In this document: positions 1 through 64,000 of the stretch, piece by piece
Position numbering within the stretch: the first letter of the stretch is position 1
Layout: every line of letters begins with the position of its first letter
Assembly (NCBI GenBank): GCA_964612595.1
Contig: CAZTFB010000001.1
Location: 195,058-259,057 of the forward strand
DNA from: an uncultured Gammaproteobacteria bacterium
GTDB lineage: Bacteria; Patescibacteriota; Microgenomatia; UBA1406; HO2-37-13b
Length of the DNA stretch: 64,000 bases
Reading direction: 5' to 3'
Made by a program: the position numbers and the translations under genes
The notes under the pieces: model-generated
Told to the model about the DNA's origin: nothing
Seen by the model: only the letters and a program-made list of their open reading frames with translations
Database searches by the model: none

Positions 1-44
1 TGTATAAGCGACTGCATAGTCTTTTAAGAAGTAAGACAAATCAG

Positions 45-1067
45 ATGCTATTCATAGCAGATCCAAGTACAAATAGATTAGCTTTTACTAACTTCAGAAA
101 GACAAAGGGATTGCGCGAACTCCCCTATGCGCCAGACGGTTATGATGCCTTGACTCCTGAATCTTTCGAAGATGATGGGTTCCTGAAGGAATTTGTCTCA
201 AAAGTAATTGAGTTTCAGGTGACTAATGGCTGCAACATATTAACAGCACCATTTTTCTTCTTCGATAATACATCCGACGGATGGTTCTCCGTTAATATAA
301 AGCTTTTAAGGGAATCAATAGATTATGTGTCTTCAAAATATCCACAATATAAGTTGTCAGGCGCTATTTGTACGCAGGCAGAGACCCTGTGTCGTAAAAG
401 TGAAAGAGACACAATCATAGAAAATTATGGTCATTGTAAAACGGACTATTTACAATTTTATATCGACAAAATTACAGAGAATACTAATGATGCTCAGATA
501 TACAATTTCATTCTTACCGCCAAGTCAATTAAAGACTTTTCTGGAACTAAAATTATTGCGTGTCGTGTTCCCACGATAGCACTAGGACTACTCACGTTAG
601 GCTTTGATGCGATAACATCAGGTCTTGGCGTCATAGATAACTTTACGAAGAACATTCTGATAAAAGATGAAGATACAAAGCCCACTATGCCGACAAGGCA
701 TTTTTTCCCTGAGCTTTTAACATGTATTACCATAAGCCCAAAAAATAGAACATACCAGGATATATTGGCTCAAGAGGCTGAATTAATAGCTAGCTTCCCC
801 AATATGGATATTCGTTTAAACTGTAATTGCGAAGGGTGTTCACATCCTTCGTTTACAGATTATAAAAGACCTCGGTTGCATTTCCTCCATGAAATTAAGC
901 ATGAGCTCGAAGAAATCAGCAAATTGGATTCTTCACAAAGAAAGCAATATTTTTCAAACAGAATTGATAGAGCTTATTTTCTTCAACAGAAGTTAATCGA
1001 AAGAGGCGTGAAACTAAATTCACCAAACTATCTTCAGACTTGGAAAGAAATTCTGCTCAAGTTTTGA
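45..1067 (+). CDS. TGT-superfamily protein (tRNA-guanine transglycosylase-like; DpdA-like candidate)
   Basis: 340-aa ORF. The frame stays open upstream to position 3, so the N-terminus may lie outside the window. Motifs GFDAITSG, MPTRHF and LNCNCEGCSHPS..RLHFLHEIKH resemble the TGT FD / PTR catalytic segments and the CxCxxC..H zinc site. Confidence 0.5.
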   Translation: MLFIADPSTNRLAFTNFRKTKGLRELPYAPDGYDALTPESFEDDGFLKEFVSKVIEFQVTNGCNILTAPFFFFDNTSDGWFSVNIKLLRESIDYVSSKYPQYKLSGAICTQAETLCRKSERDTIIENYGHCKTDYLQFYIDKITENTNDAQIYNFILTAKSIKDFSGTKIIACRVPTIALGLLTLGFDAITSGLGVIDNFTKNILIKDEDTKPTMPTRHFFPELLTCITISPKNRTYQDILAQEAELIASFPNMDIRLNCNCEGCSHPSFTDYKRPRLHFLHEIKHELEEISKLDSSQRKQYFSNRIDRAYFLQQKLIERGVKLNSPNYLQTWKEILLKF

Positions 1068-1732
1068 ACAGTTGATGTCTCATAAAGAAATAGTTCTTTA
1101 GCAAAAAGTCCTACAATATCATCATAAATAGATACTGAATTCTCTATGGTTGGTTTCTGTTTAATCCATATTTCACCATCTTTTTCGTTAAAGAGAATTA
1201 AGCCAATGCCAAATTTACTCAAAAAACTCATATCGATGTTCTTTTCATATTGCGAGAGTATCGCCAAATAACACTCATCTGTATAGCTTTTGTACCTTCT
1301 TGCTTGCAGAATACCTTGCTTCCAATCTTTGAGTTTAACTTCTATCGCTACAAGTTTTTTTATCGGATTAGTCGAAAAAGTATCAGTCTTACAGTAATGG
1401 TCATCTTCTTTGAGAATGTAATTCCCAGAAGTTAATATATTGATGACAGCATTACCAATTGCCTTACCTCCTCCTGAGGCTTTGACTATATCATCCCTGG
1501 TGAAGAGTCGGGCATTTGGAAGTGAAAGATAACTTTTCAGAGCATAGTAATTATTTAGTGGCATTCTATTCATCTCATTCTGATTTGTGAGGAAATCTTT
1601 TGCAAAAACCAAATCAGCAATACCATAGCCACCCGCAAATTCTCGTACAGCGATGTCTGTGTTGAATTTCTGCTGCAGGCCTTTAGCTAGCCTACTGACC
1701 AGTTCGAATTCACTTTTGATATTTATGGGCAT
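1034..1732 (-). CDS. hypothetical protein, possible PD-(D/E)xK nuclease fold
   Basis: 232-aa ORF converging on the TGT-like gene with a 34-nt overlap. GIADLVF and VAIEVKLKDWKQGILQARRY resemble the D ... ExK strands of restriction-endonuclease-like folds, but the spacing (~90 aa) is unusually long. Confidence 0.3.
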   Translation of the reverse strand: MPINIKSEFELVSRLAKGLQQKFNTDIAVREFAGGYGIADLVFAKDFLTNQNEMNRMPLNNYYALKSYLSLPNARLFTRDDIVKASGGGKAIGNAVINILTSGNYILKEDDHYCKTDTFSTNPIKKLVAIEVKLKDWKQGILQARRYKSYTDECYLAILSQYEKNIDMSFLSKFGIGLILFNEKDGEIWIKQKPTIENSVSIYDDIVGLFAKELFLYETSTVQNLSRISFQV

Positions 1733-1806
1733 TACATTTAGAATAACATATCAATAATGTAGAAATCCAATACTTTTGCTAGCAAAAGAGATAATAGGAG
1801 ATGAAG

Positions 1807-4359
1807 CTAAATGATAACTCTATCTTGTTGGATGGGTTCAGATTCGAGTTTTGTTTGAGCTTGCTCAATAGCTCTATTTGCCTCACTTCTGATTTGATTT
1901 TTTAGCCCATATTGCTTTTTCGAATATTCTATTACAGAATTTCGTATTTCTTCTCTGTTTTGTACCAGAAACTGACTAATATTACCTGTAAATGCATTCT
2001 GAGGTTCAATTGCATTGATCTTCATATAAAAGTGGTAGGAAGGAAGATTTGATATTTCATACTTCTCAACTTGTGGAGAGAATAATGGTAGAATCATATC
2101 CTCGTCTGTCGGATTGCTTGTTCTGAAAGAGATAATGCTTCCCACATTGGCAAGAATAACTTTAAGTAAATCTTTATCCTCGATCTGAGACACAGTCTGA
2201 TGAGCGAGAATAGTGTTCAGTCGATACTTCCTAGCCTCGGATAATATTTGAGCAAAAGAAGATGTTGCAAAGTTTTGGAATTCGTCAATATATAAGAAGA
2301 AGTCAGTTCGTTTCTTTTCTGGAAGATCAACTCGTTTTAGTGCAGCCAGCTGAATCTTTGCTACAAGTAGACCTCCTAAAAATGATGAGATATCTTCACC
2401 TATTCTTCCCTTGGATAAATCGCACAGTAGAATCTTTTTGTTATTCATAATATCTGCAAAGTCCAGTTTTGATTCTTCCTGAGTCAGAATATTTCGAGTA
2501 AGTGAAGTGGTAAGGAATCGCCCCAGCTTATTAGTAATCGGACCTATCTGGTCTGCCTTCTGGTAACTCCCGAGCTTTCCAAATTCATCTACCCAGAAGT
2601 CTTTTAAAATTCCTTTTGGAAGAGTTGCTACGGTTTTCTTTCTGAACTGAACATTAGTCAGGAGCTTGTAGACAGTCAAAAGCGTTGGCTTCTCAAGCTC
2701 AAGTGCTGTGAGAACTGTATTTCGTAGGATATGTTCCATTCGAGGTCCCGAGTACCGTGCTGGATAGAGCTTTTGAAAGATTGATATGACACTTGACGCA
2801 ATCATATCCTTTTCTCGCTGCTTTTCTACTTCATTTACACCTTTGCTCATCTCAAGAATATTAAGTCCCACTGGTCGTTCAATATCATACGGGTTAAAAT
2901 ACACCACATCTTGAATTCTTTCCTCTGGAATGACTCCAAGAATTCGTTGAACTAAGTCTCCATGGGGGTCAATGATAGCTACACCACTACCTTTTAAAAG
3001 ATCATGATGAATCATACGTAGTAGAGCGGTCGTCTTTCCAGTTCCGGTAGCCCCGATAATGTACATATGTCGTCTGCGTTCCTCAAGCGTGAGACCTATC
3101 GGAACGGTCGTTTCTCCATATGTGTTATGAGCAAAAACTGAGTCAAGTTTGTGAGATGAGCTTTTTAATGGTAGTGGTGAGGGTAGCATTGGACTCTTTA
3201 CGGTGAGCAAATCTTCAGTCTTTGTGGTTGCAGTGTATGGGAGATGGTAGAGCGATGAGAGTTCGGAGATGGATAAGATGTCATTTTTTGAGAAAGACAG
3301 GGATCTAGTTTTAAAGAAAATGTATCGTACCTTGTTTAGGACTGGATTATTAATTATAGAAAATATCGACCGTTTTAATCGGAGTGATTGATGTGGGGTG
3401 GAGAATGTATCAAATGACGATTTAAGACCTTTTACACGACTCAGAACGCTTTGCTTGTTTTCTGCAGAAACATACAATCGCATAGACACTTCAAATAACG
3501 GCTCACTGATTTTCTCACCAATGCTTTTGAACAGCTCTTTTTTAGGATTACTTAAATCGTGTATCCTTTTCATTTTGGTAGAGCCAAATACTTTCAAGAA
3601 TAAATGATAGAAGTAGTGCAAGAATCCTTTGTAGAGGTCGCTTGAAATATCCTGATCCGACATCAGTTTTTCCTTTATCTCTGCAATATATGATTGGATA
3701 GCTTTGTGGGTATGAGACTGAACTGGTGTACACACAAAATGAAGTGCTATTAATTCATTTATATTAAGCTTGGTCATCTGCGCGGTGACGTATGCGATCG
3801 GATCATGCTCTTTGAGCATTGACCGATCTTGGAGAGGAAACAGAAATGATTTCGATAGTTTGAACTCTCTGAAAGCACGGTATTGCTCTGGCTGGGTTCG
3901 CGCTAGATAGTCAGAGACTTCCTTTACTTCGATTCCAGGGAGGTATGCAACAAAGCTTTTCTTAATGAGCGATCTATCATCCTGAGAAACTCTAAGGATG
4001 AATCGTATTCCTGCTTCTTTTGAGGAAACAAGCTCACAACTGATTGACTGTTTGACTCCCACAATTCTCTCAAGAAAGGAAGTAGGACGATCTATGGAAT
4101 GGAGTATGCCAAACAGCTGTTTTGTTGAAAACGCGCTCTTGAGTGCTTTATATGTGGGCTTTACTTCTAAATAAACATATCGCTTTTTAGAAGTGAGTAC
4201 AAGTCGTAGTATGGCTAGAAAAACAGATAGGAAGATCAAAATAGCGCCTGAGACAGTAAGGAATCGAATGATATCAATGAGGAAAGCTTCTGAGAACAGT
4301 GGCACTAAATAGGCTGGAAGTACTTCTGTAGGATTAATTGCAGCCAGTTGATTATCCAT
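1807..4359 (-). CDS. membrane-anchored VirD4/TraD/TraG-like coupling-protein ATPase (FtsK/HerA superfamily)
   Basis: 850 aa. N-terminal hydrophobic segment ILIFLSVFLAILRLVL, Walker A IIGATGTGKTT, Walker B FFLYIDEFQNF, and an ARKYRLNTILAHQT motif typical of type IV coupling proteins. Confidence 0.7.
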   Translation of the reverse strand: MDNQLAAINPTEVLPAYLVPLFSEAFLIDIIRFLTVSGAILIFLSVFLAILRLVLTSKKRYVYLEVKPTYKALKSAFSTKQLFGILHSIDRPTSFLERIVGVKQSISCELVSSKEAGIRFILRVSQDDRSLIKKSFVAYLPGIEVKEVSDYLARTQPEQYRAFREFKLSKSFLFPLQDRSMLKEHDPIAYVTAQMTKLNINELIALHFVCTPVQSHTHKAIQSYIAEIKEKLMSDQDISSDLYKGFLHYFYHLFLKVFGSTKMKRIHDLSNPKKELFKSIGEKISEPLFEVSMRLYVSAENKQSVLSRVKGLKSSFDTFSTPHQSLRLKRSIFSIINNPVLNKVRYIFFKTRSLSFSKNDILSISELSSLYHLPYTATTKTEDLLTVKSPMLPSPLPLKSSSHKLDSVFAHNTYGETTVPIGLTLEERRRHMYIIGATGTGKTTALLRMIHHDLLKGSGVAIIDPHGDLVQRILGVIPEERIQDVVYFNPYDIERPVGLNILEMSKGVNEVEKQREKDMIASSVISIFQKLYPARYSGPRMEHILRNTVLTALELEKPTLLTVYKLLTNVQFRKKTVATLPKGILKDFWVDEFGKLGSYQKADQIGPITNKLGRFLTTSLTRNILTQEESKLDFADIMNNKKILLCDLSKGRIGEDISSFLGGLLVAKIQLAALKRVDLPEKKRTDFFLYIDEFQNFATSSFAQILSEARKYRLNTILAHQTVSQIEDKDLLKVILANVGSIISFRTSNPTDEDMILPLFSPQVEKYEISNLPSYHFYMKINAIEPQNAFTGNISQFLVQNREEIRNSVIEYSKKQYGLKNQIRSEANRAIEQAQTKLESEPIQQDRVII

Positions 4360-4472
4360 ATATGATTAGGGCCGTCATGATAACCCAAATAAGGCTGAAG
4401 TATATCAAAAAACGTCAATTAAGTAAAGCTATATGAGGATACTAATCAAAGTAAATCTAAGTTAATTTCCTC

Positions 4473-4500
4473 TTGACAACTATCCCGTTCGGGATATATA
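4473..4500 (+). promoter_or_regulatory. sigma70-like promoter for the small ORF plus recombinase pair
   Basis: TTGACA (4473-4478), 16-nt spacer, TATATA (4495-4500). The TTG start given in the ORF track is the -35 hexamer itself. Confidence 0.5.
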
Positions 4501-4532
4501 CTATCTCTAACGAGATAGTTAGTAATACAAAT

Positions 4533-4883
4533 ATGAATACGCAAATAAATACTTTGTCTTTAGCAATTGAACAATTGCCAATCAGTCAAAAGCCTAGAAT
4601 TGAGCATAAAATCATAATTAATCCTTCGGATAATTATATACAACCTAATAAGTATGATTCTACATCAGCACTACTCAACAGGCTATTCCCAGAGCAAAAC
4701 CAAGGAGAAAAAATTATTAGACAAACTAGAGCTCTTTTAGGAAACTTAGTTGAGCACTACACGACAGAACAGATCGAGCAAATAATGATACAAATTTTAT
4801 ATTTATCTGAGACGTGGCTGGACTCGTATGAAAGAAAGATTTTCAATGGGATGACATTAAATGAGTTGTTAAATATGGGATAA
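4533..4883 (+). CDS. hypothetical small protein upstream of the recombinase
   Basis: Start re-assigned to ATG 4533 (MNTQINTL...). It ends 2 nt before the recombinase ATG, so it is probably co-transcribed. No recognisable motif. Confidence 0.4.
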   Translation: MNTQINTLSLAIEQLPISQKPRIEHKIIINPSDNYIQPNKYDSTSALLNRLFPEQNQGEKIIRQTRALLGNLVEHYTTEQIEQIMIQILYLSETWLDSYERKIFNGMTLNELLNMG

Positions 4884-4885
4884 CT

Positions 4886-6460
4886 ATGGAAATAGAAGTT
4901 GGTTCTAAAAATCAATTAACCTCAAAAAGGGCAATAATATATTTACGCGTTTCAACAGAGGAACAGGTTGATAATTATTCACTTGAAACACAAGAGGATA
5001 TCTGTCAAAAAGAAGCTGTTAGACGTGGTTATGAAGTGACAACGATCTTTCGCGAGGAAGGTAAGTCGGCTAAGAATATTGTAGGAAGACCTGTTTTAAT
5101 AAATCTTTTGGAGTTTTGCAGAAAGAATAAGAATCAAGTTCAGGCAGTCTTTGTATATCGTTTAGATAGAATCTCACGTCAGACTTCAGATTATCTAGCT
5201 ATCCGCAAAAAGTTAGCTGAGAATGGTGTAACAATACTTTCGGCAACGGAACCTACGGGTAATAGCCCTACAGAAAAGCTTGTTGAAACAATGTTAGCTG
5301 CCTTTGGACAACTAGATAATGATGTAAGAAGCGAGAGGACTAAGAATGGAATGAGAGCCAGATTTTTATCTGGACTACCAAATTGTAAACCGCCAGTCGG
5401 GTATATGTTAAAAAGCGGTTATGTGATCAATGATCCTGAAACTTTTGATCTAATGAAGAAAGCGTGGGAATTAATGTCAACAGGGACAAAAAGTCTATCA
5501 GAGATGGCTATCATAATGAATGATTGGGGGTTGAGAGTCAAGACTAAGAGTAAGACATTTAAGCTCCGAAGCCAGACATTAAGTAGGTTTTTTAGATGCA
5601 AGTTTTATATGGGTATTCTTACCTCTGAGCATTATCCTGAGGAAGTTGTAGGTAAACACACTGCGATGATATCCCAGCAGATGTTTTACAAAGTACAAGC
5701 CATAATTGATGGGAGAAATCCAAATAAGCTTTCCTTAACTCATCGTGTCAGAGAAAACCCTAAATTCCCATTACGCAGATTTGCCAAATGTGGACTATGC
5801 GGAGCAGCCTTTACCGGATATTGGTGTAAGGGAAATGGCGGAAAATATGCGTACTATCGATGTAGCAAGTTTTGTACAGGCAAATCAGTCAAAGTCGAGG
5901 TAATGGATGAGGAATTAATTAAATTACTAAAAGATATCACTCCCACAGAAGAGGGTTTAGAGTTATTCATCTCCTTCATACAACGACATTACTATAAAAG
6001 ACTTTCAAGATTGCAAAAAGTAAGGAATGACTCTGATTCAGAGATAGTAAGACTTCAAGACTTAAGACAACAACTCGTTGAAAAGAACTTAAGCGGAGTA
6101 TTTTCTGACGATATCTTCAAGGAGCAAAATAAAAGGATAGAAGATCAGATATTTAAAGCACAAATAGCTAAACACGATGAAACGTTCGAAAAATATGATG
6201 TAAATAAAATAACAGACTTTATGAAGACGTTATTGGCTGATTTAGGAGAAACCTATAAACAATCTGATCTTGGGCAGAAAAAAATGCTTATTGGTTCGAT
6301 CTACCCCTCTGGGATCGTCTGGAGCTATCCGGGTTATTCGAACCATGAGGTTGGAGCCATATACCAAGCTATTCAGGATACTTCGAGTGGAAGTATCCCG
6401 TTAGGTGACCCCGAGGGGATTCGAACCCCTGATTCTCAGGATGAAAACCTGATGTCCTAA
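4886..6460 (+). CDS. large serine recombinase (integrase)
   Basis: 524 aa. Resolvase-type N-terminus AIIYLRVSTEEQ..YRLDRISR, a Cys-rich zinc ribbon CGLCGAAFTGY..YYRCSKFC, and a coiled-coil C-terminal part. The last 55 nt run antisense through tRNA-Glu. Confidence 0.85.
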   Translation: MEIEVGSKNQLTSKRAIIYLRVSTEEQVDNYSLETQEDICQKEAVRRGYEVTTIFREEGKSAKNIVGRPVLINLLEFCRKNKNQVQAVFVYRLDRISRQTSDYLAIRKKLAENGVTILSATEPTGNSPTEKLVETMLAAFGQLDNDVRSERTKNGMRARFLSGLPNCKPPVGYMLKSGYVINDPETFDLMKKAWELMSTGTKSLSEMAIIMNDWGLRVKTKSKTFKLRSQTLSRFFRCKFYMGILTSEHYPEEVVGKHTAMISQQMFYKVQAIIDGRNPNKLSLTHRVRENPKFPLRRFAKCGLCGAAFTGYWCKGNGGKYAYYRCSKFCTGKSVKVEVMDEELIKLLKDITPTEEGLELFISFIQRHYYKRLSRLQKVRNDSDSEIVRLQDLRQQLVEKNLSGVFSDDIFKEQNKRIEDQIFKAQIAKHDETFEKYDVNKITDFMKTLLADLGETYKQSDLGQKKMLIGSIYPSGIVWSYPGYSNHEVGAIYQAIQDTSSGSIPLGDPEGIRTPDSQDENLMS

Positions 6461-6478
6461 CCGCTAGACGACGGGGCC
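6406..6478 (-). tRNA. tRNA-Glu (UUC)
   Basis: Reverse complement reads GGCCCCGTCGTCTAGCGGTTAGGACATCAGGTTTTCATCCTGAGAATCAGGGGTTCGAATCCCCTCGGGGTCA. It folds as a cloverleaf with anticodon loop TTTTCAT. CCA is not encoded. Confidence 0.9.
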
Positions 6479-6498
6479 AGGTCACAATTCACGCTAAA

Positions 6499-7137
6499 TT
6501 ATATCATAATAGGCACCATTTCTGAAAAACTATGCACAATATGGTCAGCATTTAGCGCGTTAATCTCATCAATAGTATAAAAAGCCTCATTATGCTCCGG
6601 ATAGTACAAAATTGTAGTTGCCCCAGCAGACTCACCTGCCCTCACATCATGCTCAGAATCCCCAATCATAAATGTGTGGGCGCTATCAATGGAGAAATGC
6701 TTCTGAATTTTATAGATACCTTCCGGATGCGGTTTATGATGAACTACATCTTCGCGGGCGACAACATAATCAATGTTCTTCACTAAATTAGGAAACCTTT
6801 GCACTACCAAATTAAACGATTGTCTTTCCGTTCTTGTGAGAATTGATGTATGAATGCCGTGTATTTTTAATGCTTCCATGACCTCAATAACCCCATCATG
6901 AAGATATACATATTCCTGATGCCTGTGGTAGGCCTGCACATTCTTCTCCCAAAATCCATCTAAATCCGTAACTCCCAAAGCAAGGGGGCCATGATCTTTT
7001 GCAAAAACATTGTCGACAATTTCCTTATCTGAGGGTGTTAAACCCAACTCATCAAACACAGATCTTGCGCCTCTTAACCACGCATCAAGAGTATGAACAA
7101 GACACCCATCAAAATCAAATATGGCTAATTTCTGCAT
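6499..7137 (-). CDS. HAD-superfamily hydrolase (phosphatase)
   Basis: Motif I IFDFDGCLVHT and motif IV GDSEHDVRAG. Confidence 0.8.
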   Translation of the reverse strand: MQKLAIFDFDGCLVHTLDAWLRGARSVFDELGLTPSDKEIVDNVFAKDHGPLALGVTDLDGFWEKNVQAYHRHQEYVYLHDGVIEVMEALKIHGIHTSILTRTERQSFNLVVQRFPNLVKNIDYVVAREDVVHHKPHPEGIYKIQKHFSIDSAHTFMIGDSEHDVRAGESAGATTILYYPEHNEAFYTIDEINALNADHIVHSFSEMVPIMI

Positions 7138-7149
7138 CCCACATTATAC

Positions 7150-7500
7150 CTACAAATCTGCGTTTTCAAAGTGCGTAAGAGACACTGTTCGTAGGGAATT
7201 ATCAAGAACTATTGATATGACATCAACACGTAGATATGCGTATGTTGCTTTCACCGTTTGCAAGTAAAGCCTCGCGACACTTCTAATCGTGTAAAGCTTT
7301 TTTGACGTAATAGCTTCATATGGTTCACCTGTTTGATTCCCGATTCGAGTTTTAACCTCAACAAACACAAGTGTATTGTCTTTTGATGCGATAATATCGA
7401 TTTCTCCAATACGGGTATAATAGTTGCGTTGTAGCACAAAGTAATTGAGTTTCTCGAGATGAGCAGCAGCGATACCTTCACCATAACGACCAATATTCAT
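7150..7500 (-). CDS. YraN-family (UPF0102) endonuclease-like protein
   Basis: 116 aa with GEIDIIA..LVFVEVKTR, the characteristic YraN core. Confidence 0.75.
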   Translation of the reverse strand: MNIGRYGEGIAAAHLEKLNYFVLQRNYYTRIGEIDIIASKDNTLVFVEVKTRIGNQTGEPYEAITSKKLYTIRSVARLYLQTVKATYAYLRVDVISIVLDNSLRTVSLTHFENADL

Positions 7501-7535
7501 GCAGACTAGGATACAGTACGAAGATTAAAGAAAGA

Positions 7536-7859
7536 TTATCGGTATAGCTTGTCTTGGATTTCTCTTTTTGATCGAGTTCGAATAAAGGCAACACTGGACT
7601 TTCTATTGTCAGTTGCTCGGACAACTTCAACCTTCTCTACGAAAGGAGAAATGATAGGAAATATGCGCTCGACACCAATACCACTACGTGTCATTTTTCT
7701 GACAGTAATCATCTTGTTCGATTCGCGTCCCTTTACAGCGAGCACAATACCCTCAAAAAGCTGACTTTTGCGCTTGTCCTTGTCATTTATTGCGTAGCTA
7801 ATTTTGATGGTATCACCAACGCGAACCGGTGTCTCGTGAAATAAAACAGAATTTGCCAT
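7536..7859 (-). CDS. rplS: 50S ribosomal protein L19
   Basis: 107 aa. VGDTIKISY..FEGIVLAVKGR..ITVRK..GIGVERIFP matches the L19 pattern. Confidence 0.9.
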   Translation of the reverse strand: MANSVLFHETPVRVGDTIKISYAINDKDKRKSQLFEGIVLAVKGRESNKMITVRKMTRSGIGVERIFPIISPFVEKVEVVRATDNRKSSVAFIRTRSKREIQDKLYR

Positions 7860-7883
7860 AATTGGATGTTATTTTAGCATTAA

Positions 7884-9542
7884 TTAGGCTTTTGTACAAG
7901 CCTTAATAAATTCAAGAAAGAGTGGGTGTGGGTTTAATGGGCGACTCTTATATTCCGGATGTCCCTGAATACCTATGTAGAAAGGATGTTCTTCCTTGCT
8001 GAGCTCAATCATTTCTCCAAGACCCTCTACTTTTGATCGAGCAGCAATGGTCATACCGTTTTTCTCAAAATCCTCTGTAAAATCGTTGTTAAACTCATAT
8101 CTGTGTCGGTGACGTTCGCTCATAAGGCGCTCTCCCTCATCAATGTATGCACCATATTTCTTATATATCTCATCAGAATATGTTCCTTCTTTTATATATG
8201 CTTCCCAAGATCCAAGGCGCATTGTCCCACCATATGAACGTCGCTCAAGCATCTCTTTCTGCGCTGGAATGAGATGGATAACTGGATGAGCTGTCTCAGT
8301 ATCATTTTCAGCGGTATTTGCATCTTTCCAGCCAAGTACATCACGGGCAAATGCCACAACAGCGAGTTGCATACCGTAACATAGTCCCAAATAAGGAATT
8401 TTGTGTGTTCTTGCATATGAAGCCGCCGCTATCATTCCCTCAGCGCCCCTTTCGCCCCAACCTATAGGAACAATAATGCCGTCAATTGTTTTGCCTTCGA
8501 GTACTTTATCCATACCCTCTTTTTCTACCTTTTCAGCGCTAATCCATTGAATTTCAGGCTCGCAGTCCAAATTCCAACACGCATGATCAATCGCATCGAA
8601 AAGAGCTGCATATGAATCTTTTAGTTCATATTCCCCTGTTGCAAAGTACTTTCCTACGATAGCTATGTGGGCTTTTTTGGTTTTCTTGGCTTTAACGCGA
8701 TCTACAAATGCCTGCCACTCATCGGTTTTTGCAGGTTTATTTTCGATTTGAAGCTTTGTGGTAATGCGTTCAACAATATTTTGTTCATTTAGTATGAGAG
8801 GAATTTCATACACGCTCTTCACATCATAGCTTGTCATTACATCGCGTGGATCTAGGTTGCAAAAAAGTGAGAGTCGTTCAATACGTCGTTTATCGAGCGG
8901 CTTTGTCGAACGACCAATTAGGATATCCGGCTGAATCCCCATCGAATTAAGCATTCTTACGGAAAGTTGAGCCGGTTTTGTCTTTGGCTCGCCAAGATGC
9001 TGTGGATTGGGAATATAACTCACATGCACATGGATAACATCGCCAGGTTTGCGGAATGAAAGAATCCGTGCTGCCTCATAGTACAGTACATTCTGATACT
9101 CACCAACGGTTCCACCAAGCTCAATAACTGCAATATCGCCATTCTGGGCATCGAGTGAACGTTCATAACGACTTAGAATTTCATCTGTCACATGCGGAAT
9201 GGCTTCGACATCTTCGCCACCATACTCAAATCTACGTTCTTTATCCAATACATGTCGGTAAATCTGACCAACGGTCATAAAATTAGCATGACCCATGTCC
9301 TGGTGGAGAAATTTTTCATACGTACCGATGTCCATATCAGCCTCAAGACCGTCTTCACAAAGGAACGGGTCGCCATGTTCTATAGGATTTATCGTGCCAG
9401 AATCGATATTGAGGTAATTTTCACATTTAATCGGTACTACTTTGTAGCCGGCGGACTTGAGAAGAAAGGCTATGGAGGCTGAAGTAATGCCTTTTCCAAG
9501 GCCGGAGATTACTCCTCCAGATATAAAGATATACTTCCGCAT
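7884..9542 (-). CDS. pyrG: CTP synthase
   Basis: N-terminus MRKYIFISGGVISGLGKGITSASI and glutamine-amidotransferase Cys motif GLCYGMQ. Confidence 0.95.
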   Translation of the reverse strand: MRKYIFISGGVISGLGKGITSASIAFLLKSAGYKVVPIKCENYLNIDSGTINPIEHGDPFLCEDGLEADMDIGTYEKFLHQDMGHANFMTVGQIYRHVLDKERRFEYGGEDVEAIPHVTDEILSRYERSLDAQNGDIAVIELGGTVGEYQNVLYYEAARILSFRKPGDVIHVHVSYIPNPQHLGEPKTKPAQLSVRMLNSMGIQPDILIGRSTKPLDKRRIERLSLFCNLDPRDVMTSYDVKSVYEIPLILNEQNIVERITTKLQIENKPAKTDEWQAFVDRVKAKKTKKAHIAIVGKYFATGEYELKDSYAALFDAIDHACWNLDCEPEIQWISAEKVEKEGMDKVLEGKTIDGIIVPIGWGERGAEGMIAAASYARTHKIPYLGLCYGMQLAVVAFARDVLGWKDANTAENDTETAHPVIHLIPAQKEMLERRSYGGTMRLGSWEAYIKEGTYSDEIYKKYGAYIDEGERLMSERHRHRYEFNNDFTEDFEKNGMTIAARSKVEGLGEMIELSKEEHPFYIGIQGHPEYKSRPLNPHPLFLEFIKACTKA

Positions 9543-9725
9543 TAGTGCATGTTAAAGGATTGAAGGCTAAAAATCAACAACATGTATAATGAGTTTGCTG
9601 CAGTCTTTGCAGATAAGTATGGAGATCCAGATAGTACAAGGAATTCCGGTTCGGTTTTCGTCTCTCACCTGAATACACAATGTTTGTGTACTGAGGTGAG
9701 AAAGAACTTTTGCTATACTAGAGTA

Positions 9726-11132
9726 GTGACAAATTTTGATATCTACCAATCTCCTTTTTCCTACCGCTATGGTTCTGATGAAATGCGAAAAATATGGTCT
9801 GAGAATCATAAGTGGGAGCTTGCATCACAACTATGGACAGAGGTAGCTCGTGCACAACACATTGCAGGTATTGTTACTGCTGAGGAACTTGCTGACTTAG
9901 AAGCACATATTGGTAGTATAGATTTTAATAGATTATGCGAAATTGAGCGTGAAACAAGACATGATGTGGTTGCGGGTATTCGGGCATTTCAAGAAATGGC
10001 TACTATTGGAGGACGTGTCATACATCATGGCATGACCTCAGAAGATATGACCTCAAACGTTGATGCAATGCGAAATCGTGAGGCGCTTGGCATTGTTCGT
10101 GATGGTCTAGATGATACGCTACTCGGCTTCGCCGAACGCATCGAAGAGCTTGCTGACATGCCGTGCATGGGGTGGACGCATATGCAGCCAGCAGAACCGG
10201 TAACTGTTGGTTATCGACTTGCCGTACATGCACATAATCTACTTGATGATCGCAGGCGACTCGAGTGGACAATGGATAATATTCGTGCGAAAGGTATAAA
10301 AGGGGCTGTTGGCAGCGCCGCGTCATTTCAGGCAATACTAGATGGTACAGACATGACAGCCGCGCAACTTGAAGAGATGGTTATGGATCGCCTCGGCCTA
10401 CGCCCCGCACTTATCACTGCACAAGTTGCACCAAGAAAATACGACGCCTGGATTGCAGATGCACTTATGGGAATAGGAGATAGTCTCTATCAGTTTGGAT
10501 TAAATGCACGAATTTTACAATCACCTCCATTCGGTGAATGGTCAGAGTCTCGTGAAAAGGGACAGGTTGGCTCATCTGCTATGCCGTGGAAAAAGAACCC
10601 AGTTGGTGCTGAGAATGTCATGTCTCTAGCTAGAGGTATTATGGGAGACCAAGTAAACGCTCATGCTGTCGCAATGAATCAGGTTCTTGAGCGTGGTATT
10701 GATGATTCTGGGGATCGAAGAATTACAAACCCCGACATGTTTCTGCGCGCAGATGAAGCATTGCGTCGAACAAACAAGTTAGTGAGAGGACTTGTTATTC
10801 ATGAATCCGCCGTTCAGCGACATTTAGATACGTATGGCCCATTTGCTGCTATTGAAAAAGTCTTAGCGGCAGCTGTTGAGAGTGGAGCTGACCGCCAAGC
10901 AACACATGAAGTTCTACGCGAGATAGCACTTGAAGCATCAGCAGCGGTTGAAAGAGGTGAGGCTAATCCTCTCGTCGATATGGCACTGGAAAGTCAATTA
11001 CTATCCGAAACAAGTCAATTGCCGAGAGAGCGCATTGCTGAGCTGTTTGAGGATGATATTCGCCTACACACTGGGACGGCTGCAGATCGCAGCCGCCAGC
11101 TTGTTGAGGAAATTCGGGCTACTTGCCAATAA
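9726..11132 (+). CDS. purB: adenylosuccinate lyase
   Basis: Fumarate-lyase signature GSSAMPWKKNP and N-terminal YRYGSDEMRKIWSE. The track start 9582 lies inside a TATAAT box, so GTG 9726 is proposed; the start remains uncertain. Visibly GC-richer than its neighbours. Confidence 0.85.
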   Translation: MTNFDIYQSPFSYRYGSDEMRKIWSENHKWELASQLWTEVARAQHIAGIVTAEELADLEAHIGSIDFNRLCEIERETRHDVVAGIRAFQEMATIGGRVIHHGMTSEDMTSNVDAMRNREALGIVRDGLDDTLLGFAERIEELADMPCMGWTHMQPAEPVTVGYRLAVHAHNLLDDRRRLEWTMDNIRAKGIKGAVGSAASFQAILDGTDMTAAQLEEMVMDRLGLRPALITAQVAPRKYDAWIADALMGIGDSLYQFGLNARILQSPPFGEWSESREKGQVGSSAMPWKKNPVGAENVMSLARGIMGDQVNAHAVAMNQVLERGIDDSGDRRITNPDMFLRADEALRRTNKLVRGLVIHESAVQRHLDTYGPFAAIEKVLAAAVESGADRQATHEVLREIALEASAAVERGEANPLVDMALESQLLSETSQLPRERIAELFEDDIRLHTGTAADRSRQLVEEIRATCQ

Positions 11133-13596
11133 TTTTTTTGACCTCCTCGATGGTCATTTTATCAATTATTGCCTTTTGCTCATCCTTATCACTTGGTAGT
11201 TTCAGTCGATACATTTTCTTGTCACCATCTTTTTTTATAAATGGTCCCCACCTACCCTGTAGAATACGTATTTTTTCTTCTTTCCATTCTTTTAGCGTGC
11301 GATCTTTATCTCTCTTAGCCTTTTCCTGAATGAGCTCAACAGCCTGCGTACCTGTTATCGTCGCAAATTCATAGCCCGATTTCTTTGAGATTGGCACATA
11401 ACTATTATTCCACTTTACGTAAGGACCAAATCGTCCAACACCTTTAGTGATTGGAAGTCCCTCGTATTCTCCAATAGGAGCTTTTTCTTTCATTTTCTCT
11501 TCAATAATAGGTTTGGCATCATTAAGTTGCATACTGAAGAGATCAAGATTGCGAGGAATACTGATATAATCATCTCCATATTTAATGTATGGCCCAAATC
11601 GACCTCGACTTATCATCACATCACGATCATTAAGAGTGCCTAATGATTTAGGTAGCTCAAAAAGCTTCATGGCATCCTCAAGAGTGATCGTTTCGATCGA
11701 TTGACCTAACATAAGACCAGCATAATGAGGTTTCTCGTCGCCCAATTCTTCCTTTGTACCAATTTGAGCAACGGGGCCAAATTTACTTAAACGTACAAGA
11801 ATTGTTCTTCCTGTTTTGGGGTCCTTACCTAATACTCGTTCACCAGACTCCCGACCAGCAGTTTCAAGAGTGTCTTTGACAGTTTTAATGAATGGTTTGA
11901 AATATTTATCAACTGTTTTTTGCCAGTTTACTTTTCCTGCCGCAATTTCATCAAGTTTATCTTCAACCTCAGCAGTAAATGAGTATTGCATAATCTCTTT
12001 AAAATTCTCATTGAGAAAATCAGTGACAACCATACCCATATCGTTTGCAAAAAGCTTGTTTTTTTGTGCTCCGGCAACCTCGCTGACAGAACTCTCTTTG
12101 ATTGTCTTGTCGGTTAAGATTAATTTAATATAGTCTGTTGGCGTACCTTCTCTCGTTTCTTTGGATACATATCCTCTTGTAGGCGAGGTTATCTTGTCAA
12201 TAGTGGGCGCATAGGTTGATGGTCTTCCGATACCTAATTCTTCAAGTTTCTTAACAAGGGTTGCTTCCGTATATCTAGCTGGAGCTTTTGAAAAGCGCTG
12301 CAAAGCTTGAATTTCAGAATATTTAACTTTCTGACCTTCTTCAAGTTGAGGAAGGATAATATCTTCAAGACTTTGAGAGGTATTCTTATATAGCTTCATA
12401 AAGCCGTCAAAGATTATTACTTCTCCATGTGCTTTAAATGAATGTTTGCTATGTGAGTTCTTTATCTCAACATCGGTTTTATCTACCTTTGCATCGGCCA
12501 TTTGTGAAGCTAATGTGCGTAAGCGTATAAGCTCATACAGCTTTTGTTCATCACGGTTTTGGGATACGTGCTCCTTGTCTATATACGATGGACGTATGGC
12601 TTCATGCGCCTCTTGAGCAAGTTTTGACTTACTTTTAAAGTTACGAACAGTAAGATATTCCTTTCCATACGTTCCTTCGACGTATGATGCAATAGAAGCA
12701 AGTGCTATGTTGCTTATACTTATAGAATCTGTTCTCATATAAGTAATAAATCCTTGCTCATAAAGTTTTTGAGCTGTCGACATGGTTCTTTTTACTGAAA
12801 AGCCAAGCCTTTGGGCTGCTACCTGCTGGAGCATAGATGTAGTAAGTGGTGCAGGTGGTTTCCTTGTAGAGGGTGACTGTTTAATTGATGTAACAGTAAA
12901 TTCGGCATCAAGACAATTCTCTAAAAATTTCTTTGTAGAATCGAGATCTTTCAGTGTTGTATCAAGTTCAGCTGGAAAGGATTCATTTTTATTCCCACTC
13001 AAAAACATAGCAGTAACTTTATATTGTTCCACTGGTTTAAATGCGCCAATTTCGCGTTCACGCTCAACAACAAGCTTTACAGCAACAGATTGAACACGTC
13101 CAGCCGACAACTTTCCTCGAACTTTTTTCCACAGTAAGCCAGATAATTCAAATCCGAATAGTCGATCAAGTACCCTACGAGCTTGTTGCGCATCTACAAG
13201 TGCAGTATCAATAGCACGTGGATGCTCTATAGCTGCCAGAATAGCTTGGGGAGTAATTTCAGTGAACGTAATTCGGGAAATCTTTGTATCGGGTAATTTT
13301 AGTACTTCTTTTAAATGCCAGGAAATTGCCTCTCCTTCGCGATCCTCATCCGTTGCAAGAATAAATGTATCGTACTTTGGTATAAGCTTTTTAAGCTCAG
13401 AGACAGTTTTCTTCTTAGCATCGGGCACTACATAGTGTGGGAGATACTCGTTGTCAATTTCGACACCGGTATTTTTATAGCCATCTTTCGCAAGATCTCT
13501 TACATGTCCATAGGAGGAACGCACACTGTAGTCCTTTCCTAGAATTTTTTCAATGGTTTTTGCCTTTGCAGGCGACTCGACAATAACTAGATTCAT
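11119..13596 (-). CDS. topA: DNA topoisomerase I
   Basis: MNLVIVESPAKAKTIEKILG, Toprim TDEDREGE, active-site context ITYMRTDS. The C-terminus has three Cys-free GRFGPY/GRWGPF repeats instead of zinc ribbons. Confidence 0.95.
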   Translation of the reverse strand: MNLVIVESPAKAKTIEKILGKDYSVRSSYGHVRDLAKDGYKNTGVEIDNEYLPHYVVPDAKKKTVSELKKLIPKYDTFILATDEDREGEAISWHLKEVLKLPDTKISRITFTEITPQAILAAIEHPRAIDTALVDAQQARRVLDRLFGFELSGLLWKKVRGKLSAGRVQSVAVKLVVEREREIGAFKPVEQYKVTAMFLSGNKNESFPAELDTTLKDLDSTKKFLENCLDAEFTVTSIKQSPSTRKPPAPLTTSMLQQVAAQRLGFSVKRTMSTAQKLYEQGFITYMRTDSISISNIALASIASYVEGTYGKEYLTVRNFKSKSKLAQEAHEAIRPSYIDKEHVSQNRDEQKLYELIRLRTLASQMADAKVDKTDVEIKNSHSKHSFKAHGEVIIFDGFMKLYKNTSQSLEDIILPQLEEGQKVKYSEIQALQRFSKAPARYTEATLVKKLEELGIGRPSTYAPTIDKITSPTRGYVSKETREGTPTDYIKLILTDKTIKESSVSEVAGAQKNKLFANDMGMVVTDFLNENFKEIMQYSFTAEVEDKLDEIAAGKVNWQKTVDKYFKPFIKTVKDTLETAGRESGERVLGKDPKTGRTILVRLSKFGPVAQIGTKEELGDEKPHYAGLMLGQSIETITLEDAMKLFELPKSLGTLNDRDVMISRGRFGPYIKYGDDYISIPRNLDLFSMQLNDAKPIIEEKMKEKAPIGEYEGLPITKGVGRFGPYVKWNNSYVPISKKSGYEFATITGTQAVELIQEKAKRDKDRTLKEWKEEKIRILQGRWGPFIKKDGDKKMYRLKLPSDKDEQKAIIDKMTIEEVKKIIGK

Positions 13597-13721
13597 GGTT
13601 ACAAGTCAAAATAATAACGTATTTCGAAGTGTATAACAAGAAGGTTAAAGAATTATTATCGAGTCAAGGTTAAACACTTTTTTAAAATTTAAGCGTCATT
13701 TAAATGTTCATTAAGAACCTA

Positions 13722-13737
13722 TTTGCGGAATATTATA
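13722..13737 (-). other. 3'-flank arm of the 23S processing stem
   Basis: TTTGCGGAATATTATA is the perfect reverse complement of 17667-17682. This is the typical RNase III processing helix bracketing a 23S rRNA. Confidence 0.7.
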
Positions 13738-14113
13738 GTCGTCCATTAGTACACATGGGCTAAAAGCATTACTGCTCTTACACCGTGCGCCTATCAACCC
13801 AGTAATCTCCTGGGGGACTAATAAGGAATTCTAATCTCGAGGTAAGCTTCATACTTGAGATGCTTTCAGTATTTATCTCATAGGAATATAGCTACCCAGC
13901 GCTGCCCTTGTGGGACAACTGGTACACCAGGGATTCCCTCTTCTCGGTCCTCTCGTACTAGAGAAGAGCCCTCTCAAAATTCCAATCGCCTGCACCGGAT
14001 AGAGTCCGAGCTGTCTCACGACGCTCTGAACCCAGCTCGCGTACCGTTTTAATGGGCGAACAGACCAACCCTTGGGACCTGCTACGGCCCCAGGATACGG
14101 TGAGCCGACATCG

Positions 14114-14929
14114 CACTATATCCACTATTACTAGCGGTGTGGACTATATCTTCATCCTATACGTCTGATATAGGAGTTGGCGTGTTAGCATAGAATGATG
14201 TCTTCTACGCTCTCTTTGGTTATTAGGCCAAAGAAGTCTCTAGGGGGTCATATTTCAAGTTTATACCTCATGGAAGGTATAATAAATGGCTCTATTAGTT
14301 CTTGTAAGTGATTTAGACTAGATTTTAAAAATCTAATTCGAAAGTAGTGCTTATCTTTATTAAGTCTTACCTTCAAACCAAGATTGTCAAGAATTCCAAT
14401 AAGATTGTTTTGACTTTTTAGATCAAATTGCTGTGTGTTTAAATATACATCAGACGCTCGACATTTACTGCCGTCGTCCATGTACCACACTGCCAAACTT
14501 AATGGGTCTATTGATATATTAGGAATAGATTTCTTCCCATCCTTATAAAACTTTAAATAAAGTTTTGTAAGTTGGGGAAGTTGTCTGGTAAAAAAGCGAT
14601 ACGCCATTCTGTTTCCATTACCTTTACGCATTATTGGTGCGTTTTTTGTAATAGATCTCAAATAATCATATTTCCAATCAACATATTCTTTTTGTTGATA
14701 AGAATGATTAATCTCGAGAAAAGCATTGCTTCTTCCAGGCACTATTCTTAAATATCCATCACCTAACAAGGACCCTATTACCACAGACATTTGTACTTGA
14801 GATAGACTTCCCACGGTATTGTCCATATTATTTGTAGTTTATACTACACGCTTCGTATGGAGTCCACCGTTATAAGCCACTTGTTTTTGTACGGTATTGC
14901 TACCATAGGCACCCCATTTGTCGTCTTCA
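14114..14929 (-). mobile_element. group I intron in 23S rRNA (between equivalents of E. coli U2500 and C2501)
   Basis: The conserved segment ..GGCACCU|CGAUGUCGGCUC.. is split by 816 nt. The upstream exon ends in U, and the intron's last base is G. Intron nt 16-22, GGGUGCC, can pair with exon GGCACCU to give a P1 helix with a U-G pair at the splice site. The intron contains a LAGLIDADG ORF. Confidence 0.75.
14248..14826 (-). CDS. LAGLIDADG homing endonuclease (intron-encoded, two-motif type)
   Basis: 192 aa with motifs [11 protein letters not shown] and AVWYMDDGS. It lies wholly inside the 23S insertion. Confidence 0.85.
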
Positions 14930-14972
14930 AGGTGCCGAACCTCCCCGTCGATATGAACTCTCAGGGGAGACA

Positions 14973-15005
<33 letters not shown>

Positions 15006-15260
15006 AAGCCCCGCCGGCAATCATAGCCGATCGGGGGATCACTAACGCCTTCTTTCGAATCTGATCGGGATGTATCCCTCACAGTTAAGCTGGCTTTTGC
15101 GTTTACACATACATTCCGATTTCCATCCGGAATAAGCCAACCTTTGCGCTCCTCCGTTACTTTTTAGGAGGAAACCGCCCCAGTTAAACTGACCACCTAC
15201 TACTGTCCCCCGTAAAACGAGGTCAGACTCAAAGCTTTTAAAGAGAGGTGTTTCATTGGT

Positions 15261-15325
15261 GTCAGCTCCAATCTATACTATAGGTATTCTATTATGTTTA
15301 TCCTATAGTATAAATTGGAGCTGAC
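15261..15325 (-). repeat. 23S hairpin insert a
   Basis: 24-bp stem with 1 mismatch (GTCAGCTCCAATCTATACTATAGG / CCTATAGTATAAATTGGAGCTGAC) and a 17-nt loop. Confidence 0.8.
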
Positions 15326-15477
15326 TCCCTCCTACGCTAAACAGTTAAAAGCCTCTTATCAATAATAAGTTTCAGTAAAGCTCCCGGGGTCTTCTTGTCC
15401 AGGTGCAGGAAGGCCGCATCTTCACAGCCATTTCAATTTCGCCGAGCAGTAGTTCAAGACAGTTTTCAACTTGTTAA

Positions 15478-15511
<34 letters not shown>

Positions 15512-15711
15512 GGCTACGCTACCTTAGAACGGTCAGAGTTACCGCTGTCGTTCACCGGAGCTTGAATCAGAGCCTTGTCCGAAATAAATCGGACTCAACC
15601 CCAATTCTTGACTTACCGGCACTGGACAGGCCTCACCCCCTATACTTCCCGTTTCCGGTTTGCAGGGAGCTGTGTTTTTGCTAAACAGTCAGTTGAAAGT
15701 CATTTGCTGCG

Positions 15712-15776
15712 CCCAGCCCCAATTTGATACCCGATCTATGATTTTACTCTCGATCCGATCTCAAATTGGGGCTGGG
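15712..15776 (-). repeat. 23S hairpin insert b
   Basis: Perfect 16-bp stem CCCAGCCCCAATTTGA / TCAAATTGGGGCTGGG. Confidence 0.8.
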
Positions 15777-15974
15777 AGGACATATCCCTAAGTTACGTCC
15801 AGCTAATTTGCCGAGTTCCTTGAACCACCCTTACTCGATTGCCTTAGTCTTCTCGACCAATCCACCTGTGTCGGTTTGCGGTACGGACAAATATAAAACT
15901 CCCAGAACGGCTTTTCCCGGAAACATAACGAAGCAATCTCCCTCGACTTGCGTCAAAGTTGTATTCACAGCTCT

Positions 15975-16032
15975 CCAGCTCTATTTGAGCTCTATAGATT
16001 GTACAAAACCCATAAAACACAAATAGAGCTGG
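15975..16032 (-). repeat. 23S hairpin insert c
   Basis: Perfect 13-bp stem CCAGCTCTATTTG / CAAATAGAGCTGG. Confidence 0.8.
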
Positions 16033-16411
16033 ATTGCTGCTTAAACCCCCATATAGAAGGCACTGCATATCATATTTCGTCACCACAATGGTAATAACGC
16101 TTTATACTTGGTAGCCGAATATTAACGGCTTGTACATCGAGATCCGCCTTTCGGCAGGACCCTTAGATCCGACTAACCCTCAGCCGATGTACGTTGCTGA
16201 GGAAACCTTGGATTTTCGGCATCCTGAATTTTCATCAGGAGTATACGCTACTCATGCCAGCATTCTCACTTCTGTACGCTCCACCACACCTTACAGTTAT
16301 AGCTTCAGTGCATACAGAAAGCTCCCCTACCGCGACCTCAATATAAATATTGAAACCACCTCCAGCTTCGGTATATTGTTTGAGCCTCGATCATTTTCGG
16401 CGCAAGGTCTC

Positions 16412-16478
16412 ATACCAGCTCCATTTAATACTATAGTTGTCGCTATATAAGACCTATAGTACTAAATGGAGCTGGTAT
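16412..16478 (-). repeat. 23S hairpin insert d (helix-45 region)
   Basis: 25-bp stem with 1 mismatch (ATACCAGCTCCATTTAATACTATAG / CTATAGTACTAAATGGAGCTGGTAT) and a 17-nt loop. It has no counterpart in the E. coli sequence as I recall it. Confidence 0.8.
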
Positions 16479-17038
16479 ATTACGGTGAGCTGTTACGCTT
16501 TCTTTAAAAGGTGGCTGCTTCTAAGCCAACTTCCCGTCTGTCTTTGAAACCTCACAACCTTTACCACTTAACAATAATTTGGAGACCTTAGCTGGGAGTC
16601 TGGGCTGTTTCCCTTTCGACCATACTCGCTTATCCGAGCAAGTCTGACTCCTTTCGATTTTAACAGTGAGTATTCGGAGTTTGGTTAATCCTAGTTACCA
16701 AAGGCTCCTAGGACTATCCAGTGCTCTACCCCTCACCTTACTCGAAAAGGCTATACCTAAATATATCTCGGGGAGAACCAGCTATCTCTAAGTTCGATAG
16801 GCATATTACCACTAACCACAAGTCATCCCAAGTCATTTCACCGACAACGAGTGCGGGCCTCCCCCTGTCTTTCGACAAGGTTCACCCTGCTCATGGTTAG
16901 CTCACTTAGTTTCGGGTCTTTTAACAGCTACTGAACGCCCTATTCAGACTCGCTTTCGCTATGGCTTCCCAACTTAATTGGTTAACCTTGCAGCTGCTAA
17001 AAACTCGCTGGCTCATTCTTCAATAGGCACGACATCAT

Positions 17039-17101
17039 CCCGCTCTATTTAGCACTCTATATTCGATTGTAGAGTTGGTCTAAAATGCTAAATAGAGCGG
17101 G
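17039..17101 (-). repeat. 23S hairpin insert e (helix-25 region)
   Basis: Perfect 16-bp stem CCCGCTCTATTTAGCA / TGCTAAATAGAGCGGG, with an inner CTCTA..TAGAG stem. Confidence 0.8.
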
Positions 17102-17160
17102 ACCCTGTCTGCTTGTTAGCTAACGGTTTCAGGTACTATTTCACTCCCCTCACCGGGGGA

Positions 17161-17201
<41 letters not shown>

Positions 17202-17666
17202 ATGTAAGTATTTAGCCTTGGAGCATGACCGCCCCAGTTTCCCACAAGGTTTGCCGTGCCTCGTGGTACTTGGGAATCAGACTAGGGCACAAGTTATTTT
17301 CGACTACAGGGCTATCACCTTCTATGGCCGTCCTTTCCAGAACGTTTATCTAACAACTTATGATCCCATATCGTCTGTCCCGCAACACCCAATTCTTAAT
17401 TTGGGTTTAGGCTCCTCCGCTTTCGCTCGCCGCTACTCACAGAATCTCTATTGATTTCTTTTCCTCCGGTTACTTAGATGTTTCAGTTCACCGGGTTCCC
17501 TACCAATTGATAAATCAACTGGCTCAGTCATATTACTATGACCGGGGTTGTCCCATTCGGAAACCACCGATTGATAGCGCCTGTCTGAGGGCTCATCGAT
17601 GATATCGTGCTCATACACACGTCCTTCTTCGGCTTACATTGCCAAGGCATCCGCCGTTAGCTTTAA

Positions 17667-17682
17667 TATAATATTCCGCAAA
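17667..17682 (-). other. 5'-flank arm of the 23S processing stem
   Basis: TATAATATTCCGCAAA is complementary to 13722-13737. Confidence 0.7.
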
Positions 17683-17781
17683 CAAATTCTTAATAAAATT
17701 GAACTCTTTAAATGATGCTATTCTTCCTTTACTTAAATTTTGATTTCCCGAATTGTCAATGAGCTCCCATTTTTGTGGGTG

Positions 17782-17855
17782 TGGACCCGAGGGGATTTGA
17801 ACCCCTGACCTCCCGCGTGCAAGGCGGGCGCTCTAGCCAGCTGAGCTACAGGCCC
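17782..17855 (-). tRNA. tRNA-Ala (UGC)
   Basis: Reverse complement reads GGGCCTGTAGCTCAGCTGGCTAGAGCGCCCGCCTTGCACGCGGGAGGTCAGGGGTTCAAATCCCCTCGGGTCCA. The G3:U70 identity pair is present. Anticodon loop CTTGCAC. Confidence 0.9.
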
Positions 17856-17905
17856 TTTATGTACTTGAAACGACAAAAAAACCACTAATAAAAGTGCTTT
17901 GATCG

Positions 17906-17934
17906 ATTATACGATCACGTGCAAAAAATATCAA
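17906..17934 (-). promoter_or_regulatory. rRNA-unit promoter P2
   Basis: Minus strand reads TTGATA, 17 nt, TATAAT, about 50 nt upstream of tRNA-Ala. Confidence 0.6.
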
Positions 17935-18036
17935 CACTTATCCAAGCTGTTGACCGAAGGCTGATAGGAGGCGAGACTGTGCACGCTCCAGATGCCTAGC
18001 GGACATTTTGTGTCCCTTGTGACATAAAGTAAAAGT

Positions 18037-18065
18037 ATTGTAATAAACGAACTTAATATTGTCAA
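18037..18065 (-). promoter_or_regulatory. rRNA-unit promoter P1
   Basis: Minus strand reads TTGACA, 17 nt, TACAAT, about 180 nt upstream of tRNA-Ala. Confidence 0.6.
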
Positions 18066-18087
18066 CCACAGAGCGCTGTGATATCAT
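18059..18087 (+). promoter_or_regulatory. divergent promoter for the small Cys-rich ORF
   Basis: TTGTCA, 17 nt, TATCAT. Its -35 hexamer overlaps the -35 of P1 on the opposite strand (palindromic TTGTCAA). Confidence 0.45.
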
Positions 18088-18138
18088 AACGATACGATAA
18101 GTATCACACCGGATCATTCAACATGAAAGGAGTACTCA

Positions 18139-18297
18139 ATGATCCTAAAGTATCTGAGACGTGTCCTCTGGGGTGACTATCAGGCATGTGGCGCACAATG
18201 CCCACGCTGCTCTGGATCGTGCTCTGTCAACCTTAATGATGGTGAGCATCGAGGGAAGAAGCATACCTGCGATCAGAATGCCTCGCATATGTGGTGA
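18139..18297 (+). CDS. small Cys-rich protein (52 aa; below the ORF-track length cutoff)
   Basis: AAAGGAG lies 7 nt upstream of ATG 18139. Translation: MILKYLRRVLWGDYQACGAQCPRCSGSCSVNLNDGEHRGKKHTCDQNASHMW. The region is GC-richer than its flanks. It competes with the track ORFs 18161..18358 (+) and 18145..18354 (-), neither of which has an RBS. Confidence 0.35.
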   Translation: MILKYLRRVLWGDYQACGAQCPRCSGSCSVNLNDGEHRGKKHTCDQNASHMW

Positions 18298-18403
18298 TGT
18301 GACTTGCCGAATCTTATCAAAAACTGAGGCGGTCCCATGTAGGGCCGGTGACAACTGAGAGTTAATGGTGCGGAGCTTGCTTCGTGCTTTCGGCTCAAAG
18401 AAG

Positions 18404-19075
18404 TCACCGGCCCTGGGCCGAGACTTCTTTTATCTTGGCATTTCGTAATCCAGAGATTCTATAAACTTCATCTATAAAAAAATCAACCCCATCACAACGA
18501 AGTTTTATGTATGCAGTATTCCCAATTTCAACCTTATCATAATCAAGGTTTTCATACGTATCTACACCCAATGAAATTAGAATATTACGCATCAGTGCAC
18601 CATGGCAAACCATAAGCACACACTTACCTGCGTATGCAAGGCTCACTTCGCGTATAAACAAGATTGCTCTCGAGGCAGATTCAGCTCTTGATTCTGCTGA
18701 TTCATTCATTCTGAAATTTACTCTATCTTCGTCACTCTCAAGTTTTGACAACTTCTCTAATTGACTTTTCGCTATTTCTCTATATTCATCCACAAGTATT
18801 CCTTCAAATTCACCAAAGCACTGCTCGCGAAGCAATTCAGTCGTTGTGACCATAAGTTTCCGTTCTTCAGCGACTATTTCTGCCGTTCTTTTAGCTCTAA
18901 GAAGATCAGAGGAGAATGCTGCATCAAAATGAATCTCTTTTAAATGTTGCGCTAAATTCATTGCTTGGGCAATACCATTCTCATTCAGCTCAATATCTGC
19001 ATGGCCCTGGATTCTTTTCTCATTGTTCCACGCAGTTTCACCGTGTCTAGCAAGATAAATGGTGCAATAATCCAT
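18404..19075 (-). CDS. histidine phosphatase family protein (phosphoglycerate-mutase-like)
   Basis: YLARHGETAWN (RHG motif) and a downstream VCHGALMR His motif. Confidence 0.8.
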   Translation of the reverse strand: MDYCTIYLARHGETAWNNEKRIQGHADIELNENGIAQAMNLAQHLKEIHFDAAFSSDLLRAKRTAEIVAEERKLMVTTTELLREQCFGEFEGILVDEYREIAKSQLEKLSKLESDEDRVNFRMNESAESRAESASRAILFIREVSLAYAGKCVLMVCHGALMRNILISLGVDTYENLDYDKVEIGNTAYIKLRCDGVDFFIDEVYRISGLRNAKIKEVSAQGR

Positions 19076-19500
19076 TATCGAGGTGATGAACTTGGATTTC
19101 GGCGATGCTTTACCTTAGAAAGCAACTGGAGATCGACTGTAGATCTGCGGAGCAACTGCATCGCATCTTTTCTTTCTTGCTCAGTAATATTTTTTGACAA
19201 TAATTCTTCTGCTTGTTTTTGAGCTTTTTTTATTTCTGCCTCATCTATCTCATCCTGTCCGAATGCCCTTGAAACCAATACACTCACCTGTTTTCCATCC
19301 GTTTCAACGTATCCTCCACCAATTGAAAATAAAGTTTCTTCCCTACCTTTTAGAATAGTTACAATGCCCTCCTTAAGCATTGAAAAAAGTGCAACGTGTT
19401 TTGGAAGAATAGTAAGTTCGCCATCAAACCCAGGCACAGTAATTTCGTCAATAGAGTCTTCGAATACAACCTTCTTTGGCGTGATTATTTTTAAGTCCAT
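19075..19500 (-). CDS. atpC: F1 ATP synthase subunit epsilon
   Basis: Last gene of the atp operon. KIITP..VPGFDGELTILPKHVALFS pattern. Confidence 0.85.
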   Translation of the reverse strand: MDLKIITPKKVVFEDSIDEITVPGFDGELTILPKHVALFSMLKEGIVTILKGREETLFSIGGGYVETDGKQVSVLVSRAFGQDEIDEAEIKKAQKQAEELLSKNITEQERKDAMQLLRRSTVDLQLLSKVKHRRNPSSSPR

Positions 19501-19508
19501 ACAGCTAT

Positions 19509-20888
<1,380 letters not shown>

Positions 20889-20906
20889 TTAGTGCAAAAT
20901 TTTTAA

Positions 20907-21782
20907 TTAATGCTCTGTTGATTCTTTAGCTGCAATCATATCAAGCAGCTCATTCGTAATTTGACTTTGTCGTATTTTATTACGCTGTAACGTAAGCGAA
21001 TATACAATATCGCCCGCTGCATCAGTCGCATTCTTCATGGCGATCATACGCGCAGAATGCTCTGATGCTTCACTATCAGCTAATGCACTGCGGATTTTTT
21101 CTTTTACATAATCTTCGACAAGCGGTCCAAGCAGTTCGTCTACAGATGGCTCGATAAGATAATCCGAAGCCTCTGCAGCGTTCTTTTCTGCTTTATCTAG
21201 TTTTTCGAGTGGTTGCAAATCCTTTACAGGGAGTAATTGTGCTGTTGTAGGTTCACTTTTAAGTGCTGATATGAATTTGTTGTAAACGATATATATTGCT
21301 TTATAGTTGCCAGAGAGAAATTTTTCTTGGATCAGTGTAAAAACGGGCGAAACACTGTCAGAAAGATCCTCATCAGAAAAATCTGCGACCACCTCACGTT
21401 TCGTAAGTGCTACAAAATCTGCGCCCTTCTTACCAATAGTAATAAACTCGGCGTGAGAGTTTCTATCAAGGCTCGAAAAAATATGTTTAAAAAGGTTTGT
21501 GTGGAATGAGCCACATAGCCCTTTATTTGATGCGATAAGAATATACAATTCCTTTGAACCTTCTGCATCTTTAAGCCAAGGAATATTGAGTGACGCTACC
21601 TCAGATGCATTTGAGAGAATTCTCTGAAGAATCTGATCAAGCATTGTTCGGTAAAGACGACCTTCTAATGCAGCTTTCTGTGCCTTCTTCATTTTAACGG
21701 CTGATACCATTTGCATCGCATTCGTAATTTTTTTAACGTTTTCTACTGTGCCAATTTTCTTTCTGATATCTTTTGAGTTCAT
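20907..21782 (-). CDS. atpG: F1 ATP synthase subunit gamma
   Basis: N-terminus IRKKIGTVENVKKITNAMQMVSAVKMKKAQ and C-terminus ITNELLDMI. Confidence 0.9.
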   Translation of the reverse strand: MNSKDIRKKIGTVENVKKITNAMQMVSAVKMKKAQKAALEGRLYRTMLDQILQRILSNASEVASLNIPWLKDAEGSKELYILIASNKGLCGSFHTNLFKHIFSSLDRNSHAEFITIGKKGADFVALTKREVVADFSDEDLSDSVSPVFTLIQEKFLSGNYKAIYIVYNKFISALKSEPTTAQLLPVKDLQPLEKLDKAEKNAAEASDYLIEPSVDELLGPLVEDYVKEKIRSALADSEASEHSARMIAMKNATDAAGDIVYSLTLQRNKIRQSQITNELLDMIAAKESTEH

Positions 21783-21783
21783 A

Positions 21784-23292
21784 TTAGTCAGCTTTGTACG
21801 TTGTCATAAAGGTACCGACTGCTTTTTTTAATTCTTTCTCTGTTTCTTCAGAAACTTGGCGCGTCTTTTGGACCTCATTAAGAATTTTCTTATGCGAAAG
21901 ACGCATGTATTCTAAAAATTGCTTCTCAAAATCGACAATTTTATCAGTTGGCATGGTGTCAAGATAACCCTTTCCACCGACCCAGAATATTGCTACCTGG
22001 TTTGCAAGATCGTAGGGTTGATTTTTTCCTTGCTTGAGAAGCTGTGTCATGCGCGCGCCTCGATCGATAAACCGTTTGGTCTCTTCATCAAGATCAGATT
22101 CAAACTGGGCAAATGCTGCGAGCGCTCTGTATTGAGCCAAATCGTTTTTTAGTGATTTGACAACTGATTTCATTGCTTTTGTTTGGGCGCTACTACCTAC
22201 ACGAGATACAGACAATCCAACATTAATAGCAGGGCGTATACCGGCATTAAAGAGATCAGATTCGAGATATACCTGACCATCAGTTATCGAGATGACATTC
22301 GTTGGAATGTATGCCGATACGTCGTTCTCTTGTGTCTCAATAATAGGTAGCGCCGTTAATGAGCCGCCGCCATTTTTCTCATCGAGGCGACAGGCACGCT
22401 CTAAAAGACGCGAGTGCAAGTAAAAGACATCGCCTGGATAAGCCTCGCGCCCAGCTGGGCGGCGTAAAATGAGCGAAATCTGTCGATATGCCCACGCATG
22501 TTTTGTTAAATCATCATAGACGACCAACACATCTTTGCCTTGATTCATAAAATATTCTCCAATTGCTGTTGCTACATAGGGTGCCATAAATTGCATTGAT
22601 GCAGGATCAGATGCGGTTGCTGCAACAATCACAGAATATTCCATTGCGCCGCGAGATTCTAAAAGTTGCGCTACTGCGGCAGTATTCGAGCGGCGCTGGC
22701 CAATCGAACAATATATACATATCATGTCTTGTCCCTTTTGATTAAGGATCGCATCGATTGCCACGGTTGATTTACCCGTTCGTCGATCACCAATAATAAG
22801 TTCTCGTTGTCCTCTTCCGATTGGAATAAGTGTGTCAATAGCTTTAATACCTGTTTGTACAGGTTCACTCACCGACTTACGTGCCATGACGCCTGGGGCG
22901 ATTGGATCAAAAAAAGTAGATTCTTTAGCCTCAATTTTTCCTTTTCCATCTATTGGTTTTGCAATACCATCTACAATTCTTCCTATATAATTTTCAGATA
23001 CCGGAATAGTAAAAACTTTTCCGGATCCTCTTACTTGTGAACCCTCTTGAATTTTTTCATAGTCACCAAAAACAATAGCACCTACAGAATCTTCATATAA
23101 ATCGACAATCATTCCTTGAATATTATTACCAAAATCAATCATTTCTCCATATGGTGAGTCGGTAAGGCCCTCAATAAAAACAACTTCATCCTTTACCTCT
23201 CGTACATAGCCGACATTCTTTGCAGCAATGTTTGATGTAGAAGAACTAATTTCGCTTTCAACTTCTCGAAGAATTTCATCGACTATTTTCAT
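21784..23292 (-). CDS. atpA: F1 ATP synthase subunit alpha
   Basis: Walker A GDRRTGKS and the typical alpha-subunit core. Confidence 0.97.
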   Translation of the reverse strand: MKIVDEILREVESEISSSTSNIAAKNVGYVREVKDEVVFIEGLTDSPYGEMIDFGNNIQGMIVDLYEDSVGAIVFGDYEKIQEGSQVRGSGKVFTIPVSENYIGRIVDGIAKPIDGKGKIEAKESTFFDPIAPGVMARKSVSEPVQTGIKAIDTLIPIGRGQRELIIGDRRTGKSTVAIDAILNQKGQDMICIYCSIGQRRSNTAAVAQLLESRGAMEYSVIVAATASDPASMQFMAPYVATAIGEYFMNQGKDVLVVYDDLTKHAWAYRQISLILRRPAGREAYPGDVFYLHSRLLERACRLDEKNGGGSLTALPIIETQENDVSAYIPTNVISITDGQVYLESDLFNAGIRPAINVGLSVSRVGSSAQTKAMKSVVKSLKNDLAQYRALAAFAQFESDLDEETKRFIDRGARMTQLLKQGKNQPYDLANQVAIFWVGGKGYLDTMPTDKIVDFEKQFLEYMRLSHKKILNEVQKTRQVSEETEKELKKAVGTFMTTYKAD

Positions 23293-23302
23293 ATATACAC
23301 AA

Positions 23303-23584
23303 TTAACTCTGTAATAATGAATCTATAATGGTATTCATTTTGCCTTTGAGGGACATATCTACTATGCGTGAGCCATCAGTAATAATTAACCCACCTATAA
23401 GACTCTCATCAACTATGTTCTCCAGATGAGCATCTTTGAGAAAATCTGTCGTACCCAGTCTTGAAAGTTCATCTTTTGTAAGTGGGTAAGCAGATGTAAT
23501 AACAACATCCCTATCACCAGGATGCTTAATCTGATCAATCAGATTCTTCTTTAATCGTGCTTTTAGTACTGCATTAATTTTCAT
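23303..23584 (-). CDS. atpH: F1 ATP synthase subunit delta, short form (93 aa, C-terminal OSCP part only)
   Basis: Start re-assigned to ATG 23584 (MKINAVLK..), which overlaps the atpF stop as ATGAAAATTAA. The C-terminus LIGGLIITDGSRIVDMSLKGKM matches the delta C-terminal domain. The 144-aa track ORF would run through atpF. Confidence 0.7.
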   Translation of the reverse strand: MKINAVLKARLKKNLIDQIKHPGDRDVVITSAYPLTKDELSRLGTTDFLKDAHLENIVDESLIGGLIITDGSRIVDMSLKGKMNTIIDSLLQS

Positions 23585-24080
23585 ATACTTTTGATTTTTG
23601 AAGTTTCTCAAAAACCTTGTCAAGAATACCTTTGTGCTGCTTCTCGTCGACAAAATCACGTAGTACAGAACTTGCAAGCGTTTCGCTTGTCTTAACAACC
23701 TTACTGCGAATATCGTCATACATACGTGCGCGATCATCTTCGATATCCTTTTCTGCTTTTTGCTTCATCTTTGCCACTTCTTCATGGGCAAGTTTAAGCA
23801 TATCCTCCTTCTTGGTATGAGCCATGGCTTCGGCTTCTTTTATGATAGAAAGTGCTTGTGATCGCGCTTCAGCAAGTACTTCCTTCTGTTTTGCATCCAA
23901 CTTCTCCTCCTTCTTTTGCAGATCAATAAGAAGGCGGGATTTTTCTGCCTCATCTGCTTGTTGTTTTTCCAGATATGCCTTAAACGGCTGATACATAAAC
24001 TTCTGAAAAACAAACGCAAACAAACCGAAATTAATAAGTTGTGCTACGAGTAGCTTTGGATCAATACCAAGTGCTTCCAT
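23574..24080 (-). CDS. atpF: Fo ATP synthase subunit b
   Basis: 168 aa. A single N-terminal TM segment followed by a long charged helix, at the expected operon position. Confidence 0.85.
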   Translation of the reverse strand: MEALGIDPKLLVAQLINFGLFAFVFQKFMYQPFKAYLEKQQADEAEKSRLLIDLQKKEEKLDAKQKEVLAEARSQALSIIKEAEAMAHTKKEDMLKLAHEEVAKMKQKAEKDIEDDRARMYDDIRSKVVKTSETLASSVLRDFVDEKQHKGILDKVFEKLQKSKVYEN

Positions 24081-24097
24081 AATTATTTAATAATGTA

Positions 24098-25151
<1,054 letters not shown>

Positions 25152-25154
25152 TAT

Positions 25155-25364
25155 TTAGCTTTGCGTATCTTTAATCAGCTTATAGAGACTGTACGCTGCT
25201 GAAATAAAACCGAAGCCTATCCCGACGAGCGTAAACAGCGGTTTTGAGTGAAACAACTTATCCACCCACAAACCAAGAAAAACTCCTAGTAATAGAGGAG
25301 TTACCAAATAATAACCTATGCTGCTATATTTTGCAAGCAGCAACGTGTCGTTTTTTGAGGACAT
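25155..25364 (-). CDS. AtpZ/AtpI-like small membrane protein
   Basis: Two-TM protein (YYLVTPLLLGVFLGLWVDK..LFTLVGIGFGFISAAY) immediately upstream of atpB. Start set to M45 to avoid overlapping the upstream ORF. Confidence 0.6.
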   Translation of the reverse strand: MSSKNDTLLLAKYSSIGYYLVTPLLLGVFLGLWVDKLFHSKPLFTLVGIGFGFISAAYSLYKLIKDTQS

Positions 25365-25416
25365 TGCTGGCTTTTTTTCACGCTTTTCAGCTTTCAGCGA
25401 AAAATCTTTGCCAACT

Positions 25417-25710
25417 TTATGATGAGTATTCGACATATAATCGCTCGCGCTCAGCCTGCAATTCTTTAATAGTTCGCTGAATGTTGTCAAGAACAAATTT
25501 CAATTCAGGCTTTTTACTAAAGTCTAATACGTTTGTTACTTCGGCATATTGCGATACGAGATCTCGCTCACGGTTATCTAAAGCTTTACGAATAAGGTGA
25601 AACTGCATGATACGTGAAAGAGTATTCCATTCATCAAACTCCGCCAAAACTTCTGGGTGATATTCTCCAGCATCTATAGCTTTCTGTAGTGTTTGAAATG
25701 TAGTTTTCAT
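25417..25710 (-). CDS. hypothetical protein (97 aa)
   Basis: ORF whose start codon at 25710 overlaps the dnaE stop codon by 1 nt. No recognisable motif. Confidence 0.4.
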   Translation of the reverse strand: MKTTFQTLQKAIDAGEYHPEVLAEFDEWNTLSRIMQFHLIRKALDNRERDLVSQYAEVTNVLDFSKKPELKFVLDNIQRTIKELQAERERLYVEYSS

Positions 25711-28700
25711 TATGACATTTTTTCGAGATCAACTGCTTTTTCAACTATGATTGAAAGTCCCTCGTCTTTTTGATCAACACGGCCTTTAAATAGCACAACA
25801 CCATTTTCGTGCCATGTTGACTGACTTTGTGCGTATAGCTTTGGAAACACAATAAGCTCAACAGAACCTGTCTCATCAAATACCGTCACAAAAGCCATTC
25901 TATCATTGTTTTTCTTCGTTGTAACCTGTTTTATAGCACCAATGGAGCCAGCAAGTATATAGGTCTTTCCAATATCTTCTTCACCAATCTCCCCTAATTT
26001 CTTTTGGACCTTTGTGTCAAGTATATGTGCATATTGTTGAAGTGGATTTTTATTAATGGAAAAACCAACAACCTCCTTTTCCATTTCTAGAAGTGTATTG
26101 TCATCCAATTCAGGGACAGCAATCATATCGCTATCTTCAAGATATTGTTGCTTTACTTCTCCAAAAAGACCGAACTGGCCACTTGCTTGTTGCGAACGAC
26201 GTGATGCAGCATCGCTTAATGCCTGGGGATAATACTGCAGAAGCGAAGCACGTGTACCAAAAGCATCAAACGCACCTGCTTTCATTAAACTCTCAACAGT
26301 TTTCTTATTAGCCTTTCGTGTATCGACTCGCGTTAGGAAATCTCTAAGTCCTATAAATTCATGGTCACTTCTTGCGGATAAAATAGATTCTATAGCCGCA
26401 TGACCCACATTTTTTATTGCCGACATGCCGAAACGAATAGCTTTGTCCTCTATAGAAAAATTCTCCAACGATTTATTTATATCGGGTGGCAACACTTGGA
26501 TTTCCATTGATTTACATTCTTCTATAGCTTGGAACATTTTTGCCTCTCTCTGCGCACCGGCGGCTCCTTGAAGTTCTGCGGTAAGAAGCGCCGCCATATA
26601 TTCAACGGGATAATTTGCCTTTATGTAGGCTGTCCAATAAGCGATTAGCGCATATGATGCTGCATGGGGTTTATTAAATCCGTACGCTGCAAACTTCTCA
26701 ATAGCAGCATATAACTTCTCAACAGTTTTTTTTGAATAGCCTTTTTTCTCCGCCTGCTCGCTAAACTTAATCTTTTCTTTCTTCATCAATGCTTTCTTCT
26801 TTTTCCCGACAGCCATACGAAACCCATCCGCCTCGCTCATTGTATATCCTGCAATGGTGTGCGCAATAGACATAACTTGCTCCTGATAAACCAAAACACC
26901 GTATGTTTCCGCAAGGATCGGTTGTAAATCCTTATGTAAATACTTTATGCTCTTTGGGTTCTTTTTTCCTTGAAGAAAACTCGGTATAAGTTCCATTGGT
27001 CCTGGTCTGTAAAGAGCAACCATAGCAGTAATATCGGTAATTTTGTTTGGTTTTAAGTCTTTTGCCAGTCGCCTCATCCCTCTCGATTCGAGCTGAAAAA
27101 CACCAACCGTTTTCCCTTGGGATAATAGATCGAAAGTTTTCTTATCATCAAGCGGCACATTATGAATATCGATGACTTCGTGTGTGCGATCTTTCACAAA
27201 ATGCAGTGCGTTTTCGATAATGGTTAAGTTGCGTAAACCGAGGAAATCAAATTTAATAAGTCCAACCGCCTCATTGTTAGAGACCGCATTAAGATCAAGG
27301 CAATACATATCAAACTGCGTCACAATTTTTCCACCACGTGCCTCTTGTTGTAGAGGTACGTACTCGGTCAGATCTTTATCCGCAATCATAACACCTGCCG
27401 CATGAACAGATGAGTGTCGCGCGATGCCTTCAAGTCTTTTTGCCACATCAAGCACTTTTTTTACTTCTTCCTCTTCGTTATACGCCATACGTAGCTGAGG
27501 ACTATCTTGAAGAGCTTGATCTATGGTGATGTGAAAGCCTTGTTTACCCACTGGAATCATTTTAGAAATACGGTCACCCACGCTATATGACATACCAAGA
27601 GCTCGAGCAACATCGCGCACAGCCATTTTTGCCTCCATACGCCCGAAGGTGATAATTTGAGCAACTTTTTCTTTACCATATTTTGCCGTAACATACTCGA
27701 GTACACGATCTCTATGGATATCGGCAAAATCCACATCAATATCAGGTGGACTTGGACGGTCAGGATTTAAGAATCGCTCAAAAGGCACTTCGTACTCAAG
27801 CGGATTAATATCAGTAATTTTTAGAGAATATGCGACAAGTGACCCTGCAACAGATCCTCTACCTGGGCCGACTCCAATATCGTTGCTCTTTGCCCAGTTG
27901 ATAAAATCCTGAACGATGAGGAAGTAGGTTGCATATCCTTTGTTACAGATTATTTCTAATTCATAGTTCAATCGCTGTGTTTCTTCCTCTGTGACCTTTA
28001 TACGCTCTGGAGCTTTTTCAAAGGTAAGTTCTTTCAACGTTTGCTCTGCGGTCTTACCTTCTTTGAGAGGATAAATCGGAAGAATAAGTTTTCCGTATGG
28101 AATTTCCATATCCACCTCATCTGCTATTTTCTGCGTATTATCTATTGCGTCAGGAAGATCACGAAACAAATCTTTCATCTCTTCTGGAGACTTAAAGTAG
28201 AACTCTGGAGTGTCGATGTTTGATAATGGCCGGTTTTCCTCATACACAGTATGGCCTGTTTGGATACAAAGCAAAACATCCTGTGCGTACGCATCGTCTT
28301 TTTCGACATAATGAACGTCGTTTGTTGCGACGAGCGGAATATTATATTTTCTTGAGAGGGCTATAAGTTCGGTATTGAGTTCTTCTTGATCATGCATTCC
28401 CGGTGCTCTTTGCATTTCAATGTAAAAATTTTCTTTAAAAATACTGTGATATTTTTCGAGAAGTCTTTCAGCTTTTTCGTTTTGATTATTCCTTATTGCA
28501 ACAGGTATTTCGCCGCTCATACATCCGGAAAAGGCGATTATTCCTTCGCTATGCTTCTCGAGCAGTTCAAAATCAACTCGTGGCTTGTAATAGAACCCTT
28601 CAAGGTGCGCATAGGTTGTTAACTTCATAAGGTTTTTGTAACCAGCGTAGTTTTTCGCGAGGAGCGTTAAATGATAGCTGTTTCGCTCGCCTTCCTCTGA

Positions 28701-28934
28701 GCTATGTTCAAATCGCGAACCGGGGGCTTTGTATGCTTCCATGCCAATTATTGGTTTTATGCCTGCTTTTCTTGCGGCGATGTAAAAACGAAACGTACCA
28801 TACATAGCGCCGTGGTCAGTGAGACCTATTGCAGACATGTTATACTCCTGTGCTTTTGAAATGAGCTCATCTATGCGCGAAAGACCATCGAGTAGTGAAT
28901 ACTCGCTATGAACGTGGAGATGGACAAATGACAT
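25710..28934 (-). CDS. dnaE: DNA polymerase III alpha subunit
   Basis: 1074 aa. PHP N-terminus FVHLHVHSEYSLLDG, followed by polymerase core and OB-fold regions. Confidence 0.95.
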   Translation of the reverse strand: MSFVHLHVHSEYSLLDGLSRIDELISKAQEYNMSAIGLTDHGAMYGTFRFYIAARKAGIKPIIGMEAYKAPGSRFEHSSEEGERNSYHLTLLAKNYAGYKNLMKLTTYAHLEGFYYKPRVDFELLEKHSEGIIAFSGCMSGEIPVAIRNNQNEKAERLLEKYHSIFKENFYIEMQRAPGMHDQEELNTELIALSRKYNIPLVATNDVHYVEKDDAYAQDVLLCIQTGHTVYEENRPLSNIDTPEFYFKSPEEMKDLFRDLPDAIDNTQKIADEVDMEIPYGKLILPIYPLKEGKTAEQTLKELTFEKAPERIKVTEEETQRLNYELEIICNKGYATYFLIVQDFINWAKSNDIGVGPGRGSVAGSLVAYSLKITDINPLEYEVPFERFLNPDRPSPPDIDVDFADIHRDRVLEYVTAKYGKEKVAQIITFGRMEAKMAVRDVARALGMSYSVGDRISKMIPVGKQGFHITIDQALQDSPQLRMAYNEEEEVKKVLDVAKRLEGIARHSSVHAAGVMIADKDLTEYVPLQQEARGGKIVTQFDMYCLDLNAVSNNEAVGLIKFDFLGLRNLTIIENALHFVKDRTHEVIDIHNVPLDDKKTFDLLSQGKTVGVFQLESRGMRRLAKDLKPNKITDITAMVALYRPGPMELIPSFLQGKKNPKSIKYLHKDLQPILAETYGVLVYQEQVMSIAHTIAGYTMSEADGFRMAVGKKKKALMKKEKIKFSEQAEKKGYSKKTVEKLYAAIEKFAAYGFNKPHAASYALIAYWTAYIKANYPVEYMAALLTAELQGAAGAQREAKMFQAIEECKSMEIQVLPPDINKSLENFSIEDKAIRFGMSAIKNVGHAAIESILSARSDHEFIGLRDFLTRVDTRKANKKTVESLMKAGAFDAFGTRASLLQYYPQALSDAASRRSQQASGQFGLFGEVKQQYLEDSDMIAVPELDDNTLLEMEKEVVGFSINKNPLQQYAHILDTKVQKKLGEIGEEDIGKTYILAGSIGAIKQVTTKKNNDRMAFVTVFDETGSVELIVFPKLYAQSQSTWHENGVVLFKGRVDQKDEGLSIIVEKAVDLEKMS

Positions 28935-28951
28935 GGCTACAGTATAACAGT

Positions 28952-28981
28952 TTGAGGCAATAATACCATATTTGGTATAAT
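28952..28981 (+). promoter_or_regulatory. promoter of the orphan 98-aa gene
   Basis: TTGAGG, 18 nt, TATAAT. Confidence 0.55.
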
Positions 28982-29034
28982 GTGCTGACCCAATCCCAGG
29001 GAGTCGCCTTGGGTAAACAGTCAGGAGAGAGAAG

Positions 29035-29331
29035 ATGTCGCGAGACCATCATTCTACTCAAGACTATGAGAGAAAAGAGGTGCCGAAGCCAGGGCTAAGG
29101 CTGAGAGGATGGATGATTCTTCAAGCCATCAGATGGTTCAATGATCTAAGGGGATCAAGCTTCCCCAGTACATTGCGCATCAGCAGCCTTGATTCTGATT
29201 GGACCTCTGGTTCTTATGGGAAAATCTTAGTGACTCCCATAAGAGGAAGCGATGGTGCGGTCGCTGGGTTGCTGAGATGTGAACTCGACATGCGTAGCTG
29301 CAAGCTCAGGCTAACTGCAACAATCGACTAG
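29035..29331 (+). CDS. orphan protein (98 aa), stand-alone transcription unit
   Basis: AGGAG lies 7 nt upstream of the ATG. The ORF ends 15 nt before an intrinsic terminator. GC-richer than the flanks, with no recognisable motif. Confidence 0.45.
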   Translation: MSRDHHSTQDYERKEVPKPGLRLRGWMILQAIRWFNDLRGSSFPSTLRISSLDSDWTSGSYGKILVTPIRGSDGAVAGLLRCELDMRSCKLRLTATID

Positions 29332-29346
29332 CTCGAAGAAACCGCT

Positions 29347-29380
29347 GCCGGAGACGGGACCACTCTCCGGCATCTTTTTT
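29347..29380 (+). terminator. rho-independent terminator
   Basis: GCCGGAGA, 9-nt loop, TCTCCGGC, followed by ATCTTTTTT. Confidence 0.75.
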
Positions 29381-29391
29381 GTAGCTCCATC

Positions 29392-29408
29392 TTCCACGTA
29401 CTAGTACA
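29392..29408. repeat. 17-bp direct repeat, copy 1 (palindromic core GTACTAGTAC)
   Basis: TTCCACGTACTAGTACA, identical to 29455-29471. Confidence 0.85.
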
Positions 29409-29454
29409 AAACTACTGAAACATTAACTCTAAGCTCGTAAATACTTAAAAGCCG

Positions 29455-29471
29455 TTCCACGTACTAGTACA
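29455..29471. repeat. 17-bp direct repeat, copy 2
   Basis: TTCCACGTACTAGTACA, 63 bp from copy 1. Confidence 0.85.
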
Positions 29472-29531
29472 TAAATATACAGGCATGCAAAAATACAGTT
29501 GGAGACTCAATATCTTATAGCAGAGCAGCCT

Positions 29532-30848
29532 TTACTTAAGCTTCATTTTCAGAACTTCTTGAACTCTTTGTGCATCAGCCCGTCCCTTCATAGCTTTCAT
29601 TACTTGACCCACAAAAAACATAAGAACCGTTTCTTTACCCTGCTTGTAGCTTTCAACTTGTACAGGATTTTGCTCAATCACATCTGCAACCACACTTTCT
29701 AGAAGCCCCTCATCCGTAGTTTTAGTTTCAAGCAATCCTTTAATTTCAGAGATCGCTTTGTCGATGTCCCCAGACAAAACCAGCTTCTTATTTACCACAA
29801 GTTTTGCTGCCTTAGGAACCATACCAGAGTAGTCAAGTTTCTCTATCAATGCATCAAACATAACGCTACCCTCCCGATCTCTCGTTAATATATATGCGTC
29901 GCTGTCAGTAACACCAAGATCAGTATATCGCTTCACTTTTTCATGTGGAAGTTCTTTCATCTGCTTCCTGATGTCAGCAAAGTATGCATCATTAAAGACA
30001 AATGGAGGAATATCTGGCTCCGGAAAATAACGATAATCTGCGGCTTCTTCTTTTATTCTTTGAGATACAGTTACCCCTTTGCCTTCGGCATATCCCCTTG
30101 TTTCTTGGGGGGGCGTCTCACCCTTATCAAGAAGCTCAGCGTGGCGCTTAACTTCGAAATCAATCGCTCGTTTTGCAAAGTTAAATGAGTTAATATTTTT
30201 TACCTCTACTTTGTAACTTGGCAGCTCTGTCTCTCCTTCTTTTCTCAGAGAAATATTTGGTTCAAGCCGCATCGACCCCTTTTCCATATCGGCTTCAGAA
30301 ACGCCTAAATAGCGAATGATCACTTGAAGCTCTTCAAGAAACTGTTTTACGTCATCCGAATTATCAAAATCCGGCTCGGTTACAATTTCAACGAGAGGCA
30401 CTCCAGCACGATTAAAATCCACGAGCGTTTCATCTCCTTCATGTATAAGTTTTCCGGTGTCTTCCTCCAGATGGACGCGCTTTATACGCACTTTTTTTGG
30501 CTGGCCTGAAGCCCTAGAAATGAATTCATAGGAACCATCGAATGAAAATGGTTGGTCGTATTGGCTTATTTGGTAGCCTTTTGGTAAGTCTGGATAAAAA
30601 TAATGCTTACGATCAAACTTTGAAACTTTGCTTTGTTTACAGTTTAGCGCCATACCGATAAGAATGGCCCATTCTATGGCTTTTTTATTTGGTACAGGAA
30701 GTGTGCCTGGTAGGCCAAGTGTTAACGGTCCAACAACAGTATTTGGAGCTTTTCCAAACCAGTCGGCAGAACAGCGATCAAACATTTTTGACTTAGTCGC
30801 AAGTTGTACGTGTATCTCGAGACCGATGACTGGTGTGTACTTATTCAT
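29532..30848 (-). CDS. gatB: Asp/Glu-tRNA amidotransferase subunit B
   Basis: YTPVIGLEIHVQL N-terminus. Start set to the ATG that overlaps the gatA stop (ATGAATAA). Confidence 0.92.
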   Translation of the reverse strand: MNKYTPVIGLEIHVQLATKSKMFDRCSADWFGKAPNTVVGPLTLGLPGTLPVPNKKAIEWAILIGMALNCKQSKVSKFDRKHYFYPDLPKGYQISQYDQPFSFDGSYEFISRASGQPKKVRIKRVHLEEDTGKLIHEGDETLVDFNRAGVPLVEIVTEPDFDNSDDVKQFLEELQVIIRYLGVSEADMEKGSMRLEPNISLRKEGETELPSYKVEVKNINSFNFAKRAIDFEVKRHAELLDKGETPPQETRGYAEGKGVTVSQRIKEEAADYRYFPEPDIPPFVFNDAYFADIRKQMKELPHEKVKRYTDLGVTDSDAYILTRDREGSVMFDALIEKLDYSGMVPKAAKLVVNKKLVLSGDIDKAISEIKGLLETKTTDEGLLESVVADVIEQNPVQVESYKQGKETVLMFFVGQVMKAMKGRADAQRVQEVLKMKLK

Positions 30849-32220
30849 ATTTTTGCATAACTGAGAGACGATCAAATTGTATTGTTTGCTCAAGCTGATA
30901 GCCTGCTTGCAAAACTGTCATTTCATCAAGCAACTTACCCATGAACTGACCTCCTATTGGTAGTCCATTAGAATGTATACCTATTGGAAGTGAAATCGCT
31001 GGTATTCCTGCGGCTGAAGCTGGCTCAGTTAACACATCCATCATTTCACCATAAAAGGCAAATTTCTCGTTATCTCCTATTTGCGTTGCCGTTATGGGGG
31101 TTGTGGGTGCAAAGATTACATCTACATCTTCAAATACCCTTTCAAAATCCTGCTTTATTAAATAGCGCACTTTCTGTGCTTTTTTATAGAACGCATCATA
31201 ATAACCTGCAGATAGTGCGTAGGTACCAAGGAGTATGCGCCTTTCTGCTTCTTTGCCAAAAAAACTTCTATTATTCGCAAAGCGGATACCGTCGTATCGA
31301 GCAAGATTAGAGGATACCTCTGATCTTTGTAGCAGCATATACACAGATATTGCGTACTTTGGATGTATGAGTTTCACTTTCTTTACTGTATGGCCGCCTT
31401 TCTCAAGTAACCTTATAGATTTTTCAACAGCGGCCATTATTTCTGGATCCACGTTTTCAAAATATTCCTCAGCAATGCCAATTGTTAGATTGCGATCTCT
31501 TTTTACTTCATCGAGATATGAGGGTACGAATTCATCTAGCGTTGTTGCGTCGTGTGAATCTTTCCCGGCCATATGTTCCAGAAGTAAAGCAGCATCCTCG
31601 ACGGTTTGTGTAATGGGACCAGGACAATCCCACGATGATCCCATTGCAACAATACCATGACGTGACACACGACCATAGGAGGGCTTTAGACCAACAACAC
31701 CGCTCCAGGCAGCTGGTTGACGTATTGAGCCGGCCGTTTCTGTGCCTATGGCAGCTGGGATAAGGCCGGCGGCTACAGCGGCGGCGGAGCCGCCAGACGA
31801 GCCACCGGGCACAAAGTCAATGTTGTACGGATTCCGGGTGGGTCCATAGTCTGATGTTTCTGTTGATGAGCCGTGTGCCCATGCATCTAAGTTGGTTTTA
31901 CCCATCAGTGTTGCACCAGCTTGTGCCAACTTATCTGTTACCGTAGCGGCATAAGGCGACAAATAGCCGGTTAGCACCTTTGAGGATGCGGTTGTGGGCG
32001 CATATAATGTTGAAATATTATCCTTTAATGAGATTGGCATGCCTTTTAGTGGTACATTTTTTCTCTCATTTTTTACTTTTGGTGCTTCATCTTCAACATA
32101 TGTATACGCATTCAATATTGCATTATGCTGCGTAATTCTTTTATGAAAGTATTCTGTTACATCCACTGCATCAACATTACTACCTACCAATTCAGAAATA
32201 CTTTTTCCCAGAAAGCTCAT
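30841..32220 (-). CDS. gatA: Asp/Glu-tRNA amidotransferase subunit A
   Basis: Amidase signature GGSSGGSAAAVAAG. Confidence 0.95.
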   Translation of the reverse strand: MSFLGKSISELVGSNVDAVDVTEYFHKRITQHNAILNAYTYVEDEAPKVKNERKNVPLKGMPISLKDNISTLYAPTTASSKVLTGYLSPYAATVTDKLAQAGATLMGKTNLDAWAHGSSTETSDYGPTRNPYNIDFVPGGSSGGSAAAVAAGLIPAAIGTETAGSIRQPAAWSGVVGLKPSYGRVSRHGIVAMGSSWDCPGPITQTVEDAALLLEHMAGKDSHDATTLDEFVPSYLDEVKRDRNLTIGIAEEYFENVDPEIMAAVEKSIRLLEKGGHTVKKVKLIHPKYAISVYMLLQRSEVSSNLARYDGIRFANNRSFFGKEAERRILLGTYALSAGYYDAFYKKAQKVRYLIKQDFERVFEDVDVIFAPTTPITATQIGDNEKFAFYGEMMDVLTEPASAAGIPAISLPIGIHSNGLPIGGQFMGKLLDEMTVLQAGYQLEQTIQFDRLSVMQKYE

Positions 32221-32510
32221 AAAATTCTTTTCACAACAAAGTAACCATTTTTTGTTGACTGTGCATTTTTCATCGCATCTTCGTGTGACAGCATGATATT
32301 TTCATCAACGACATCATCTTCCATCACATTGTGTGCATTTGTCGTATAGAAATTATCAGGCACTGCGCTTGTATCAATCTCGTCAAGATTCTTGACATAT
32401 TCAAGACTCTCAGAAAGTTGCTCAGGATATTGCGATGCTTCTTTATCAGATAGCTTAAGATTAGCAAGTTTGGCAAGATGCACGACATCTTTACCGGTAA
32501 GTTTCTTCAT
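32217..32510 (-). CDS. gatC: Asp/Glu-tRNA amidotransferase subunit C
   Basis: 97 aa. VVHLAKLANLKLSDKE pattern, and a 4-nt overlap with gatA. Confidence 0.85.
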   Translation of the reverse strand: MKKLTGKDVVHLAKLANLKLSDKEASQYPEQLSESLEYVKNLDEIDTSAVPDNFYTTNAHNVMEDDVVDENIMLSHEDAMKNAQSTKNGYFVVKRIL

Positions 32511-32585
32511 GAGCTCAATTATAGCACTGTGTTAGTCTGCAATGCAATGCAATGGTATACTATAGTGCTTTATAGCACTTTAACA

Positions 32586-32600
32586 GTGTGGATATTCATA
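32586..32600. repeat. inverted repeat, left copy, flanking the GC-rich ORF
   Basis: GTGTGGATATTCATA is the perfect reverse complement of 33336-33350. Confidence 0.85.
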
Positions 32601-32673
32601 GATATTTATTCAGATGTGGCTGCATGAGCAGGATCGCCCTGTTCAGTAGTCACATCTGACAAGTGAGGACCAA

Positions 32674-33282
32674 ATGCAGTCACGCATCAGGAGCCTAATG
32701 ACATTCGCTAACCGCAACCCGTTGGCAGTTAGCATCGCGGTCATCGTGAGCATGCTTGCCATGCTCTTTCTCCATTCGGCCACAGCAGTGGACAGAGTCC
32801 GACCAAGCACGCCGACGCCATCAGCGACTTTGACAGCAACCGCGACCCGAACGGCAAGGCCAACCAACACGACGGAGCCAACCGAGACTTTGACGCCAAC
32901 AGCTGCGCCCACCGTCGACCCCATGTTGGCATTCATGCCTGTACGTGAGGCCTACCTGATCGAGAGTGGGAAATGTCGGACGCTCAGTGGGGGCATTCAG
33001 CAGTCTGCACCGATGAGACTCCAGCTCATGAGCCGTGGCCGCTGCGAAGAAGTTCAGAAGAACTTGACCATGACGCTCATCGAAGCGAACGGCAGCGAAC
33101 TATCTGCAACTGTGCTCACCCAAGATGGTTGTGGCAAGGTCTTGGTCGTCACGCGCATGCTGGAGCCGTCAACCGGACTCAGCATACGCATGTGTCAGTC
33201 GTACCCGCCGCTCGAGGGCGCTGAGGGAACGCCCCTCTTCGACCTCATTGTGGACAGGAGCGCCTGGCCCGATCTACGCTGA
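32674..33282 (+). CDS. secreted/anchored protein with Thr/Pro-rich linker (GC-rich orphan)
   Basis: 202 aa. Hydrophobic N-terminus ending ..LHSATA, a PT-rich linker (PSTPTPSATLTATATRTARPTNTTEPTETLTPTAAPT), then a Cys-containing domain. One sampled 60-nt line counted ~60% GC, against ~32% for a typical nearby core-gene line. Confidence 0.55.
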   Translation: MQSRIRSLMTFANRNPLAVSIAVIVSMLAMLFLHSATAVDRVRPSTPTPSATLTATATRTARPTNTTEPTETLTPTAAPTVDPMLAFMPVREAYLIESGKCRTLSGGIQQSAPMRLQLMSRGRCEEVQKNLTMTLIEANGSELSATVLTQDGCGKVLVVTRMLEPSTGLSIRMCQSYPPLEGAEGTPLFDLIVDRSAWPDLR

Positions 33283-33335
33283 CAGTGCATCGTCAGCGTA
33301 CTCTCGTTAACATCATATGTTTTGTTACGACGAGT

Positions 33336-33350
33336 TATGAATATCCACAC
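33336..33350. repeat. inverted repeat, right copy
   Basis: TATGAATATCCACAC sits in the loop of hairpin ACGACGAG..CTCGTCGT (33328-33358). Confidence 0.85.
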
Positions 33351-33359
33351 TCGTCGTTT

Positions 33360-34004
33360 CTATAGCAGTCCCTCTTGCATTAGTTTCTGAGTCACAGGAT
33401 CATCTACCTGATTCTTCTTATGAGCAGGTGAATATTGTCTCCCATAGTTGCCCATGCGCAATGTAATTTCTCGCCAATCGCTTTTAGGAAGAATCTCCAT
33501 GAGTTCTCTCTCAATTTTAGATTGCTCTCGAGCATCGGTTAATTTAAATTTATGAGAAAGACGAATTACGTGAGTATCGACAGCGATTCCTTCAGATATT
33601 CTGAATAACTCACCCAAGACGACATTTGCCGTTTTTCTTGCAACACCAGGAAGAGACAATAGATCATTCATCGTTTTAGGTACTTTTCCCCCAAAATCAT
33701 TCGAAAGTTTAACTGTTGTCGCAAGGACATTCTTAGCTTTGTTTCTATAGAATCCTGTTTGACGAATATCCTGACAAAATTCATCAAAATTTGCGTTATT
33801 GTAATCTTCAAGCTTCGGATATTTATTAAAAAGTTTTTCAGTTACCTCGTTCACTTTTTTATCGGTGCACTGAGCAGAAAGTATGACAGCAATAAGAAAC
33901 TCGTAATCACTTGTATAGTGCAGTGCGGGTTTTACTTCTGGAAATAGCGATTTTAAAGTTTTGAGGACTATTTTTGCGCGCTTTTTTCGAACATCAGTCT
34001 CCAT
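33360..34004 (-). CDS. nth: endonuclease III-like HhH-GPD glycosylase (no Fe-S Cys cluster)
   Basis: HhH motif LLSLPGVARKTANVVL. Start set to M32, just after the htpX stop. The C-terminal region contains no cysteines. Confidence 0.8.
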   Translation of the reverse strand: METDVRKKRAKIVLKTLKSLFPEVKPALHYTSDYEFLIAVILSAQCTDKKVNEVTEKLFNKYPKLEDYNNANFDEFCQDIRQTGFYRNKAKNVLATTVKLSNDFGGKVPKTMNDLLSLPGVARKTANVVLGELFRISEGIAVDTHVIRLSHKFKLTDAREQSKIERELMEILPKSDWREITLRMGNYGRQYSPAHKKNQVDDPVTQKLMQEGLL

Positions 34005-34005
34005 A

Positions 34006-34899
34006 TTACATACTGCGTAATATTCGTACTCTTTCTTCCATAGGAGGATGTGTGCTAAAGAGACCCATGAGAAAGTCCTTTGTCTTTTCTGATCCAAAGG
34101 GATTGCTTATAAATAGATGGGCAGTTGCATGAGAAGCAGTATGAAGTTTGTGCTCATCATCAGAAATTTTTATTAATGCATCTGCGAGCGCGTAGGGATT
34201 TCTCGTTAATAAAGCCCCCGACGCATCTGCTAAAAATTCGCGTCTTCGAGAAACTGCCATTTGAATAAGTGATGCAAGAAATGGCAGAATTATGAGCATC
34301 GCGATAAACAAGATCGTTCCAAGCGCATTTCCTTTTCCATTGTCATCACTATTCCCTCTTCCCCAAAACATTCCTCGCATTGCAAAGTCAGCAACGTAGA
34401 CTAATGTTCCCACCAAAACACCAACAATGCTCATTACGAGAATATCGTAGTTCTTAACATGTGAGAGTTCGTGCGCTATTACACCTTCTATTTCTGACCT
34501 CTCTAATCTCTTCAATAACCCTGTGGTTGCTGCAACCGCAGCATGTTTTGGATCACGTCCTGTTGCAAATGCATTGGGAGCTTCGTCTTGGATCACATAA
34601 AGTTTCGGCATGGGAACTCCTCCAGCAATTGCCAAATTTTCAGTTACCGTATAATAATCAAAATACTCCTCTTTGGTTGCTGGTTTAGCACCGGTCATTG
34701 CCAGTACTATTCTGTCTGAGTAAAAGTAACTGCCGAAACTAGACAAGAGCGAAACAGCTACCCCAATTGCAAAATACATTTCAGGATTACCTGTGAATTT
34801 TCCCACAGCATAAAAGACTACTAAAAGTAGTCCAACAAACACACTGATAATAAAATATGTTTTCAGCTTGTTTTTGCTGATTTGATCGTAAATATTCAT
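34006..34899 (-). CDS. htpX: M48-family zinc protease HtpX
   Basis: HELSHVKNYD (HExxH), multiple TM segments, STHPPMEERV C-terminus. Confidence 0.9.
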   Translation of the reverse strand: MNIYDQISKNKLKTYFIISVFVGLLLVVFYAVGKFTGNPEMYFAIGVAVSLLSSFGSYFYSDRIVLAMTGAKPATKEEYFDYYTVTENLAIAGGVPMPKLYVIQDEAPNAFATGRDPKHAAVAATTGLLKRLERSEIEGVIAHELSHVKNYDILVMSIVGVLVGTLVYVADFAMRGMFWGRGNSDDNGKGNALGTILFIAMLIILPFLASLIQMAVSRRREFLADASGALLTRNPYALADALIKISDDEHKLHTASHATAHLFISNPFGSEKTKDFLMGLFSTHPPMEERVRILRSM

Positions 34900-34908
34900 G
34901 CTAGTACC

Positions 34909-35469
34909 TTAGAATGAAACCTTCACATTTTCACGCTCTTGTGGTTGAGCTTCAAAAAACTGTTCCTCGCTAAAACCAAATGCGCGAGCAACAAGATTTG
35001 AAGGGAATGTAACAATGCGTGTATTAAATTCTAGTACATTACTGTTATAGAATTGTCGTGAATAGGCAATCTTGTCTTCGGTATCTTCTAGCTGTCTTTG
35101 TAGATCAGCAAAATTTGCATTGGCCTTAAGATCTGGATATGCTTCTGCAACGGCAAAAAGTGACTTAAGCGTATCAGTTAACATATTGTTTGCCTCTGCC
35201 TTCTGTTCCATAGAAGTTGCGTGCATAAGTGCAGAACGTGCCTTACTTACATTTTCAAAAATACTCTTCTCATGCTTTGCATATCCTTTAACAGTTTCGA
35301 CTAAGTTAGGTATAAGATCTATGCGGCGTTTGAGTTGTACGTCTATACCGGACAATGCTTCTTTGATACGCATTTTAAGCGTCACAAATGCATTATATGA
35401 AGTCCATACAAACCCAACAATCACTGCCGCTACACCGATTAATATCCATGTTGTTGACATAATTATCAC
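34909..35469 (-). CDS. lemA: LemA family protein
   Basis: N-terminal TM segment plus the typical LemA pattern (YNAFV.., [17 protein letters not shown]). Strong RBS AAGGAGGTGA. Confidence 0.85.
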
Positions 35470-35473
35470 CTCC

Positions 35474-37273
35474 TTACGTATTTATTTTACCACGTGAACA
35501 ATCTATCCAAGAAGCAATATAAGCTTTACTTTGTGCATTTATGACATCTTTTTTTTCTGCCCAACCTCTTCTTGCTACTGCGACACCGAAAAACATGATG
35601 GGCATATCGTCTTTGTTGTGTGAATCGGTATTTATGACGAGTTTGCATCCATAAGATATCGCTCTACGTACCATCGCATCAGGAAGATCTAATCTATTTG
35701 GAAACGCATTTATCTCTAGAGCAACACCTCTTTTTGCCGCTTCTTTAAAAATTGCATCCCAGTCGGCATCGATTTCTTCACGACTATTAATCAGTCGAGC
35801 GGTTGGATGACCAAATATTTTAACTTTAGGGTACTCGAATGCTTTAAGTATACGTTTCGTCATAACATCTCTGCTTTGAGAAAAAGCACTATGGATCGAT
35901 ACAACAGCCATATCTAAATATTCTGCCGCTGCTTCAGGTAATGCAGGTTTTCCATCAGGAAGAATATCAATTTCAAGCGAATTTAAGAGAAGCATCTTGG
36001 GATATTTCTTCTCAAGCGATTGAAGAGCTTGTTTTTTCATTTTAATAAGCTCTATTGTTTGTTTATCGGAATGTTTACTTACAGATGGATTGTGTTCAGA
36101 AAATGCAAGGTATTCGTAATGCAGATCTTTAGCCTTTTCGATCATCTCTTCAAATGTATGCGCACCTACATCATGCGAAGGTTCGATGGGAAATGAAGAA
36201 TGAATATGAAACTCACCCATAATGTCTTTTAACTCAACAAGGTTGGGTAGTTTTTTTTCAGCAGCTCGACGAATTTCATCTGTGCCTTCACGAAGTTCCG
36301 GCACAATGAAGGGTAGTTTTAAATACTGGTAAAAGTCCTCTTCCTTTTCAAACGATGCAACTTCTCCCGTTTTGACATTTTTAATGCCAAACTCATTAAG
36401 TGAGTATCCTTTTTTAAGAGCAAACTCTCTTAACTTTATGTTGTGCGCCTTGCTCCCAGTAAAGTACTGTAACATTGCACCATATCGCTCTCTATCAACA
36501 ATACGAAGATCAATTCTTTTGCCATTTTTTGTGATAATTGCTGCTTTGTTGACCCCTTGTGCCTCAATGGTCGCGGTCTGTGGATAACTCACAAAATGAG
36601 CGAGAATTTTCTCGTACGTATGTTCTTTCGCAATAACCGCGAGATCTATATCTCCTATTGTAGAAACCATTCGCCTTAAAGAACCAAGGGCTTCAATATG
36701 CTCAACAGCACTGTGCTCTCGCATATGTTCGATGATGTCTTGAGCGAGTGAGAAGGCCGCAGGGAGTACCATTCGCTCTTCTTTGTCGAGGCGTCCGAGA
36801 TGTATATCTATTGCTTCGACAATATCTGCCTCTGATTTTTCTCCGAAGCCATCAAGAACTGAAATTTTGTGCTTGGATGCAAGTTTTTTAACATCTTCGA
36901 AAACTGTGTCTTTATTCGAAAGTTGAAACTCCTTCGCAATGCGAAAGGCTTTTTTTGGTCCAATGCCCGGCGCACGCATAAGTTCATACACCGGTGCAGG
37001 AATACTCTGAAGCTGTTTTTCAAGATATGACCCCTCAGGTTTTGCAAAATACTCGTTAAGATGCTGGCTAATGGTTGGTCCAATGCCATCAATACCTAAT
37101 ATACCTTCCAGTCCAGTATTTTCCCAAATGTCGTATACCTCCTGATTTAAATGCTCTACTGCATCGGCAGTTTTTTCATATGCAATAATACGAAATCTAT
37201 TTGCACCTGTTAACGTGTATGCTGCTGCAACGGAGCGGAGTAGATGGGCAAGATCTTTGTTATTTATATGCAT
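35474..37273 (-). CDS. polX: family X DNA polymerase with C-terminal PHP domain
   Basis: 599 aa. N-terminal HhH/Pol-beta-like region (GIGPKKA) and a PHP domain (EFHIHSSF.., HNPS, TDSHN). Confidence 0.85.
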
Positions 37274-37340
37274 GCATGTATTATACCGCTATGTTGGATT
37301 GAAAAATTCTATAAAAAAGGTACAATATGGGTTGCAGTAA

Positions 37341-37353
37341 TGGGATTGTAGCT
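37341..37353 (+). repeat. 13-bp duplicate of the tRNA-Asp 5' end
   Basis: TGGGATTGTAGCT is identical to 37692-37704, where it forms the start of tRNA-Asp. Confidence 0.85.
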
Positions 37354-37423
37354 TTCCGACGTTGAGTCGGAATCGATGACAGTGGTTGAGCGGTCCGACG
37401 TCATGTCGGACAGGTCGCGAAGT

Positions 37424-37687
37424 ATGCCTTGTGTCTATATTATCAAATCAAGAAGGAATAATAGATATTACATTGGCTCGACTACAGATATTGTTGTAAG
37501 ACTCATGGAGCACAACAGAGGTAAAAATCCTTCAACTAAGAATAGGGGTCCGTGGGATATTGTATTTTCACAAGAATTTACATCGCTTCCTGAAGCAAGG
37601 AGAGTTGAAAGAAAGTTGAAAAGCTTCAAAAGTAGAAGAATAATTGATAAAATAGTCGCTACAGGAACTATTACTGTGAATCATTGA
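37424..37687 (+). CDS. GIY-YIG nuclease family protein (UPF0213/YhbQ-like)
   Basis: MPCVYIIKSRRNNRYYIGSTTDIVVRLMEHN..RVERKLK. Start set to M17. Confidence 0.8.
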   Translation: MPCVYIIKSRRNNRYYIGSTTDIVVRLMEHNRGKNPSTKNRGPWDIVFSQEFTSLPEARRVERKLKSFKSRRIIDKIVATGTITVNH

Positions 37688-37692
37688 AAATT

Positions 37693-37765
37693 GGGATTGT
37701 AGCTCAGTGGTTAGAGCGCTGCCCTGTCAAGGCAGAGGTCGCCGGTTCGAGCCCGGTCAGTCCCG
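37693..37765 (+). tRNA. tRNA-Asp (GUC)
   Basis: GGGATTGTAGCTCAGTGGTTAGAGCGCTGCCCTGTCAAGGCAGAGGTCGCCGGTTCGAGCCCGGTCAGTCCCG. Anticodon loop CTGTCAA. Confidence 0.9.
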
Positions 37766-37767
37766 CA

Positions 37768-38382
37768 TTAGGCTTTTACAAACCGTAGTGTGTTGCCGTC
37801 TACAATAATCGCCTCACCGTCTTTAAGCAAATAAAGAAGTTCTGTGCGATTCCAATCTCGTATGACGTCCTGCCAATATTTCTCATATTCCTTCCTATCG
37901 TAGTGAGGGATGATACAAAAATCGACAAGACTTAGTCCCGACAAATCTTTCAGGTCTGGAGCTAAAGATGCATCATCTGCATCTCTCGCGCTTTCAATAG
38001 TTGGTGTTGCAAGAATAGATCCCGCACTTGTCCCAGCATAAATTGTTCCTTTATTAACAAGCTCTTTTGTCACCACATCAAAACCAGAAGTTCGTACATG
38101 ATCAAGAAGAAAATAGGTATTACCACCGCTGACAAAGATTACATCATAGTGTTGAAGTTTTTCGCGTAGATCCGTCTGATTAACCCCTTCGATATCAAAA
38201 AGATCGACGGAGCAACCTAGAGATCGTAGTGACTCAATATCAGCATGCATCCAAGGGACCTCATCACCATACGGCTTCGCAGCAGTAGTAATAAAAATTA
38301 TAGACGTATCCTCCGGACTTTTATCGATAAGTTCCGTCAGAAAGCTGTTCGATGTACTTGAAGATCCAAGCAGTACTTTCAT
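37768..38382 (-). CDS. S51-family peptidase E-like protein
   Basis: VIFVSGGNTYFLL and IYAGTSAGSILA (nucleophile Ser context). Confidence 0.7.
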   Translation of the reverse strand: MKVLLGSSSTSNSFLTELIDKSPEDTSIIFITTAAKPYGDEVPWMHADIESLRSLGCSVDLFDIEGVNQTDLREKLQHYDVIFVSGGNTYFLLDHVRTSGFDVVTKELVNKGTIYAGTSAGSILATPTIESARDADDASLAPDLKDLSGLSLVDFCIIPHYDRKEYEKYWQDVIRDWNRTELLYLLKDGEAIIVDGNTLRFVKA

Positions 38383-38501
38383 ACTAGATAGTATAGCAAA
38401 TAATAGGTATAATACTCATCCCGACGCAGAGGTCTAAAGCTTGGTTTACTGCTAAGGGAACATCGCAACCAACCCGGGAGAAGAATCATAAAGGAGGCCA
38501 C

Positions 38502-38693
38502 ATGGCAAACAAAGGTGCAGACTACAAAGGGCAAAGCGTCACGAACTGCCCTTATTGCAAATCGCGTCCCAAACCGAGACTTTATTTTGACAAACAGACA
38601 GGCATGTGGCATTGTCCACGATGTCAGAAAAGCCTCCATCCTTCTGAAAGGAGGCTTTCAGCAATCGACTGGCTCAACAAAAGCAGACAATAG
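38502..38693 (+). CDS. small zinc-ribbon protein (63 aa, GC-richer orphan)
   Basis: AAAGGAGG lies 6 nt upstream of the ATG. CPYC..(20 aa)..CPRC zinc ribbon. TATAAT at 38408-38413. Confidence 0.5.
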   Translation: MANKGADYKGQSVTNCPYCKSRPKPRLYFDKQTGMWHCPRCQKSLHPSERRLSAIDWLNKSRQ

Positions 38694-38839
38694 CGATTCT
38701 CTCTCCCGGGGATCGCATCAGATTCTTACCTAGTATGAACCTATAATTATCACTTTTGTATAGTAATGATATATTGATTTCGCCTTACAGCTATGTATAA
38801 TGGCTGTAGTTTTACGGACGTGAAAGGAGGTGAACATAT

Positions 38840-39439
38840 ATGGCACAAACAAAAAATTCAGAAGCCTATAGAGAAGAATTAATTGAAAAAATTAAAGAAA
38901 ACTACCTTTCAGTAGCATTGGGATTTCTCGTATTCCTCGTCGCAGTAACCCTCATTTACCGCTCAACAAGCTCGCGCCAACAAGCTCAGGTAGAGCAAGA
39001 TCAGGCACAAGCAGAAATGGAGCAAAAGAAAAATGTTCACGTAGTGAAACCTGGCGAATCCGTTTCAAGTATCGCGCGTGATGTTTTGGGTTCTGTTGAT
39101 TATACAGATGAAATCGTAGCAGCAAATTCTCTTGCTAACCCAGAAGTAATTGAAGTTGGGCAGGAACTCACACTTCCTGAGATTGGTGTAACAGGCACAC
39201 CAACATCAGCCCCTACTGAGGCTCCAAAAATGGAAGATAAGAAGGGAGAAACAACTTCAACAACAACTGCTGGCAAAATTGAAGGAACAACCTACGTTGT
39301 ACAGAAAGGTGATACACTCATGACTATTGCAGAGCGTGCTTATGGCAATAAGTCAATGTACACACGTATAATGAGCGCGAATGGCATAAGAAATCCCGAC
39401 AGAGTCGAAGTCGGTATGACATTAAAGTTGCCAAGATAA
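38840..39439 (+). CDS. membrane-anchored protein with two LysM domains
   Basis: RBS AAAGGAGGTGA. One TM segment. LysM-like blocks HVVKPGESVSSIARDVLG..LTLP and YVVQKGDTLMTIAERAYG..GMTLKLP. Confidence 0.8.
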   Translation: MAQTKNSEAYREELIEKIKENYLSVALGFLVFLVAVTLIYRSTSSRQQAQVEQDQAQAEMEQKKNVHVVKPGESVSSIARDVLGSVDYTDEIVAANSLANPEVIEVGQELTLPEIGVTGTPTSAPTEAPKMEDKKGETTSTTTAGKIEGTTYVVQKGDTLMTIAERAYGNKSMYTRIMSANGIRNPDRVEVGMTLKLPR

Positions 39440-39494
39440 AATTGATTATGTCCGCATACGACAGAGCTAGTGTATAATGCATATGCTGCCGTAT

Positions 39495-39565
39495 GCGGGC
39501 GTAGTTGAGTGGTACAATGTCTCCTTCCCAAGGAGAAGCCGGGGGTCCGATTCCCCTCGCCCGCT
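39495..39565 (+). tRNA. tRNA-Gly (CCC) with atypical T-loop
   Basis: GCGGGCGTAGTTGAGTGGTACAATGTCTCCTTCCCAAGGAGAAGCCGGGGGTCCGATTCCCCTCGCCCGCT. Anticodon loop TTCCCAA. The T-loop reads TCCGATT (C at position 55). Confidence 0.8.
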
Positions 39566-39607
39566 CAGAATATAGCTAGAACTCAAAAAAGAGTTGATTG
39601 ATAAGAA

Positions 39608-40282
39608 ATGAATACTAGACTTCACAATCTCTATTCCTCTATTGAGCAATCCAATAAGGATAAATTTCTCGACAATCAAATTGTACTAGATCGGACATGG
39701 GGCAATTCTATTTGGGGCGTCACGCTCCAAATTGATCTTGATGAAAAAGTAAAAAACGAGATTGCTGCATTTCAACATGAATTAGATTGTCTTGAACCAA
39801 ACAACTTTCATTTACTTCCTCGAGAATATCAACATATCAGCTTTAACCAGGTTGTGTATTGGGACGGTGCATACAAATTTGGGACTGAAAAAACCTGGGA
39901 AAATATTTCAGAAAAGTTTTTGGAAGCTTTTCAAAAACAAGATGGCATGTATAATTCATTCAAGTTAGTATTTTCTAGACTCATTGCTACAGCAGAGGGA
40001 ATCATCTGGTGTGGTTATGATGAAAATGATGAGCTTGAGAACCTACGTGAAGAATTCCTGAATCTGTTACCATTTCCAGAAGAAACAACTAAACTGAACC
40101 ATATTATTCACACTACTGTCGCACGATACAAAAATAAACTTAATAACCCTCAAGTTGTCTTGAATTTCCTTGAAAAACAAACTGAAATAGTCCAGATGTC
40201 CGTAAATAGAATTTCTCTGAAAAACGAGCTAGTTTTCCCTTCGATCAAGACTGAAGAATTAGCACAGATTACACTCGTATAG
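39608..40282 (+). CDS. possible 2H phosphoesterase (LigT/CPDase-like)
   Basis: Two HxT/S motifs at the expected spacing (YQHISFNQV and IIHTTVARY). Confidence 0.45.
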   Translation: MNTRLHNLYSSIEQSNKDKFLDNQIVLDRTWGNSIWGVTLQIDLDEKVKNEIAAFQHELDCLEPNNFHLLPREYQHISFNQVVYWDGAYKFGTEKTWENISEKFLEAFQKQDGMYNSFKLVFSRLIATAEGIIWCGYDENDELENLREEFLNLLPFPEETTKLNHIIHTTVARYKNKLNNPQVVLNFLEKQTEIVQMSVNRISLKNELVFPSIKTEELAQITLV

Positions 40283-40379
40283 CTTGAGGGGTTGGTACTG
40301 TGTTGGTTATATGAGCAGCACTGTAGGACTCATGATAATTACAGTAAATCATACAGGCATCTCGAGCAATCATTGTTAT

Positions 40380-40970
40380 TCATCCTTTTAAAGATTTTTT
40401 TACCTGTGCCCTCCTCACAAGTAACATTATTGCGAAAAGCCCATTTGCAAATGCCCATGTAATAATCCAGGATGCTGATAAGAATGTATATATTTCGACT
40501 GCAACAAGTGCGAGTAAAAAACGCAACGTATTCGTTACATATAACGATAAAGTTTCGCTATAAGGATCATACCATGATTTGCGTACAGTCGGTATAAATG
40601 CCAAGAGGTCAGCGCCGATAACTAAAGTAAGTGATACTCCAGGTTGGTCCGCAATCAACCAGAAACCAATCGCCAAAAGTGATAGTAAGGCAACAACAGT
40701 GTCTGATGCTGTAATATACTTTCTACCACTCTTAAGACTCAGTAGAACAACACCCCCACATAGCAATCCTGCAGCAGCGCTTACCCAGGTTGCAGGCCCT
40801 GCGCCACCTTTAATTTGTAGCCCTACAAGCAGAATCGTTAGTAATCCCCACAACAGCCAACTATAAATATGTGGGTGGGTTTTACCTTTTAATATATCAC
40901 GGTAGTAAGGTACGTACGCTATAAAGGTGAGTAACACTGCGATCGTACTAATGATTTCTTTCAACTGCAT
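40380..40970 (-). CDS. polytopic membrane protein (about 6 TM), function unknown
   Basis: Hydrophobic throughout, with no diagnostic motif. Confidence 0.55.
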   Translation of the reverse strand: MQLKEIISTIAVLLTFIAYVPYYRDILKGKTHPHIYSWLLWGLLTILLVGLQIKGGAGPATWVSAAAGLLCGGVVLLSLKSGRKYITASDTVVALLSLLAIGFWLIADQPGVSLTLVIGADLLAFIPTVRKSWYDPYSETLSLYVTNTLRFLLALVAVEIYTFLSASWIITWAFANGLFAIMLLVRRAQVKKSLKG

Positions 40971-40973
40971 ACC

Positions 40974-41582
40974 TCAAAAAAACAATCGAATGACTGCAAT
41001 TTCTACATACGGAATAACCGAACCCCAGAAAAGCTGTGCTGGAGTATGTTTTTCTAGCTTAAGCCGTGACCATGCAACAAGCGGTATAAGCACGTATAAC
41101 CAAATATAATGCCAACCCGTCGCCATATTTATAAAGGTTATTCCAACCATGTTTAGCGACATATGCAAACTTATTTTCCAATAAAACGTTATTAGATAAA
41201 TTGTTGTATACACAATGGCGACAATAAGCAATTTTTCGATAAACTCTGGAGTCATATACAGAAATGCAAGCACCAAGTTCATAAGGTGTGCAACAAGAAG
41301 CACTGACAAGATGCCATACCTTTCTTGACGTTTAGTCATATCAAAATCTTCAATATAACCCTTTTTTAAGGAATACAGCATATAAATAGTTGGCACAAGA
41401 AAATACAGAATAAAGAAAGCAATAAACATGAATATTATTTGACTCTTCACAAGGCCAGAACTAAAAAGAAGTACCCAACCTATTATGAAAATCCAAGGCA
41501 CGCCAAAAATAATCGATACAGCTTCCGCCAATAACATAGAATGATTATAAATGAATCCAGCTCTAAAATGGGTACGAATCAT
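40974..41582 (-). CDS. polytopic membrane protein, weak PAP2-like C-terminal motif
   Basis: Start moved to M77 because the track ORF runs antisense across tRNA-Thr (..WESNPRP..). WSRLKLEKHTPAQ resembles the SRx5Hx3(D/Q) motif. Confidence 0.45.
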   Translation of the reverse strand: MIRTHFRAGFIYNHSMLLAEAVSIIFGVPWIFIIGWVLLFSSGLVKSQIIFMFIAFFILYFLVPTIYMLYSLKKGYIEDFDMTKRQERYGILSVLLVAHLMNLVLAFLYMTPEFIEKLLIVAIVYTTIYLITFYWKISLHMSLNMVGITFINMATGWHYIWLYVLIPLVAWSRLKLEKHTPAQLFWGSVIPYVEIAVIRLFF

Positions 41583-41614
41583 TTTAGAGCTGGATGTTAT
41601 AATATCATCACATT

Positions 41615-41690
41615 GCCAGCGTAGCTCAGTGGCCAGAGCATTCCCTTCGTAAGGGAGTGGTCGTGGGTTCGACTCCCACCGCTGGCTCCA
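41615..41690 (+). tRNA. tRNA-Thr (CGU), CCA encoded
   Basis: GCCAGCGTAGCTCAGTGGCCAGAGCATTCCCTTCGTAAGGGAGTGGTCGTGGGTTCGACTCCCACCGCTGGCTCCA. Confidence 0.9.
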
Positions 41691-41700
41691 ATAAAGACAT

Positions 41701-42405
41701 ATGAGAAATTTTCCACCAACAAGAAAGCGACAAACATACACACAGAAACAGACACTCACATATGTAGTACTCATAATTCTACTTATCATTTTCTTTGCCA
41801 CAATTGGCATTCAGCTTGTCATAAAAACTTCTCTATTCTTCGCTGGCTTCTCATCAAAGAAAACAGTAAAAAATATTGAGGAATCTACGGTACTTATCGA
41901 ACCCGAAATAGACAGTCTACCTGATGCAACAAGCTCTGCAAAAATTATTGTTGAAGGCCGTGCAACAGATAATACAACTATTGAAATTTTTATAAATGAA
42001 GCAAAAGTAGAAGAAACCCAAGTAGAAAGCGGTGAATTCTCGGCTGACGTTGTGCTTGATCCTGGAGAAAATTTATTATATGTCCGTTCTCTTGATGATA
42101 AGAAAATTAAGTCTAAAGACTCGCAGGTGTATAAAATTGTATATATAAATAAAGGTCCTGAGTTAACAATTACAAATCCCACTGATGGATCAGAGATAGA
42201 TAAAGAAGAAATTACTGTAAGTGGTACGGTTAGTGAAAATACAACAATCAAAATAAACGGCCTACCGACCATCGTTAACACTACTGGTGAGTTTAATCGT
42301 AATGTTCAATTAACTGAAGGTGATAATTCGATAACCATAATTGCTACCGATCTGGCAAACAACACCGTTGAAAAAGTAATCAATGTCAAATACCGAAAAG
42401 ATTAA
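41701..42405 (+). CDS. membrane-anchored surface protein with two Ig-like beta repeats
   Basis: One N-terminal TM segment. Internal repeat pattern (GRATDNTTIEIFIN..GEFSADVVLDPGEN / SGTVSENTTIKING..GEFNRNVQLTEGDN). Confidence 0.6.
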   Translation: MRNFPPTRKRQTYTQKQTLTYVVLIILLIIFFATIGIQLVIKTSLFFAGFSSKKTVKNIEESTVLIEPEIDSLPDATSSAKIIVEGRATDNTTIEIFINEAKVEETQVESGEFSADVVLDPGENLLYVRSLDDKKIKSKDSQVYKIVYINKGPELTITNPTDGSEIDKEEITVSGTVSENTTIKINGLPTIVNTTGEFNRNVQLTEGDNSITIIATDLANNTVEKVINVKYRKD

Positions 42406-43097
42406 GATTCTGACTGAAGTAGATATAGTTTGGATCGAACTAGGAATGAGTGAAACGACATCATAAAACTATATACAAATCCTCTCACGCCATCTTTCCA
42501 CCCACGAAGGAATACAAAAGAGTACATGAACTTTCCTACGGGATAGGCGATAATTTCAAATGCATTAGTGCGCTTACCTGTTATGAAAAGCTCATCAGCA
42601 CGAAGCGTTGAATAGTAATTAATCTTTTCTAGAAACCGAGCAATCGATTCATGAGGAATATGGAGCAAGGTGTTTTTTAGTAACCCACTCTTTTTGTTCG
42701 GCTCAAAGCGCTCATGAACCCTACCCCTCCATGTACCAGAGCCCTTCTTAACAAGACGAATAATTCCCTTAGTTCTTGCGTGTAAGACCTCTCCATATTG
42801 AATAGGTTTTCCCCAAAATTCATCCTGTCTTTTAATAAAATATGAGCTGTATTCGGGGTTGCTAATTGTTGCATGAATCTCATCTTCTAATTCCTTTGTG
42901 ATAATCTCATCAGTGTCCACATATAAAAGCCACTCATTTTTTGCCTGCTGCATAGCTTTATTGCGGCGCTCAGCAAAATCTAATGAGGCTTCACCAGTAT
43001 TACTCATCACAAGGACCTCATTGCAGAAATCAAGATTCTGCATAATAGCCTTTATCTTTTTTTCTCCCTTCTTGGCGATAATTATCCCTGTGAGCAT
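42402..43097 (-). CDS. family 2 glycosyltransferase
   Basis: GT-A pattern with a DxD motif (LYVDTDEII). Confidence 0.7.
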   Translation of the reverse strand: MLTGIIIAKKGEKKIKAIMQNLDFCNEVLVMSNTGEASLDFAERRNKAMQQAKNEWLLYVDTDEIITKELEDEIHATISNPEYSSYFIKRQDEFWGKPIQYGEVLHARTKGIIRLVKKGSGTWRGRVHERFEPNKKSGLLKNTLLHIPHESIARFLEKINYYSTLRADELFITGKRTNAFEIIAYPVGKFMYSFVFLRGWKDGVRGFVYSFMMSFHSFLVRSKLYLLQSES

Positions 43098-43123
43098 TAC
43101 TCTATTGTAGACTAAAAGACGTG

Positions 43124-43197
43124 TGGTCGCACCTGGATTTGAACCAGGGACCTTTCGAATGTGAATCGAACGCTCTAACCAGCTGAGCTATGCGACC
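43124..43197 (-). tRNA. tRNA-Val (CAC)
   Basis: Reverse complement reads GGTCGCATAGCTCAGCTGGTTAGAGCGTTCGATTCACATTCGAAAGGTCCCTGGTTCAAATCCAGGTGCGACCA. Confidence 0.9.
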
Positions 43198-43256
43198 TAA
43201 CATCCACATTATAACATGCTTGTTTTTCTTACCGTCTGTGACGTAGAATATGACGT

Positions 43257-43898
43257 ATGGAAGTCATTAAGAAAGTAATTGAGTTTGTTATGGAAATACT
43301 AGAAACCGTTACTTTTGTGGGATCACTCTTTATTGTCATTTACCTTTTTTTTATGCAACCCCACCAAGTTCGAGGGTCATCGATGGATACGACTTTTCGC
43401 AATAACGAATATATCCTTACGAACAAGTTATCCTATCGATTTGGCGTTCCAGAAAGAGGTGATGTTGTAGTCTTTAAGTCTCCTGAAAACAAAGACATAG
43501 ATTTCATCAAACGCATCATTGGCCTTCCTGGAGATAAAATAATGGTGCGTGATAATCAAGTATATCTAAACGGCTCTCCACTTAACGAGTCATACGTATT
43601 AGGCACAACACAGGTACATGAAGGAGGTTTTCTTAAAGACGGTCAAACTGTAACCGTACCCATGGGTCACCTATTTGTGATGGGCGATAATCGTCCTCGC
43701 TCGTCTGATTCTCGTACGTTTGGTCCCGTTCCTCAACAAGATATCATCGGCAAGGTTTTCTTCCGATACTTTCCATCAGATAGGGTTGGCACAATTAAAA
43801 CACCACGTTATTCCTCAGATAGTTTACGCAGAAACTCGTTTGTCTTTGTTCGGTTTCCCTTAACCTCAATAACCACCTTGGACTTTACTCGTGTTTGA
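43257..43898 (+). CDS. lepB: signal peptidase I
   Basis: Catalytic Ser in RGSSMDTTF, Lys in FIKRIIGLPGD, and GDNRPRSSDSR box. Its 3' end overlaps the convergent ParB-like gene by 91 nt. Confidence 0.9.
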   Translation: MEVIKKVIEFVMEILETVTFVGSLFIVIYLFFMQPHQVRGSSMDTTFRNNEYILTNKLSYRFGVPERGDVVVFKSPENKDIDFIKRIIGLPGDKIMVRDNQVYLNGSPLNESYVLGTTQVHEGGFLKDGQTVTVPMGHLFVMGDNRPRSSDSRTFGPVPQQDIIGKVFFRYFPSDRVGTIKTPRYSSDSLRRNSFVFVRFPLTSITTLDFTRV

Positions 43899-44344
43899 AT
43901 CACTTTAACGTAAGCACTAGGCTCAATCGCATGGAATTTCCGCTCAATTGCTGATTGAATGTTTTTTCCTATAGGATCTCCATCGGACACAGTTGCAAAT
44001 AAAATATTTCGAACAGCTTCATCTAGATCAAGAACCGACATTTCTTGAGATAGTATTTTTTCGTAAAGTTGGATTGTACTTTCTGGATCTTTAATCCGAC
44101 CTAGAATAAACAAATGGGTAAGAGATATTGTGCCCGTATAGTAGCCGTCAAGAACTAGCTCAGGTAACCTCAATAAGCGCAAATAATTACTAATGTAGGC
44201 TGGAGATACTTCAAGCTCTTTCGCTATATAGCCATATGCAATATCATGGTCATCGTGGAGTTTTTTTAATTTATTTGCCTTGATAATAGGATCTTTTTCC
44301 TCTTGAATATGAAGAATTTGTTGAGCAAGCCGCAGACTGTCCAT
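43808..44344 (-). CDS. ParB/Spo0J-like HTH domain protein
   Basis: IAKELEVSPAYISNYLRLLRLPELV is the ParB-type HTH. No obvious N-terminal GxRR box. Confidence 0.55.
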   Translation of the reverse strand: MDSLRLAQQILHIQEEKDPIIKANKLKKLHDDHDIAYGYIAKELEVSPAYISNYLRLLRLPELVLDGYYTGTISLTHLFILGRIKDPESTIQLYEKILSQEMSVLDLDEAVRNILFATVSDGDPIGKNIQSAIERKFHAIEPSAYVKVIQTRVKSKVVIEVKGNRTKTNEFLRKLSEE

Positions 44345-44365
44345 AAACGTATTATACAGATAAGG

Positions 44366-44626
44366 TTATGAAGTTTTTTTTGGGAGTATAGAAACAAACT
44401 TTTTACCAAGTCGGGTAAAGAAGGTAACAGTACCTTCAATATCCGCATGGATTGTGTAGTCTTTACTAATGTATGCACCAGGACCGGCACGAAACGTCAT
44501 ACCTCTCTGCCTAATAACAACATTGCCCGGCTTTGCTGCTTGACCGCCATACAGCTTTACGCCAAGTCGCTTCGCTATAGAATCTCGATTTCCTTTTGCT
44601 GCTTTTTGTGATTTTGTATGCGCCAT
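44366..44626 (-). CDS. rpmA: 50S ribosomal protein L27
   Basis: MAHTKSQKAAKGNRDS..G.VIRQRG pattern. Confidence 0.92.
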   Translation of the reverse strand: MAHTKSQKAAKGNRDSIAKRLGVKLYGGQAAKPGNVVIRQRGMTFRAGPGAYISKDYTIHADIEGTVTFFTRLGKKFVSILPKKTS

Positions 44627-44637
44627 AGTAGCTTAAC

Positions 44638-44946
44638 TTAAAGACTAACAATTTTAACTTTTGAAAGTGAGGCTCGAAAACCGCGTACTTTTCGTGATCG
44701 TACCTTTGATTTAAATCGTGCTACTCTAATTTTATCACCCTTGACATTTTCAACAACTTTTCCCTTTACTTTGGAATTCAAAAATGGTTTACCGAGGGTT
44801 ATGTCGTTTTTCTCATCATCACCCTCCGCAAGAGTATCAAATTCAACATCAGCATCTTGTGTAAGGTTTAAATTGTCCACAGTTATCTCATCGTCCTTCT
44901 TTACGATATACTGCTTTCCACCGGTCTGAATTACTGCAAATTTCAT
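44638..44946 (-). CDS. rplU: 50S ribosomal protein L21
   Basis: MKFAVIQTGGKQYIVKKDD. ATG 44946 is preferred over the TTG start given in the track. Confidence 0.9.
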   Translation of the reverse strand: MKFAVIQTGGKQYIVKKDDEITVDNLNLTQDADVEFDTLAEGDDEKNDITLGKPFLNSKVKGKVVENVKGDKIRVARFKSKVRSRKVRGFRASLSKVKIVSL

Positions 44947-44984
44947 AGATTCCAATTATAAAGTATAAGTCAATATTTAACAAG

Positions 44985-46016
44985 TCAAAGCGCTGAAGCC
45001 ATGCCTAAGAGCAACATAGTCGACAAAAGCGAGGAGCCTCCATAAGAAATAAACGGTAATGCAATACCAGTTACTGGCATTAAACCAAGATTCATTCCGA
45101 TGTTAATTGTAATTTCAAAGAACAATAGGGCTATAGTGCCAACTAAAAAAAGAAATTTATATCCATTATCCTTATTGTGGAACATTTTTATAATTAATCT
45201 GAAAAAGAGTAAGGCAAATGCAAGCAAAAGGAATAACGTACCAATAAATCCAAACTGTTCAACAAATGCTGCAAAAGCAAAATCAGTATGAAACTCAGGT
45301 AGAAATCTAAATTGTGCCTGTGACCCTAAGCCAAGACCTTTTCCTAACAATCCGCCTGATCCAATTGCAATGATGGCTTGCGTAATGTTGTAAGTTATAC
45401 CTCTTGGATCAAAATCTGGATTAAGAAAACCTATGACGCGAGATTTCTGATAATCCTTCATAAAAATCCATAAAATCGGCATAAAGGCAATTACTGCTGC
45501 ACCAATTATTGCAGTAATAAGAGAAGAAAGCCCTGAAAAATAAAATATTGTTGCAAAAACCATTGTATAGAGAATAGCACTACCAAGATCAGGTTGGACA
45601 TAAATTGCGAGTGTCGGTAGAAAAAACATGACTGTAACGGCTGCAATTTTTAGTTTAGAAAATTTATTGGGTGCATTTAACACAGCAGCAAGACAGCTAA
45701 TATAAAAGGGTTTAAAAAACTCAGAAGTTTGAAGTTGAAAAAAACCGAGATCAATCCATCGTCTTGAGCCTCTAATGCTATCAGTCAAAAGTGTGAGAAT
45801 TAATAAAAAAGAACAAAAAAGAAATATTACTTTGTAGTTTTGTTCAAGAAGTTCAGGTTTAACTCTTGAAAAGAGTATAAAAAATCCTAAACCCGCGAGT
45901 TGAAAAAGCACGGTTTGTGGAACAAGATCTGGTCTTAGACCAATGAGATTAAACAAACCAAAGAGATTAAGAATGACAATCGCGAACACATACCACACGT
46001 CAAATCGAGCTTTCAT
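44985..46016 (-). CDS. rodA: SEDS-family protein (RodA-like)
   Basis: About 10 TM segments. Conserved PEFHTDFAFA and PFISYGGSS motifs. It lies outside the dcw cluster. Confidence 0.8.
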   Translation of the reverse strand: MKARFDVWYVFAIVILNLFGLFNLIGLRPDLVPQTVLFQLAGLGFFILFSRVKPELLEQNYKVIFLFCSFLLILTLLTDSIRGSRRWIDLGFFQLQTSEFFKPFYISCLAAVLNAPNKFSKLKIAAVTVMFFLPTLAIYVQPDLGSAILYTMVFATIFYFSGLSSLITAIIGAAVIAFMPILWIFMKDYQKSRVIGFLNPDFDPRGITYNITQAIIAIGSGGLLGKGLGLGSQAQFRFLPEFHTDFAFAAFVEQFGFIGTLFLLLAFALLFFRLIIKMFHNKDNGYKFLFLVGTIALLFFEITINIGMNLGLMPVTGIALPFISYGGSSLLSTMLLLGMASAL

Positions 46017-48859
46017 ATTTTTTCAACACGCACTTCTGGACCGATTTCGATAGTCTCGGCAGAGAGCTTCTTCATCAAATATTCTTTCATACTCTCGTGA
46101 AACGATGGGACTATTAATCTCACTTTATCACCTTGGGATAAGTTTAACTTGCGACGCTCTCCCTGGACCATGCGAACTAGTTCACGCGTCTCACCTTCAA
46201 TTACAAGCTCATCGGATAATTCAATATTAAAGATCGCGTCGTAGTCATCTTTCTCAGTTTTAGAAACAACAGAGTCTTTAACGTTGAGCTCATCCTGAAT
46301 TATGTCTTGTGCGCGCTCGAGCGTTGTAGCACTGTGTATTGCAACTCCTTTTGGAAGCGAGAGCGCTACATGCGAGAGTGGTTGGCGAACTTTTATTTTT
46401 GTTTCTTTTCGTGCTCTATGACCAGCTTCAACAAGTTTGCGAATAGTATTCATATCCTGTATGAGCTCAATATCGCTGCTTTTTTGCTTTTCTGGCCATG
46501 CTTCTAAATGCACTGATGCAGCACCAGTCAGATGACGATAAAGTGTATCGCTTAAAAATGGTGCCAGTGGCGCTGATAATTTTAAGAAATTAGTAAGTAC
46601 ATAAAATGTAGTAGTATAAAATGTCTGCTTATCTTCCTCGTTCTCTGCTGCTGCACCTACACGATCGCGCGATCGGCGAATGTACCACTTTGACATTTCG
46701 TCAATAAATGATGTCATTTTATCAACAGCCGCCATCGTATCGTATGCTTCCAGATCATCGGTAAGATCGTTGATAAGTTTATCAAGAAGTGCCAATATCC
46801 ATTCGTCCAAAATATTATTTGTTTTTGGCCTTTGGGACAAGTTCTTATCAAGGATAGGCTTATCTATTTCGGAAAATAATTCAAAAAACTTTACAACGTT
46901 CCACAGAGTAAGATGAAATACTTTAATTTGATTGCGGTATTCTTCTTCAGAAATAATGATGTCCTCTCCCCTCATGACCGGACTACCCATAAGGTACAAT
47001 CTCAAAGCGTCGCCTCCATATTTATCTATCATCATTTTTGGATCAGGATAATTACCATAATTTTTACTCATCTTGCGACCATCTGTTCCAAGGATAACGC
47101 CTGTTACTGCGACATTTTTAAATGCATGGGTGTCATAAAGTGCGGTTGACAGCACATGTAAAACATAGAACCACGCACGAATTTGACCAGTATATTCAAC
47201 AATAAAATCAGGCGGGAAAAAATCTTCAAGCTTCAGCGATGTATCGAAAGGGAAATGACGTTCTGCTAAAGAGGCAGAACCTGCTTCTATCCAGCTATCA
47301 AGAACCTCAGGTACGCGATGGGCATTCTTTCCGCATTTTATACACTTTACGACAACGTCATCTATATCAGGTCGATGTAGATCTTCAATTTTCTGACCAG
47401 ATGCCTTTTCTAGTTCATCTATAGAACCTGGCACAAAGCGCTCGCCACATTCACATTCCCATACAGGTACTGGCGAGCCCCAATATCGACTGCGTGAGAT
47501 ACACCAATCGGGTGCTGATTCCATACTTTTAAGGAAACGACCATTTTTAAAATGTCCCGGAAACCAGTTGACAGCTTCATTATTTTTAAAGAGCTGGGGT
47601 TTAAGCTGCTGAATATCAACATACCACGCATCTTGAGGCGCGTAATATAGTTGTGTACCGCAGCGCCAACAGTGTGGCATAGAATGAGTATATTCCTCTT
47701 CCTTTAAAAGCAAACCACGGCTTCTCAGGTCCTCATTAACCGCTTTATTTGCTTTCAAGTAATACATGCCCCCAAACAAAGGAACGTCTTTCTTAATATG
47801 ACCTTCTTCATCAACGTGCAATACTGCTTGAATCTTGTTCTCTTTCATTACTTTTAAATCCTCTTCTCCGTATGCAGCTAAAGTAACAATACCAGTACCT
47901 TCATCTGCCGTCACAAAGTCACCAGCTACAACTATCCATGCGTGCATACCCTCATCGATTTTATAAAAGTCGTAATGTGGTTCAAATGATAAGCCAACAA
48001 GTTTCTCGCCCTTAAATTCTTCAACAATTTTATATTTCATTCCCTCGATAGCCTTAAGTGTTGTTTTTGCAAGAATGTAAAATTCTGTACCATTATCAGC
48101 TTTCACCTCTACCTTCACATATTCAAGTTCAGGATTAACTGCAAGTGCCGGAGTAGCAATTTTATTCCAGGGTGTCGTTGACCATGCAAGCAGATATGTA
48201 TTTTCCTCATCCTTAAGCTTATATTTATAGGTAGATCCAAGATCTTTCACATCTTTATAGTTATCTGCGTCCATTGCAACTTCAAAGTTTGATATTGGAG
48301 TAGAACAATGCGGACAGAATAATGAAACGCGCATGCCTTTATATATGTATTCTTTGTCATACATCTGTTTAAAGATCCACATGACGGTTTCCATATACTC
48401 TTTGTCCATTGTTTTGTAGGCATGCTGGAAATCTACCCATCGCCCAATATGGTCGACATACCACTCCCATTCGCCCGAGACATCTTTCACGTAGAGCTTA
48501 CATTCATCGATAAATTTCTTAATACCTATTGTTTCTTCAATATCTTTCTTTCTTGTAATACCCAATTTGTTTTCAACTTTATTCTCTGCGGGAAGTCCAT
48601 GACAATCCCATCCCCAAACACGTCGCACACGATATCCTTTCATTGTCCAGAATCGAGGAAACACATCTTTTGGAATGCTCGAGAGAAGGCTACCGTAATG
48701 GGGAAGACCCGTAATAAACGGGGGTCCGTCTAAAAAGGTCCATGTTTTATCAATAGGGCGGTTTTCAATAGATTGTTCAAAAATCTTGTTCTTTTTCCAG
48801 TACGCAAGAATTTCTTCTTCAAGTTCTGGGAAGTTGGGTTGAGACGATAGCTGAGCCAT
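46013..48859 (-). CDS. ileS: isoleucyl-tRNA synthetase (type 2-like)
   Basis: GPPFITGLPHYGSLL (HIGH-type motif), KMSKN, and the CP1 editing region. Confidence 0.9.
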   Translation of the reverse strand: MAQLSSQPNFPELEEEILAYWKKNKIFEQSIENRPIDKTWTFLDGPPFITGLPHYGSLLSSIPKDVFPRFWTMKGYRVRRVWGWDCHGLPAENKVENKLGITRKKDIEETIGIKKFIDECKLYVKDVSGEWEWYVDHIGRWVDFQHAYKTMDKEYMETVMWIFKQMYDKEYIYKGMRVSLFCPHCSTPISNFEVAMDADNYKDVKDLGSTYKYKLKDEENTYLLAWSTTPWNKIATPALAVNPELEYVKVEVKADNGTEFYILAKTTLKAIEGMKYKIVEEFKGEKLVGLSFEPHYDFYKIDEGMHAWIVVAGDFVTADEGTGIVTLAAYGEEDLKVMKENKIQAVLHVDEEGHIKKDVPLFGGMYYLKANKAVNEDLRSRGLLLKEEEYTHSMPHCWRCGTQLYYAPQDAWYVDIQQLKPQLFKNNEAVNWFPGHFKNGRFLKSMESAPDWCISRSRYWGSPVPVWECECGERFVPGSIDELEKASGQKIEDLHRPDIDDVVVKCIKCGKNAHRVPEVLDSWIEAGSASLAERHFPFDTSLKLEDFFPPDFIVEYTGQIRAWFYVLHVLSTALYDTHAFKNVAVTGVILGTDGRKMSKNYGNYPDPKMMIDKYGGDALRLYLMGSPVMRGEDIIISEEEYRNQIKVFHLTLWNVVKFFELFSEIDKPILDKNLSQRPKTNNILDEWILALLDKLINDLTDDLEAYDTMAAVDKMTSFIDEMSKWYIRRSRDRVGAAAENEEDKQTFYTTTFYVLTNFLKLSAPLAPFLSDTLYRHLTGAASVHLEAWPEKQKSSDIELIQDMNTIRKLVEAGHRARKETKIKVRQPLSHVALSLPKGVAIHSATTLERAQDIIQDELNVKDSVVSKTEKDDYDAIFNIELSDELVIEGETRELVRMVQGERRKLNLSQGDKVRLIVPSFHESMKEYLMKKLSAETIEIGPEVRVEKI

Positions 48860-48964
48860 GTGGAGTATTATAGCTTGTTATGTATGTTGGAGCAAGAAAT
48901 AAAAAACTCAGGTGTTCGCCTGCCGTTTATAACAGTACACCCTACATACATGATATGTAGCTAT

Positions 48965-48992
48965 AAAAAAGACCCCCGCAAGATGGGGGGTC
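48965..48992 (-). terminator. rho-independent terminator (minus-strand sense)
   Basis: Minus strand reads GACCCCC, loop, GGGGGTC, followed by TTTTTT. Confidence 0.7.
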
Positions 48993-49077
48993 TAAAATTG
49001 CCTTCACCGACCTACCGTTGGACCCGCCATGACTCTATCGATCTGGACTTACGTTCCTTCAGGGTCAGGTTCTTCGG

Positions 49078-49341
49078 TCAGTTTTTCTTTTCGGGTGATG
49101 TCTTGACTTGTCCTGAAGTCATAGCAAGAAGCTTCCCTAGCTCCTTTACTAAGTTCTGCGCATGAGTTCTTGACATTCCTACTCTTGTCACTATCTGGAC
49201 CTGATCAGATGAAGCAAGTCGCTGAGTAACATCAAGGACTACTCCATACTCATTGGTAGTCATAAATACATTATCCGTGTATAGTATGGGTGTACTTTCC
49301 AAATTTAGATTGAGCTTTATATCTTTTGTCATTATTTTCAC
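49078..49341 (-). CDS. small conserved protein (DUF3467-like by recollection)
   Basis: 87 aa. RBS GAGGAGGTGA. Upstream promoter TTGACA, 17 nt, TCTAAT. Confidence 0.55.
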   Translation of the reverse strand: MKIMTKDIKLNLNLESTPILYTDNVFMTTNEYGVVLDVTQRLASSDQVQIVTRVGMSRTHAQNLVKELGKLLAMTSGQVKTSPEKKN

Positions 49342-49624
49342 CTCCTCTCTTGTGTTAGTTTCGATTAGACCACACTACTAAGAGCGTGTCAACATATCAA
49401 AATATAATGTTACTATATCATGTCTTCTCTCTTGAGCATGTGCCTCATCATCCACTTTTAGAAACCGCTCCTCCCAAAAAAAATTTGAACAAAGGCTATA
49501 TTTAGTATTGTTTGTAAGCGCGAAGTTTTCATTGCTAGTCATTTTTGACCCAAAACGGGTCATATATAGGGTCAATTTTTGCAGGGCTAGAAATGTGAGA
49601 TGAGGTAGGCGTTGGTGTACGAGA

Positions 49625-50512
49625 TTAGGATTTACTTTGTTGATCTTGTATAAACTCAACCACTTCTTTAATGATATTATCCCCAAAACTATCAAAGCTA
49701 TGCTTTGCATTTTCATACACGATAGTTTTTTTTCGAGGTGATCCAATGAGCTTTTCTTCAAATACTTTCATTGCTTTGTAAGGATCCATAACCGGTACCA
49801 TACCATCATCTTGTGTACCTGTAAAAGCTATAACTGGTACTTTGATTGACTTTACTTTTTCCCATCCTAGATTTTCATTATCAAAGTTAAATATAGCAGT
49901 ATTTGTTTTTTCGCCGAAAAAATTAACATACGTATCTGCTGATAATCTATATTCACCCCATAGATCATGAGATAGTATCTGGGAACCTTTACCATCTTTT
50001 AAAAGTAAATGAGCTTCATTTATGCAAATAGCATGATCTTTCTTACCTACGGGATCATTCACCAACCCAATCATATCACTTGGACTCAATAGAATTAAAC
50101 CCTTGACAAATGGATCTGGATTTTGGCTCATATAGTAAACTATTTTTGAAGGTCCGAGGCTATGACCCTGTAGCCAGATATCGGAATATCCGAGTTCTTT
50201 TGCCTTGTTTACCCATGATTGGATATCAAAAATACAATCTTCAAACACTTCGTAGGTATTCCCATAATTTTTTACAGAGCCATCCTTCATAAGCATTTGT
50301 GTAATGCTATGTGTACCTCTGTGTTCACCAGCAAGAAAAGCAATATTGCTGAGCGGGTATTTTGCATGCATCGAGGAATAATAGGAATTTGTATATATAT
50401 CTCCTGCCATTCCATGAATATGGATTATGATAGTTGATGATTTTGTGGTTGGTTCACTCAACAATCCATTAAATATTATATTGTCGGATGTTGCTGTATT
50501 GATGAAGTTCAT
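49625..50512 (-). CDS. alpha/beta-fold hydrolase
   Basis: Nucleophile elbow LQGHSLGP and a C-terminal His context (AKHSF). Confidence 0.75.
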   Translation of the reverse strand: MNFINTATSDNIIFNGLLSEPTTKSSTIIIHIHGMAGDIYTNSYYSSMHAKYPLSNIAFLAGEHRGTHSITQMLMKDGSVKNYGNTYEVFEDCIFDIQSWVNKAKELGYSDIWLQGHSLGPSKIVYYMSQNPDPFVKGLILLSPSDMIGLVNDPVGKKDHAICINEAHLLLKDGKGSQILSHDLWGEYRLSADTYVNFFGEKTNTAIFNFDNENLGWEKVKSIKVPVIAFTGTQDDGMVPVMDPYKAMKVFEEKLIGSPRKKTIVYENAKHSFDSFGDNIIKEVVEFIQDQQSKS

Positions 50513-50539
50513 AATGAGATTATAGCACTTGCAGGGGCA

Positions 50540-51322
50540 TTACAATTCAAATTCCACAATGAGTGGAATATGGTCTGAGACGTTTTCTTCTGAAGAATAT
50601 GCATTAAGGATCTTAATATCTTTACTCGCGAACACAAAATCGACGACTGATGTGCCGAAACTTCCACCTTTATCTGCCTTATGCAGCATGTTAAAACTTG
50701 TTTGAAGTTTACCTTTGAACACATTAGTTAATTTTTCCTCAATACGAGCGATAGCTTTTGTATGTTGATCAATGTTCAAGTCACCTGAAAATAAAAGTGG
50801 GCTTTTCTCCTCAACTGCCTCCAGAATTGCATCCGCCATTATATCTCTCGATTCGCTATCCTTATCATCAAATCCCCATACTCCGTGCGTTGTGCCAATA
50901 AACAATGGTTTCACTGGTGTTGCTATCTCCGCTACCAATGTTCCTTTATGCATCACACTCCAATCATCCATACCCTCCCACTCAAAAATCTTATAGTCGT
51001 GGATATAAGAGTCGTATGCATGCTTTGTAATGGGGAATCTCGATAGAATTGCTATACCGAATTCGACTGGGTGAATATTGTCATAGTGGGTTTTGTCCTT
51101 AAAAGCAGCTTCTGGAACAAATACTGAGTGTAATAAACCTGTTTCTTGCTTTACTTTTTGTAGAAAGTCCAGTGCTGGGTGTGGAGTGTATGGTGATACT
51201 GCATTTGGCATACATACCTCCTGCATTGCAATAAAATCTGGTCTTTGATTAACTAAGAATGGTAAAAGTTGTTCATGAAGTAAGCCACCAAACCAGATAT
51301 TAGTTTGAATGTATTTGTACAT
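50540..51322 (-). CDS. endonuclease/exonuclease/phosphatase (EEP) family protein
   Basis: DFIAMQEV near the N-terminus and SDHIPLIVEF at the C-terminus. Confidence 0.8.
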   Translation of the reverse strand: MYKYIQTNIWFGGLLHEQLLPFLVNQRPDFIAMQEVCMPNAVSPYTPHPALDFLQKVKQETGLLHSVFVPEAAFKDKTHYDNIHPVEFGIAILSRFPITKHAYDSYIHDYKIFEWEGMDDWSVMHKGTLVAEIATPVKPLFIGTTHGVWGFDDKDSESRDIMADAILEAVEEKSPLLFSGDLNIDQHTKAIARIEEKLTNVFKGKLQTSFNMLHKADKGGSFGTSVVDFVFASKDIKILNAYSSEENVSDHIPLIVEFEL

Positions 51323-51324
51323 AG

Positions 51325-52461
51325 TTAACGAGAGCGACGTCGAAGAAATGCTGGGACATCAAACTCATTATCATCATCGGTCTGTTTTACTTCGTCAACA
51401 TCTTCCTCATATAATGAAGGTAATGGTTTATTCTCTTCTTTCTTTGGCTGATCTTCATCCTCATCCCTATCAGAAATTCTGCGGCTTATATGTGGAAATC
51501 GCATATCATTCCCATCAATTCTTGTCGCAATAACAGTGACACGAACTTGATCAACCATATGATCGTTAATAACTGCCCCGAATATAATATCTGCGTCTGG
51601 ATCGACCGTCTGTGCAATTACACTTGCTGCTTCGTCTACCTCTGACATACTTAAATCTGGACCTCCCACGATATTAAAGAGGACACCTTTAGCTCCCTGG
51701 ATAGACGACTCAAGAAGTGGAGATGATATTGCCTGTTTAACGGCGTTTATTGTTCTATTTTCACCACCCGCCATACCAATACCCATAAGCGCTGTGCCAG
51801 CATCTTGCATTATTGAACGTACATCGGCGAAATCAACATTGATAAGTCCAGGAGTCGTAATAAGCTCTGCGATACCCTTTACTCCCTGATGAAGTATGGA
51901 GTTAACTTTTTTAAATGCCTCCAGCACACTTACTTTTGAGTCAATAATTTCAAGAACCTTTTGATTTGGAATCACAATAAGGGTATCCACTTTGTCTCTA
52001 AGACTATCAATACCCTGCGTTGCAGAGACTTTCCTTCTAGCACCTTCAAAACCAAAGGGCCTTGTCACGACAGCAACAGTCAAAGCACCAACTTCTTTAC
52101 TAATTTCAGCAATGACAGGAGCAGCTCCTGTACCTGTACCGCCTCCCTCTCCTGCAGCAATAAAAACCATATCTGCTCCCTCTAGGTGTTCTTTGATTTT
52201 TTCTCGTGATTCTTCTGCAGCTTGTCTTCCAATTTCAGGATCACCTCCAGAACCAAGTCCTTTAGTAAGATTCTCACCAATCTGGATTTTAATATCTGCG
52301 TTATGACTTAGGAGAGCTTGAGAATCTGTATTGAGTGCAATAAACTCTACGCCAATGATATCATCTTCGGCAATCATTGTAGAGAGGGCGTTACCTCCGC
52401 CTCCCCCAACGCCGAGAACTTTAATTTTAGCTGGTTGACCAGCTCGTGGTTTTACTAACAT
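51325..52461 (-). CDS. ftsZ: cell division GTPase FtsZ
   Basis: GVGGGGGNA and the tubulin signature GGGTGTGAAPVIA. Confidence 0.97.
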   Translation of the reverse strand: MLVKPRAGQPAKIKVLGVGGGGGNALSTMIAEDDIIGVEFIALNTDSQALLSHNADIKIQIGENLTKGLGSGGDPEIGRQAAEESREKIKEHLEGADMVFIAAGEGGGTGTGAAPVIAEISKEVGALTVAVVTRPFGFEGARRKVSATQGIDSLRDKVDTLIVIPNQKVLEIIDSKVSVLEAFKKVNSILHQGVKGIAELITTPGLINVDFADVRSIMQDAGTALMGIGMAGGENRTINAVKQAISSPLLESSIQGAKGVLFNIVGGPDLSMSEVDEAASVIAQTVDPDADIIFGAVINDHMVDQVRVTVIATRIDGNDMRFPHISRRISDRDEDEDQPKKEENKPLPSLYEEDVDEVKQTDDDNEFDVPAFLRRRSR

Positions 52462-52476
52462 AGTTCAGATTATCTA

Positions 52477-53745
52477 TCAAGGAATAAACGATTTGAAAAG
52501 ATCACGGACCTTCTTGACCGACCCTTGAACAGATAAGTTCCTGAATATTTTATCAAAATCTTTAAGATTAAGCTGTTGTTCTTCAAAATCCATATCTTTT
52601 CCGTATATCAAGAGCCCAACGACTGCAGCAAACTGTGGATATGTGACCTCGTCTATAAGTCCAGTTATATTCTTTGGATTGGCAGTACGGGCTGGCAAGC
52701 CAACAACACGCTTAGCGGCATCTAATGATCCAACGGTAAGTGCGCCGCCGCCTGCAACAACAAGACCTGAAGGTATGCGAGATATAATCTCATTTTCCTC
52801 AAGTTCTTTGTATATATTCTCAAAAATCTCTTCCATTCGTGGTTTAATTATGCCTTCGACGACGGTCTTGTATGAAATTGATTTTATGTCGTCATTTAAC
52901 TGTAGGCGAGATACATCAATATCATCGCTCTTCTTGTCTTTATCGGGAATGCTTTTCAAACTACTCAGATGGAGCTTTATTTTCTCGGCTGAATCAAGAG
53001 AGATTCGAAGTCCAACGGCAATATCATTGGTTATATGGCGCGCGCCAAATGATAGCGAAGTAGAATGAGAGAGCGCGCCCTCGATATAAACAGCAATATC
53101 AATTTTACCTCCTCCAATATCAACTAGCGCCACACCGAGTTCCTTTTCTGTATCTGAGAGTGCTGACATCGATGAAGCAAGACCAGAGAACACATAACCT
53201 TGAATTTCAATACCAAGATCCGACATACACCGTTCAATATTGCGCAAATTAGTTACACTTGCGGTTACAATATGTGTATTAACTTCGAGCCTGACCCCAC
53301 TCATGCCAAGAGGGTTCTTGATGCCTGCTTGGCCGTCGACAATATATTCTCGAGGAGCAACCTCAATAATCTCGCGCGTTGAAGAAAGTGATATTGCTTT
53401 CGCCGCTTCAATAACTCTTGTTAGATCACTATCTGAGATCTCAACTTCTGGATGCGAAACAGCTACAACACCTTGTGAGTTAAGAGATTGAATATGTGGC
53501 CCTCCTACAGATACATAGGCTTTCTGGACTTTAGAGCCGGCCATACGCTCACACTGCTCAACAGCTTGCTCGATAACAGCAGTAACTTGTTGGATATCAA
53601 CAATCTGTCCTTTTTTAACTCCTTTAGAAGGCACACTTGAAAAACCAAGTACTCGAGGTTGTGGTTCGTCTTCGGAGATTTTAGCAATAATACAGGCTAT
53701 TTTTGAGCTACCTACATCGATACCGCATAAAATTTTATCTGCCAT
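52477..53745 (-). CDS. ftsA: cell division protein FtsA
   Basis: Actin-fold motifs GIDVGSSKI and VDIGGG. Start set to M8. Confidence 0.9.
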   Translation of the reverse strand: MADKILCGIDVGSSKIACIIAKISEDEPQPRVLGFSSVPSKGVKKGQIVDIQQVTAVIEQAVEQCERMAGSKVQKAYVSVGGPHIQSLNSQGVVAVSHPEVEISDSDLTRVIEAAKAISLSSTREIIEVAPREYIVDGQAGIKNPLGMSGVRLEVNTHIVTASVTNLRNIERCMSDLGIEIQGYVFSGLASSMSALSDTEKELGVALVDIGGGKIDIAVYIEGALSHSTSLSFGARHITNDIAVGLRISLDSAEKIKLHLSSLKSIPDKDKKSDDIDVSRLQLNDDIKSISYKTVVEGIIKPRMEEIFENIYKELEENEIISRIPSGLVVAGGGALTVGSLDAAKRVVGLPARTANPKNITGLIDEVTYPQFAAVVGLLIYGKDMDFEEQQLNLKDFDKIFRNLSVQGSVKKVRDLFKSFIP

Positions 53746-53746
53746 A

Positions 53747-54433
53747 TTATTTCTCAAACACAACAATTGGTTTCTCGAACCTAAGATCTAAACGCGAGAA
53801 TGAAAGCGCCTTCGCTCTAAACTGCTCAATAACAACCTTAAGCTGCGCTATCTGCACACGCGCATCCTTTGTTGCCGAAACCAATATCTCACGTTCCTCT
53901 GAAATTAATACTATCATATTCTCATTTCGTATATCAACTGTGCTGATAGGAATATTGAGCTTCTGGACTTCCTCAATTATAAAGACAGCTGTTACAACCT
54001 CACCTATATCAATAATCTCACCCACAGTAAAGTTTCGATAATATAATGGTTGATAGTACTGAACAGGTATATGTAAGTTTTCTTCAAGATCTTTTTGCTT
54101 TGCAATAATCTTGCCTTTTGAAGATAGTTGCATAATGCCATCTTTTAATAAAAGACTCGCTATTGGCGCGGATGGAATAACCGATATCACGATCGATTGA
54201 GGGAAGACTAGCTGCACTGATACTTTTTGAAGTGAAGGATTATTATCAAGAATTTCGCGCTCAATATCCTCCTTTTTTAAAAAGAACATACTTTTATTGC
54301 TGTAAACTTCAGTACCAAACAACTGTTTCGTTCCTTCAACAGTAATTTCTTTAACTCTAAAATAGTATGAGAGACTTATGGGTAAGGCTAAAAGAATAGT
54401 GCCGACTAAGAGGTAAAGAATTATTTTACGCAT
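53747..54433 (-). CDS. ftsQ: FtsQ/DivIB-like protein
   Basis: N-terminal TM segment plus a POTRA-like region, positioned between murG and ftsA. Confidence 0.65.
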   Translation of the reverse strand: MRKIILYLLVGTILLALPISLSYYFRVKEITVEGTKQLFGTEVYSNKSMFFLKKEDIEREILDNNPSLQKVSVQLVFPQSIVISVIPSAPIASLLLKDGIMQLSSKGKIIAKQKDLEENLHIPVQYYQPLYYRNFTVGEIIDIGEVVTAVFIIEEVQKLNIPISTVDIRNENMIVLISEEREILVSATKDARVQIAQLKVVIEQFRAKALSFSRLDLRFEKPIVVFEK

Positions 54434-55527
54434 TCCCCCATTATATCAGCGATCGATTCAGCAGCCGGAAGCATAAATGAGTCGGGAAGTTTTCTGAATG
54501 CGGATATGTGATTATCTCGATGTAAATACACACTTCTAATTTTTCTCAATAGATTATCACTAGGCTCAATTTGATCAAATTCTTCACCAAGGCCGTGTTC
54601 TACAAAAAATCGAGCTTGAAGTCTTTGTTCATTTCTACCCGACCAGGGTAGCGGAACTAAAACTGCAGGCTTTTTAAGCATAACAAGTTCCCAAGTTGTA
54701 TTTGCACCTGAACGTGCTACAACAAGCGCGCTCTTTTTATATGCCCATGCCATTTGATGTGCGTTTAAATTTTTTATTACTACATATTCATTTGAGGCAT
54801 ACTTGCTTAGTCGAGTATAATCATCAAACTCCGATACATTTCCTACTTGATGTACTATGGTGAACTCATCTAATAGCTTTTCAAGAATCTTTTCAATGTG
54901 TACGTTTATAGAATGCGATCCCATACTCCCCCCTGTAATAAAAAGCAGTGGCTTTTCTCCTGAATAAGTCATAAATTGTTCTCCAGGCTTATGAAGAACA
55001 GTTCTTATGGGGTTTCCCGTATGGAATGTTTTGTGCGCTCCGAAATATTGTGTCGTTTCAATGAATGAAACTAAAACTTTATCAGCTATAGTACCAATAA
55101 TTTTATTCGATATTCCTGGCGCAATGGTCTGTTCATGAGTAACGATGGTAATACCAAGGAACCACCCCACAATCGCAACAGGGAGCGCAATATATCCTCC
55201 AAAGGAAAGAATGACCTGCGGCTTAAGTTTGTTAATCAATATCAAGCTCGCAATAAATCCATATACTGTAGCACCGATGTCATATAGAGTATGTATGCCG
55301 AAGTTACGTGAAAGTCTACCTGTGGTGAGGTGATAAAAGGGAATATTAAGAGACGTGATCTCATTATATTCAAAGGAAATATCTTTTTTTGCGCGGTCTG
55401 AATATTTTCGACCAACGAAAGAAATTTTACTGTATCCCCTTTTTTTAAGCTCTTCGATCACCGCATATGCAGGAGTGACATGGCCTCCGGTAATCAATAT
55501 TCGTGTTTTGATATTTACTGCGTTCAT
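54421..55527 (-). CDS. murG: UDP-GlcNAc:lipid I GlcNAc transferase MurG
   Basis: GT-B fold with ILITGGHVTPA N-terminus and ITGGSMGS, in dcw context. Confidence 0.85.
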   Translation of the reverse strand: MNAVNIKTRILITGGHVTPAYAVIEELKKRGYSKISFVGRKYSDRAKKDISFEYNEITSLNIPFYHLTTGRLSRNFGIHTLYDIGATVYGFIASLILINKLKPQVILSFGGYIALPVAIVGWFLGITIVTHEQTIAPGISNKIIGTIADKVLVSFIETTQYFGAHKTFHTGNPIRTVLHKPGEQFMTYSGEKPLLFITGGSMGSHSINVHIEKILEKLLDEFTIVHQVGNVSEFDDYTRLSKYASNEYVVIKNLNAHQMAWAYKKSALVVARSGANTTWELVMLKKPAVLVPLPWSGRNEQRLQARFFVEHGLGEEFDQIEPSDNLLRKIRSVYLHRDNHISAFRKLPDSFMLPAAESIADIMGECVK

Positions 55528-56663
55528 TTTCGTTTAGCTATACTAATTGTAATCCCCATTAGTGAAAACAATATCAACAAACTTGATCCTCCATATGAGA
55601 TGAAGGGCAATGGAACGCCTGTTAAAGGAATTAAGCTTACCATTGCACCAAGATTTATGATCATTTGCCACGCAAGCAAACACCAAATTGATCCTGCCAG
55701 TAATTTTCCAAACCTATCTTTTGCATGAATAGTAACCTTAAACATTAAGTAAAGGAGTGTCATATACAATAAAATCAGAAGGAAGGATCCTACAAAACCA
55801 ATTTCCTCACCGATTATGGCAAAAATGGAATCCGTGTGCGCTTCGGGAAGGTACTGGTATTTTTGACGTGAGCTTGATAAACCTCTGCCAAGCAAGCCGC
55901 CTGAAGCGAGTGAAATAGAGATTTGTCTAATATGGTACCCTATTCCTCCCGGATCAAGTTCAGGATTAAGATATGCAGTTAGGCGTTTGAGTCTATACGG
56001 CGAGGTAAGTACAAGCATAAGGCCAGCAACAAATGCAAAGGGACTAAACATCGCAAGGTGTAAAAGATTTTCACCTGAAAAAAAGTAAATTGATACAAAA
56101 ATAAGAAACACTATCACTGAAGTGCCGAGGTCAGGTTGAATCATGATAAGCCCAATTACAAAACTTAGTAGGAGCAAAAAAGATACAAATCTTTGACGAT
56201 CTTTATGTAAAAACCAGGAAGAAAGATATAGTATGAGTGCAAATTTCGCTAATTCCGATGGTTGAAACCCTATAGGACCGAGGTTTATCCATCGTCTTGC
56301 TCCTCCCACAGTAACACCAACACCAGGTATGAGCACAACTATGAGGAAAAAAATTGCGACAAGTAGCAATGGAAATGCTATGTAATACAGCTTACGATAA
56401 TCCAAAAAACTAAATATGCCCATAACACCTATGCCCAAAACAAACCACATGAGTTGTTGTTTAAAAAAATAAAAACTATCACCAAATCCTCTAAAAGCAT
56501 TTACTGAAGAAGCATCAAATATGAAAAATAAACCTATTGTTGTTAATACAATGGGAATAGTAGCGAGCAGACTAATATCTACTTTATTTTTTACTTGTGC
56601 AGATTCTTTATGTATTCGAGATGTTCTTTTTCGCATACTCACTAATTTCTTGGATGAACGCAT
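55524..56663 (-). CDS. ftsW: SEDS-family protein FtsW
   Basis: PEAHTDSIFA and PFISYGGSS motifs, in dcw context. The start is uncertain because it overlaps the murD 3' end. Confidence 0.85.
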   Translation of the reverse strand: MRSSKKLVSMRKRTSRIHKESAQVKNKVDISLLATIPIVLTTIGLFFIFDASSVNAFRGFGDSFYFFKQQLMWFVLGIGVMGIFSFLDYRKLYYIAFPLLLVAIFFLIVVLIPGVGVTVGGARRWINLGPIGFQPSELAKFALILYLSSWFLHKDRQRFVSFLLLLSFVIGLIMIQPDLGTSVIVFLIFVSIYFFSGENLLHLAMFSPFAFVAGLMLVLTSPYRLKRLTAYLNPELDPGGIGYHIRQISISLASGGLLGRGLSSSRQKYQYLPEAHTDSIFAIIGEEIGFVGSFLLILLYMTLLYLMFKVTIHAKDRFGKLLAGSIWCLLAWQMIINLGAMVSLIPLTGVPLPFISYGGSSLLILFSLMGITISIAKRK

Positions 56664-57843
56664 CTCCTCGTGCAGGAAAATGTTTGTACATTAGATAACT
56701 TGGCGCACCAGGAGACATAAGACATGTTGCGCCAGAAGGAGTATGTACGAATGCAAGTGAAACGGCTTCTTTCATAGAATCTGTGTAAAATATCTTTGGA
56801 TTGTATTCTTCTACTGTTTCCAGAGCATGTGTAATTTTATCTTGAGTATCTGGAAACAGTATGATAGTTTCAACACCAGATTCTTTAAGGCAACGAGCAA
56901 CTTCATCAAAATTAAATCCCCTATCCTGACCTCCGAGTAATACGGTGCGGATATTTTCAGTATTTTTTAATGCATGCACCGAAGCCATAGGATGGTTTGC
57001 ACCGGAGTCATTTATAAATTTAATACCTGAATATGTACCAACCTCTTGCATCCGATGAGGGAGTGCAATGTAACCATCAAGAGTTTCTTGTATGGTCTTT
57101 TTTTCGAGTTCTAATATTTCTGTGAGTGTCACAAGGGCTTTCACTGTATCACCATTTAATGACCGATCGTAGTTAAACTCACCAATACTATCCATAAATG
57201 GAATTTTTTTTGCTTTTGTAGAGGTTAATAATTCATTGAGTTCTGGCAAATTTCGATTGTAAAGGAGAAAATCGTTTTCATCAGCGTGCTGTGCGATCAT
57301 AAATTTTGCTTTTCTATATTCATCAAATGTTTCATGATTATGTAGCTCCTCATATATGTTCAAAATAATTGAAATATGAGGTGAATATGCAATGTCTTCA
57401 AGTTGATAGCTTGAAAGTTCCAAAACAATGTACGTATCATTATCTACATTATTTGTCAGTATATCTAGCATTGCTGAACCTATGTTTCCAGCAAGCGCTG
57501 TCTTCTTACCTGCCCGTTGTAAGAGCTGATGAGTGAGGGTTGCCGTCGTACTCTTCCCTTTAGTTCCCGTAATACCTATCGTTTTGTGGTTCGAGTTTGC
57601 GAAAAAAATGTTTGTTGCGGTCGTATAATTACCTCGCACCTTGTCAAACCGAATGCCCGGTGACTTTATTACTAAATCATACTCAAGCTGTTTTTCAAGG
57701 TAATCCGAATCGATACTTATATCTCCAATACCAACTTCAACATTGGGGCAATATTTATTTAAAAAAGCATGGGTGGATTTTCCTTCAATACCGTATCCAA
57801 GAAGGTATATTTTTTTAAAACTGGAAAGTTCATTTATAGTCAT
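56608..57843 (-). CDS. murD: UDP-MurNAc-L-Ala:Glu ligase MurD
   Basis: Mur ligase P-loop GITGTKGKSTT and an N-terminal Rossmann-like domain, in dcw context. Confidence 0.85.
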   Translation of the reverse strand: MTINELSSFKKIYLLGYGIEGKSTHAFLNKYCPNVEVGIGDISIDSDYLEKQLEYDLVIKSPGIRFDKVRGNYTTATNIFFANSNHKTIGITGTKGKSTTATLTHQLLQRAGKKTALAGNIGSAMLDILTNNVDNDTYIVLELSSYQLEDIAYSPHISIILNIYEELHNHETFDEYRKAKFMIAQHADENDFLLYNRNLPELNELLTSTKAKKIPFMDSIGEFNYDRSLNGDTVKALVTLTEILELEKKTIQETLDGYIALPHRMQEVGTYSGIKFINDSGANHPMASVHALKNTENIRTVLLGGQDRGFNFDEVARCLKESGVETIILFPDTQDKITHALETVEEYNPKIFYTDSMKEAVSLAFVHTPSGATCLMSPGAPSYLMYKHFPARGDAFIQEISEYAKKNISNT

Positions 57844-59222
57844 ATGATAGCTTTGAACTTTTTAGGAATACTGCTTTTATCTCCATCTGTAAATACTTTT
57901 GCCTTCATATCATCGAAATTTTTATTCATTGAAAGAATGTTATCCTTGAATAACTGCATTGCTATACTCCCTTCATACTCGCCTTTATCATAAGCTAGTT
58001 TCATAGCAACCATCATCTCCTCAGGCGTACCCACACATTCGAAAGGCTTTATGCTCTCTAGACCCAGTAATTGTTTAAAGTGCGGAATAAGACTAGCCAT
58101 ATCATATAGGTTATCACCGAAGATCCTGAGCATCTCGTCTTTAGACAGAAATGCAGTTAGCATTGTATATACAAAAACTGTTTTGGGCGAATCATACTCC
58201 CATCTGTGAATTTCTCCTAAAGCATCAAGCTTAAAATTATGATTACTGCTCGAGAAGACATCGAAATAATTTGATAGTTTTGAAAATTTTTCCGTCACCT
58301 TTATCTCATACCATGGTCTGAGCATTGAAAAGTATGTGAGATCTGGTGTTATATAGGTTGTTATATAGTTAGCTAACAGTTTTTCAGCCTCACTAGATTT
58401 GCTCCACTGATGATTTATTACTTCTCCAAGATACGTCACATTTCCATAATCGCTGCTACGCTCACTTGAAATCACGATATAGCGATACTTACCAATAATC
58501 GCCTGTAGCACAGCTGCAAACGTATAGACAGTTGATATTGGAACATGTCCATTATAAACACCGCCCGACACGTTTAAGTCAAGGAGCTTTGGATCAAGTT
58601 TGCGTGATATTGTTAGTATATTTTTATTCATGCGATGAGCAACATCCTTTTGAATATCTTTTGGATTTAAGCAAAAAAGGTCAAAATCAACACCAGCCTC
58701 TCTCACAATTTCTGTCGAAACAATAGAGTCTTTCCCTCCACCATGTAAGACTAAAGCTCTTTCGTCAAAATTCATCCTTGAGGGTTCCGCTAATTCGATA
58801 TTTTCTGCGAACGGAAACTGCAATAGGTCTTGATAGTCGATGTTGTTTTTATAAAAAAACTCACCCAATCCTTTTGTGTAAATTGTGTTCCACATCTCAG
58901 CCTGTCCATAACTCAACGAATAATTATTTATTTGTATCATTGGCGGACAATAGGCTTTATAGTAACTAGCTCCTAATATGAGATGAAGAGCTTGCAGCGA
59001 TGCGTTAAGCACAGAAGGGGGGATATGGGATGTATCAAAAATTGAACCGAGCTGCCAACGCTCCATAAATGGAATACGTTTTGAGCCTTGGACAACTTCA
59101 TAATAAAATTGTAATATACCTGTTTCCCAGTTAGCTTCATATTGAGTGAAAACAAAAATATCTGCCTTTGATGTGTTATGCATATCTATATTATACGGAT
59201 AGAGCTTATTTAAGGAAAGCAA
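57840..59222 (-). CDS. PP-loop ATP pyrophosphatase-fold protein (MurL-like candidate)
   Basis: 460 aa. ALVLHGGGKDSIVS resembles the SGGxDS PP-loop. Translationally coupled to murD (ATGA overlap) and overlaps the mraY 3' end. Confidence 0.45.
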   Translation of the reverse strand: MLSLNKLYPYNIDMHNTSKADIFVFTQYEANWETGILQFYYEVVQGSKRIPFMERWQLGSIFDTSHIPPSVLNASLQALHLILGASYYKAYCPPMIQINNYSLSYGQAEMWNTIYTKGLGEFFYKNNIDYQDLLQFPFAENIELAEPSRMNFDERALVLHGGGKDSIVSTEIVREAGVDFDLFCLNPKDIQKDVAHRMNKNILTISRKLDPKLLDLNVSGGVYNGHVPISTVYTFAAVLQAIIGKYRYIVISSERSSDYGNVTYLGEVINHQWSKSSEAEKLLANYITTYITPDLTYFSMLRPWYEIKVTEKFSKLSNYFDVFSSSNHNFKLDALGEIHRWEYDSPKTVFVYTMLTAFLSKDEMLRIFGDNLYDMASLIPHFKQLLGLESIKPFECVGTPEEMMVAMKLAYDKGEYEGSIAMQLFKDNILSMNKNFDDMKAKVFTDGDKSSIPKKFKAII

Positions 59223-60252
59223 TCATCAATCCAAGCATAGCAAAGAGAATTGCAGCAAGCCAAGCACGCATTACAATTTTTGGCTCCTCCCACCCTTTGT
59301 ATTGCAGCATAAGATGCAGAGGTGCCGCTGGAAATACTTTTTTTCCTCTGTATTTCTTTGAGATTAATTGAATGAAAGAAGTTCCAATTTCGACAACAAA
59401 AATCCCTCCAATAATAGGCAATGCAAATACCTTACCCAACAGGAGCCCGATAACAGCGAATGTAGCTCCAAATGCAAGTGCTCCCGTATCTCCCATAATG
59501 AGTCGAGCGGGATAAACGTTAAAATACAAAAATGCTACAAGACCCCCAATCCACACCGCTATGAAAATAAGCAAAGGTGTATCGAGAATTGAGAGAGAGA
59601 TTGCCCAGAATGCAAAAAGTGCAATCAACAGAACGCCGCCGGCTAACCCGTCAAGACCATCTGTTATGTTGACTGCATTTGAAAACGCAACAATGGTAAA
59701 TGTTGCAAATGGTATGTACCACCACGAGAGATTATAAACACCAAAGTAAGGGATATTTATGATATTAATTTTAAGCTCGGCAAAAATCCAATAGGCAATA
59801 ATTGTAGCTAGAATAATTTCGATGAGTAATTTGTGTTTAAGCCTTAGGCCGAAAAAGGAAGAATTCTCCCATACAAATATTTTTTTTAGGTCGTCATACA
59901 GGCCCAAAAATGAAAATGAGAGAAAAGTAAATAGTAAAATCTTGATTTCAGATACTATAGATTGATAGTTTGAGACAATGTCACTCCCACCCACGACCAT
60001 TAGTAATGTAAACAAGGTAAAACATAAAAGGGTCGTTATGATAATGAGTATTCCTCCACCCACAGGTGTTCCAGCTTTATGTTTGTGAAAAGAATCAAAT
60101 ATAGGGGTTTTCTTATCAAATGCATCTCTCGTTTCTTGCACAGCCCTCTGAAATTTGAGCTTATACAAAAGATTAATGAAAGGAACAAAAAGTAAGCTAT
60201 TTATGAAGAAAGATATGAAAAAACCAAATAAATAGATTGCCATATTAACCAA
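59206..60252 (-). CDS. mraY: phospho-MurNAc-pentapeptide translocase MraY
   Basis: NAVNITDGLDGLA motif and about 10 TM segments. Confidence 0.95.
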   Translation of the reverse strand: MVNMAIYLFGFFISFFINSLLFVPFINLLYKLKFQRAVQETRDAFDKKTPIFDSFHKHKAGTPVGGGILIIITTLLCFTLFTLLMVVGGSDIVSNYQSIVSEIKILLFTFLSFSFLGLYDDLKKIFVWENSSFFGLRLKHKLLIEIILATIIAYWIFAELKINIINIPYFGVYNLSWWYIPFATFTIVAFSNAVNITDGLDGLAGGVLLIALFAFWAISLSILDTPLLIFIAVWIGGLVAFLYFNVYPARLIMGDTGALAFGATFAVIGLLLGKVFALPIIGGIFVVEIGTSFIQLISKKYRGKKVFPAAPLHLMLQYKGWEEPKIVMRAWLAAILFAMLGLMIAFLK

Positions 60253-60616
60253 CTAGGACAATAATTTTCGGAATAAAAATCATGGATGCGATAATAAGCG
60301 CTCCGACAGCGAACGTTAACATTGCAGCAGCTGATACATCTTTTGCAATTTTTATCTCCTCACGCCACTCTTTAGTTATTGCATCAGTGGTAGCTTCAAG
60401 ACCCGTATTTAATGTTTCTATAACAAGTCCCATCGTTATTAGAAAAATAACCATCAACCATTCTTGCATTGAGATTTTTAGCGTCAAACTCAGAAATATC
60501 GCTATTGTTGAAAAAGCAATGTGTATTCTGTAGTTGGGTTGCGTACGCATGGCCCACAAAACCCCATCGTATGCATGTTTAAATGAAATAGTATGTTTGT
60601 GCAATTGTGTGCCCAT
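60245..60616 (-). CDS. dgkA: diacylglycerol/undecaprenol kinase (DgkA family)
   Basis: ETLNTGLEATTDAI and AKDVSAAAML motifs. Start set to M25. Confidence 0.8.
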   Translation of the reverse strand: MGTQLHKHTISFKHAYDGVLWAMRTQPNYRIHIAFSTIAIFLSLTLKISMQEWLMVIFLITMGLVIETLNTGLEATTDAITKEWREEIKIAKDVSAAAMLTFAVGALIIASMIFIPKIIVLVG

Positions 60617-60620
60617 AATC

Positions 60621-61598
60621 TCATTGTATAACGGATGATAAGACTTTTGCGAGCTTTTCTGGATCGTGTCGTTGAAGACTACGTACAACTACATCTGCCA
60701 TTGATGTTGTAAATGCCTGCTCTGCAACTAAATCAGCTCGTAATATCTCCAAAGGATGTGCTGAAAAAGTATCTAAATCATCCTTAACTTCGCCCTCTCC
60801 ATACCCTTGATAGTATTCTTCAACATCTTTTGATATTTTTTTGTTGTTCATGACAACCATGTCAACCTGTCGCCCCATATAGCTCTCAAGATCCCTCACA
60901 TGATCAACAGCAGTATAGTTCGGTGTCTGTCCTCTCTTAGTCATTAGATTAATGTTGAGCACAATCTTGGCTTTTGTCATAACAAATGCTTCTTTAATTC
61001 CCCCGACAAGAAGATTCGGTACGATGCTTGTATAGAGATCACCTGGACCCATGATGATGTAATCAGCTGAAACAATTGCTTCAATTGCATTTGGATTTGA
61101 AGATGCATCAGGTTTTAAAAAGGCTTTTTTTATACGGGATTCCTTATGAAAAGCTGAATCAATTAAATCTTCTGTCATGAGCGTTTCTCCATCCTCATAT
61201 TCAGCGCAAAGATGTACTCTATCAAAAGTTACAGGAATAACCTTTCCCTTTGTTTGGAGAATGTATGATGCAGTATCAATCACCTCCTGGTAGTTAGGGG
61301 CTGTTACTTGTTCTAATGCAGTCAAAAAAATATTTCCGAAATTATGTCCCTTAAAATCTCCCTTCTCAAATCTATAGAGAAAAAGCTTTCTCCATAGTTC
61401 TGATGCTTCTGACAGCGCAACAAGACACTGTCTTACATCACCTGGAGGAAGTACGCCGTATTGGTCTCGAAGTTTCCCAGTACTACCACCACTATCCATA
61501 CTCGTTACTACCGCAGAAAGATTATAGTCGTAGTTTTTTAGACCTGAAAGAACAACATAAGTACCCGTTCCACCTCCTATAATCGTAATATTCTTCAT
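60621..61598 (-). CDS. YvcK/CofD-like (UPF0052) protein
   Basis: ITIIGGGTGTYVVLSGLK N-terminus and the GPGDLYTSIVPNLL motif. Confidence 0.85.
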   Translation of the reverse strand: MKNITIIGGGTGTYVVLSGLKNYDYNLSAVVTSMDSGGSTGKLRDQYGVLPPGDVRQCLVALSEASELWRKLFLYRFEKGDFKGHNFGNIFLTALEQVTAPNYQEVIDTASYILQTKGKVIPVTFDRVHLCAEYEDGETLMTEDLIDSAFHKESRIKKAFLKPDASSNPNAIEAIVSADYIIMGPGDLYTSIVPNLLVGGIKEAFVMTKAKIVLNINLMTKRGQTPNYTAVDHVRDLESYMGRQVDMVVMNNKKISKDVEEYYQGYGEGEVKDDLDTFSAHPLEILRADLVAEQAFTTSMADVVVRSLQRHDPEKLAKVLSSVIQ

Positions 61599-61636
61599 AG
61601 ATGTTATATTTTACACTATCACAGCAATTAATTTAC

Positions 61637-62794
61637 TCACGACACAAAGTATCCCTGTGCAAAAAATGCAAGGAGAATACACTGAAAAAGGACAAATATT
61701 CCTAATACTACATAGAATGTCGTAAGTTTTACTTTACTCAGGACAAAAAATATTGATAGTGCAAAAAGTGAATAACGAGGTGTCGACGATAGCGTTCCTG
61801 TGAGTGTTGGAAGAATTAAATTTGCTAATGAAAATAGTGCTATACCAAATTCTTTCATTGCTTTTTTTTTAATAGACCAGTAGGTGTGAATACCTGTAAG
61901 AATCAAAGCAACAGTAAAAAGCACAAACTCAACAACAGCAATAGCATATTGAAAATTAAAGCTGGCAGTCATAAAAATACGAACATATCTGAAAAATACC
62001 TGTGGTAATAAAATTACCTCGGATGATCTATGCGCACCAAACGAAGACTGTACGGTTAAGAAATACATTGGATTTCCTGTTGCAAAGAAGAGGTACATCA
62101 TATACATAAAAATGCCTAAAAAAGGCGAAAATATGATTGGATGTGTTGTAAATATATTCCATAAATTTTTCTTAAAACTAATTCTCTGATCATAAAGACT
62201 AAAAAAGAGTGGAAGAACAAGAAAAACACCCTGAATTCTTGTTAGTGATGCACATACAAGCACAAAGAATAGGAGTCGATACGTTTTCTTGTACATAAGA
62301 TATAGACTTGCTACGATCAGAAAAAAGAAAAGTGACTCTGTGTATACTGCAGAGAAAAAGAATGATGTTGGATAGGCCAGTAAAAGCATGAGAAATCTAA
62401 ACCTATGTTCAAGATGAAACACTTCTTTCAGAACCTTATGACATATCAATACGCCACCTATGAAAAAGAGTTGACTCAGTATAAAACCAGTAATGAAAAT
62501 GTTGTTGATTGTAACGCTACTTACAAAACGAACAAGGAATGGGTAAAGTGGAAAGAATGCTCTGTCTATATCGTGATATCCCTCTCGAGCAATACCTAAA
62601 TAGTGAACACCATCAAAATTTGCCCAGACACCAAGTAAATGTGGCCATTCCTTTGCCTCAGGAATAACTTCAAAAGTAAATCGAGGCAGAAATAATATGC
62701 TCGTTGCAGCAGCTGCAATAACTAAACTAAGCACAAAAAATCTCACAACGAGGAGCATTAGTAGTTTCGCATTACTTACTTGTCTCGTGTGCAT
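61637..62794 (-). CDS. polytopic glycosyltransferase, PIG-V/mannosyltransferase-like
   Basis: About 10 TM segments. The WANFDGVHYLGIAREGY..AFFPLYPF motif is typical of PIG-V-like GT-C enzymes. Confidence 0.6.
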   Translation of the reverse strand: MHTRQVSNAKLLMLLVVRFFVLSLVIAAAATSILFLPRFTFEVIPEAKEWPHLLGVWANFDGVHYLGIAREGYHDIDRAFFPLYPFLVRFVSSVTINNIFITGFILSQLFFIGGVLICHKVLKEVFHLEHRFRFLMLLLAYPTSFFFSAVYTESLFFFLIVASLYLMYKKTYRLLFFVLVCASLTRIQGVFLVLPLFFSLYDQRISFKKNLWNIFTTHPIIFSPFLGIFMYMMYLFFATGNPMYFLTVQSSFGAHRSSEVILLPQVFFRYVRIFMTASFNFQYAIAVVEFVLFTVALILTGIHTYWSIKKKAMKEFGIALFSLANLILPTLTGTLSSTPRYSLFALSIFFVLSKVKLTTFYVVLGIFVLFQCILLAFFAQGYFVS

Positions 62795-63984
62795 ACATCT
62801 CCAGGCTGGACTAAGGATCCACTGTTAAGCATGACTCCTGGCATTGTCGTTGAGTTTACTCCCATCTGGAATGACCTACCTGCGATTACACCTAATTTCT
62901 GTCTCTTAGTATCAATTTTTTCATCTTTAACCCTGCATTGGATATTTTTTTTATCAAAACGGTAGTTAGCAGTAACCGATCCAGCCGCAAAATTCGCATC
63001 GCCCTCAACGATAGAATCACCTATATAAGCTCTATGTGTCCACACATTGTCACCAATGTACGATCGAGTTAATTCTGTATAACCGCCAATAACAGATTTC
63101 TCTCCAATCATGCTTTGATTTATAAGTACATAATTCCCAATAATAGTGTTCTTACCTATATAGCAGGGTCCGACGATTTTTGAATATTCGTAAATTTTTA
63201 CACCGTCATCTATGTAAACATCGCCAATAATTTTTGCTGTTGGATCAATAACAACATCCTTACCAATATGTCCAGCTGTTTCCTTTAAGAAAAAGGACAT
63301 TGCGTCTAATATATGCCAAGGATACTTTAGAGTTGCCCAATCGCTTTTATAAACCGCGTTTTTAAATACTTTACCAGAAGAAATATATTCTGTTAATGCG
63401 ACCTCGTATACGTCGTCATTATCCGATGTTGTAGTCGAGAGTAATTCGAGAAAATCCTGAGCATTCTTTACATAATCAACAACAAGTTTAAAATAGCGAG
63501 ACTGTAGATCGTCTGGACTGGGTTTTTCAATAATTCCTGTTATCTTTCCCTCGTCAAGCTGTAAATATCCTCCGGGAACATAGTCTTTTATCAGTAATGA
63601 CACAAACAATCCATCCACGTCGCCTTCATCTCTTTTCTTAAATAGTTCTTCTAGCATATGGTCGTGATATAAATCATTTGCGTTAGCAAACAGCGCACTT
63701 CCCTTAATATATGGCTTTGCAGATATGAGTGCTGCTGCCATCCCCTCACCAGATTGGACAACAAGTTGAGCTTTATGTTTTTTTGTGAAAGGCTCAACGG
63801 TCTTTTTTGTTTCTTCATTTACGACTACTATGAGATTCTTTGTATAACGACCATAAAATTTCAACTGATACTCAATGAGAGTCTGTCCATTAAAAAGAAA
63901 GAGGTTTTTGTGAGAAAGTGGCTTAAATCGTGTACTGCTACCTCCAGATAAAATTACTATAGTATCAATCATATGATCCATCAT
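62776..63984 (-). CDS. sugar-phosphate nucleotidyltransferase with C-terminal left-handed beta-helix (GlmU-like architecture)
   Basis: IVILSGGSSTRFKPL N-terminus and hexapeptide-repeat-rich C-terminal half. Confidence 0.7.
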   Translation of the reverse strand: MMDHMIDTIVILSGGSSTRFKPLSHKNLFLFNGQTLIEYQLKFYGRYTKNLIVVVNEETKKTVEPFTKKHKAQLVVQSGEGMAAALISAKPYIKGSALFANANDLYHDHMLEELFKKRDEGDVDGLFVSLLIKDYVPGGYLQLDEGKITGIIEKPSPDDLQSRYFKLVVDYVKNAQDFLELLSTTTSDNDDVYEVALTEYISSGKVFKNAVYKSDWATLKYPWHILDAMSFFLKETAGHIGKDVVIDPTAKIIGDVYIDDGVKIYEYSKIVGPCYIGKNTIIGNYVLINQSMIGEKSVIGGYTELTRSYIGDNVWTHRAYIGDSIVEGDANFAAGSVTANYRFDKKNIQCRVKDEKIDTKRQKLGVIAGRSFQMGVNSTTMPGVMLNSGSLVQPGDVCTRDK

Positions 63985-64000
63985 ACACGTTTAATGTCTG

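Follow-up and report, generated by a model that had tools for sequence, protein, structure and literature searches.

The window analyzed here is a stretch of 64,000 nucleotides from the chromosome of a Microgenomates bacterium (CPR/Patescibacteria). The part of the insert located in the window comprises positions 1-6403. The following features were identified at this locus:

3 to 1067, plus strand: TGT-like domain of 354 aa at the C-terminus of a Ser/Thr-kinase fusion protein of 673 aa; the reading frame continues beyond the left window edge.
1034 to 1732, minus strand: ORF of 232 aa with PD-(D/E)xK-like motifs, convergent with the kinase fusion gene and overlapping it by 34 nt.
1807 to 4359, minus strand: membrane-anchored T4CP-like ATPase of 850 aa (DUF8128, TrwB_AAD_bind, DUF87 and TraG-D_C), a backbone gene.
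4473 to 4502, plus strand: candidate sigma-70-like promoter TTGACA-18-TATACT (equivalently TTGACA-16-TATATA), a consensus match only.
4478 to 4496 and 4502 to 4520, plus strand: 19-nt imperfect inverted repeat overlapping the promoter.
4533 to 4883, plus strand: small ORF of 116 aa, a backbone gene, ending 2 nt before the ATG of the recombinase.
4886 to 6460, plus strand: large serine recombinase (LSR, integrase) of 524 aa with Resolvase, Recombinase and Zn_ribbon_recom domains.
6374 to 6400, no strand: hairpin with an 11-bp stem (-15.1 kcal/mol), just inside the element end in the coding tail of the recombinase.
6404 to 6410, no strand: predicted recombination crossover zone, tRNA nt 69-73 and the two following C.
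6404 to 6478, minus strand: tRNA-Glu(UUC), the chromosomal integration target; its 3' end faces left, and the same tRNA is present at empty sites.

A preliminary description of this DNA had proposed that the left block is one end of an integrated mobile element which stops exactly at the 3' end of tRNA-Glu, with core genes behind it. The features named in it were all found at the coordinates given, and the boundary was confirmed: to the right of the tRNA the genes for a HAD hydrolase, YraN, L19, PyrG, adenylosuccinate lyase, TopA and 23S rRNA follow. Comparison with relatives revealed an insertion polymorphism at this site. In L091, which encodes an identical PyrG protein and shares 96.5% DNA identity on the core-gene flank right of the tRNA, tRNA-Glu is followed at once by glpX and the identity to the window ends at 6404. 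The same site is also empty in the related species Microgenomates OLB23 (L006), where core genes directly adjoin it. The closest species, L005, carries another serine recombinase at this tRNA-Glu, and in L008 the 3' end of a recombinase gene persists next to it as a 190-nt relic. The gene block is therefore not syntenic next to tRNA-Glu in relatives, which favours insertion. The public contig L001 (53.6 kb) is 100% identical to window positions 1-6481 and carries the insert further to the left, and the junction is 100% identical in two more samples (L003 and L004). The G+C content of the insert (37.3%) shows only a modest drop relative to the adjoining core genes (41.3%). A direct repeat of the tRNA-Glu 3' segment, which had been anticipated in the preliminary description, was absent from the 14.6 kb covered by L001 and the window (at least 10 nt, one mismatch allowed), and the left element end was not found in this region. 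A serine recombinase requires merely a 2-bp crossover, so the missing repeat is expected and is not evidence against integration. These data support the view that window positions 1-6403 form the right end of a mobile element integrated directly at the 3' end of tRNA-Glu(UUC).

The large serine recombinase had been recognized correctly: all three domains exceeded the Pfam cut-offs, and the protein matched phrog_95 ('integrase') at 2.4e-79. Over its last 57 nt, with the final 17 codons and the stop codon among them, the gene overlaps the tRNA in antisense orientation, and the terminal ACC of the tRNA has the codon of G507 (GGT) as its reverse complement. Since the gene reaches the crossover, its last codons and stop codon come from whatever lies across the junction. 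This arrangement was surveyed in 80 metagenome loci with recombinases of 51-71% identity, 53 of which contained at least 110 nt past the recombinase. An antisense tRNA was found at the recombinase 3' end in 48 of these 53 loci, with 19 different anticodons; the distance between the tRNA 3' end and the codon 507 position was 1-4 nt, and 7 nt in one locus. Use of tRNA ends extends to about 90% of the whole LSR clade. The loci L138 and L139 have recombinase genes that are 100% identical over 1476 nt and at least 11.5 kb in common; their outer flanks are unrelated, and L138 adjoins tRNA-Leu(CAG) and L139 tRNA-Leu(UAG), two tRNAs of 77.6% identity. The element is a member of a large family, apparently undescribed, in which LSRs make systematic use of tRNA gene ends. 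This habit has until now been credited almost only to tyrosine integrases, and according to Mageeney et al. 2020 no S-Int had been reported to use a t(m)RNA gene.

Four lines of computational evidence place the predicted crossover in a zone around the discriminator base that runs from 4 nt upstream to 2 nt downstream of it. The identity to the empty site in L091 stops at 6404, and L138 and L139, which adjoin different tRNAs, share an identical sequence from -4 inward. In L161 a 12-nt direct repeat covers -7 to +5. Finally, dyad symmetry is centred between 6408 and 6407, i.e. between tRNA nt 71 and 72, with a peak of 0.39 compared to a background of about 0.25; T-13/C-12 are mirrored by G+9/A+10 in 85-91% of the junctions (n = 54). 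The implied central dinucleotide is frequently GC, which is palindromic and alone would not set the orientation, so that the exact centre may be 1-2 bases off. Hairpins similar to that at 6374-6400 are enriched at the same position in 51 related junctions, with 43% of them within the best 5% of windows.

The preliminary description had also assumed that the element continues left of the window and that relaxase or VirB4 genes might be found there. L001 extends the insert by at least 8.2 kb, resulting in an element of at least 14.6 kb, and encodes a protein of the Replic_Relax family (PF13814) at a distance of 1.2-2.0 kb to the left of window position 1 (33.9 bits, cut-off 25.3). This family has been equated with MOB_C relaxases (PMC5357655). 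Further genes of the extension are a BlaI/BlaR1-like pair, DsbA/DsbD, HMA, CsoR and a Cu P-type ATPase. The search for VirB4 failed: using the T4SS proteins of L087 as the only queries, VirB4, TrbC or other T4SS genes were found neither in the 14.6 kb nor in the 64-kb window. The backbone order, i.e. relaxase-like gene, T4CP-like ATPase, small ORF, LSR and tRNA, is conserved. In all eight sampled contexts of ATPase relatives (48-100% identity) the LSR and a small upstream ORF are divergent from the ATPase gene. The LSR runs into a tRNA gene in seven of them (two for Glu, three for Leu, one each for Ser and Val) and into a YibE_F gene, at its 3' end, in the remaining one. In L087, L092 and L176 the gene immediately after the ATPase encodes Replic_Relax. 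Among the metagenome LSR loci with sufficient room the ATPase was present in 28/40 and a Replic_Relax-like gene in 26/29.

We consider it likely that the locus is the right end of a mobile element which was inserted by the LSR at the 3' terminus of tRNA-Glu(UUC) and carries a mobilisable-element gene set. As no T4SS genes were seen, it is best named an integrative mobilisable element. A self-transmissible ICE with its T4SS genes in the remaining roughly 39 kb of the contig is unlikely. Although only 14.7 kb of the 53.6-kb contig were covered, and in L087 TrbC/VirB2-like and VirB4-like genes are located 6-9 kb past the ATPase on the element side, the same L087 queries detected no T4SS gene, VirB4- and TrbC-like genes included, in the 10 kb preceding the recombinase in any of the 80 related loci, and the single VirB4 match (L097) sits on the chromosomal side. 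Moreover, L161, which would be about 8.6 kb long and is the sole relative with an apparent far-end junction repeat, shows no ATPase or T4SS-query match. Patescibacterial T4SS genes are reported to reside on the chromosome, frequently close to dnaA, and just 148 of 5,713 T4CP genes have virB4 in their vicinity (PMC12102498).

It is rather improbable that a genuine but old insertion has become a decayed or immobilised genomic island which the recombinase, ATPase and relaxase genes no longer move. Every backbone ORF is intact, the junction is identical in L003 and L004, the insert is missing from a strain with 96.5% identical DNA (L091), and in relatives identical recombinases occur at different tRNAs. 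The points in favour of decay are that an excised form, circular or as an attP junction, was not seen, that relics are present in L008 and, as extra att-like copies, in L161, and that the composition is close to that of the host.

The ATPase had been described as VirD4/TraD-like. This stands in so far as TrwB_AAD_bind, DUF87 and TraG-D_C each exceeded the Pfam cut-offs and the best solved relatives are TrwB (2.6e-13) and DotL; however, the protein stayed far under the cut-off of every curated TraD/VirD4 equivalog (e.g. 55 vs 366 bits). It contains a hydrophobic segment at about residues 25-58 and the Walker A motif GATGTGKT, and belongs to a family with 814 relatives at E<=1e-10. Its P-loop half also matched the PADLOC model 'mad8' at 1.6e-25. 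Together with weak HerA matches, relatives' cargo rich in restriction-modification, PDDEXK, AbiEii and trypsin-like genes, and 176 of 215 plasmids with a matching ATPase being typed as non-mobilisable, this would fit a MADS- or HerA-like defence protein or a DNA-uptake part, instead of a coupling protein, within a recombinase-borne defence island. We regard this reading as improbable, too: the mad8 match is restricted to the shared P-loop domain, one of eight MADS genes was matched, none of the neighbours matched PADLOC, and the ATPase is linked to the Replic_Relax/MOB_C gene and the recombinase and not to a constant defence partner, with TrwB and DotL as its closest solved structures. The end of a prophage or phage-plasmid is highly improbable despite the nearly full-length match of the ATPase to phrog_5156 (6.2e-71) and the 'integrase' match of the recombinase, because capsid, tail, terminase and lysis genes are absent from the 14.6 kb, no close relative was found in IMG/VR, and the only isolate-phage matches are Bacillus phages with 23-25% identity over half of the protein.

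For the mobilisable element, the sequence data suggest the following course. The outward-reading LSR at the extreme right end would insert the circular form at the 3' terminus of tRNA-Glu(UUC), with the crossover a few nucleotides from the discriminator base and the tRNA remaining chromosomal up to about nt 71-72; with a crossover so close to this base no long tRNA fragment need be carried or duplicated. One recombinase subunit may read the universally conserved T-arm and the acceptor 3' strand of the tRNA gene as target half-site, which would account for the many different tRNAs used by close relatives of the LSR. For transfer, we infer that the relaxase-like protein would nick a putative oriT after excision and that the coupling protein of the element would pass the DNA to a T4SS encoded elsewhere in the host. 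Patescibacteria commonly have a chromosomal T4SS of the MPF_FATA kind. Against this course, the T4CP homologue of a cultivated Saccharibacterium is noted to be dispensable, whereas other T4SS genes are essential, and it has been argued that the T4SS of Patescibacteria is perhaps not conjugative (PMC12102498).

The ATPase almost certainly belongs to the same gene family as the orphan VirD4-like T4CPs of Patescibacteria (Quinonero-Coronel et al. 2025, PMC12102498), whose genes are abundant in CPR, rarely located near virB4 and sometimes near MOB_C relaxase genes. That study treats them as chromosomal and possibly exapted and does not mention recombinases, integrases or tRNA, whereas here the T4CP-like genes lie inside recombinase-bounded insertions with a relaxase-like partner. 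The element resembles the streptococcal IMEs (Coluzzi et al. 2017, PMC5357655) in its integration module at one end, its own coupling protein, variable cargo, a non-MOB_F/P relaxase (theirs include the Rel_PF13814/MobC class) and the lack of mating-pore genes, with presumed hijacking of a resident T4SS; these Firmicutes IMEs likewise combine a serine recombinase with a relaxase and a coupling protein of their own. In contrast, the present element resides in a CPR bacterium, its coupling protein is VirD4-like and not TcpA/FtsK-like, with DUF8128 at the N-terminus, and the recombinase targets tRNA gene ends instead of protein-coding genes. With tRNA islands and ICEs of tyrosine integrases (P4-like, ICEclc/ICEMlSym, Islander-type; PMC7192596) it shares insertion at the tRNA 3' side, an integrase gene adjoining the tRNA, a tRNA that remains functional and, as in L161, tandem accretion. 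Unlike in these, the enzyme is a serine recombinase that makes a 2-bp staggered double-strand break, the crossover is at the last acceptor-stem nucleotides and not in the anticodon or T loop, and there is no long displaced tRNA fragment (the repeat has 12 nt in L161 and was not found at this element).

The LSR shares the Resolvase, Recombinase and zinc-ribbon architecture with phiC31, Bxb1, A118 and CcrAB, as well as short, dyad-symmetric att sites and, next to its gene, a small ORF as candidate directionality factor. CcrAB also uses the 3' end of a conserved gene as its integration site. The identity to these recombinases is low (CcrB model: 93 bits, cut-off 900), and the known phage and SCCmec-type LSRs target protein-coding genes. 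The small ORF starts most likely at ATG 4533 and not at TTG 4473, and its end 2 nt before the recombinase ATG indicates that both are probably co-transcribed. In L085, L092 and L176 a homologue immediately precedes the recombinase gene, and such an ORF is present in 57 of 68 metagenome loci with room. Profile searches revealed no family match; the protein might act as a recombination directionality factor or as a regulator. The promoter that had been proposed for this ORF ranked first among 29 promoter-like sites within 7.6 kb (11/12 matches), the total not being above that of shuffled sequences (22.9 +/- 4.8). The inverted repeat at this promoter could be an operator.

The kinase-TGT-like gene, the 232-aa ORF and the copper-resistance genes were treated as cargo. 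The TGT-like protein of the preliminary description (ORF 45-1067) is a real ORF, but merely the C-terminal half of the kinase fusion, cut by the window edge; the whole ORF (L001 5415-7436) begins about 954 nt left of the window and has an N-terminal Pkinase domain (2.4e-48). A Pfam TGT match is absent from the TGT-like domain, and the domain does not occur in the 80 related loci. Its AlphaFold (AF2) model (pLDDT 92.6) has tRNA-guanine transglycosylases as top solved matches, with a TM score of about 0.5. The 232-aa ORF, which we treated as partner of the kinase fusion, gave no family or profile match, and its single-sequence model, with a pLDDT of 36, was too poor for use. The earlier suggestion of a nuclease is possible as judged from the motifs (E, GYGIAD, VAIExK and QAxRY), which are kept in a homologue on a Priestia plasmid. 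There, the homologous gene shows the same convergent overlap with a kinase-TGT-like gene.

At the left end of the window the preliminary description had listed a large serine recombinase, a small ORF behind a promoter, a membrane-anchored ATPase, a TGT-like protein and a possible nuclease, a block that ends at the 3' end of a tRNA-Glu gene and is followed by conserved core genes. Annotation recovered these features, five ORFs lying left of tRNA-Glu, with one correction: the ORF described as TGT-like is the truncated half of a kinase fusion. The core genes on the right side were found as well. The features are as follows.

45-1067 (ORF as called), in a frame that stays open up to base 1 of the window: C-terminal half of a 673-aa protein whose N-terminal domain is a Ser/Thr kinase and which is seen in full in L001, a contig extending the insert to the left
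1034-1732, minus strand: 232-aa ORF without family match
1807-4359, minus strand: 850-aa ATPase, divergent from the small ORF and the recombinase
4473-4502: promoter-like site TTGACA-18-TATACT upstream of the small ORF, the best sigma-70-like site of the region
4533 (most probable ATG start) to 2 nt before the recombinase start: small ORF
4886-6460, plus strand: large serine recombinase with Resolvase, Recombinase and Zn_ribbon_recom above the Pfam cut-offs; phrog_95 'integrase', 2.4e-79
6404-6478, minus strand: tRNA-Glu(UUC), found by ARAGORN and Rfam, 3' end facing left
right of the tRNA: genes for HAD hydrolase, YraN, L19, PyrG, adenylosuccinate lyase, TopA and 23S rRNA

The promoter of the operon formed by the small ORF and the recombinase overlaps with a 19-nt imperfect inverted repeat (window 4478-4520, 84% complementary) that could be an operator for integrase expression.

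Relatives of the PyrG protein identify the host as a CPR bacterium of the Microgenomates (OP11). The proposal that this block is a mobile element integrated at the 3' end of tRNA-Glu is supported by empty sites in two relatives. The strain L091, which has an identical PyrG protein and 96.5% DNA identity to the window across pyrG-rplS-yraN, contains an identical tRNA-Glu with glpX 22 nt beyond it. Sequence identity between L091 and the window stops at 6404, just past ...GGTCACC, and the sequence beyond the empty site on the glpX side (3982 onward) is CACATTTCCTTAAAGACC.... In Microgenomates OLB23 (L006) tRNA-Glu is followed by DUF305, glpX, a holA-like gene and phosphomannomutase. The closest species representative (L005, 6403-7056) carries a serine recombinase of a different clade, the ORF of which runs antisense into the same tRNA-Glu, and a Roizmanbacterium (L008, 12547-12700) retains beside tRNA-Glu about 190 nt of relic sequence coding for the C-terminal 65 residues of a related recombinase (49% identity), with no element attached. 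These four loci demonstrate that the block is present or absent among close relatives and that the tRNA-Glu site is a recurrent target. The tRNA itself was ruled out as part of the element, since it is present at the empty sites. Nor was the break of the contig at window 6481 accepted as an att site; it reflects strain variation, as L091 contains the tRNA plus 3 nt and then diverges.

On the left side the insert could be followed in the Logan contig SRR35845086_1553131 (L001, 53.6 kb), which is 100% identical to window 1-6481 and carries the insert at least 8.2 kb further to the left. The genes in this direction encode the kinase fusion, a Replic_Relax protein, an HXXEE protein and, as cargo at L001 8958-14675 (2.5-8.2 kb left of the window), a BlaI/BlaR1-like pair of regulators together with a copper/redox set (DsbA, DsbD-cupredoxin, HMA, CsoR, a YncE-like protein and a Cu P-type ATPase). 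A leftward search for a second copy of the tRNA-Glu 3' segment, as had been suggested, gave none in the 14.6 kb seen. The 3' 24-mer, searched with up to 3 mismatches in the window and L001, matched only the tRNA itself and an unrelated tRNA-Ala T-arm, and the 3' 10-mer with up to 1 mismatch matched only the tRNA itself in L001. Thus, no copy of the tRNA 3' end that reaches 10 nt is present in these 14.6 kb. Neither attL nor attP was recovered, and no excised form was seen. By the comparisons with related loci and empty sites, the crossover zone at the window tRNA-Glu was narrowed to 7 nt. Large serine recombinases recombine attP with attB through a 2-bp crossover and leave no long direct repeat; the lack of a second copy in this stretch is the expected outcome for such an enzyme. 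Database searches for the other side gave a best glpX homologue of 76% identity, the copy of the window strain not being among the matches. A homologue search with the partial Cu-ATPase, intended for a contig walk, did not find the exact protein, and the exact look-up of the leftmost window ORF returned no record because this ORF is a fragment of a longer protein.

The window recombinase scores 114.3 bits for Resolvase, 31.6 for Recombinase and 29.5 for Zn_ribbon_recom, all above the cut-offs, and has the architecture of a large serine recombinase; the motif YLRVSTEEQ is invariant in three relatives. Using an alignment of three recombinases, we retrieved 80 metagenome loci with 51-71% identity. 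At least 110 nt past the recombinase match were available in 53 loci, and 48 of these contain an antisense tRNA beyond the recombinase, with 19 different anticodons in total. The tRNA 3' end is located 1-4 nt (7 nt in one locus) from the position of Gly codon 507 of the window recombinase, and part of this spread probably depends on whether ARAGORN counts nucleotides after the discriminator base. When the junctions of the window and of two further loci (L085 and L092) were read by eye, codon 507 was found to pair with the 3'-terminal nucleotides of the tRNA. A search of IMG/VR revealed no close relatives of the recombinase or the ATPase. Islands of tyrosine integrases show a tyrosine integrase beside the tRNA and a repeat of the displaced tRNA fragment, whereas the window has a serine recombinase and no fragment repeat was found. 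In L174, a locus of a further relative, a second Resolvase gene (1-338) runs into tRNA-Gln, the outermost member of a cluster of six tRNA genes. This gene and the different-clade enzyme at tRNA-Glu of L005 indicate that targeting of tRNA ends is not limited to one recombinase clade.

In two of the metagenome loci, L138 and L139, the recombinase genes match at 100% over 1476 nt, and the common sequence extends over at least 11.5 kb at 97.6% identity. L138 adjoins tRNA-Leu(CAG) and L139 adjoins tRNA-Leu(UAG); identity between the two tRNAs is 77.6%, and no relationship is seen between the outer flanks. One element therefore uses more than one tRNA species. The identity between both loci starts 4 nt before the discriminator base and extends inward to the element, and the window and the empty site of L091 are identical through +2 (counted from the discriminator base into the element). 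The comparison of L138 with L139 revealed no element boundary, the shared part being longer than the 10-kb flank. Among 39 related loci inspected for upstream repeats of their own tRNA ends, only L161 was positive. Here, the tRNA-Arg junction (11510) contains the 12-nt sequence AATGGTGCGCCT, which spans -7 to +5 and recurs at 2951, implying an element of about 8.6 kb. Two further att-like copies, one related and 21 nt long at 2291 and the other degenerate and tRNA-end-like at 1904, suggest tandem accretion or relics at a single tRNA.

Over 54 non-redundant junctions the dyad symmetry peaks between tRNA nucleotides 71 and 72, with a mean of 0.39 versus about 0.25. T-13 and C-12 of the T-loop/T-stem are invariant, and the mirror nucleotides on the element side, G+9 and A+10, occur in 85-91% of the 54 junctions. 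From these comparisons of L138 with L139, of the window with the empty site, of the L161 repeat and of the 54 junctions we conclude that the crossover most probably takes place at the last nucleotides of the acceptor stem. The central dinucleotide is often the palindromic GC, and the exact centre may lie a base or two off. With a crossover at this point the tRNA would stay essentially chromosomal, and the final codons and the stop codon of the recombinase would come from across the junction. The conserved T-arm presumably acts as the target half-site for the recombinase.

A hairpin with an 11-bp stem (window 6374-6400, -15.1 kcal/mol) is located 4-30 nt inside the element end in the coding tail of the recombinase. 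About half of 51 related junctions (L093-L172) have a similar hairpin of different sequence at the same place, where the mean MFE is -5.6 compared with -2.2 elsewhere in the same genes. The hairpin could be a terminator against read-through from the tRNA, part of attP, or an oriT. It was ruled out as the crossover, since the sequence from +3 onward is absent from the empty sites.

The ATPase has a hydrophobic segment at residues 25-58 and a Walker A motif (GATGTGKT) at 436, that is the membrane anchor and P-loop of a type IV coupling protein (T4CP); LYIDEF, read directly from the ORF, is the candidate Walker B motif. The Pfam domains TrwB_AAD_bind (46.2, cut-off 20.5), TraG-D_C (25.6, cut-off 22) and DUF87 are above their cut-offs, and the closest solved relatives are TrwB (1e9r, 2.6e-13) and DotL (1.2e-7). 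In contrast, the scores against the curated TraD/VirD4 models stay below the thresholds (SXT_TraD 55 versus 366, conju_CD1115 35 versus 250, TraD_Ftype 18 versus 521). Hence the earlier comparison with VirD4 and TraD holds for the T4CP domains of Pfam, which exceed the gathering score, but not for the curated equivalogs and subfamilies, and the protein is predicted to belong to the T4CP superfamily and not to a named subfamily. The family comprises 814 relatives at E<=1e-10, typically of 840-900 aa and nearly all with the same architecture. Those with an organism name come from CPR groups, and their NCBI name is 'type IV secretion system DNA-binding domain-containing protein'.

We compared eight genomic contexts of the ATPase, consisting of seven relatives (48-73% identity to the window protein) and the window's own element. 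In 8/8 a large serine recombinase with a small upstream ORF is present a few kb away, divergent from the ATPase. The recombinase runs antisense into a tRNA in seven of them (Glu twice, Leu UAG twice, Leu GAG, Ser GGA and Val UAC), and in the remaining context the overlap is with the 3' end of a YibE_F gene. Seen from the other side, related recombinases have upstream, in loci with room, the ATPase in 28/40, a Replic_Relax-like gene in 26/29 and the small ORF in 57/68 cases. The Replic_Relax gene directly follows the ATPase in three contexts (L087, L092 and L176) and lies two genes away in the window element; T4CP and relaxase-like gene are thus genetically linked. DUF2958 and RadC genes also recur after the ATPase. 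The cargo differs between relatives, with genes for type I restriction-modification, PDDEXK, trypsin-like and AbiEii proteins. L175 has a copper-resistance set, which resembles the copper set of L001 and lies between recombinase and ATPase in an unrelated element.

A relaxase had been suggested as something to seek left of the window. The Replic_Relax protein of L001 (PF13814, 7716-8444) scores 33.9 bits with a gathering cut-off of 25.3. PF13814 is the MOB_C (MobC) relaxase family (PMC5357655) and has a PD-(D/E)xK fold (PMC3424549); the suggested relaxase is thus there, as predicted by profile.

The small ORF with the recombinase, the membrane-bound T4CP-like ATPase and the MOB_C-type protein, with no pore genes, represent the gene set of an integrative mobilisable element (IME) with its own coupling protein, and transfer would proceed through a type IV secretion system (T4SS) encoded elsewhere. 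Streptococcal IMEs likewise supply their own coupling protein (PMC5357655). In the 14.6 kb covered, which contain the right end only, we found an own integrase, a relaxase-like gene, no mating pore, site-specific insertion and empty sites in relatives. VirB4, for which a search had likewise been suggested, was not detected there, and VirB4/TrbC-like genes were also absent from up to 10 kb upstream (on the element side) of the recombinase in the 80 relatives, using one T4SS query set. An integrative conjugative element is possible, because about 39 kb of the 53.6-kb contig lies outside the sequence read. An island that was immobilised after insertion is argued against by the intact genes, the identical junctions in other samples, the near-identical strain without the insert and the relatives caught at different tRNAs. 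PADLOC assigned the ATPase to mad8 of the MADS defence system; this match comes only via the shared P-loop domain, no other component of the mad1-mad8 operon is present, and the four neighbouring proteins have no credible match (the sole listing is a marginal Csx1 with E=0.0033 and no qualifying stretch). A prophage is unsupported, since structural genes are missing from the 14.6 kb, IMG/VR has no close relatives, and the matches to Bacillus phages are weak. Taken together, the locus is of an ordinary kind, an integrated mobilisable element, but of a variant not yet described.

Genes for tRNAs are textbook targets of tyrosine integrases. In the survey of Mageeney et al. serine integrases were found at tRNA genes in 14/297 cases (4.9%), compared with 44.5% for tyrosine integrases; the use of tRNA genes by serine integrases was called unreported and in need of proof, and the authors asked why the two families differ (PMC7192596). 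Our literature search found no later description of serine integrases using tRNAs. The occurrence of about 90% of one clade at tRNA ends with fixed geometry shows that serine integrases can specialise on tRNA genes. Their mode would differ from that of tyrosine integrases in that the cut is at the last acceptor-stem nucleotides and no tRNA fragment has to be carried. For Patescibacteria, Quinonero-Coronel et al. (2025) reported 5,713 VirD4-like T4CPs in 2,918 genomes, only 148 of them near virB4, and counted 109 relaxases, 58 of the MOB_C type and 39 near a t4cp; that is, thousands of T4CP genes are far from any T4SS and recognisable relaxases are almost lacking (PMC12102498). The text of that paper does not mention recombinases, integrases or tRNA.

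We tentatively propose that a large clade of large serine integrases in Patescibacteria, not described before, is dedicated to tRNA 3' termini (at least 19 isoacceptors, crossover at nucleotides 71-72, the T-arm as probably universal half-site) and carries the abundant orphan T4CP genes of the phylum and divergent MOB_C-type relaxases, a reading that we consider nearly, but not quite, an even chance. If it is true, the 'missing' relaxase and coupling functions of the patescibacterial T4SS would reside on IMEs, and that T4SS would mediate conjugation. With orphan T4CPs placed beside Replic_Relax on recombinase-bounded, tRNA-integrated elements, the question of the patescibacterial T4SS becomes directly testable. 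Genome engineering in hard-to-transform bacteria could also profit from an integrase whose target is a near-universal feature of tRNAs and which keeps the tRNA intact.

The Ser/Thr-kinase/TGT-like fusion (673 aa) and the 232-aa PD-(D/E)xK-like ORF form a convergent pair, the 3' ends of which overlap by 34 nt (window 3-1732; full pair L001 4750-7436). The same pair with a 36-nt overlap is located on the Priestia megaterium plasmid NZ_CP140272.1 (L173, 5008-7677). The AlphaFold model of the 354-aa TGT-like domain, built on 42 homologues, has a pLDDT of 92.6, and its best Foldseek matches are archaeosine TGT, QTRT1 and the TGT of Z. mobilis (TM 0.41-0.54, E about 1e-3). C274, C279 and H293 of the zinc motif CxCxxC...H are conserved in the 42 homologues. 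In the model, the C-terminal domain of the fusion appears to have the fold and zinc site of the TGT/DpdA superfamily. No Pfam match was obtained for the domain in any of the 42 homologues, nor a PDB sequence match. The term TGT-like is therefore supported by the predicted fold and its structural matches, but not by a sequence profile. Only 135 representatives of the domain, kinase-fused or free-standing, occur among 1.84 billion proteins. As for the possible nuclease (1034-1732), only the motifs E/D/ExK/QxxRY in common with the Priestia homologue speak for this label; the ORF has no Pfam, NCBIfam, PHROG, PADLOC or PDB match and no similarity to the Replic_Relax protein, and its single-sequence AlphaFold model has a pLDDT of 36. 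The TGT-like domain and the 232-aa ORF have no Pfam or PADLOC match. Together the two genes make up a portable cassette that may constitute a new defence or toxin-like system.

To the right of the element, the 23S rRNA gene (window 13726-17676, minus strand) spans 3951 nt compared with a model of 2925 nt; a tRNA-Ala is located just upstream of it at 17781-17855. Introns and homing-endonuclease insertions are known in CPR rRNA genes. The insertion in this gene looks like one of these: an ORF with LAGLIDADG_2 (from the gene list of locus L089) lies inside it at about 14248-14814, where the G+C content falls to 0.316.

Follow-up and report, generated by a model that had tools for sequence, protein, structure and literature searches.

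A GIY-YIG nuclease gene and a hairpin-bearing partial tRNA copy at a bacterial tRNA-Asp gene: a likely member of a widespread cassette resident at tRNA genes

Organization of the tRNA-Asp locus

The 64-kb stretch of DNA analysed here (the window) includes a tRNA-Asp(GTC) gene, located at 37693-37766 by ARAGORN and matched at 37693-37765 by the Rfam tRNA family RF00005 (71.6 bits). Between this gene and a promoter-like site lies an insert of ~350 bp in total, and the order of elements is: (i) the promoter-like site, (ii) a copy of tRNA positions 1-26 that is split by a hairpin insertion, (iii) a second hairpin, termed H, (iv) a copy of tRNA positions 44-50, (v) an open reading frame (ORF) for a small GIY-YIG nuclease and (vi) the intact tRNA-Asp (Table 1). 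The tRNA similarity of the leader stops at 37418, and the ATG of the nuclease gene follows 5 nt further on. The window contains exactly two copies of the 13-mer TGGGATTGTAGCT (37341-37353 and 37692-37704, 351 bp apart), which bracket the nuclease gene; the second copy is composed of one leader base and tRNA-Asp positions 1-12. Both hairpins are exact and have no other copy in the window within 3 mismatches (chance expectation 0). A first-pass annotation had reported the two 13-mers, the two hairpins, the 87-aa GIY-YIG gene, the promoter-like site and the tRNA-Asp, all of which are found in place, as is the cassette's position behind the promoter-like site of the tRNA.

Table 1. Features of the tRNA-Asp locus (coordinates of the window)
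Feature	Coordinates	Strand	Remark
Sigma-70-like promoter, TTGAAA-16-TACAAT	37299..37326	+	10/12 consensus positions
First 13-mer, start of the pseudo-tRNA leader: one base and copy of tRNA-Asp 1-12 (GGGATTGTAGCT)	37341..37353	+	
26-nt secondary insertion: hairpin TTCCGAC-GTTGA-GTCGGAA (37354-37372) and TCGATGA	37354..37379	+	26-nt alignment gap
Copy of tRNA-Asp 13-26 (CAGTGGTT-GAGCG), one base deleted	37380..37392	+	
Hairpin H, GTCCGAC-GTCAT-GTCGGAC, in the place of the anticodon arm (tRNA 27-43)	37393..37411	+	
AGGTCGC, copy of tRNA-Asp 44-50 (variable loop and start of T-stem)	37412..37418	+	
87-aa GIY-YIG nuclease gene, stop codon 37685-37687	37424..37687	+	Pfam PF01541
Intact tRNA-Asp(GTC)	37693..37766	+	Begins 5 nt past the nuclease stop codon

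The promoter-like site is nearly identical in four related loci that carry the nuclease gene (L005, L007, L111 and L112) and also in one that lacks the cassette (L114), while sites empty of the cassette have a -10-like hexamer ~17-30 nt upstream of tRNA-Asp. The tRNA-Asp sequence itself is the same in L005, L007, L016, L111 and L114. By this comparison, TTGAAA-16-TACAAT is probably the native tRNA-Asp promoter, which would now drive the leader, the nuclease gene and the tRNA. The 64-kb window has no second GIY-YIG gene, no further H and no additional partial tRNA copies; its other five tRNAs are without partial copies. A tblastn match at 43410 was rejected as a second GIY-YIG gene, as it has an E value of 5 and falls inside a 213-aa ORF that, from its translation, looks like a signal peptidase.

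The nuclease is a catalytic domain of the UPF0213/Slx1 type

The 87-aa product matches the Pfam GIY-YIG family PF01541 with 57.9 bits versus a cut-off of 22.6 (E 1.3e-15). Among 13 homologues, Y5, Y16, H30 and E62 are invariant and R26 is nearly so. Translation from the ATG at 37376 would give 103 aa; this is an over-extension, because most homologues are 84-88 aa in length and the closest start MPCVY. A profile search of the PDB ranks the UPF0213 protein BH0048 (E 3e-12) and EF2693 (E 8e-9) ahead of Slx1 (E 9e-5) and I-TevI (E 2e-3). The AlphaFold2 model (pLDDT 89.8) has a beta-beta-alpha-beta-alpha-alpha topology, and its top Foldseek matches (BH0048, Slx1-Slx4, At-HIGLE and the I-TevI catalytic domain) come in the same order as in the profile search. 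The protein is a catalytic domain of the UPF0213/Slx1 type, closer to UPF0213 and Slx1 than to I-TevI or UvrC. The NCBIfam model of group I intron endonucleases, TIGR01453, scores 20.8 bits, below its cut-off of 56. The 87 residues comprise the catalytic domain only: no residues extend past it to form a DNA-binding domain, and the C-terminal RING/PHD zinc finger of Slx1 proper is absent.

Among the relatives, dN/dS ranges from 0.09 to 0.20 with dS of at least 1.5, values that point firmly to purifying selection on the nuclease gene. The subfamily is large (4,501 cluster representatives match its profile at E <= 1e-10), and searches of phages, plasmids and viral contigs returned no close relatives of the nuclease.

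The leader is a partial tRNA copy with a hairpin in place of the anticodon arm

The 13-mer was at first taken for a 13-bp target duplication at the 5' edge of the tRNA, a reading that gives way to that of a longer tRNA-Asp copy (1-26 and 44-50) of which it forms the first 12 nt. Searched against the whole window, the 13-mer alone reaches only weak significance (blastn-short E 0.39). When the full leader is aligned to tRNA-Asp with gaps, the score is 35.25, versus 14.5 ± 2.6 in 2000 dinucleotide shuffles, none of which (0/2000) reaches the observed value, and this similarity is retained in relatives. An uninterrupted tRNA copy of 26-27 nt is present in L111, L016 and L020. The alignments show that the 13-mer is the surviving start of a tRNA-Asp copy in which the anticodon arm (27-43) has been swapped for H. 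This part of the leader appears to be decaying rather than conserved, as it is partly deleted in L005, where GGGATT of the 13-mer is gone and the nuclease gene and hairpin are kept.

The two hairpins, described at first as near-identical, are not equivalent and differ in their distribution. The 26-nt insertion that holds the first is found at the same position in L005, as well as in L019 in a tRNA-Ile context, and is missing from L111, L007, L016 and L020; the comparison identifies this H-like hairpin as a secondary insertion after tRNA position 12. H, by contrast, is either unchanged or altered by compensatory changes in L005, L007, L016, L020 and L111, and it is kept while synonymous positions in the ORF are close to saturation. 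H is thus the conserved element of the cassette and its predicted cis element. Across the family, the consensus of H is YCCCGRY-N2-6-RYCGGGR. In 111 of 128 partial tRNA copies, the anticodon-arm position holds a perfect hairpin of 6 bp or more, with CCG in the 5' arm in all 111, compared to 58 of 3200 random anchors (1.8%) in the control. This anchored count and its control were used in place of an unanchored scan of all loci for CCG-core hairpins, which was discarded since its 429 hits proved it too permissive in GC-rich genomes. The 53 distinct hairpins display compensatory GC/AT changes around an invariant CCG...CGG core, and the loop sequence is not conserved. Retention of the anticodon in the loop was rejected as a rule: it describes the window, L093, L014 and L040 but does not hold in general. 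In some copies, H-like hairpins replace or expand the D and T arms too. Nearly all anchored H stems are perfect, and the very few that carry mismatches do not favor G-U over A-C pairs on the sense strand.

As an RNA, the leader has a predicted fold of -31.6 kcal/mol (z = -1.44), which is unremarkable overall. The leader (37342-37418) has no Rfam match at E values up to 10, and no Rfam family was assigned to the leader or H in the window region and 8 related loci. The sole Rfam match to such a unit is a weak one (14.4 bits), of the tRNA-like domain of tmRNA to one 3' fragment.

Recurrence of the cassette across bacteria

A set of 84 loci was examined, of which 80 encode relatives of the nuclease and the others are the window, L007, L008 and L011. 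The hosts of the 80 include CPR/Patescibacteria, Acidobacteriota, Chloroflexota, Ignavibacteria, Bacteroidota and others. A same-strand tRNA lies within 60 nt of the ORF in 51 of the 84 loci and within 400 nt in 19 more, and the adjoining tRNAs span 13 anticodon classes. The first-pass annotation had suggested, as a check, whether such genes recur beside tRNAs, and this is strongly borne out: the other subfamily members almost always adjoin a tRNA that is accompanied by a duplicated tRNA segment and a hairpin with the CCG core. Two architectures are evident: in one the tRNA is upstream of the ORF (37 loci) and an exact repeat of tRNA positions 43/44-76 comes after the ORF; in the other the tRNA is downstream (14 loci) and a repeat of tRNA positions 1-26/27 stands ahead of the ORF. 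Duplication of the 5' end, as seen in the window, is not the general form: in most family members the duplicated segment is the 3' part (43/44-76). Family-wide, the repeat is about 12-34 nt in length, derived in some loci from the 5' part of the tRNA and in others from the 3' part.

Gain, loss, isotype switching and amplification

Besides the window, the cassette occurs in L111, whose PolX is the most similar among the relatives (86% identity), and in L005, L007/L112 and L016. The syntenic sites of L115, L105 and L109 (PolX 63%, 45% and 41% identical) consist of a promoter followed by tRNA-Asp with no cassette. These sites uphold the earlier proposal that a small GIY-YIG cassette was inserted at tRNA-Asp, and its statement that no intron is involved also stands. 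The conserved site is thus polymorphic for presence and absence, with empty sites that come from fairly distant relatives (PolX 41-63% identical). L114 (PolX 71% identical) has no cassette and retains AGAGCGGTCCGA, which corresponds to the end of the D-arm and the left half of H; this remnant is best read as the footprint of a cassette loss. For the clade of the window, the comparison argues for a single gain of the cassette, followed by vertical inheritance under purifying selection and at least one loss.

Other loci bear apparent traces of isotype switching. The leader of L008 joins the 5' part of the local tRNA-Val to a T-stem stub of the tRNA-Ile type (AGGTCGGAGG), and the L008 protein clusters with elements linked to tRNA-Ile. 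In L014, the acceptor strand of the 5' copy differs from that of the adjacent tRNA-Val. From their sequences, both loci are interpreted as isotype switches. Amplification is also seen: the ORF and pseudo-tRNA are perfectly duplicated in L077, and tandem units number at least 8 in L027 and 3 each in L037, L011 and L019.

Proposed mechanism and alternative explanations

The window locus is rather likely to be a "type B" member of a widespread minimal nuclease cassette that resides at tRNA genes. As delineated by sequence comparison, the parts of this cassette would be a UPF0213/Slx1-type GIY-YIG gene of ~87 aa, the hairpin H and a partial copy of the local tRNA that bears H. A further step, which is offered tentatively and has somewhat less than an even chance of being right, is that the cassettes constitute an undescribed class of mobile element of ~350 bp, found at tRNA genes across phyla and made up of an 87-aa Slx1/UPF0213-type nuclease and a CCG-core hairpin. 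Such an element would have a tRNA-derived homology arm with the anticodon arm turned into a hairpin, integrate via universally conserved tRNA sequence alone, regenerate the tRNA and amplify in tandem, with a nuclease specific for hairpins or cruciforms and H as its cis site.

A mechanism may be reconstructed from the anatomy alone. The tRNA-derived segments would serve as portable homology arms, by which a cassette of the form tRNA-part/H/tRNA-part/ORF would recombine with a resident tRNA gene. One junction would be seamless, so that a working tRNA is regenerated, and the displaced tRNA part would end at H. Crossover in the 5' arm would generate the arrangement of the window, and crossover in the 3' arm the commoner one (tRNA, ORF, H, tRNA 44-76). 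By analogy with Slx1, which is structure-specific, and SegB, which cuts tRNA genes, a break made by the nuclease may drive both recombination and tandem amplification. With regard to cleavage, we infer that H is either the cis site of the nuclease or a change that renders the displaced copy uncuttable. Several points weigh against this scheme. Enzymes of the Seg and I-TevI type bear a C-terminal DNA-binding region, which the nuclease does not have, and its site specificity is thus not accounted for. If the anticodon arms of tRNA genes were cut, the adjoining intact tRNA would stay a target. Phage and plasmid collections gave no close relative able to serve as a vector. The H-tRNA junctions vary in position, and a break position common to all of them was rejected, as the replaced segments of L077 (30-35) and L085 (38-47) do not overlap. 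Classical homing genes at fixed sites usually decay; the apparent long vertical inheritance under purifying selection in the clade of the window fits a host-beneficial or addiction-type role equally well.

That role is central to an unlikely, though by no means negligible, alternative in which the module serves the host, or acts in addiction, at the level of RNA. The nuclease gene would be a stable passenger of the tRNA operon and the H-bearing pseudo-tRNA a functional RNA, such as a leader or trailer with a role in mRNA stability or processing, a site of autoregulation, or a decoy or antitoxin RNA like the repeat arrays of type III toxin-antitoxin systems. Constraint on both H and the ORF, with synonymous sites near saturation, is consistent with this explanation, as are the close spacing of promoter-like site, leader, ORF and tRNA on one strand, the replacement or expansion of D and T arms by H-like hairpins, and the location of H at the presumed mRNA 5' end in the tRNA-downstream arrangement and at the 3' end in the tRNA-upstream one, like a protective stem-loop. 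The tandem H-unit arrays that adjoin the nuclease gene in L011, L019, L027 and L037 also favor it and recall toxI-toxN architecture. The presence/absence differences, footprinted loss, isotype switches and chimeric leaders point instead to mobility at the level of DNA. In addition, the pseudo-tRNA fragments are unable to form an acceptor stem, the window leader is without an Rfam match, the H loop is unconserved and H changes sides of the ORF from one architecture to the other. It is improbable that H is a functionless repair scar or a by-product of instability due to DNA secondary structure where tRNA segments are duplicated; variable tRNA junctions and arrays suggestive of repeated breakage and repair would fit such an origin, but different phyla and tRNA isotypes share the CCG...CGG core, with compensatory changes, H has hardly changed between lineages with near-saturated synonymous sites, and H accompanies the ORF through an isotype switch.

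Two further explanations treat the duplicated tRNA sequence as a trace of insertion. The model of the first-pass annotation, a staggered-cut insertion at the 5' edge of tRNA-Asp that makes or regenerates a 13-bp target-site duplication, accommodates the empty sites of relatives and the two exact 13-mers that bracket the gene at a distance of 351 bp; it is nonetheless very improbable, as the similarity runs beyond the 13-mer to position 26 and resumes at 44-50, clean copies of 26-27 nt in L111, L016 and L020 contradict it, L005 lost half of the 13-mer and kept the gene, the repeat measures about 12-34 nt across the family and is usually the 3' part of the tRNA, and no terminal inverted repeats were seen at the unit ends. 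Assignment to a transposon class was rejected for the lack of such inverted repeats and because the duplicated sequence is a piece of tRNA that varies in length and comes from the 5' part in some loci and the 3' part in others. Hardly credible is a decayed integrase-mediated integration, by which the partial tRNA copy would be the attL/attR scar of a phage or island and the GIY-YIG gene its leftover cargo. Partial tRNA copies beside intact tRNAs are a classical signature of integrative elements (PMC9897764), and the anticodon and T loops are given as known crossover sublocations (Williams 2002, as cited in PMC9897764). Here, however, the insert is ~350 bp with no integrase or other element gene (the region between the PolX and peptidase S51 genes encodes no tyrosine or serine integrase), one and the same tiny unit of ORF and H is shared by 80 loci of several phyla, the duplicated part in the window is the 5' one whereas integrases displace the 3' part of a tRNA, and H differs from the anticodon arm whereas att cores are identical.

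If the reading as a tRNA-resident mobile cassette is true, it would provide the first biological role for the large UPF0213 family of bacterial GIY-YIG proteins and a function for thousands of small bacterial proteins annotated as "GIY-YIG nuclease family". It would also account for partial and tandem tRNA-like sequences, distinct from integrase scars, that confuse tRNA annotation. A selfish gene would then use a universally conserved gene of 76 bp as both landing site and homology arms and leave that gene undamaged. Persistence under purifying selection in the reduced genomes of CPR raises the question of host benefit. The pair of hairpin and nuclease may offer a compact tool, if the nuclease is structure- or sequence-specific.

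Relation to described systems

Full-text literature searches, the coverage of which is incomplete so that absence is not proof, found no description of the cassette. Type III toxin-antitoxin (ToxIN-like) loci have short tandem structured repeats beside a small nuclease gene on the same strand, and here too a tandem array of structured repeats adjoins a small same-strand nuclease gene. ToxN-type toxins are, by contrast, unrelated RNases, their repeats are not tRNA-derived and their loci are not tied to tRNA genes. The closest proteins by profile and fold are UPF0213 (BH0048 and EF2693) and Slx1/HIGLE, with which the nuclease has in common the catalytic Tyr/Tyr/Arg/His/Glu pattern. Slx1 cuts branched and hairpin-like DNA, an activity that would match a cis site in the form of a hairpin or cruciform. 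Slx1 depends on Slx4 and carries a RING/PHD finger at its C-terminus; both are missing here. A 2006 survey of the superfamily describes the Slx1 cluster without mention of linkage to tRNA genes or of H (PMC1564403).

SegB of phages T4 and T6 is a GIY-YIG homing endonuclease that recognizes a T-arm motif of tRNA genes, is inherited preferentially via double-strand-break repair and drives recombination-dependent segmental amplification (PMC2330249; PMC13096335). Like SegB, the cassette has a free-standing GIY-YIG gene among tRNA genes with no intron; SegB amplifies tRNA-containing segments in tandem, and tRNA-derived tandem arrays flank the gene in many of the loci described here. SegB is a phage protein, whereas the cassette encodes an 87-aa catalytic domain of the UPF0213/Slx1 branch on the chromosomes of bacteria (CPR, Acidobacteriota, Chloroflexota and others), and the cited SegB papers give no account of a hairpin-substituted pseudo-tRNA (PMC2330249; PMC13096335). 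Integrase islands and prophages at tRNA genes are similar in that the tRNA is regenerated and the displaced partial copy forms a direct repeat (PMC9897764). They are unlike the cassette, which has no integrase, is ~350 bp in size, carries a foreign hairpin instead of the anticodon arm in the displaced copy and can duplicate the tRNA's 5' part as well as its 3' part.

The tRNA-Asp locus

The first-pass annotation had read the tRNA-Asp locus as a homing-like insertion of a GIY-YIG cassette and had taken a 13-bp repeat as a duplication of its target. The cassette stands, as do its parts: the window contains exactly two copies of the 13-mer TGGGATTGTAGCT, the two hairpins and a promoter-like site lie where they were reported, and the ORF encodes a GIY-YIG domain (Table). 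The key detail, a target duplication, does not stand, and the repeat is instead read as what is left of a pseudo-tRNA arm marked by a hairpin. It is very probable, jointly, that the locus belongs to a class of cassettes composed of an ~87-aa GIY-YIG gene, a hairpin (the second of the window, H) and a partial copy of the local tRNA, and that the 13-mer is what remains of such a copy.

Table. Features of the tRNA-Asp locus in the window and of related loci (L numbers) in other genomes
Feature	Location	Detail
Promoter-like site	window 37299-37326	TTGAAA-16-TACAAT
ATGGGTTGCAGTA	window 37328-37340	between -10 hexamer and pseudo-tRNA
13-mer, copy 1	window 37341-37353	
Hairpin 1	window 37354-37372	
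Hairpin 2 (H)	window 37393-37411	
Public gene call, start	window 37376	ATG, 103 aa
Nuclease ORF	window 37424-37687	87 aa; Pfam E 1.3e-15
Promoter-like pair	window 37616-37653	TTGAAA-17-AATAAT; TTCAAA-17-TAAAAT with upstream TG
13-mer, copy 2	window 37692-37704	
tRNA-Asp(GTC)	window 37693-37766	ARAGORN; Rfam 71.6 bits
Footprint AGAGCGGTCCGA	L114 1100-1160	12 nt
Two additional genes	L005 3433-6104	
Cassette between two tRNAs	L011-L013 1600-3700	23S rRNA starts L011 3011
Second GIY-YIG gene	L008 2720-3170	78 aa
Tandem ORF and pseudo-tRNA	L077 1400-2150	period 329 bp
H-bearing tRNA-Ala units	L027 1400-2800	period ~86 nt

The ORF is longer in public gene calls; the homologues found are mostly 84-88 aa and the closest ones start MPCVY, and thus the 87-aa reading is correct. 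By the source names of its closest homologues, the window belongs to a CPR bacterium of the Microgenomates/Woesebacteria group. Relatives share the surrounding gene order: M48 peptidase, LemA and PolX to one side, and peptidase S51, a LysM protein and tRNA-Gly to the other.

The similarity of the leader to tRNA-Asp extends beyond the 13 bases. In linear numbering of the 74-nt tRNA gene, the leader comprises: (i) GGGATTGTAGCT, positions 1-12, (ii) a 26-nt insertion holding hairpin 1, (iii) CAGTGGTT-GAGCG, positions 13-26 minus one base, (iv) H, precisely in the place of the anticodon arm (27-43), (v) AGGTCGC, positions 44-50, and (vi) 5 further bases before the ATG of the ORF. Local alignment of leader and tRNA-Asp scores 35.25, against 14.5 +/- 2.6 for dinucleotide shuffles, none of which (0/2000) scores as high. 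Positions 1-26/27 are copied without interruption in L111 (PolX 86% identical), L016 (Microgenomates OLB23) and L020, where H, the 44-50 stub, the ORF and the intact tRNA follow in that order. L005 has lost the GGGATT of the 13-mer and L007 the D loop, while both keep H and the ORF. Because the copies are unbroken in the former loci and decayed in the latter, which still keep H, what is conserved is H, and the 13-mer is a remnant undergoing decay. The stretch ATGGGTTGCAGTA, conserved in L005, L007 and L111, loosely resembles the tRNA 5' end (GGGTTGCAG versus GGGATTGTAG) and could represent an earlier partial tRNA copy in a more advanced state of decay.

Gain, inheritance and loss

With PolX identity as the gauge of relatedness, the cassette is present at tRNA-Asp in L111 (86%), in L005 and L006 (80-81%) and in L007, L112 and L016 (each 74%). 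L115 (63%) lacks it, with tRNA-Asp following 17 nt after a -10-like hexamer. L105 and L109 (45% and 41%) lack it too; these two keep PolX divergent from tRNA-Asp, with tRNA-Gly next and in L105 also tRNA-Thr, an arrangement as in the window. It is likewise absent from L114 (GCA_008012185.1; 71%), in which the conserved promoter-like site and tRNA-Asp flank the footprint; since this footprint consists of the D-arm end and the left half of H, L114 is a secondary loss. All carriers, and L114 too, have nearly the same promoter-like site, and its spacing to the pseudo-tRNA is typical of a tRNA promoter; thus, it is most simply the native tRNA-Asp promoter. Judged from sequence, this promoter would now read through leader, ORF and tRNA, which would be co-transcribed. 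For the ORF, comparisons among the window, L005, L007 and L016 give a dN/dS of 0.09-0.20 at dS >=1.5, near saturation, and over that divergence H and the adjoining AGGTCG are identical or differ only by compensatory changes; both are therefore under purifying selection.

Two overlapping promoter-like sites also occur within the 3' end of the nuclease ORF, ~35-70 nt upstream of tRNA-Asp, where they overlap the codons of a conserved KLKSFKSR motif; tRNA-Asp could obtain its own transcript from these predicted sites. L005 has two genes more than the window in the interval from tRNA-Asp to the peptidase S51 gene, one encoding a 667-aa protein with a faint dockerin match; this is a second variable spot adjoining the same tRNA-Asp.

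Distribution and hairpin structure

The cassette architecture is widespread. More distant homologues (52-59% identity) adjoin tRNA-Val or tRNA-Ile; there too the local tRNA is partially copied, and the copies have a TCCGAYG...CRTCGGA hairpin in place of the anticodon arm. A homologue scan with one genome per species yields 80 loci from Patescibacteria, Acidobacteriota (the majority), Chloroflexota, Ignavibacteria, Bacteroidota, Planctomycetes, Zixibacteria and others; with the window, L007, L008 and L011, 84 loci were examined. A same-strand tRNA lies <=60 nt from the ORF in 51/84 loci and within 400 nt in a further 19/84, usually with pseudo-units between. These tRNAs fall into 13 anticodon classes, foremost Ala-GGC, Asp-GTC, Val-GAC and Ile-GAT. 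In type A (37 loci), the tRNA ends ~10 nt upstream of the ATG, and the stop codon is followed by a D-arm remnant, H and an exact repeat of tRNA positions 43/44-76. In type B (14 loci, including the window), tRNA(1-26/27), H and a short stub from position 44 precede the ORF, and the intact tRNA begins a few bases past the stop codon or overlaps it. When partial tRNA copies are counted only outside called tRNAs (n=128), 111 carry a perfect hairpin of at least 6 bp precisely at the anticodon-arm position, all 111 with CCG in the 5' arm, compared to 58/3200 (1.8%) for random anchors.

The family includes 53 distinct hairpins that fit YCCCGRY-N2-6-RYCGGGR. The CCG...CGG core is invariant, adjacent pairs covary through compensatory changes and loops are variable. 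The hairpin type is CCCGGC/GCCGGG in Acidobacteria, CCCGAT/ATCGGG in Chloroflexi, Bacteroidota and Zixibacteria, and TCCGAYG/CRTCGGA in CPR bacteria. The junctions of H have no single fixed position, and CCGAY-type hairpins also replace or expand the T arm (some copies of L005, L007, L011, L054 and L075) or the D arm (some copies of the window, L005 and L019). Hairpin 1 is such a secondary insertion of H-like sequence, after tRNA position 12; it is common to the window and L005, absent from L111, and recurs at the same position in the tRNA-Ile context of L019. Rfam has no family for the H/pseudo-tRNA unit in the window region and 8 related loci scanned.

In L011-L013, the cassette lies between tRNA-Ile(GAT) and tRNA-Ala(TGC), with 23S rRNA downstream. 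L008 has a further GIY-YIG gene, of another kind, ~84 nt after a tRNA-Ala(GGC) that has a partial copy of its own 5' part directly upstream; thus, other GIY-YIG subfamilies may use tRNA genes likewise.

The nuclease and related systems

A 13-homologue profile matches in the PDB the UPF0213 proteins BH0048 (E 3e-12) and EF2693, then Slx1, then I-TevI. The AlphaFold2 model (pLDDT 89.8) ranks folds in the same order (BH0048, Slx1-Slx4, At-HIGLE, I-TevI catalytic domain). Among the homologues, the catalytic Tyr, Tyr, His and Glu do not vary and the Arg is nearly invariant; the 87-aa protein has no residues past the catalytic domain and no DNA-binding domain. At E <= 1e-3, the subfamily profile retrieves 23,021 cluster representatives, of which 4,501 pass E <= 1e-10; no close relatives were found in phage, viral-contig or plasmid collections. 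By descent, UPF0213/Slx1 is the closest family. Slx1 is structure-specific, and we know of no role for the bacterial UPF0213/Slx1 members.

A 2006 survey of the superfamily does not mention tRNA linkage (PMC1564403). Functionally, the closest analogue is SegB, a GIY-YIG enzyme whose recognition motif lies in the T arm of tRNA genes (PMC2330249) and which causes recombination-dependent amplification (PMC13096335). The cassette nuclease belongs to another branch than SegB, has a different domain content and comes from a different host, and the hairpin-substituted pseudo-tRNA is not described for SegB in either report. Integrase scars at tRNA genes similarly comprise a regenerated tRNA and a displaced partial copy (PMC9897764); however, they need an integrase and identical att cores, both of which the cassette lacks. 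The cassette is placed among free-standing GIY-YIG elements at tRNA genes, and a full-text literature search of incomplete coverage found no published description of its architecture.

Proposed mechanism

Both architectures would arise if a resident tRNA gene underwent homologous recombination with a unit made up of tRNA part, H, tRNA part and ORF: type A would follow from a crossover within the 3' homology (positions 44-76), type B from one within the 5' homology (positions 1-26). In either case, one seamless junction would regenerate the tRNA, and the displaced tRNA part would stop at H. A linear fragment with tRNA sequence at both ends would need no further homology with the recipient, and could account for spread among genomes with unrelated flanks. 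By analogy with Slx1 and SegB, the nuclease may supply the break, with H as its cis site or as a change that makes the displaced copy immune. The leader of L008 is chimeric, joining the 5' part of the local tRNA-Val to a tRNA-Ile-type T-stem stub, and the L008 protein clusters with Ile-linked elements; the 5' copy of L014 has an acceptor strand unlike that of the adjoining tRNA-Val. These features fit recombination within tRNA homology.

Recombination aided by the nuclease is a possible account that falls just short of probable. If the anticodon arm were cut, the neighbouring intact tRNA would stay a target; the variable position of the H junction and the missing DNA-binding domain are further weak points. 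The long vertical persistence of the cassette under selection is equally compatible with a host-serving or addiction-type role, including one at the RNA level in which H would serve as a stabilising stem, operator or decoy.

Tandem amplification

Tandem amplification is frequent among cassette loci. In L077, the ORF and its H-bearing pseudo-tRNA are perfectly duplicated in tandem after tRNA-Thr(CGT), and H replaces only anticodon-arm positions 30-35. In L027, an intact tRNA-Ala is preceded by three H-bearing units of tRNA-Ala(43-76) and followed by at least eight more, giving at least 11 in all; the upstream region of this tRNA is duplicated too, and the spacers look like fused remnants of ORF start and end. 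Three units lie upstream in each of L037, L011 and L019, and L014 and L075 carry a second, internally deleted ORF. Three profile-search matches of 166-214 aa (P0134, P0135 and P0144) each have two stretches that match the 87-aa profile; these may be tandem-fused GIY-YIG domains, which might represent the translated products of tandem cassette duplications.

Follow-up and report, generated by a model that had tools for sequence, protein, structure and literature searches.

A murL-like gene paired with murD in a patescibacterial division and cell-wall cluster

The gene located between mraY and murD on the minus strand of the 64-kb window (the whole stretch of DNA analysed here) very probably encodes MurL, an ATP-using epimerase that converts L- to D-glutamate on the cell-wall precursor and is paired with an L-Glu-adding MurD. 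The murL-murD pair is widespread in Patescibacteria, where it is frequently found as one fused protein. The enzyme family is already known, and the window gene is annotated by homology to a family for which Pfam and NCBIfam models exist, so the surprise is moderate. [quoted passage not shown] The published lists of MurL distribution (PMC8788868, PMC5808125) do not include Patescibacteria, the group of the window's host. A search of the literature found nothing linking MurL or MurD2 to Patescibacteria/CPR, nor MurL to QueC or the PP-loop.

The gene and its surroundings

The features of the locus, all on the minus strand, are as follows.

51325..56663, minus: ftsW, murG, ftsQ-like, ftsA and ftsZ, the downstream division and cell-wall genes (ORFs; Pfam families on identical public contigs)
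56608..57843, minus: murD-type ligase, 411 aa (Pfam Mur_ligase_M/C; TIGR01087, 234 bits)
57840..57843, minus: ATGA overlap of the murL stop (TGA 57842-57840) and the murD start (ATG 57843-57841)
57840..59183, minus: murL-like CDS, probable true extent, 447 aa plus stop (public gene calls, NF041275, homologue alignment)
57843..58778, minus: predicted C-terminal QueC-like PP-loop ATP pyrophosphatase domain MurL_epimerase_C, about residues 136-447 (PF26298, Foldseek; boundary approximate)
58017..58049, minus: conserved motif KPFECVGTPEE (residues 379-389), with invariant Cys383 at nt 58035-58037
58179..58247, minus: region of the lost Cys4 motif (QueC/QatC-type zinc), S313, E329, S332 and T335 replacing the four Cys
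58398..58415, minus: conserved motif NHQWSK (residues 257-262), a candidate part of the active site
58725..58742, minus: PP-loop motif GGGKDS, residues 148-153 (sequence, family conservation, TtuA alignment)
58779..59183, minus: N-terminal domain MurL_N, about residues 1-135 (PF26299; three-stranded sheet then helices; boundary approximate)
59184..59222, minus: stretch upstream of the probable start, reaching the TTG at which the longest ORF begins, 13 extra residues, probably untranslated
59206..60252, minus: mraY, the upstream neighbour (PF00953, E 2.1e-31)

The ORF claimed by an earlier, sequence-only reading is real: when the longest ORF is taken, it spans 57840-59222 on the minus strand and encodes 460 aa from a TTG start. 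Its position between mraY and murD and the ATGA overlap with murD were also read correctly. However, the start codon is likely the ATG at 59183, giving a product of 447 aa with no overlap with mraY. Exactly this product is called in four public assemblies, and the homologue alignment begins at the Met of this ATG (window MHNTSKADIFVF vs P0002 MNTTSKAELFVF), the 13-residue extension being missing from public gene calls and homologues alike. This start would leave 22 nt between the mraY stop (59206-59208) and the gene. The length of 460 aa and the 17-nt overlap with the end of mraY, both part of the earlier reading, thus hold only for the longest ORF and arise because that ORF was taken. As it matches a curated family with an E-value of 5.5e-97, with at least 5584 homologues scored, the murL ORF is, on grounds of homology, no chance feature.

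The ftsQ-like ORF downstream matches POTRA_1 with an E-value of 1.3e-4 and 22.6 bits, slightly below the Pfam cutoff of 23 bits. A promoter and terminator scan of positions 51000-64000 gave counts equal to those of shuffled controls. Within the 64-kb window no homologue of MurI or of class-IV aminotransferases (D-amino-acid transaminase) was found.

Family identity, fold and conserved residues

The NCBIfam model for MurL (NF041275) matches residues 19-457 of the 460-aa ORF over profile positions 6-440 of 447, with a score of 325 bits. This lies below the equivalog cutoff of 700 bits, in a model built for Xanthomonadales on which the positive control, X. sacchari MurL, scores 836 bits. By tblastn the window protein is 39% identical to the annotated X. 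sacchari murL product (the murL and murD sequences of X. sacchari were drawn from the plasmid collection, where they lie on a record of 508 kb). The Pfam families MurL_N (PF26299) and MurL_epimerase_C (PF26298) are precomputed on an identical public protein; a local Pfam scan of the window protein, using a Pfam copy that contains neither PF26298 nor PF26299, gave no match. A MurL-type enzyme had been suspected from the sequence, and profile searches against MurL and PP-loop families bear this out, since MurL is matched over its full length and QueC and tRNA-thiolase families (Pfam, NCBIfam) are absent. The same function is nevertheless unproven by the score alone, because a stand-alone Pseudonocardia plasmid homologue that has no murD neighbour reaches 322 bits on NF041275. 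Members of the murL family also occur in unrelated contexts.

The window protein contains ALVLHGGGKDSIVS, including GGGKDS, and retains the family-invariant motifs GGGKDS, GHxP, NHQWSK and KPxxCVG...E. Among 202 family members, X. sacchari MurL included, GGGKDS is at least 98.5% conserved. In the NHQWSK motif H258, Q259 and K262 are 100% conserved across these members and N257 and S261 at least 97%, and a catalytic role for the motif may be supposed. K379, P380, C383, G385 and E389 of the KPFECVGTPEE motif are likewise 100% conserved, Xanthomonas and Pseudonocardia homologues included, which would be compatible with an acid/base role of Cys383. In total, 48 positions are at least 97% conserved among the 202 members; the window protein keeps all 48, whereas X. 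sacchari MurL lacks three of them (W98, Y273 and G374).

The AlphaFold (AF2) model of the window protein has a pLDDT of 92.3, and the secondary structure of its N-terminal domain comprises strands over residues 9-45 and helices over 56-112. The best matches among solved structures (Foldseek) are QatC, QueC, Cap9, TtuA, MnmA and ThiI, with probabilities of 0.75-1.0 for the first five. In a profile alignment GGGKDS lies opposite the SGGKDS of TtuA (E 0.001); a single-sequence search of the window protein against PDB chains gave no match. The PP-loop signature noticed in the sequence-only reading is present, and the fold search, which returns PP-loop proteins, confirms a PP-loop fold. The window protein shares with QueC, QatC and Cap9 a Rossmann-like PP-loop core, in which the PP-loop sits at residues 148-153 (156-161 in QatC), and the C...CxxCxxC of most MurL proteins sits at the structural-zinc position of QatC and QueC. 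The six matched proteins all belong to the PP-loop ATP pyrophosphatases, enzymes that AMPylate an oxygen of the substrate (PMC13376578), and AMPylation of a carboxylate would be expected as the first step of the chemistry here too. The fold agrees with the published formation of AMP by MurL (PMC8788868, PMC5808125).

The resemblance has clear bounds. [quoted passage not shown] Could the window protein then be an unrelated PP-loop enzyme (QueC, a tRNA thiolase or a QatC-type defence protein) that lies in the cluster by chance? Its nearest solved folds are indeed QatC and QueC. However, membership of the QueC, QatC and Cap9 sequence families is absent (Pfam, NCBIfam, PADLOC), matches to QueC, TtuA and ThiI are missing from Pfam and NCBIfam, and PADLOC returns none, so that identity as QueC, a tRNA thiolase or defence QatC was rejected. 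The MurL match over the full length and the universal linkage with murD also argue against such a chance arrangement, which we regard as hardly conceivable.

The window protein is without the Cys4 motif of X. sacchari MurL and most family members, which counts against its identity as MurL. All four Cys are present (CCCC) in 172 of the 203 sequences analysed (85%), X. sacchari MurL included, and all four are absent in the other 31, the window protein among them; these form one pure clade in a neighbour-joining tree. The corresponding zinc motif of QatC and QueC has been described (PMC13376578). Published accounts of MurL do not list Cys4 as a defining feature.

The murL-murD pair and its ligase

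A pattern scan of the genome collection gave at least 600 stretches, of which at least 593 encode a relative, and 80 loci were kept, all apparently from Patescibacteria. Among the stretches listed, only CPR-type loci were returned, with no Xanthomonas. Clustered at 50% identity, the MurL family as a whole falls into about 2,400 groups. Complete patescibacterial chromosomes with murL include CP066689.1, OZ246396.1 and OY970357.1. murD lies directly downstream of murL in 77 of the 80 related loci, the remaining three being contig ends, and in 28 loci the two are a single-ORF MurL-MurD fusion. One of the fusions, L032 (834 aa), was scanned, and each of its halves matches, with 330 and 280 bits. 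The same 4-nt overlap as in the window is found in 19 of the 80, by a first-start-codon heuristic. An order of mraY-murL-murD-ftsW was considered as a general arrangement and rejected, as mraY is the immediate upstream neighbour in only 12 of 69 loci and ftsW the immediate downstream one in only 19 of 60. A racemase near murL-murD in one locus (L018) was likewise rejected as murI: it is of the asp_race type (TIGR00035, 159 bits) and scores 45 on glut_race, against a cutoff of 147. The window pair resembles that of X. sacchari in that the protein is collinear with the Xanthomonadales MurL profile and murL directly precedes and overlaps a murD-type gene in both. However, the X. sacchari pair adjoins an aspartate kinase/diaminopimelate decarboxylase gene, whereas that of the window lies inside a division and cell-wall cluster.

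The neighbouring ligase is proposed, from its residues, to be of the MurD2 type and to add L-Glu. Mapped on MurD of E. coli and MurD2 of X. sacchari, its informative residues are E166, G281, R308, P381, Y383 and L384; of the E. coli residues, D182 is replaced by Glu, K319 by Gly, K348 by Arg, A414 by Pro and L416 by Tyr. The four positions that distinguish MurD2 (E197, R358, P433 and F435; 197 and 358 in X. oryzae numbering) thus hold Glu, Arg and Pro plus an aromatic residue, and the Lys at E. coli K319 is missing, as in MurD2. The double change E197D/R358K turned MurD2 to D-Glu specificity, and K319T makes E. coli MurD accept L-Glu (PMC8788868). In the four canonical solved MurDs that were aligned, position 414 is Ala and position 319 is Lys, and the window MurD is unlike all four at 319, 414 and 417, being MurD2-like in its lack of Lys319 and Asp417 and its Pro414. 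Arg at K348 is not diagnostic by itself, because it is shared by S. agalactiae MurD, a canonical D-Glu ligase.

Other comparisons of the ligase point in different directions. In a comparison of scores, a profile of CPR MurDs gives X. sacchari MurD2 257 bits and E. coli MurD 214, whereas phmmer with the window MurD alone gives 150 bits for S. agalactiae MurD and 115 for X. sacchari MurD2. The window MurD is 29% identical to X. sacchari MurD2. Against the assignment, it carries Glu at the position where Mur ligases normally have His183. TIGR01087 cannot tell MurD2 from MurD, because X. sacchari MurD2 itself scores 298 bits on it.

Proposed pathway and its alternatives

The one-way epimerisation from L to D needs ATP and Mg2+ and releases AMP, and this chemistry has been published for the Xanthomonas, Micromonospora and Salinispora enzymes only (PMC8788868, PMC5808125). 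If, by analogy, it applies to the window protein, the MurD2-type ligase would add L-glutamate, rather than D-glutamate, onto UDP-MurNAc-L-Ala. MurL would bind ATP at the GGGKDS PP-loop of its QueC-like Rossmann domain and adenylate the alpha-carboxylate of the terminal L-Glu, making the alpha-proton acidic. The candidates Cys383, His258, Lys262 and His213 could then take the proton off and give it back from the opposite face. The reaction would run one way, and MurE would act next, so that normal synthesis of the cell-wall precursor goes on. The organism would have no other source of D-Glu. MurI serves the same metabolic need, supplying the D-Glu that forms the second residue of the stem peptide, but it acts on free glutamate, without ATP and reversibly (PMC8788868); its fold is unrelated to that of MurL and a homologue is absent within the window.

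It is also conceivable that the window protein is a MurL homologue that carries out the same adenylation with another outcome, in which ammonia or another nucleophile attacks the adenylated alpha-carboxylate of Glu to give iso-glutamine or an adduct, not epimerisation. MurT/GatD gives iso-glutamine in Gram-positives. The identity of only 39% to Xanthomonas MurL, the score under the equivalog cutoff and the family members in unrelated contexts leave room for such a divergence, and in PP-loop enzymes AMPylation is as a rule followed by the attack of another nucleophile (PMC13376578). However, the window protein keeps all the near-invariant residues, nearly all of them common to X. sacchari MurL, and since the partner ligase has L-Glu-type residues, the cell would need an epimerase to obtain D-Glu. 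The close murL-murD linkage and the fusions fit a two-step pathway, and we consider this other outcome unlikely.

Alternatively, the window MurD may be an ordinary D-Glu ligase, with murI elsewhere in the genome and MurL proofreading or salvaging precursors with mis-incorporated L-Glu. The search for murI covered the 64-kb window only, and a functional MurI has reportedly been found in some CPR bacteria (Penalver et al. 2024). The shared Arg at K348 of S. agalactiae MurD and the pass of the window MurD on TIGR01087 (murD) also favour an ordinary ligase, although that model does not separate MurD2 from MurD. Against this stand the departures from the four canonical MurDs at 319, 414 and 417, where the window MurD sides with MurD2. 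Salvage would not account for the obligatory joining of MurL and MurD in the 28 fused loci among the 80, and we hold this scheme to be very improbable.

For the epimerase pathway, the broader proposal is that Patescibacteria (CPR) obtain the D-glutamate of their cell wall mainly through MurL and MurD2, often joined in a single bifunctional protein, and that MurL, as a QueC-like PP-loop enzyme, works by adenylation and can do without its zinc site; on balance we lean slightly towards it. The QueC-like PP-loop fold fits the proposed adenylation mechanism. If the proposal is true, it explains how organisms reported to be without racemases build peptidoglycan, and the Cys-less clade that includes the window protein would show that the zinc site of MurL can be dispensed with. 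Natural fusions and zinc-less variants of MurL are now on hand for mechanistic work. Together, the locus and its relatives offer a testable answer to the origin of D-glutamate in many ultra-small bacteria.

The murL-like gene and its surroundings

The gene and its neighbours in the window, listed from 5' to 3' of murL, are:

60245-63984, strand as mraY: genes for a DAGK_prokar protein (prokaryotic diacylglycerol/undecaprenol kinase type), a CofD/YvcK-type protein, a PIG-V-like membrane glycosyltransferase and a GlmU-like nucleotidyltransferase with hexapeptide repeats
mraY (PF00953), stop codon 59206-59208: 5' neighbour of murL
57840-59222, minus strand: longest murL open reading frame, 460 aa from a TTG start
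59183: internal ATG of that frame, giving 447 aa
57840-57843: ATGA shared by the murL stop and the murD ATG
murD-type Mur ligase gene (Pfam Mur_ligase_M and Mur_ligase_C; TIGR01087, 234 bits): next gene after murL
ftsW, murG, ftsQ-like, ftsA and ftsZ: 3' of murD

This arrangement bears out the placement between mraY and murD, and the ATGA coupling, that had been described from the sequence-only reading. The same reading had the 460-aa frame overlapping mraY. The frame is there, but the gene most likely starts at ATG 59183, 22 nt from the mraY stop and so without an overlap, since homologues align from this methionine and the exact 447-aa product is called in four public assemblies. No ORF of at least 80 aa lies on the opposite strand beneath murL, and a scan found promoter and terminator sites in the cluster no more often than in shuffled sequence. 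The four genes 5' of mraY are tightly packed, and the envelope-synthesis block therefore reaches well past the classical cluster.

Elsewhere in the window, a 23S rRNA match (13726-17676, minus strand) spans 3951 nt against a 2925-nt model, so that about 1 kb is inserted in the gene. The match contains an ORF (14248-14826) for a homing endonuclease of the LAGLIDADG type (PF03161, E 6.5e-39), which suggests that the rRNA gene has an intron.

Family membership, fold and the Cys4 site

The NCBIfam MurL model NF041275, built on Xanthomonadales, aligns through its positions 6-440 of 447 with residues 19-457 of the 460-aa ORF (E-value 5.5e-97). The score of 325 bits is short of the 700-bit equivalog cutoff; the annotated Xanthomonas sacchari MurL, used as a positive control, reaches 836 bits. 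Precomputed PF26299 (MurL_N) and PF26298 (MurL_epimerase_C) assignments are found on the identical public protein and on 120/120 homologues among the matches listed, and X. sacchari murL is 39% identical to the window protein over 72% of the query (tblastn). An alignment of 203 sequences combined the window protein, X. sacchari MurL, a Pseudonocardia homologue, the listed database matches and the genome loci. With Pseudonocardia left out (202 sequences), conservation reaches 97% or more at 48 positions, and the window protein keeps all 48, among them GGGKDS 148-153, G212-H213-x-P215, E241, N257-H258-Q259-x-S261-K262, K379-P380-x-x-C383-V384-G385 and E389. Judged by these comparisons, the protein belongs to the MurL family at the Pfam level. 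The family itself is already known: it has Pfam and NCBIfam models, and some homologues from CPR bacteria (Patescibacteria) are named MurL epimerase by JGI.

How far does membership predict function? A Pseudonocardia plasmid paralogue without a murD neighbour scores 322 bits on NF041275, level with the window protein, and it keeps the Cys4 motif discussed below. Because of this equal score and the missed cutoff, the functional call leans as much on context as on the profile match: the murD coupling, the fusions and the ligase residues described below. Together these lines of evidence support the MurL-type epimerase proposed from the sequence-only reading, and a MurL-like function is the most likely prediction. 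Stand-alone genes of the family, with no murD beside them, occur on two Pseudonocardia plasmids (L087, 5992-7386, source of the 322-bit copy; L090, 4959-6359). Each faces a WD40-repeat gene (about 1300 aa) in convergent orientation and lies near a sigma-factor gene. These surroundings suggest a member acting on another substrate.

The AlphaFold2 model (32-sequence alignment; mean pLDDT 92.3, pTM 0.92) has as its best Foldseek matches in the PDB only PP-loop ATP pyrophosphatases: QatC (9y01_B, 9y02_B; E about 1.5e-4, probability 1.0), QueC (3bl5, 2pg3; target TM 0.62-0.63), Cap9, TtuA, MnmA, ThiI and argininosuccinate synthase. The MurL family profile also matches TtuA (PH0300; E 0.001), with GGGKDS opposite SGGKDS. 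The motif ALVLHGGGKDSIVS in the 460-aa ORF, earlier taken for a PP-loop signature, thus stands in a predicted PP-loop fold, and as modelled the protein is a QueC-like PP-loop enzyme at the fold level. Membership of the QueC or QatC family was rejected, with no QueC match in Pfam or NCBIfam and none in PADLOC.

MurL has been stated to be without known conserved domains (PMC8788868; PMC5808125), and a literature search found nothing tying it to QueC or PP-loop enzymes. Enzymes of the PP-loop superfamily AMPylate a carboxyl or keto oxygen of their first substrate with release of pyrophosphate (PMC13376578), and adenylation of the alpha-carboxylate has been hypothesised for MurL (PMC8788868; PMC5808125). 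Cys383, His258, Lys262 and His213 are candidates for the residues that would move the proton.

In QatC, the PP-loop spans 156-161, and Cys332, 352, 355 and 358, conserved in QueC too, bind structural zinc (PMC13376578). The MurL PP-loop lies at 148-153, and most members have a comparable C...CxxCxxC (window positions 313, 329, 332 and 335). In the window protein, S313, E329, S332 and T335 stand in for all four cysteines of this zinc-type motif. The motif is complete in 172/203 sequences, X. sacchari MurL and the Pseudonocardia homologue among them, and wholly lacking in 31/203; none of the 203 has an intermediate number. In a neighbour-joining tree the 31 form one pure clade that holds the window protein and its closest relatives. 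Given the single clade and the lack of intermediates, the structural metal site seems to have been lost once, with the catalytic motifs retained.

The linked ligase and the murL-murD pair

According to published mutagenesis, L-Glu specificity in Xanthomonas oryzae MurD2 is set by Glu197 and Arg358, which correspond to Asp182 and Lys348 of E. coli MurD. The two enzymes also differ at Pro433 and Phe435, the counterparts of Ala414 and Leu416 in E. coli, and E. coli MurD accepts L-Glu after K319T (PMC8788868). These positions and E. coli Asp417 were compared in an alignment of E. coli MurD (numbered from the K-12 gene), X. sacchari MurD2, the window MurD and 72 MurL-linked CPR MurDs.

Residues of MurD proteins at the compared positions (E. 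coli; window; X. sacchari MurD2; CPR MurDs)
D182; E166; Glu; Glu 59/72, Asp 13/72
K319; G281; Ile; Ile 65/72, Lys 0/72
K348; R308; Arg; Arg 72/72
A414; P381; Pro; Pro 67/72
L416; Y383; Phe; Tyr or Phe 70/72
D417; L384; Gly; Asp 0/72

By contrast, Lys319, Ala414 and Asp417 are shared, in pairwise alignments, by the canonical solved MurDs of S. agalactiae, T. maritima, A. baumannii and E. coli; Arg at 348 is also present in S. agalactiae MurD. The murD HMM is blind to the distinction, giving X. sacchari MurD2 298 bits. By phmmer the window MurD scores higher against S. agalactiae MurD (150 bits) than against X. sacchari MurD2 (115 bits), and a CPR MurD profile gives 257 bits for X. sacchari MurD2 and 214 bits for E. 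coli MurD. On overall similarity, a grouping of the window MurD with Xanthomonas MurD2 is not clear-cut. The window MurD also reads YEELHNH (57337-57351, residues about 165-169) in place of the usual FPEH(M/L)DYH, more loosely (F/x)P(E/D)H(M/L)D(Y)H, so that the Mur-ligase His183 (E. coli) is Glu. Among the 72 CPR MurDs this Glu recurs only in the closest relative (L006), and one sequence (L027) is gapped there.

A pattern scan with one genome per species matched at least 600 stretches, of which at least 593 were confirmed to encode relatives, and the best 80 loci were examined. A murD homologue directly follows murL on the same strand in 77/80; the remaining three are contigs ending there. 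Both proteins share one ORF of about 800-900 aa in 28 of these 80, and a 4-nt overlap like that in the window is found in 19 further loci by a heuristic that starts each gene at the earliest start codon of its open frame. In one fusion (L032, 834 aa), residues 5-412 match the MurL HMM (330 bits) and 474-832 the murD HMM (280 bits). Fusion-sized proteins (795-893 aa) also make up 24 of the best 150 family cluster representatives. We know of no description of a bifunctional MurL-MurD protein.

Loci with fused MurL-MurD (match near 6001 in full-length loci)
L031, L032, L035, L036, L039, L040, L045, L046, L051-L053, L059, L063-L066, L069, L071-L074, L076, L078-L081, L083

By comparison, mraY lies directly 5' of murL in only 12/69 loci and ftsW directly 3' of murD in 19/60. 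Because the murD linkage is near-constant while these neighbours vary, the conserved unit is murL-murD, and the mraY and ftsW placement is not general. X. sacchari has the same murL-murD arrangement, but there the pair sits outside the division cluster. Its record (L086, NZ_CP010410.1, 508 kb) is labelled 'plasmid unnamed'. Besides murL and murD, it holds ssb and an aspartate kinase/diaminopimelate decarboxylase gene; as this content looks essential and chromosomal, the replicon may be a chromid or a fragment of the chromosome.

All of the best 80 loci are apparently from Patescibacteria, most under Microgenomates, Parcubacteria, Peregrinibacteria/Peribacteria or Saccharibacteria titles. About 20 have other titles resembling placeholder names. 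Many contigs with the Patescibacteria-typical pair (L006, L007, L013, L018 and others) are titled 'uncultured Gammaproteobacteria bacterium', and still others Weeksellaceae, Bacillota or Omnitrophota; the taxonomy in these titles seems to be a placeholder or wrongly assigned.

Sources of D-Glu

E. coli MurI and IlvE, the latter a probe for class-IV aminotransferases, had no match among window ORFs of at least 60 aa (64-kb window; best E-value 0.46, with a search space of 274 sequences). In one CPR locus (L018), an Asp/Glu-racemase-family gene (4958-5704) lies about 1.5 kb 3' of murL-murD. It was rejected as a glutamate racemase (45 bits, cutoff 147; 159 bits on asp_race TIGR00035) and may supply another wall D-amino acid.

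Reviews by its discoverers list MurL only from some Gamma- and Alphaproteobacteria and rare actinobacteria (PMC8788868), and add orthologues of low similarity from cyanobacteria, a fungus and an amoeba (PMC5808125). A literature search found no paper joining MurL or MurD2 to Patescibacteria. Penalver et al. reportedly found in 2024 that most CPR genomes encode no more than a single racemase for Glu or Ala; if so, the murL-murD pair, being widespread, would make good the missing D-Glu supply.
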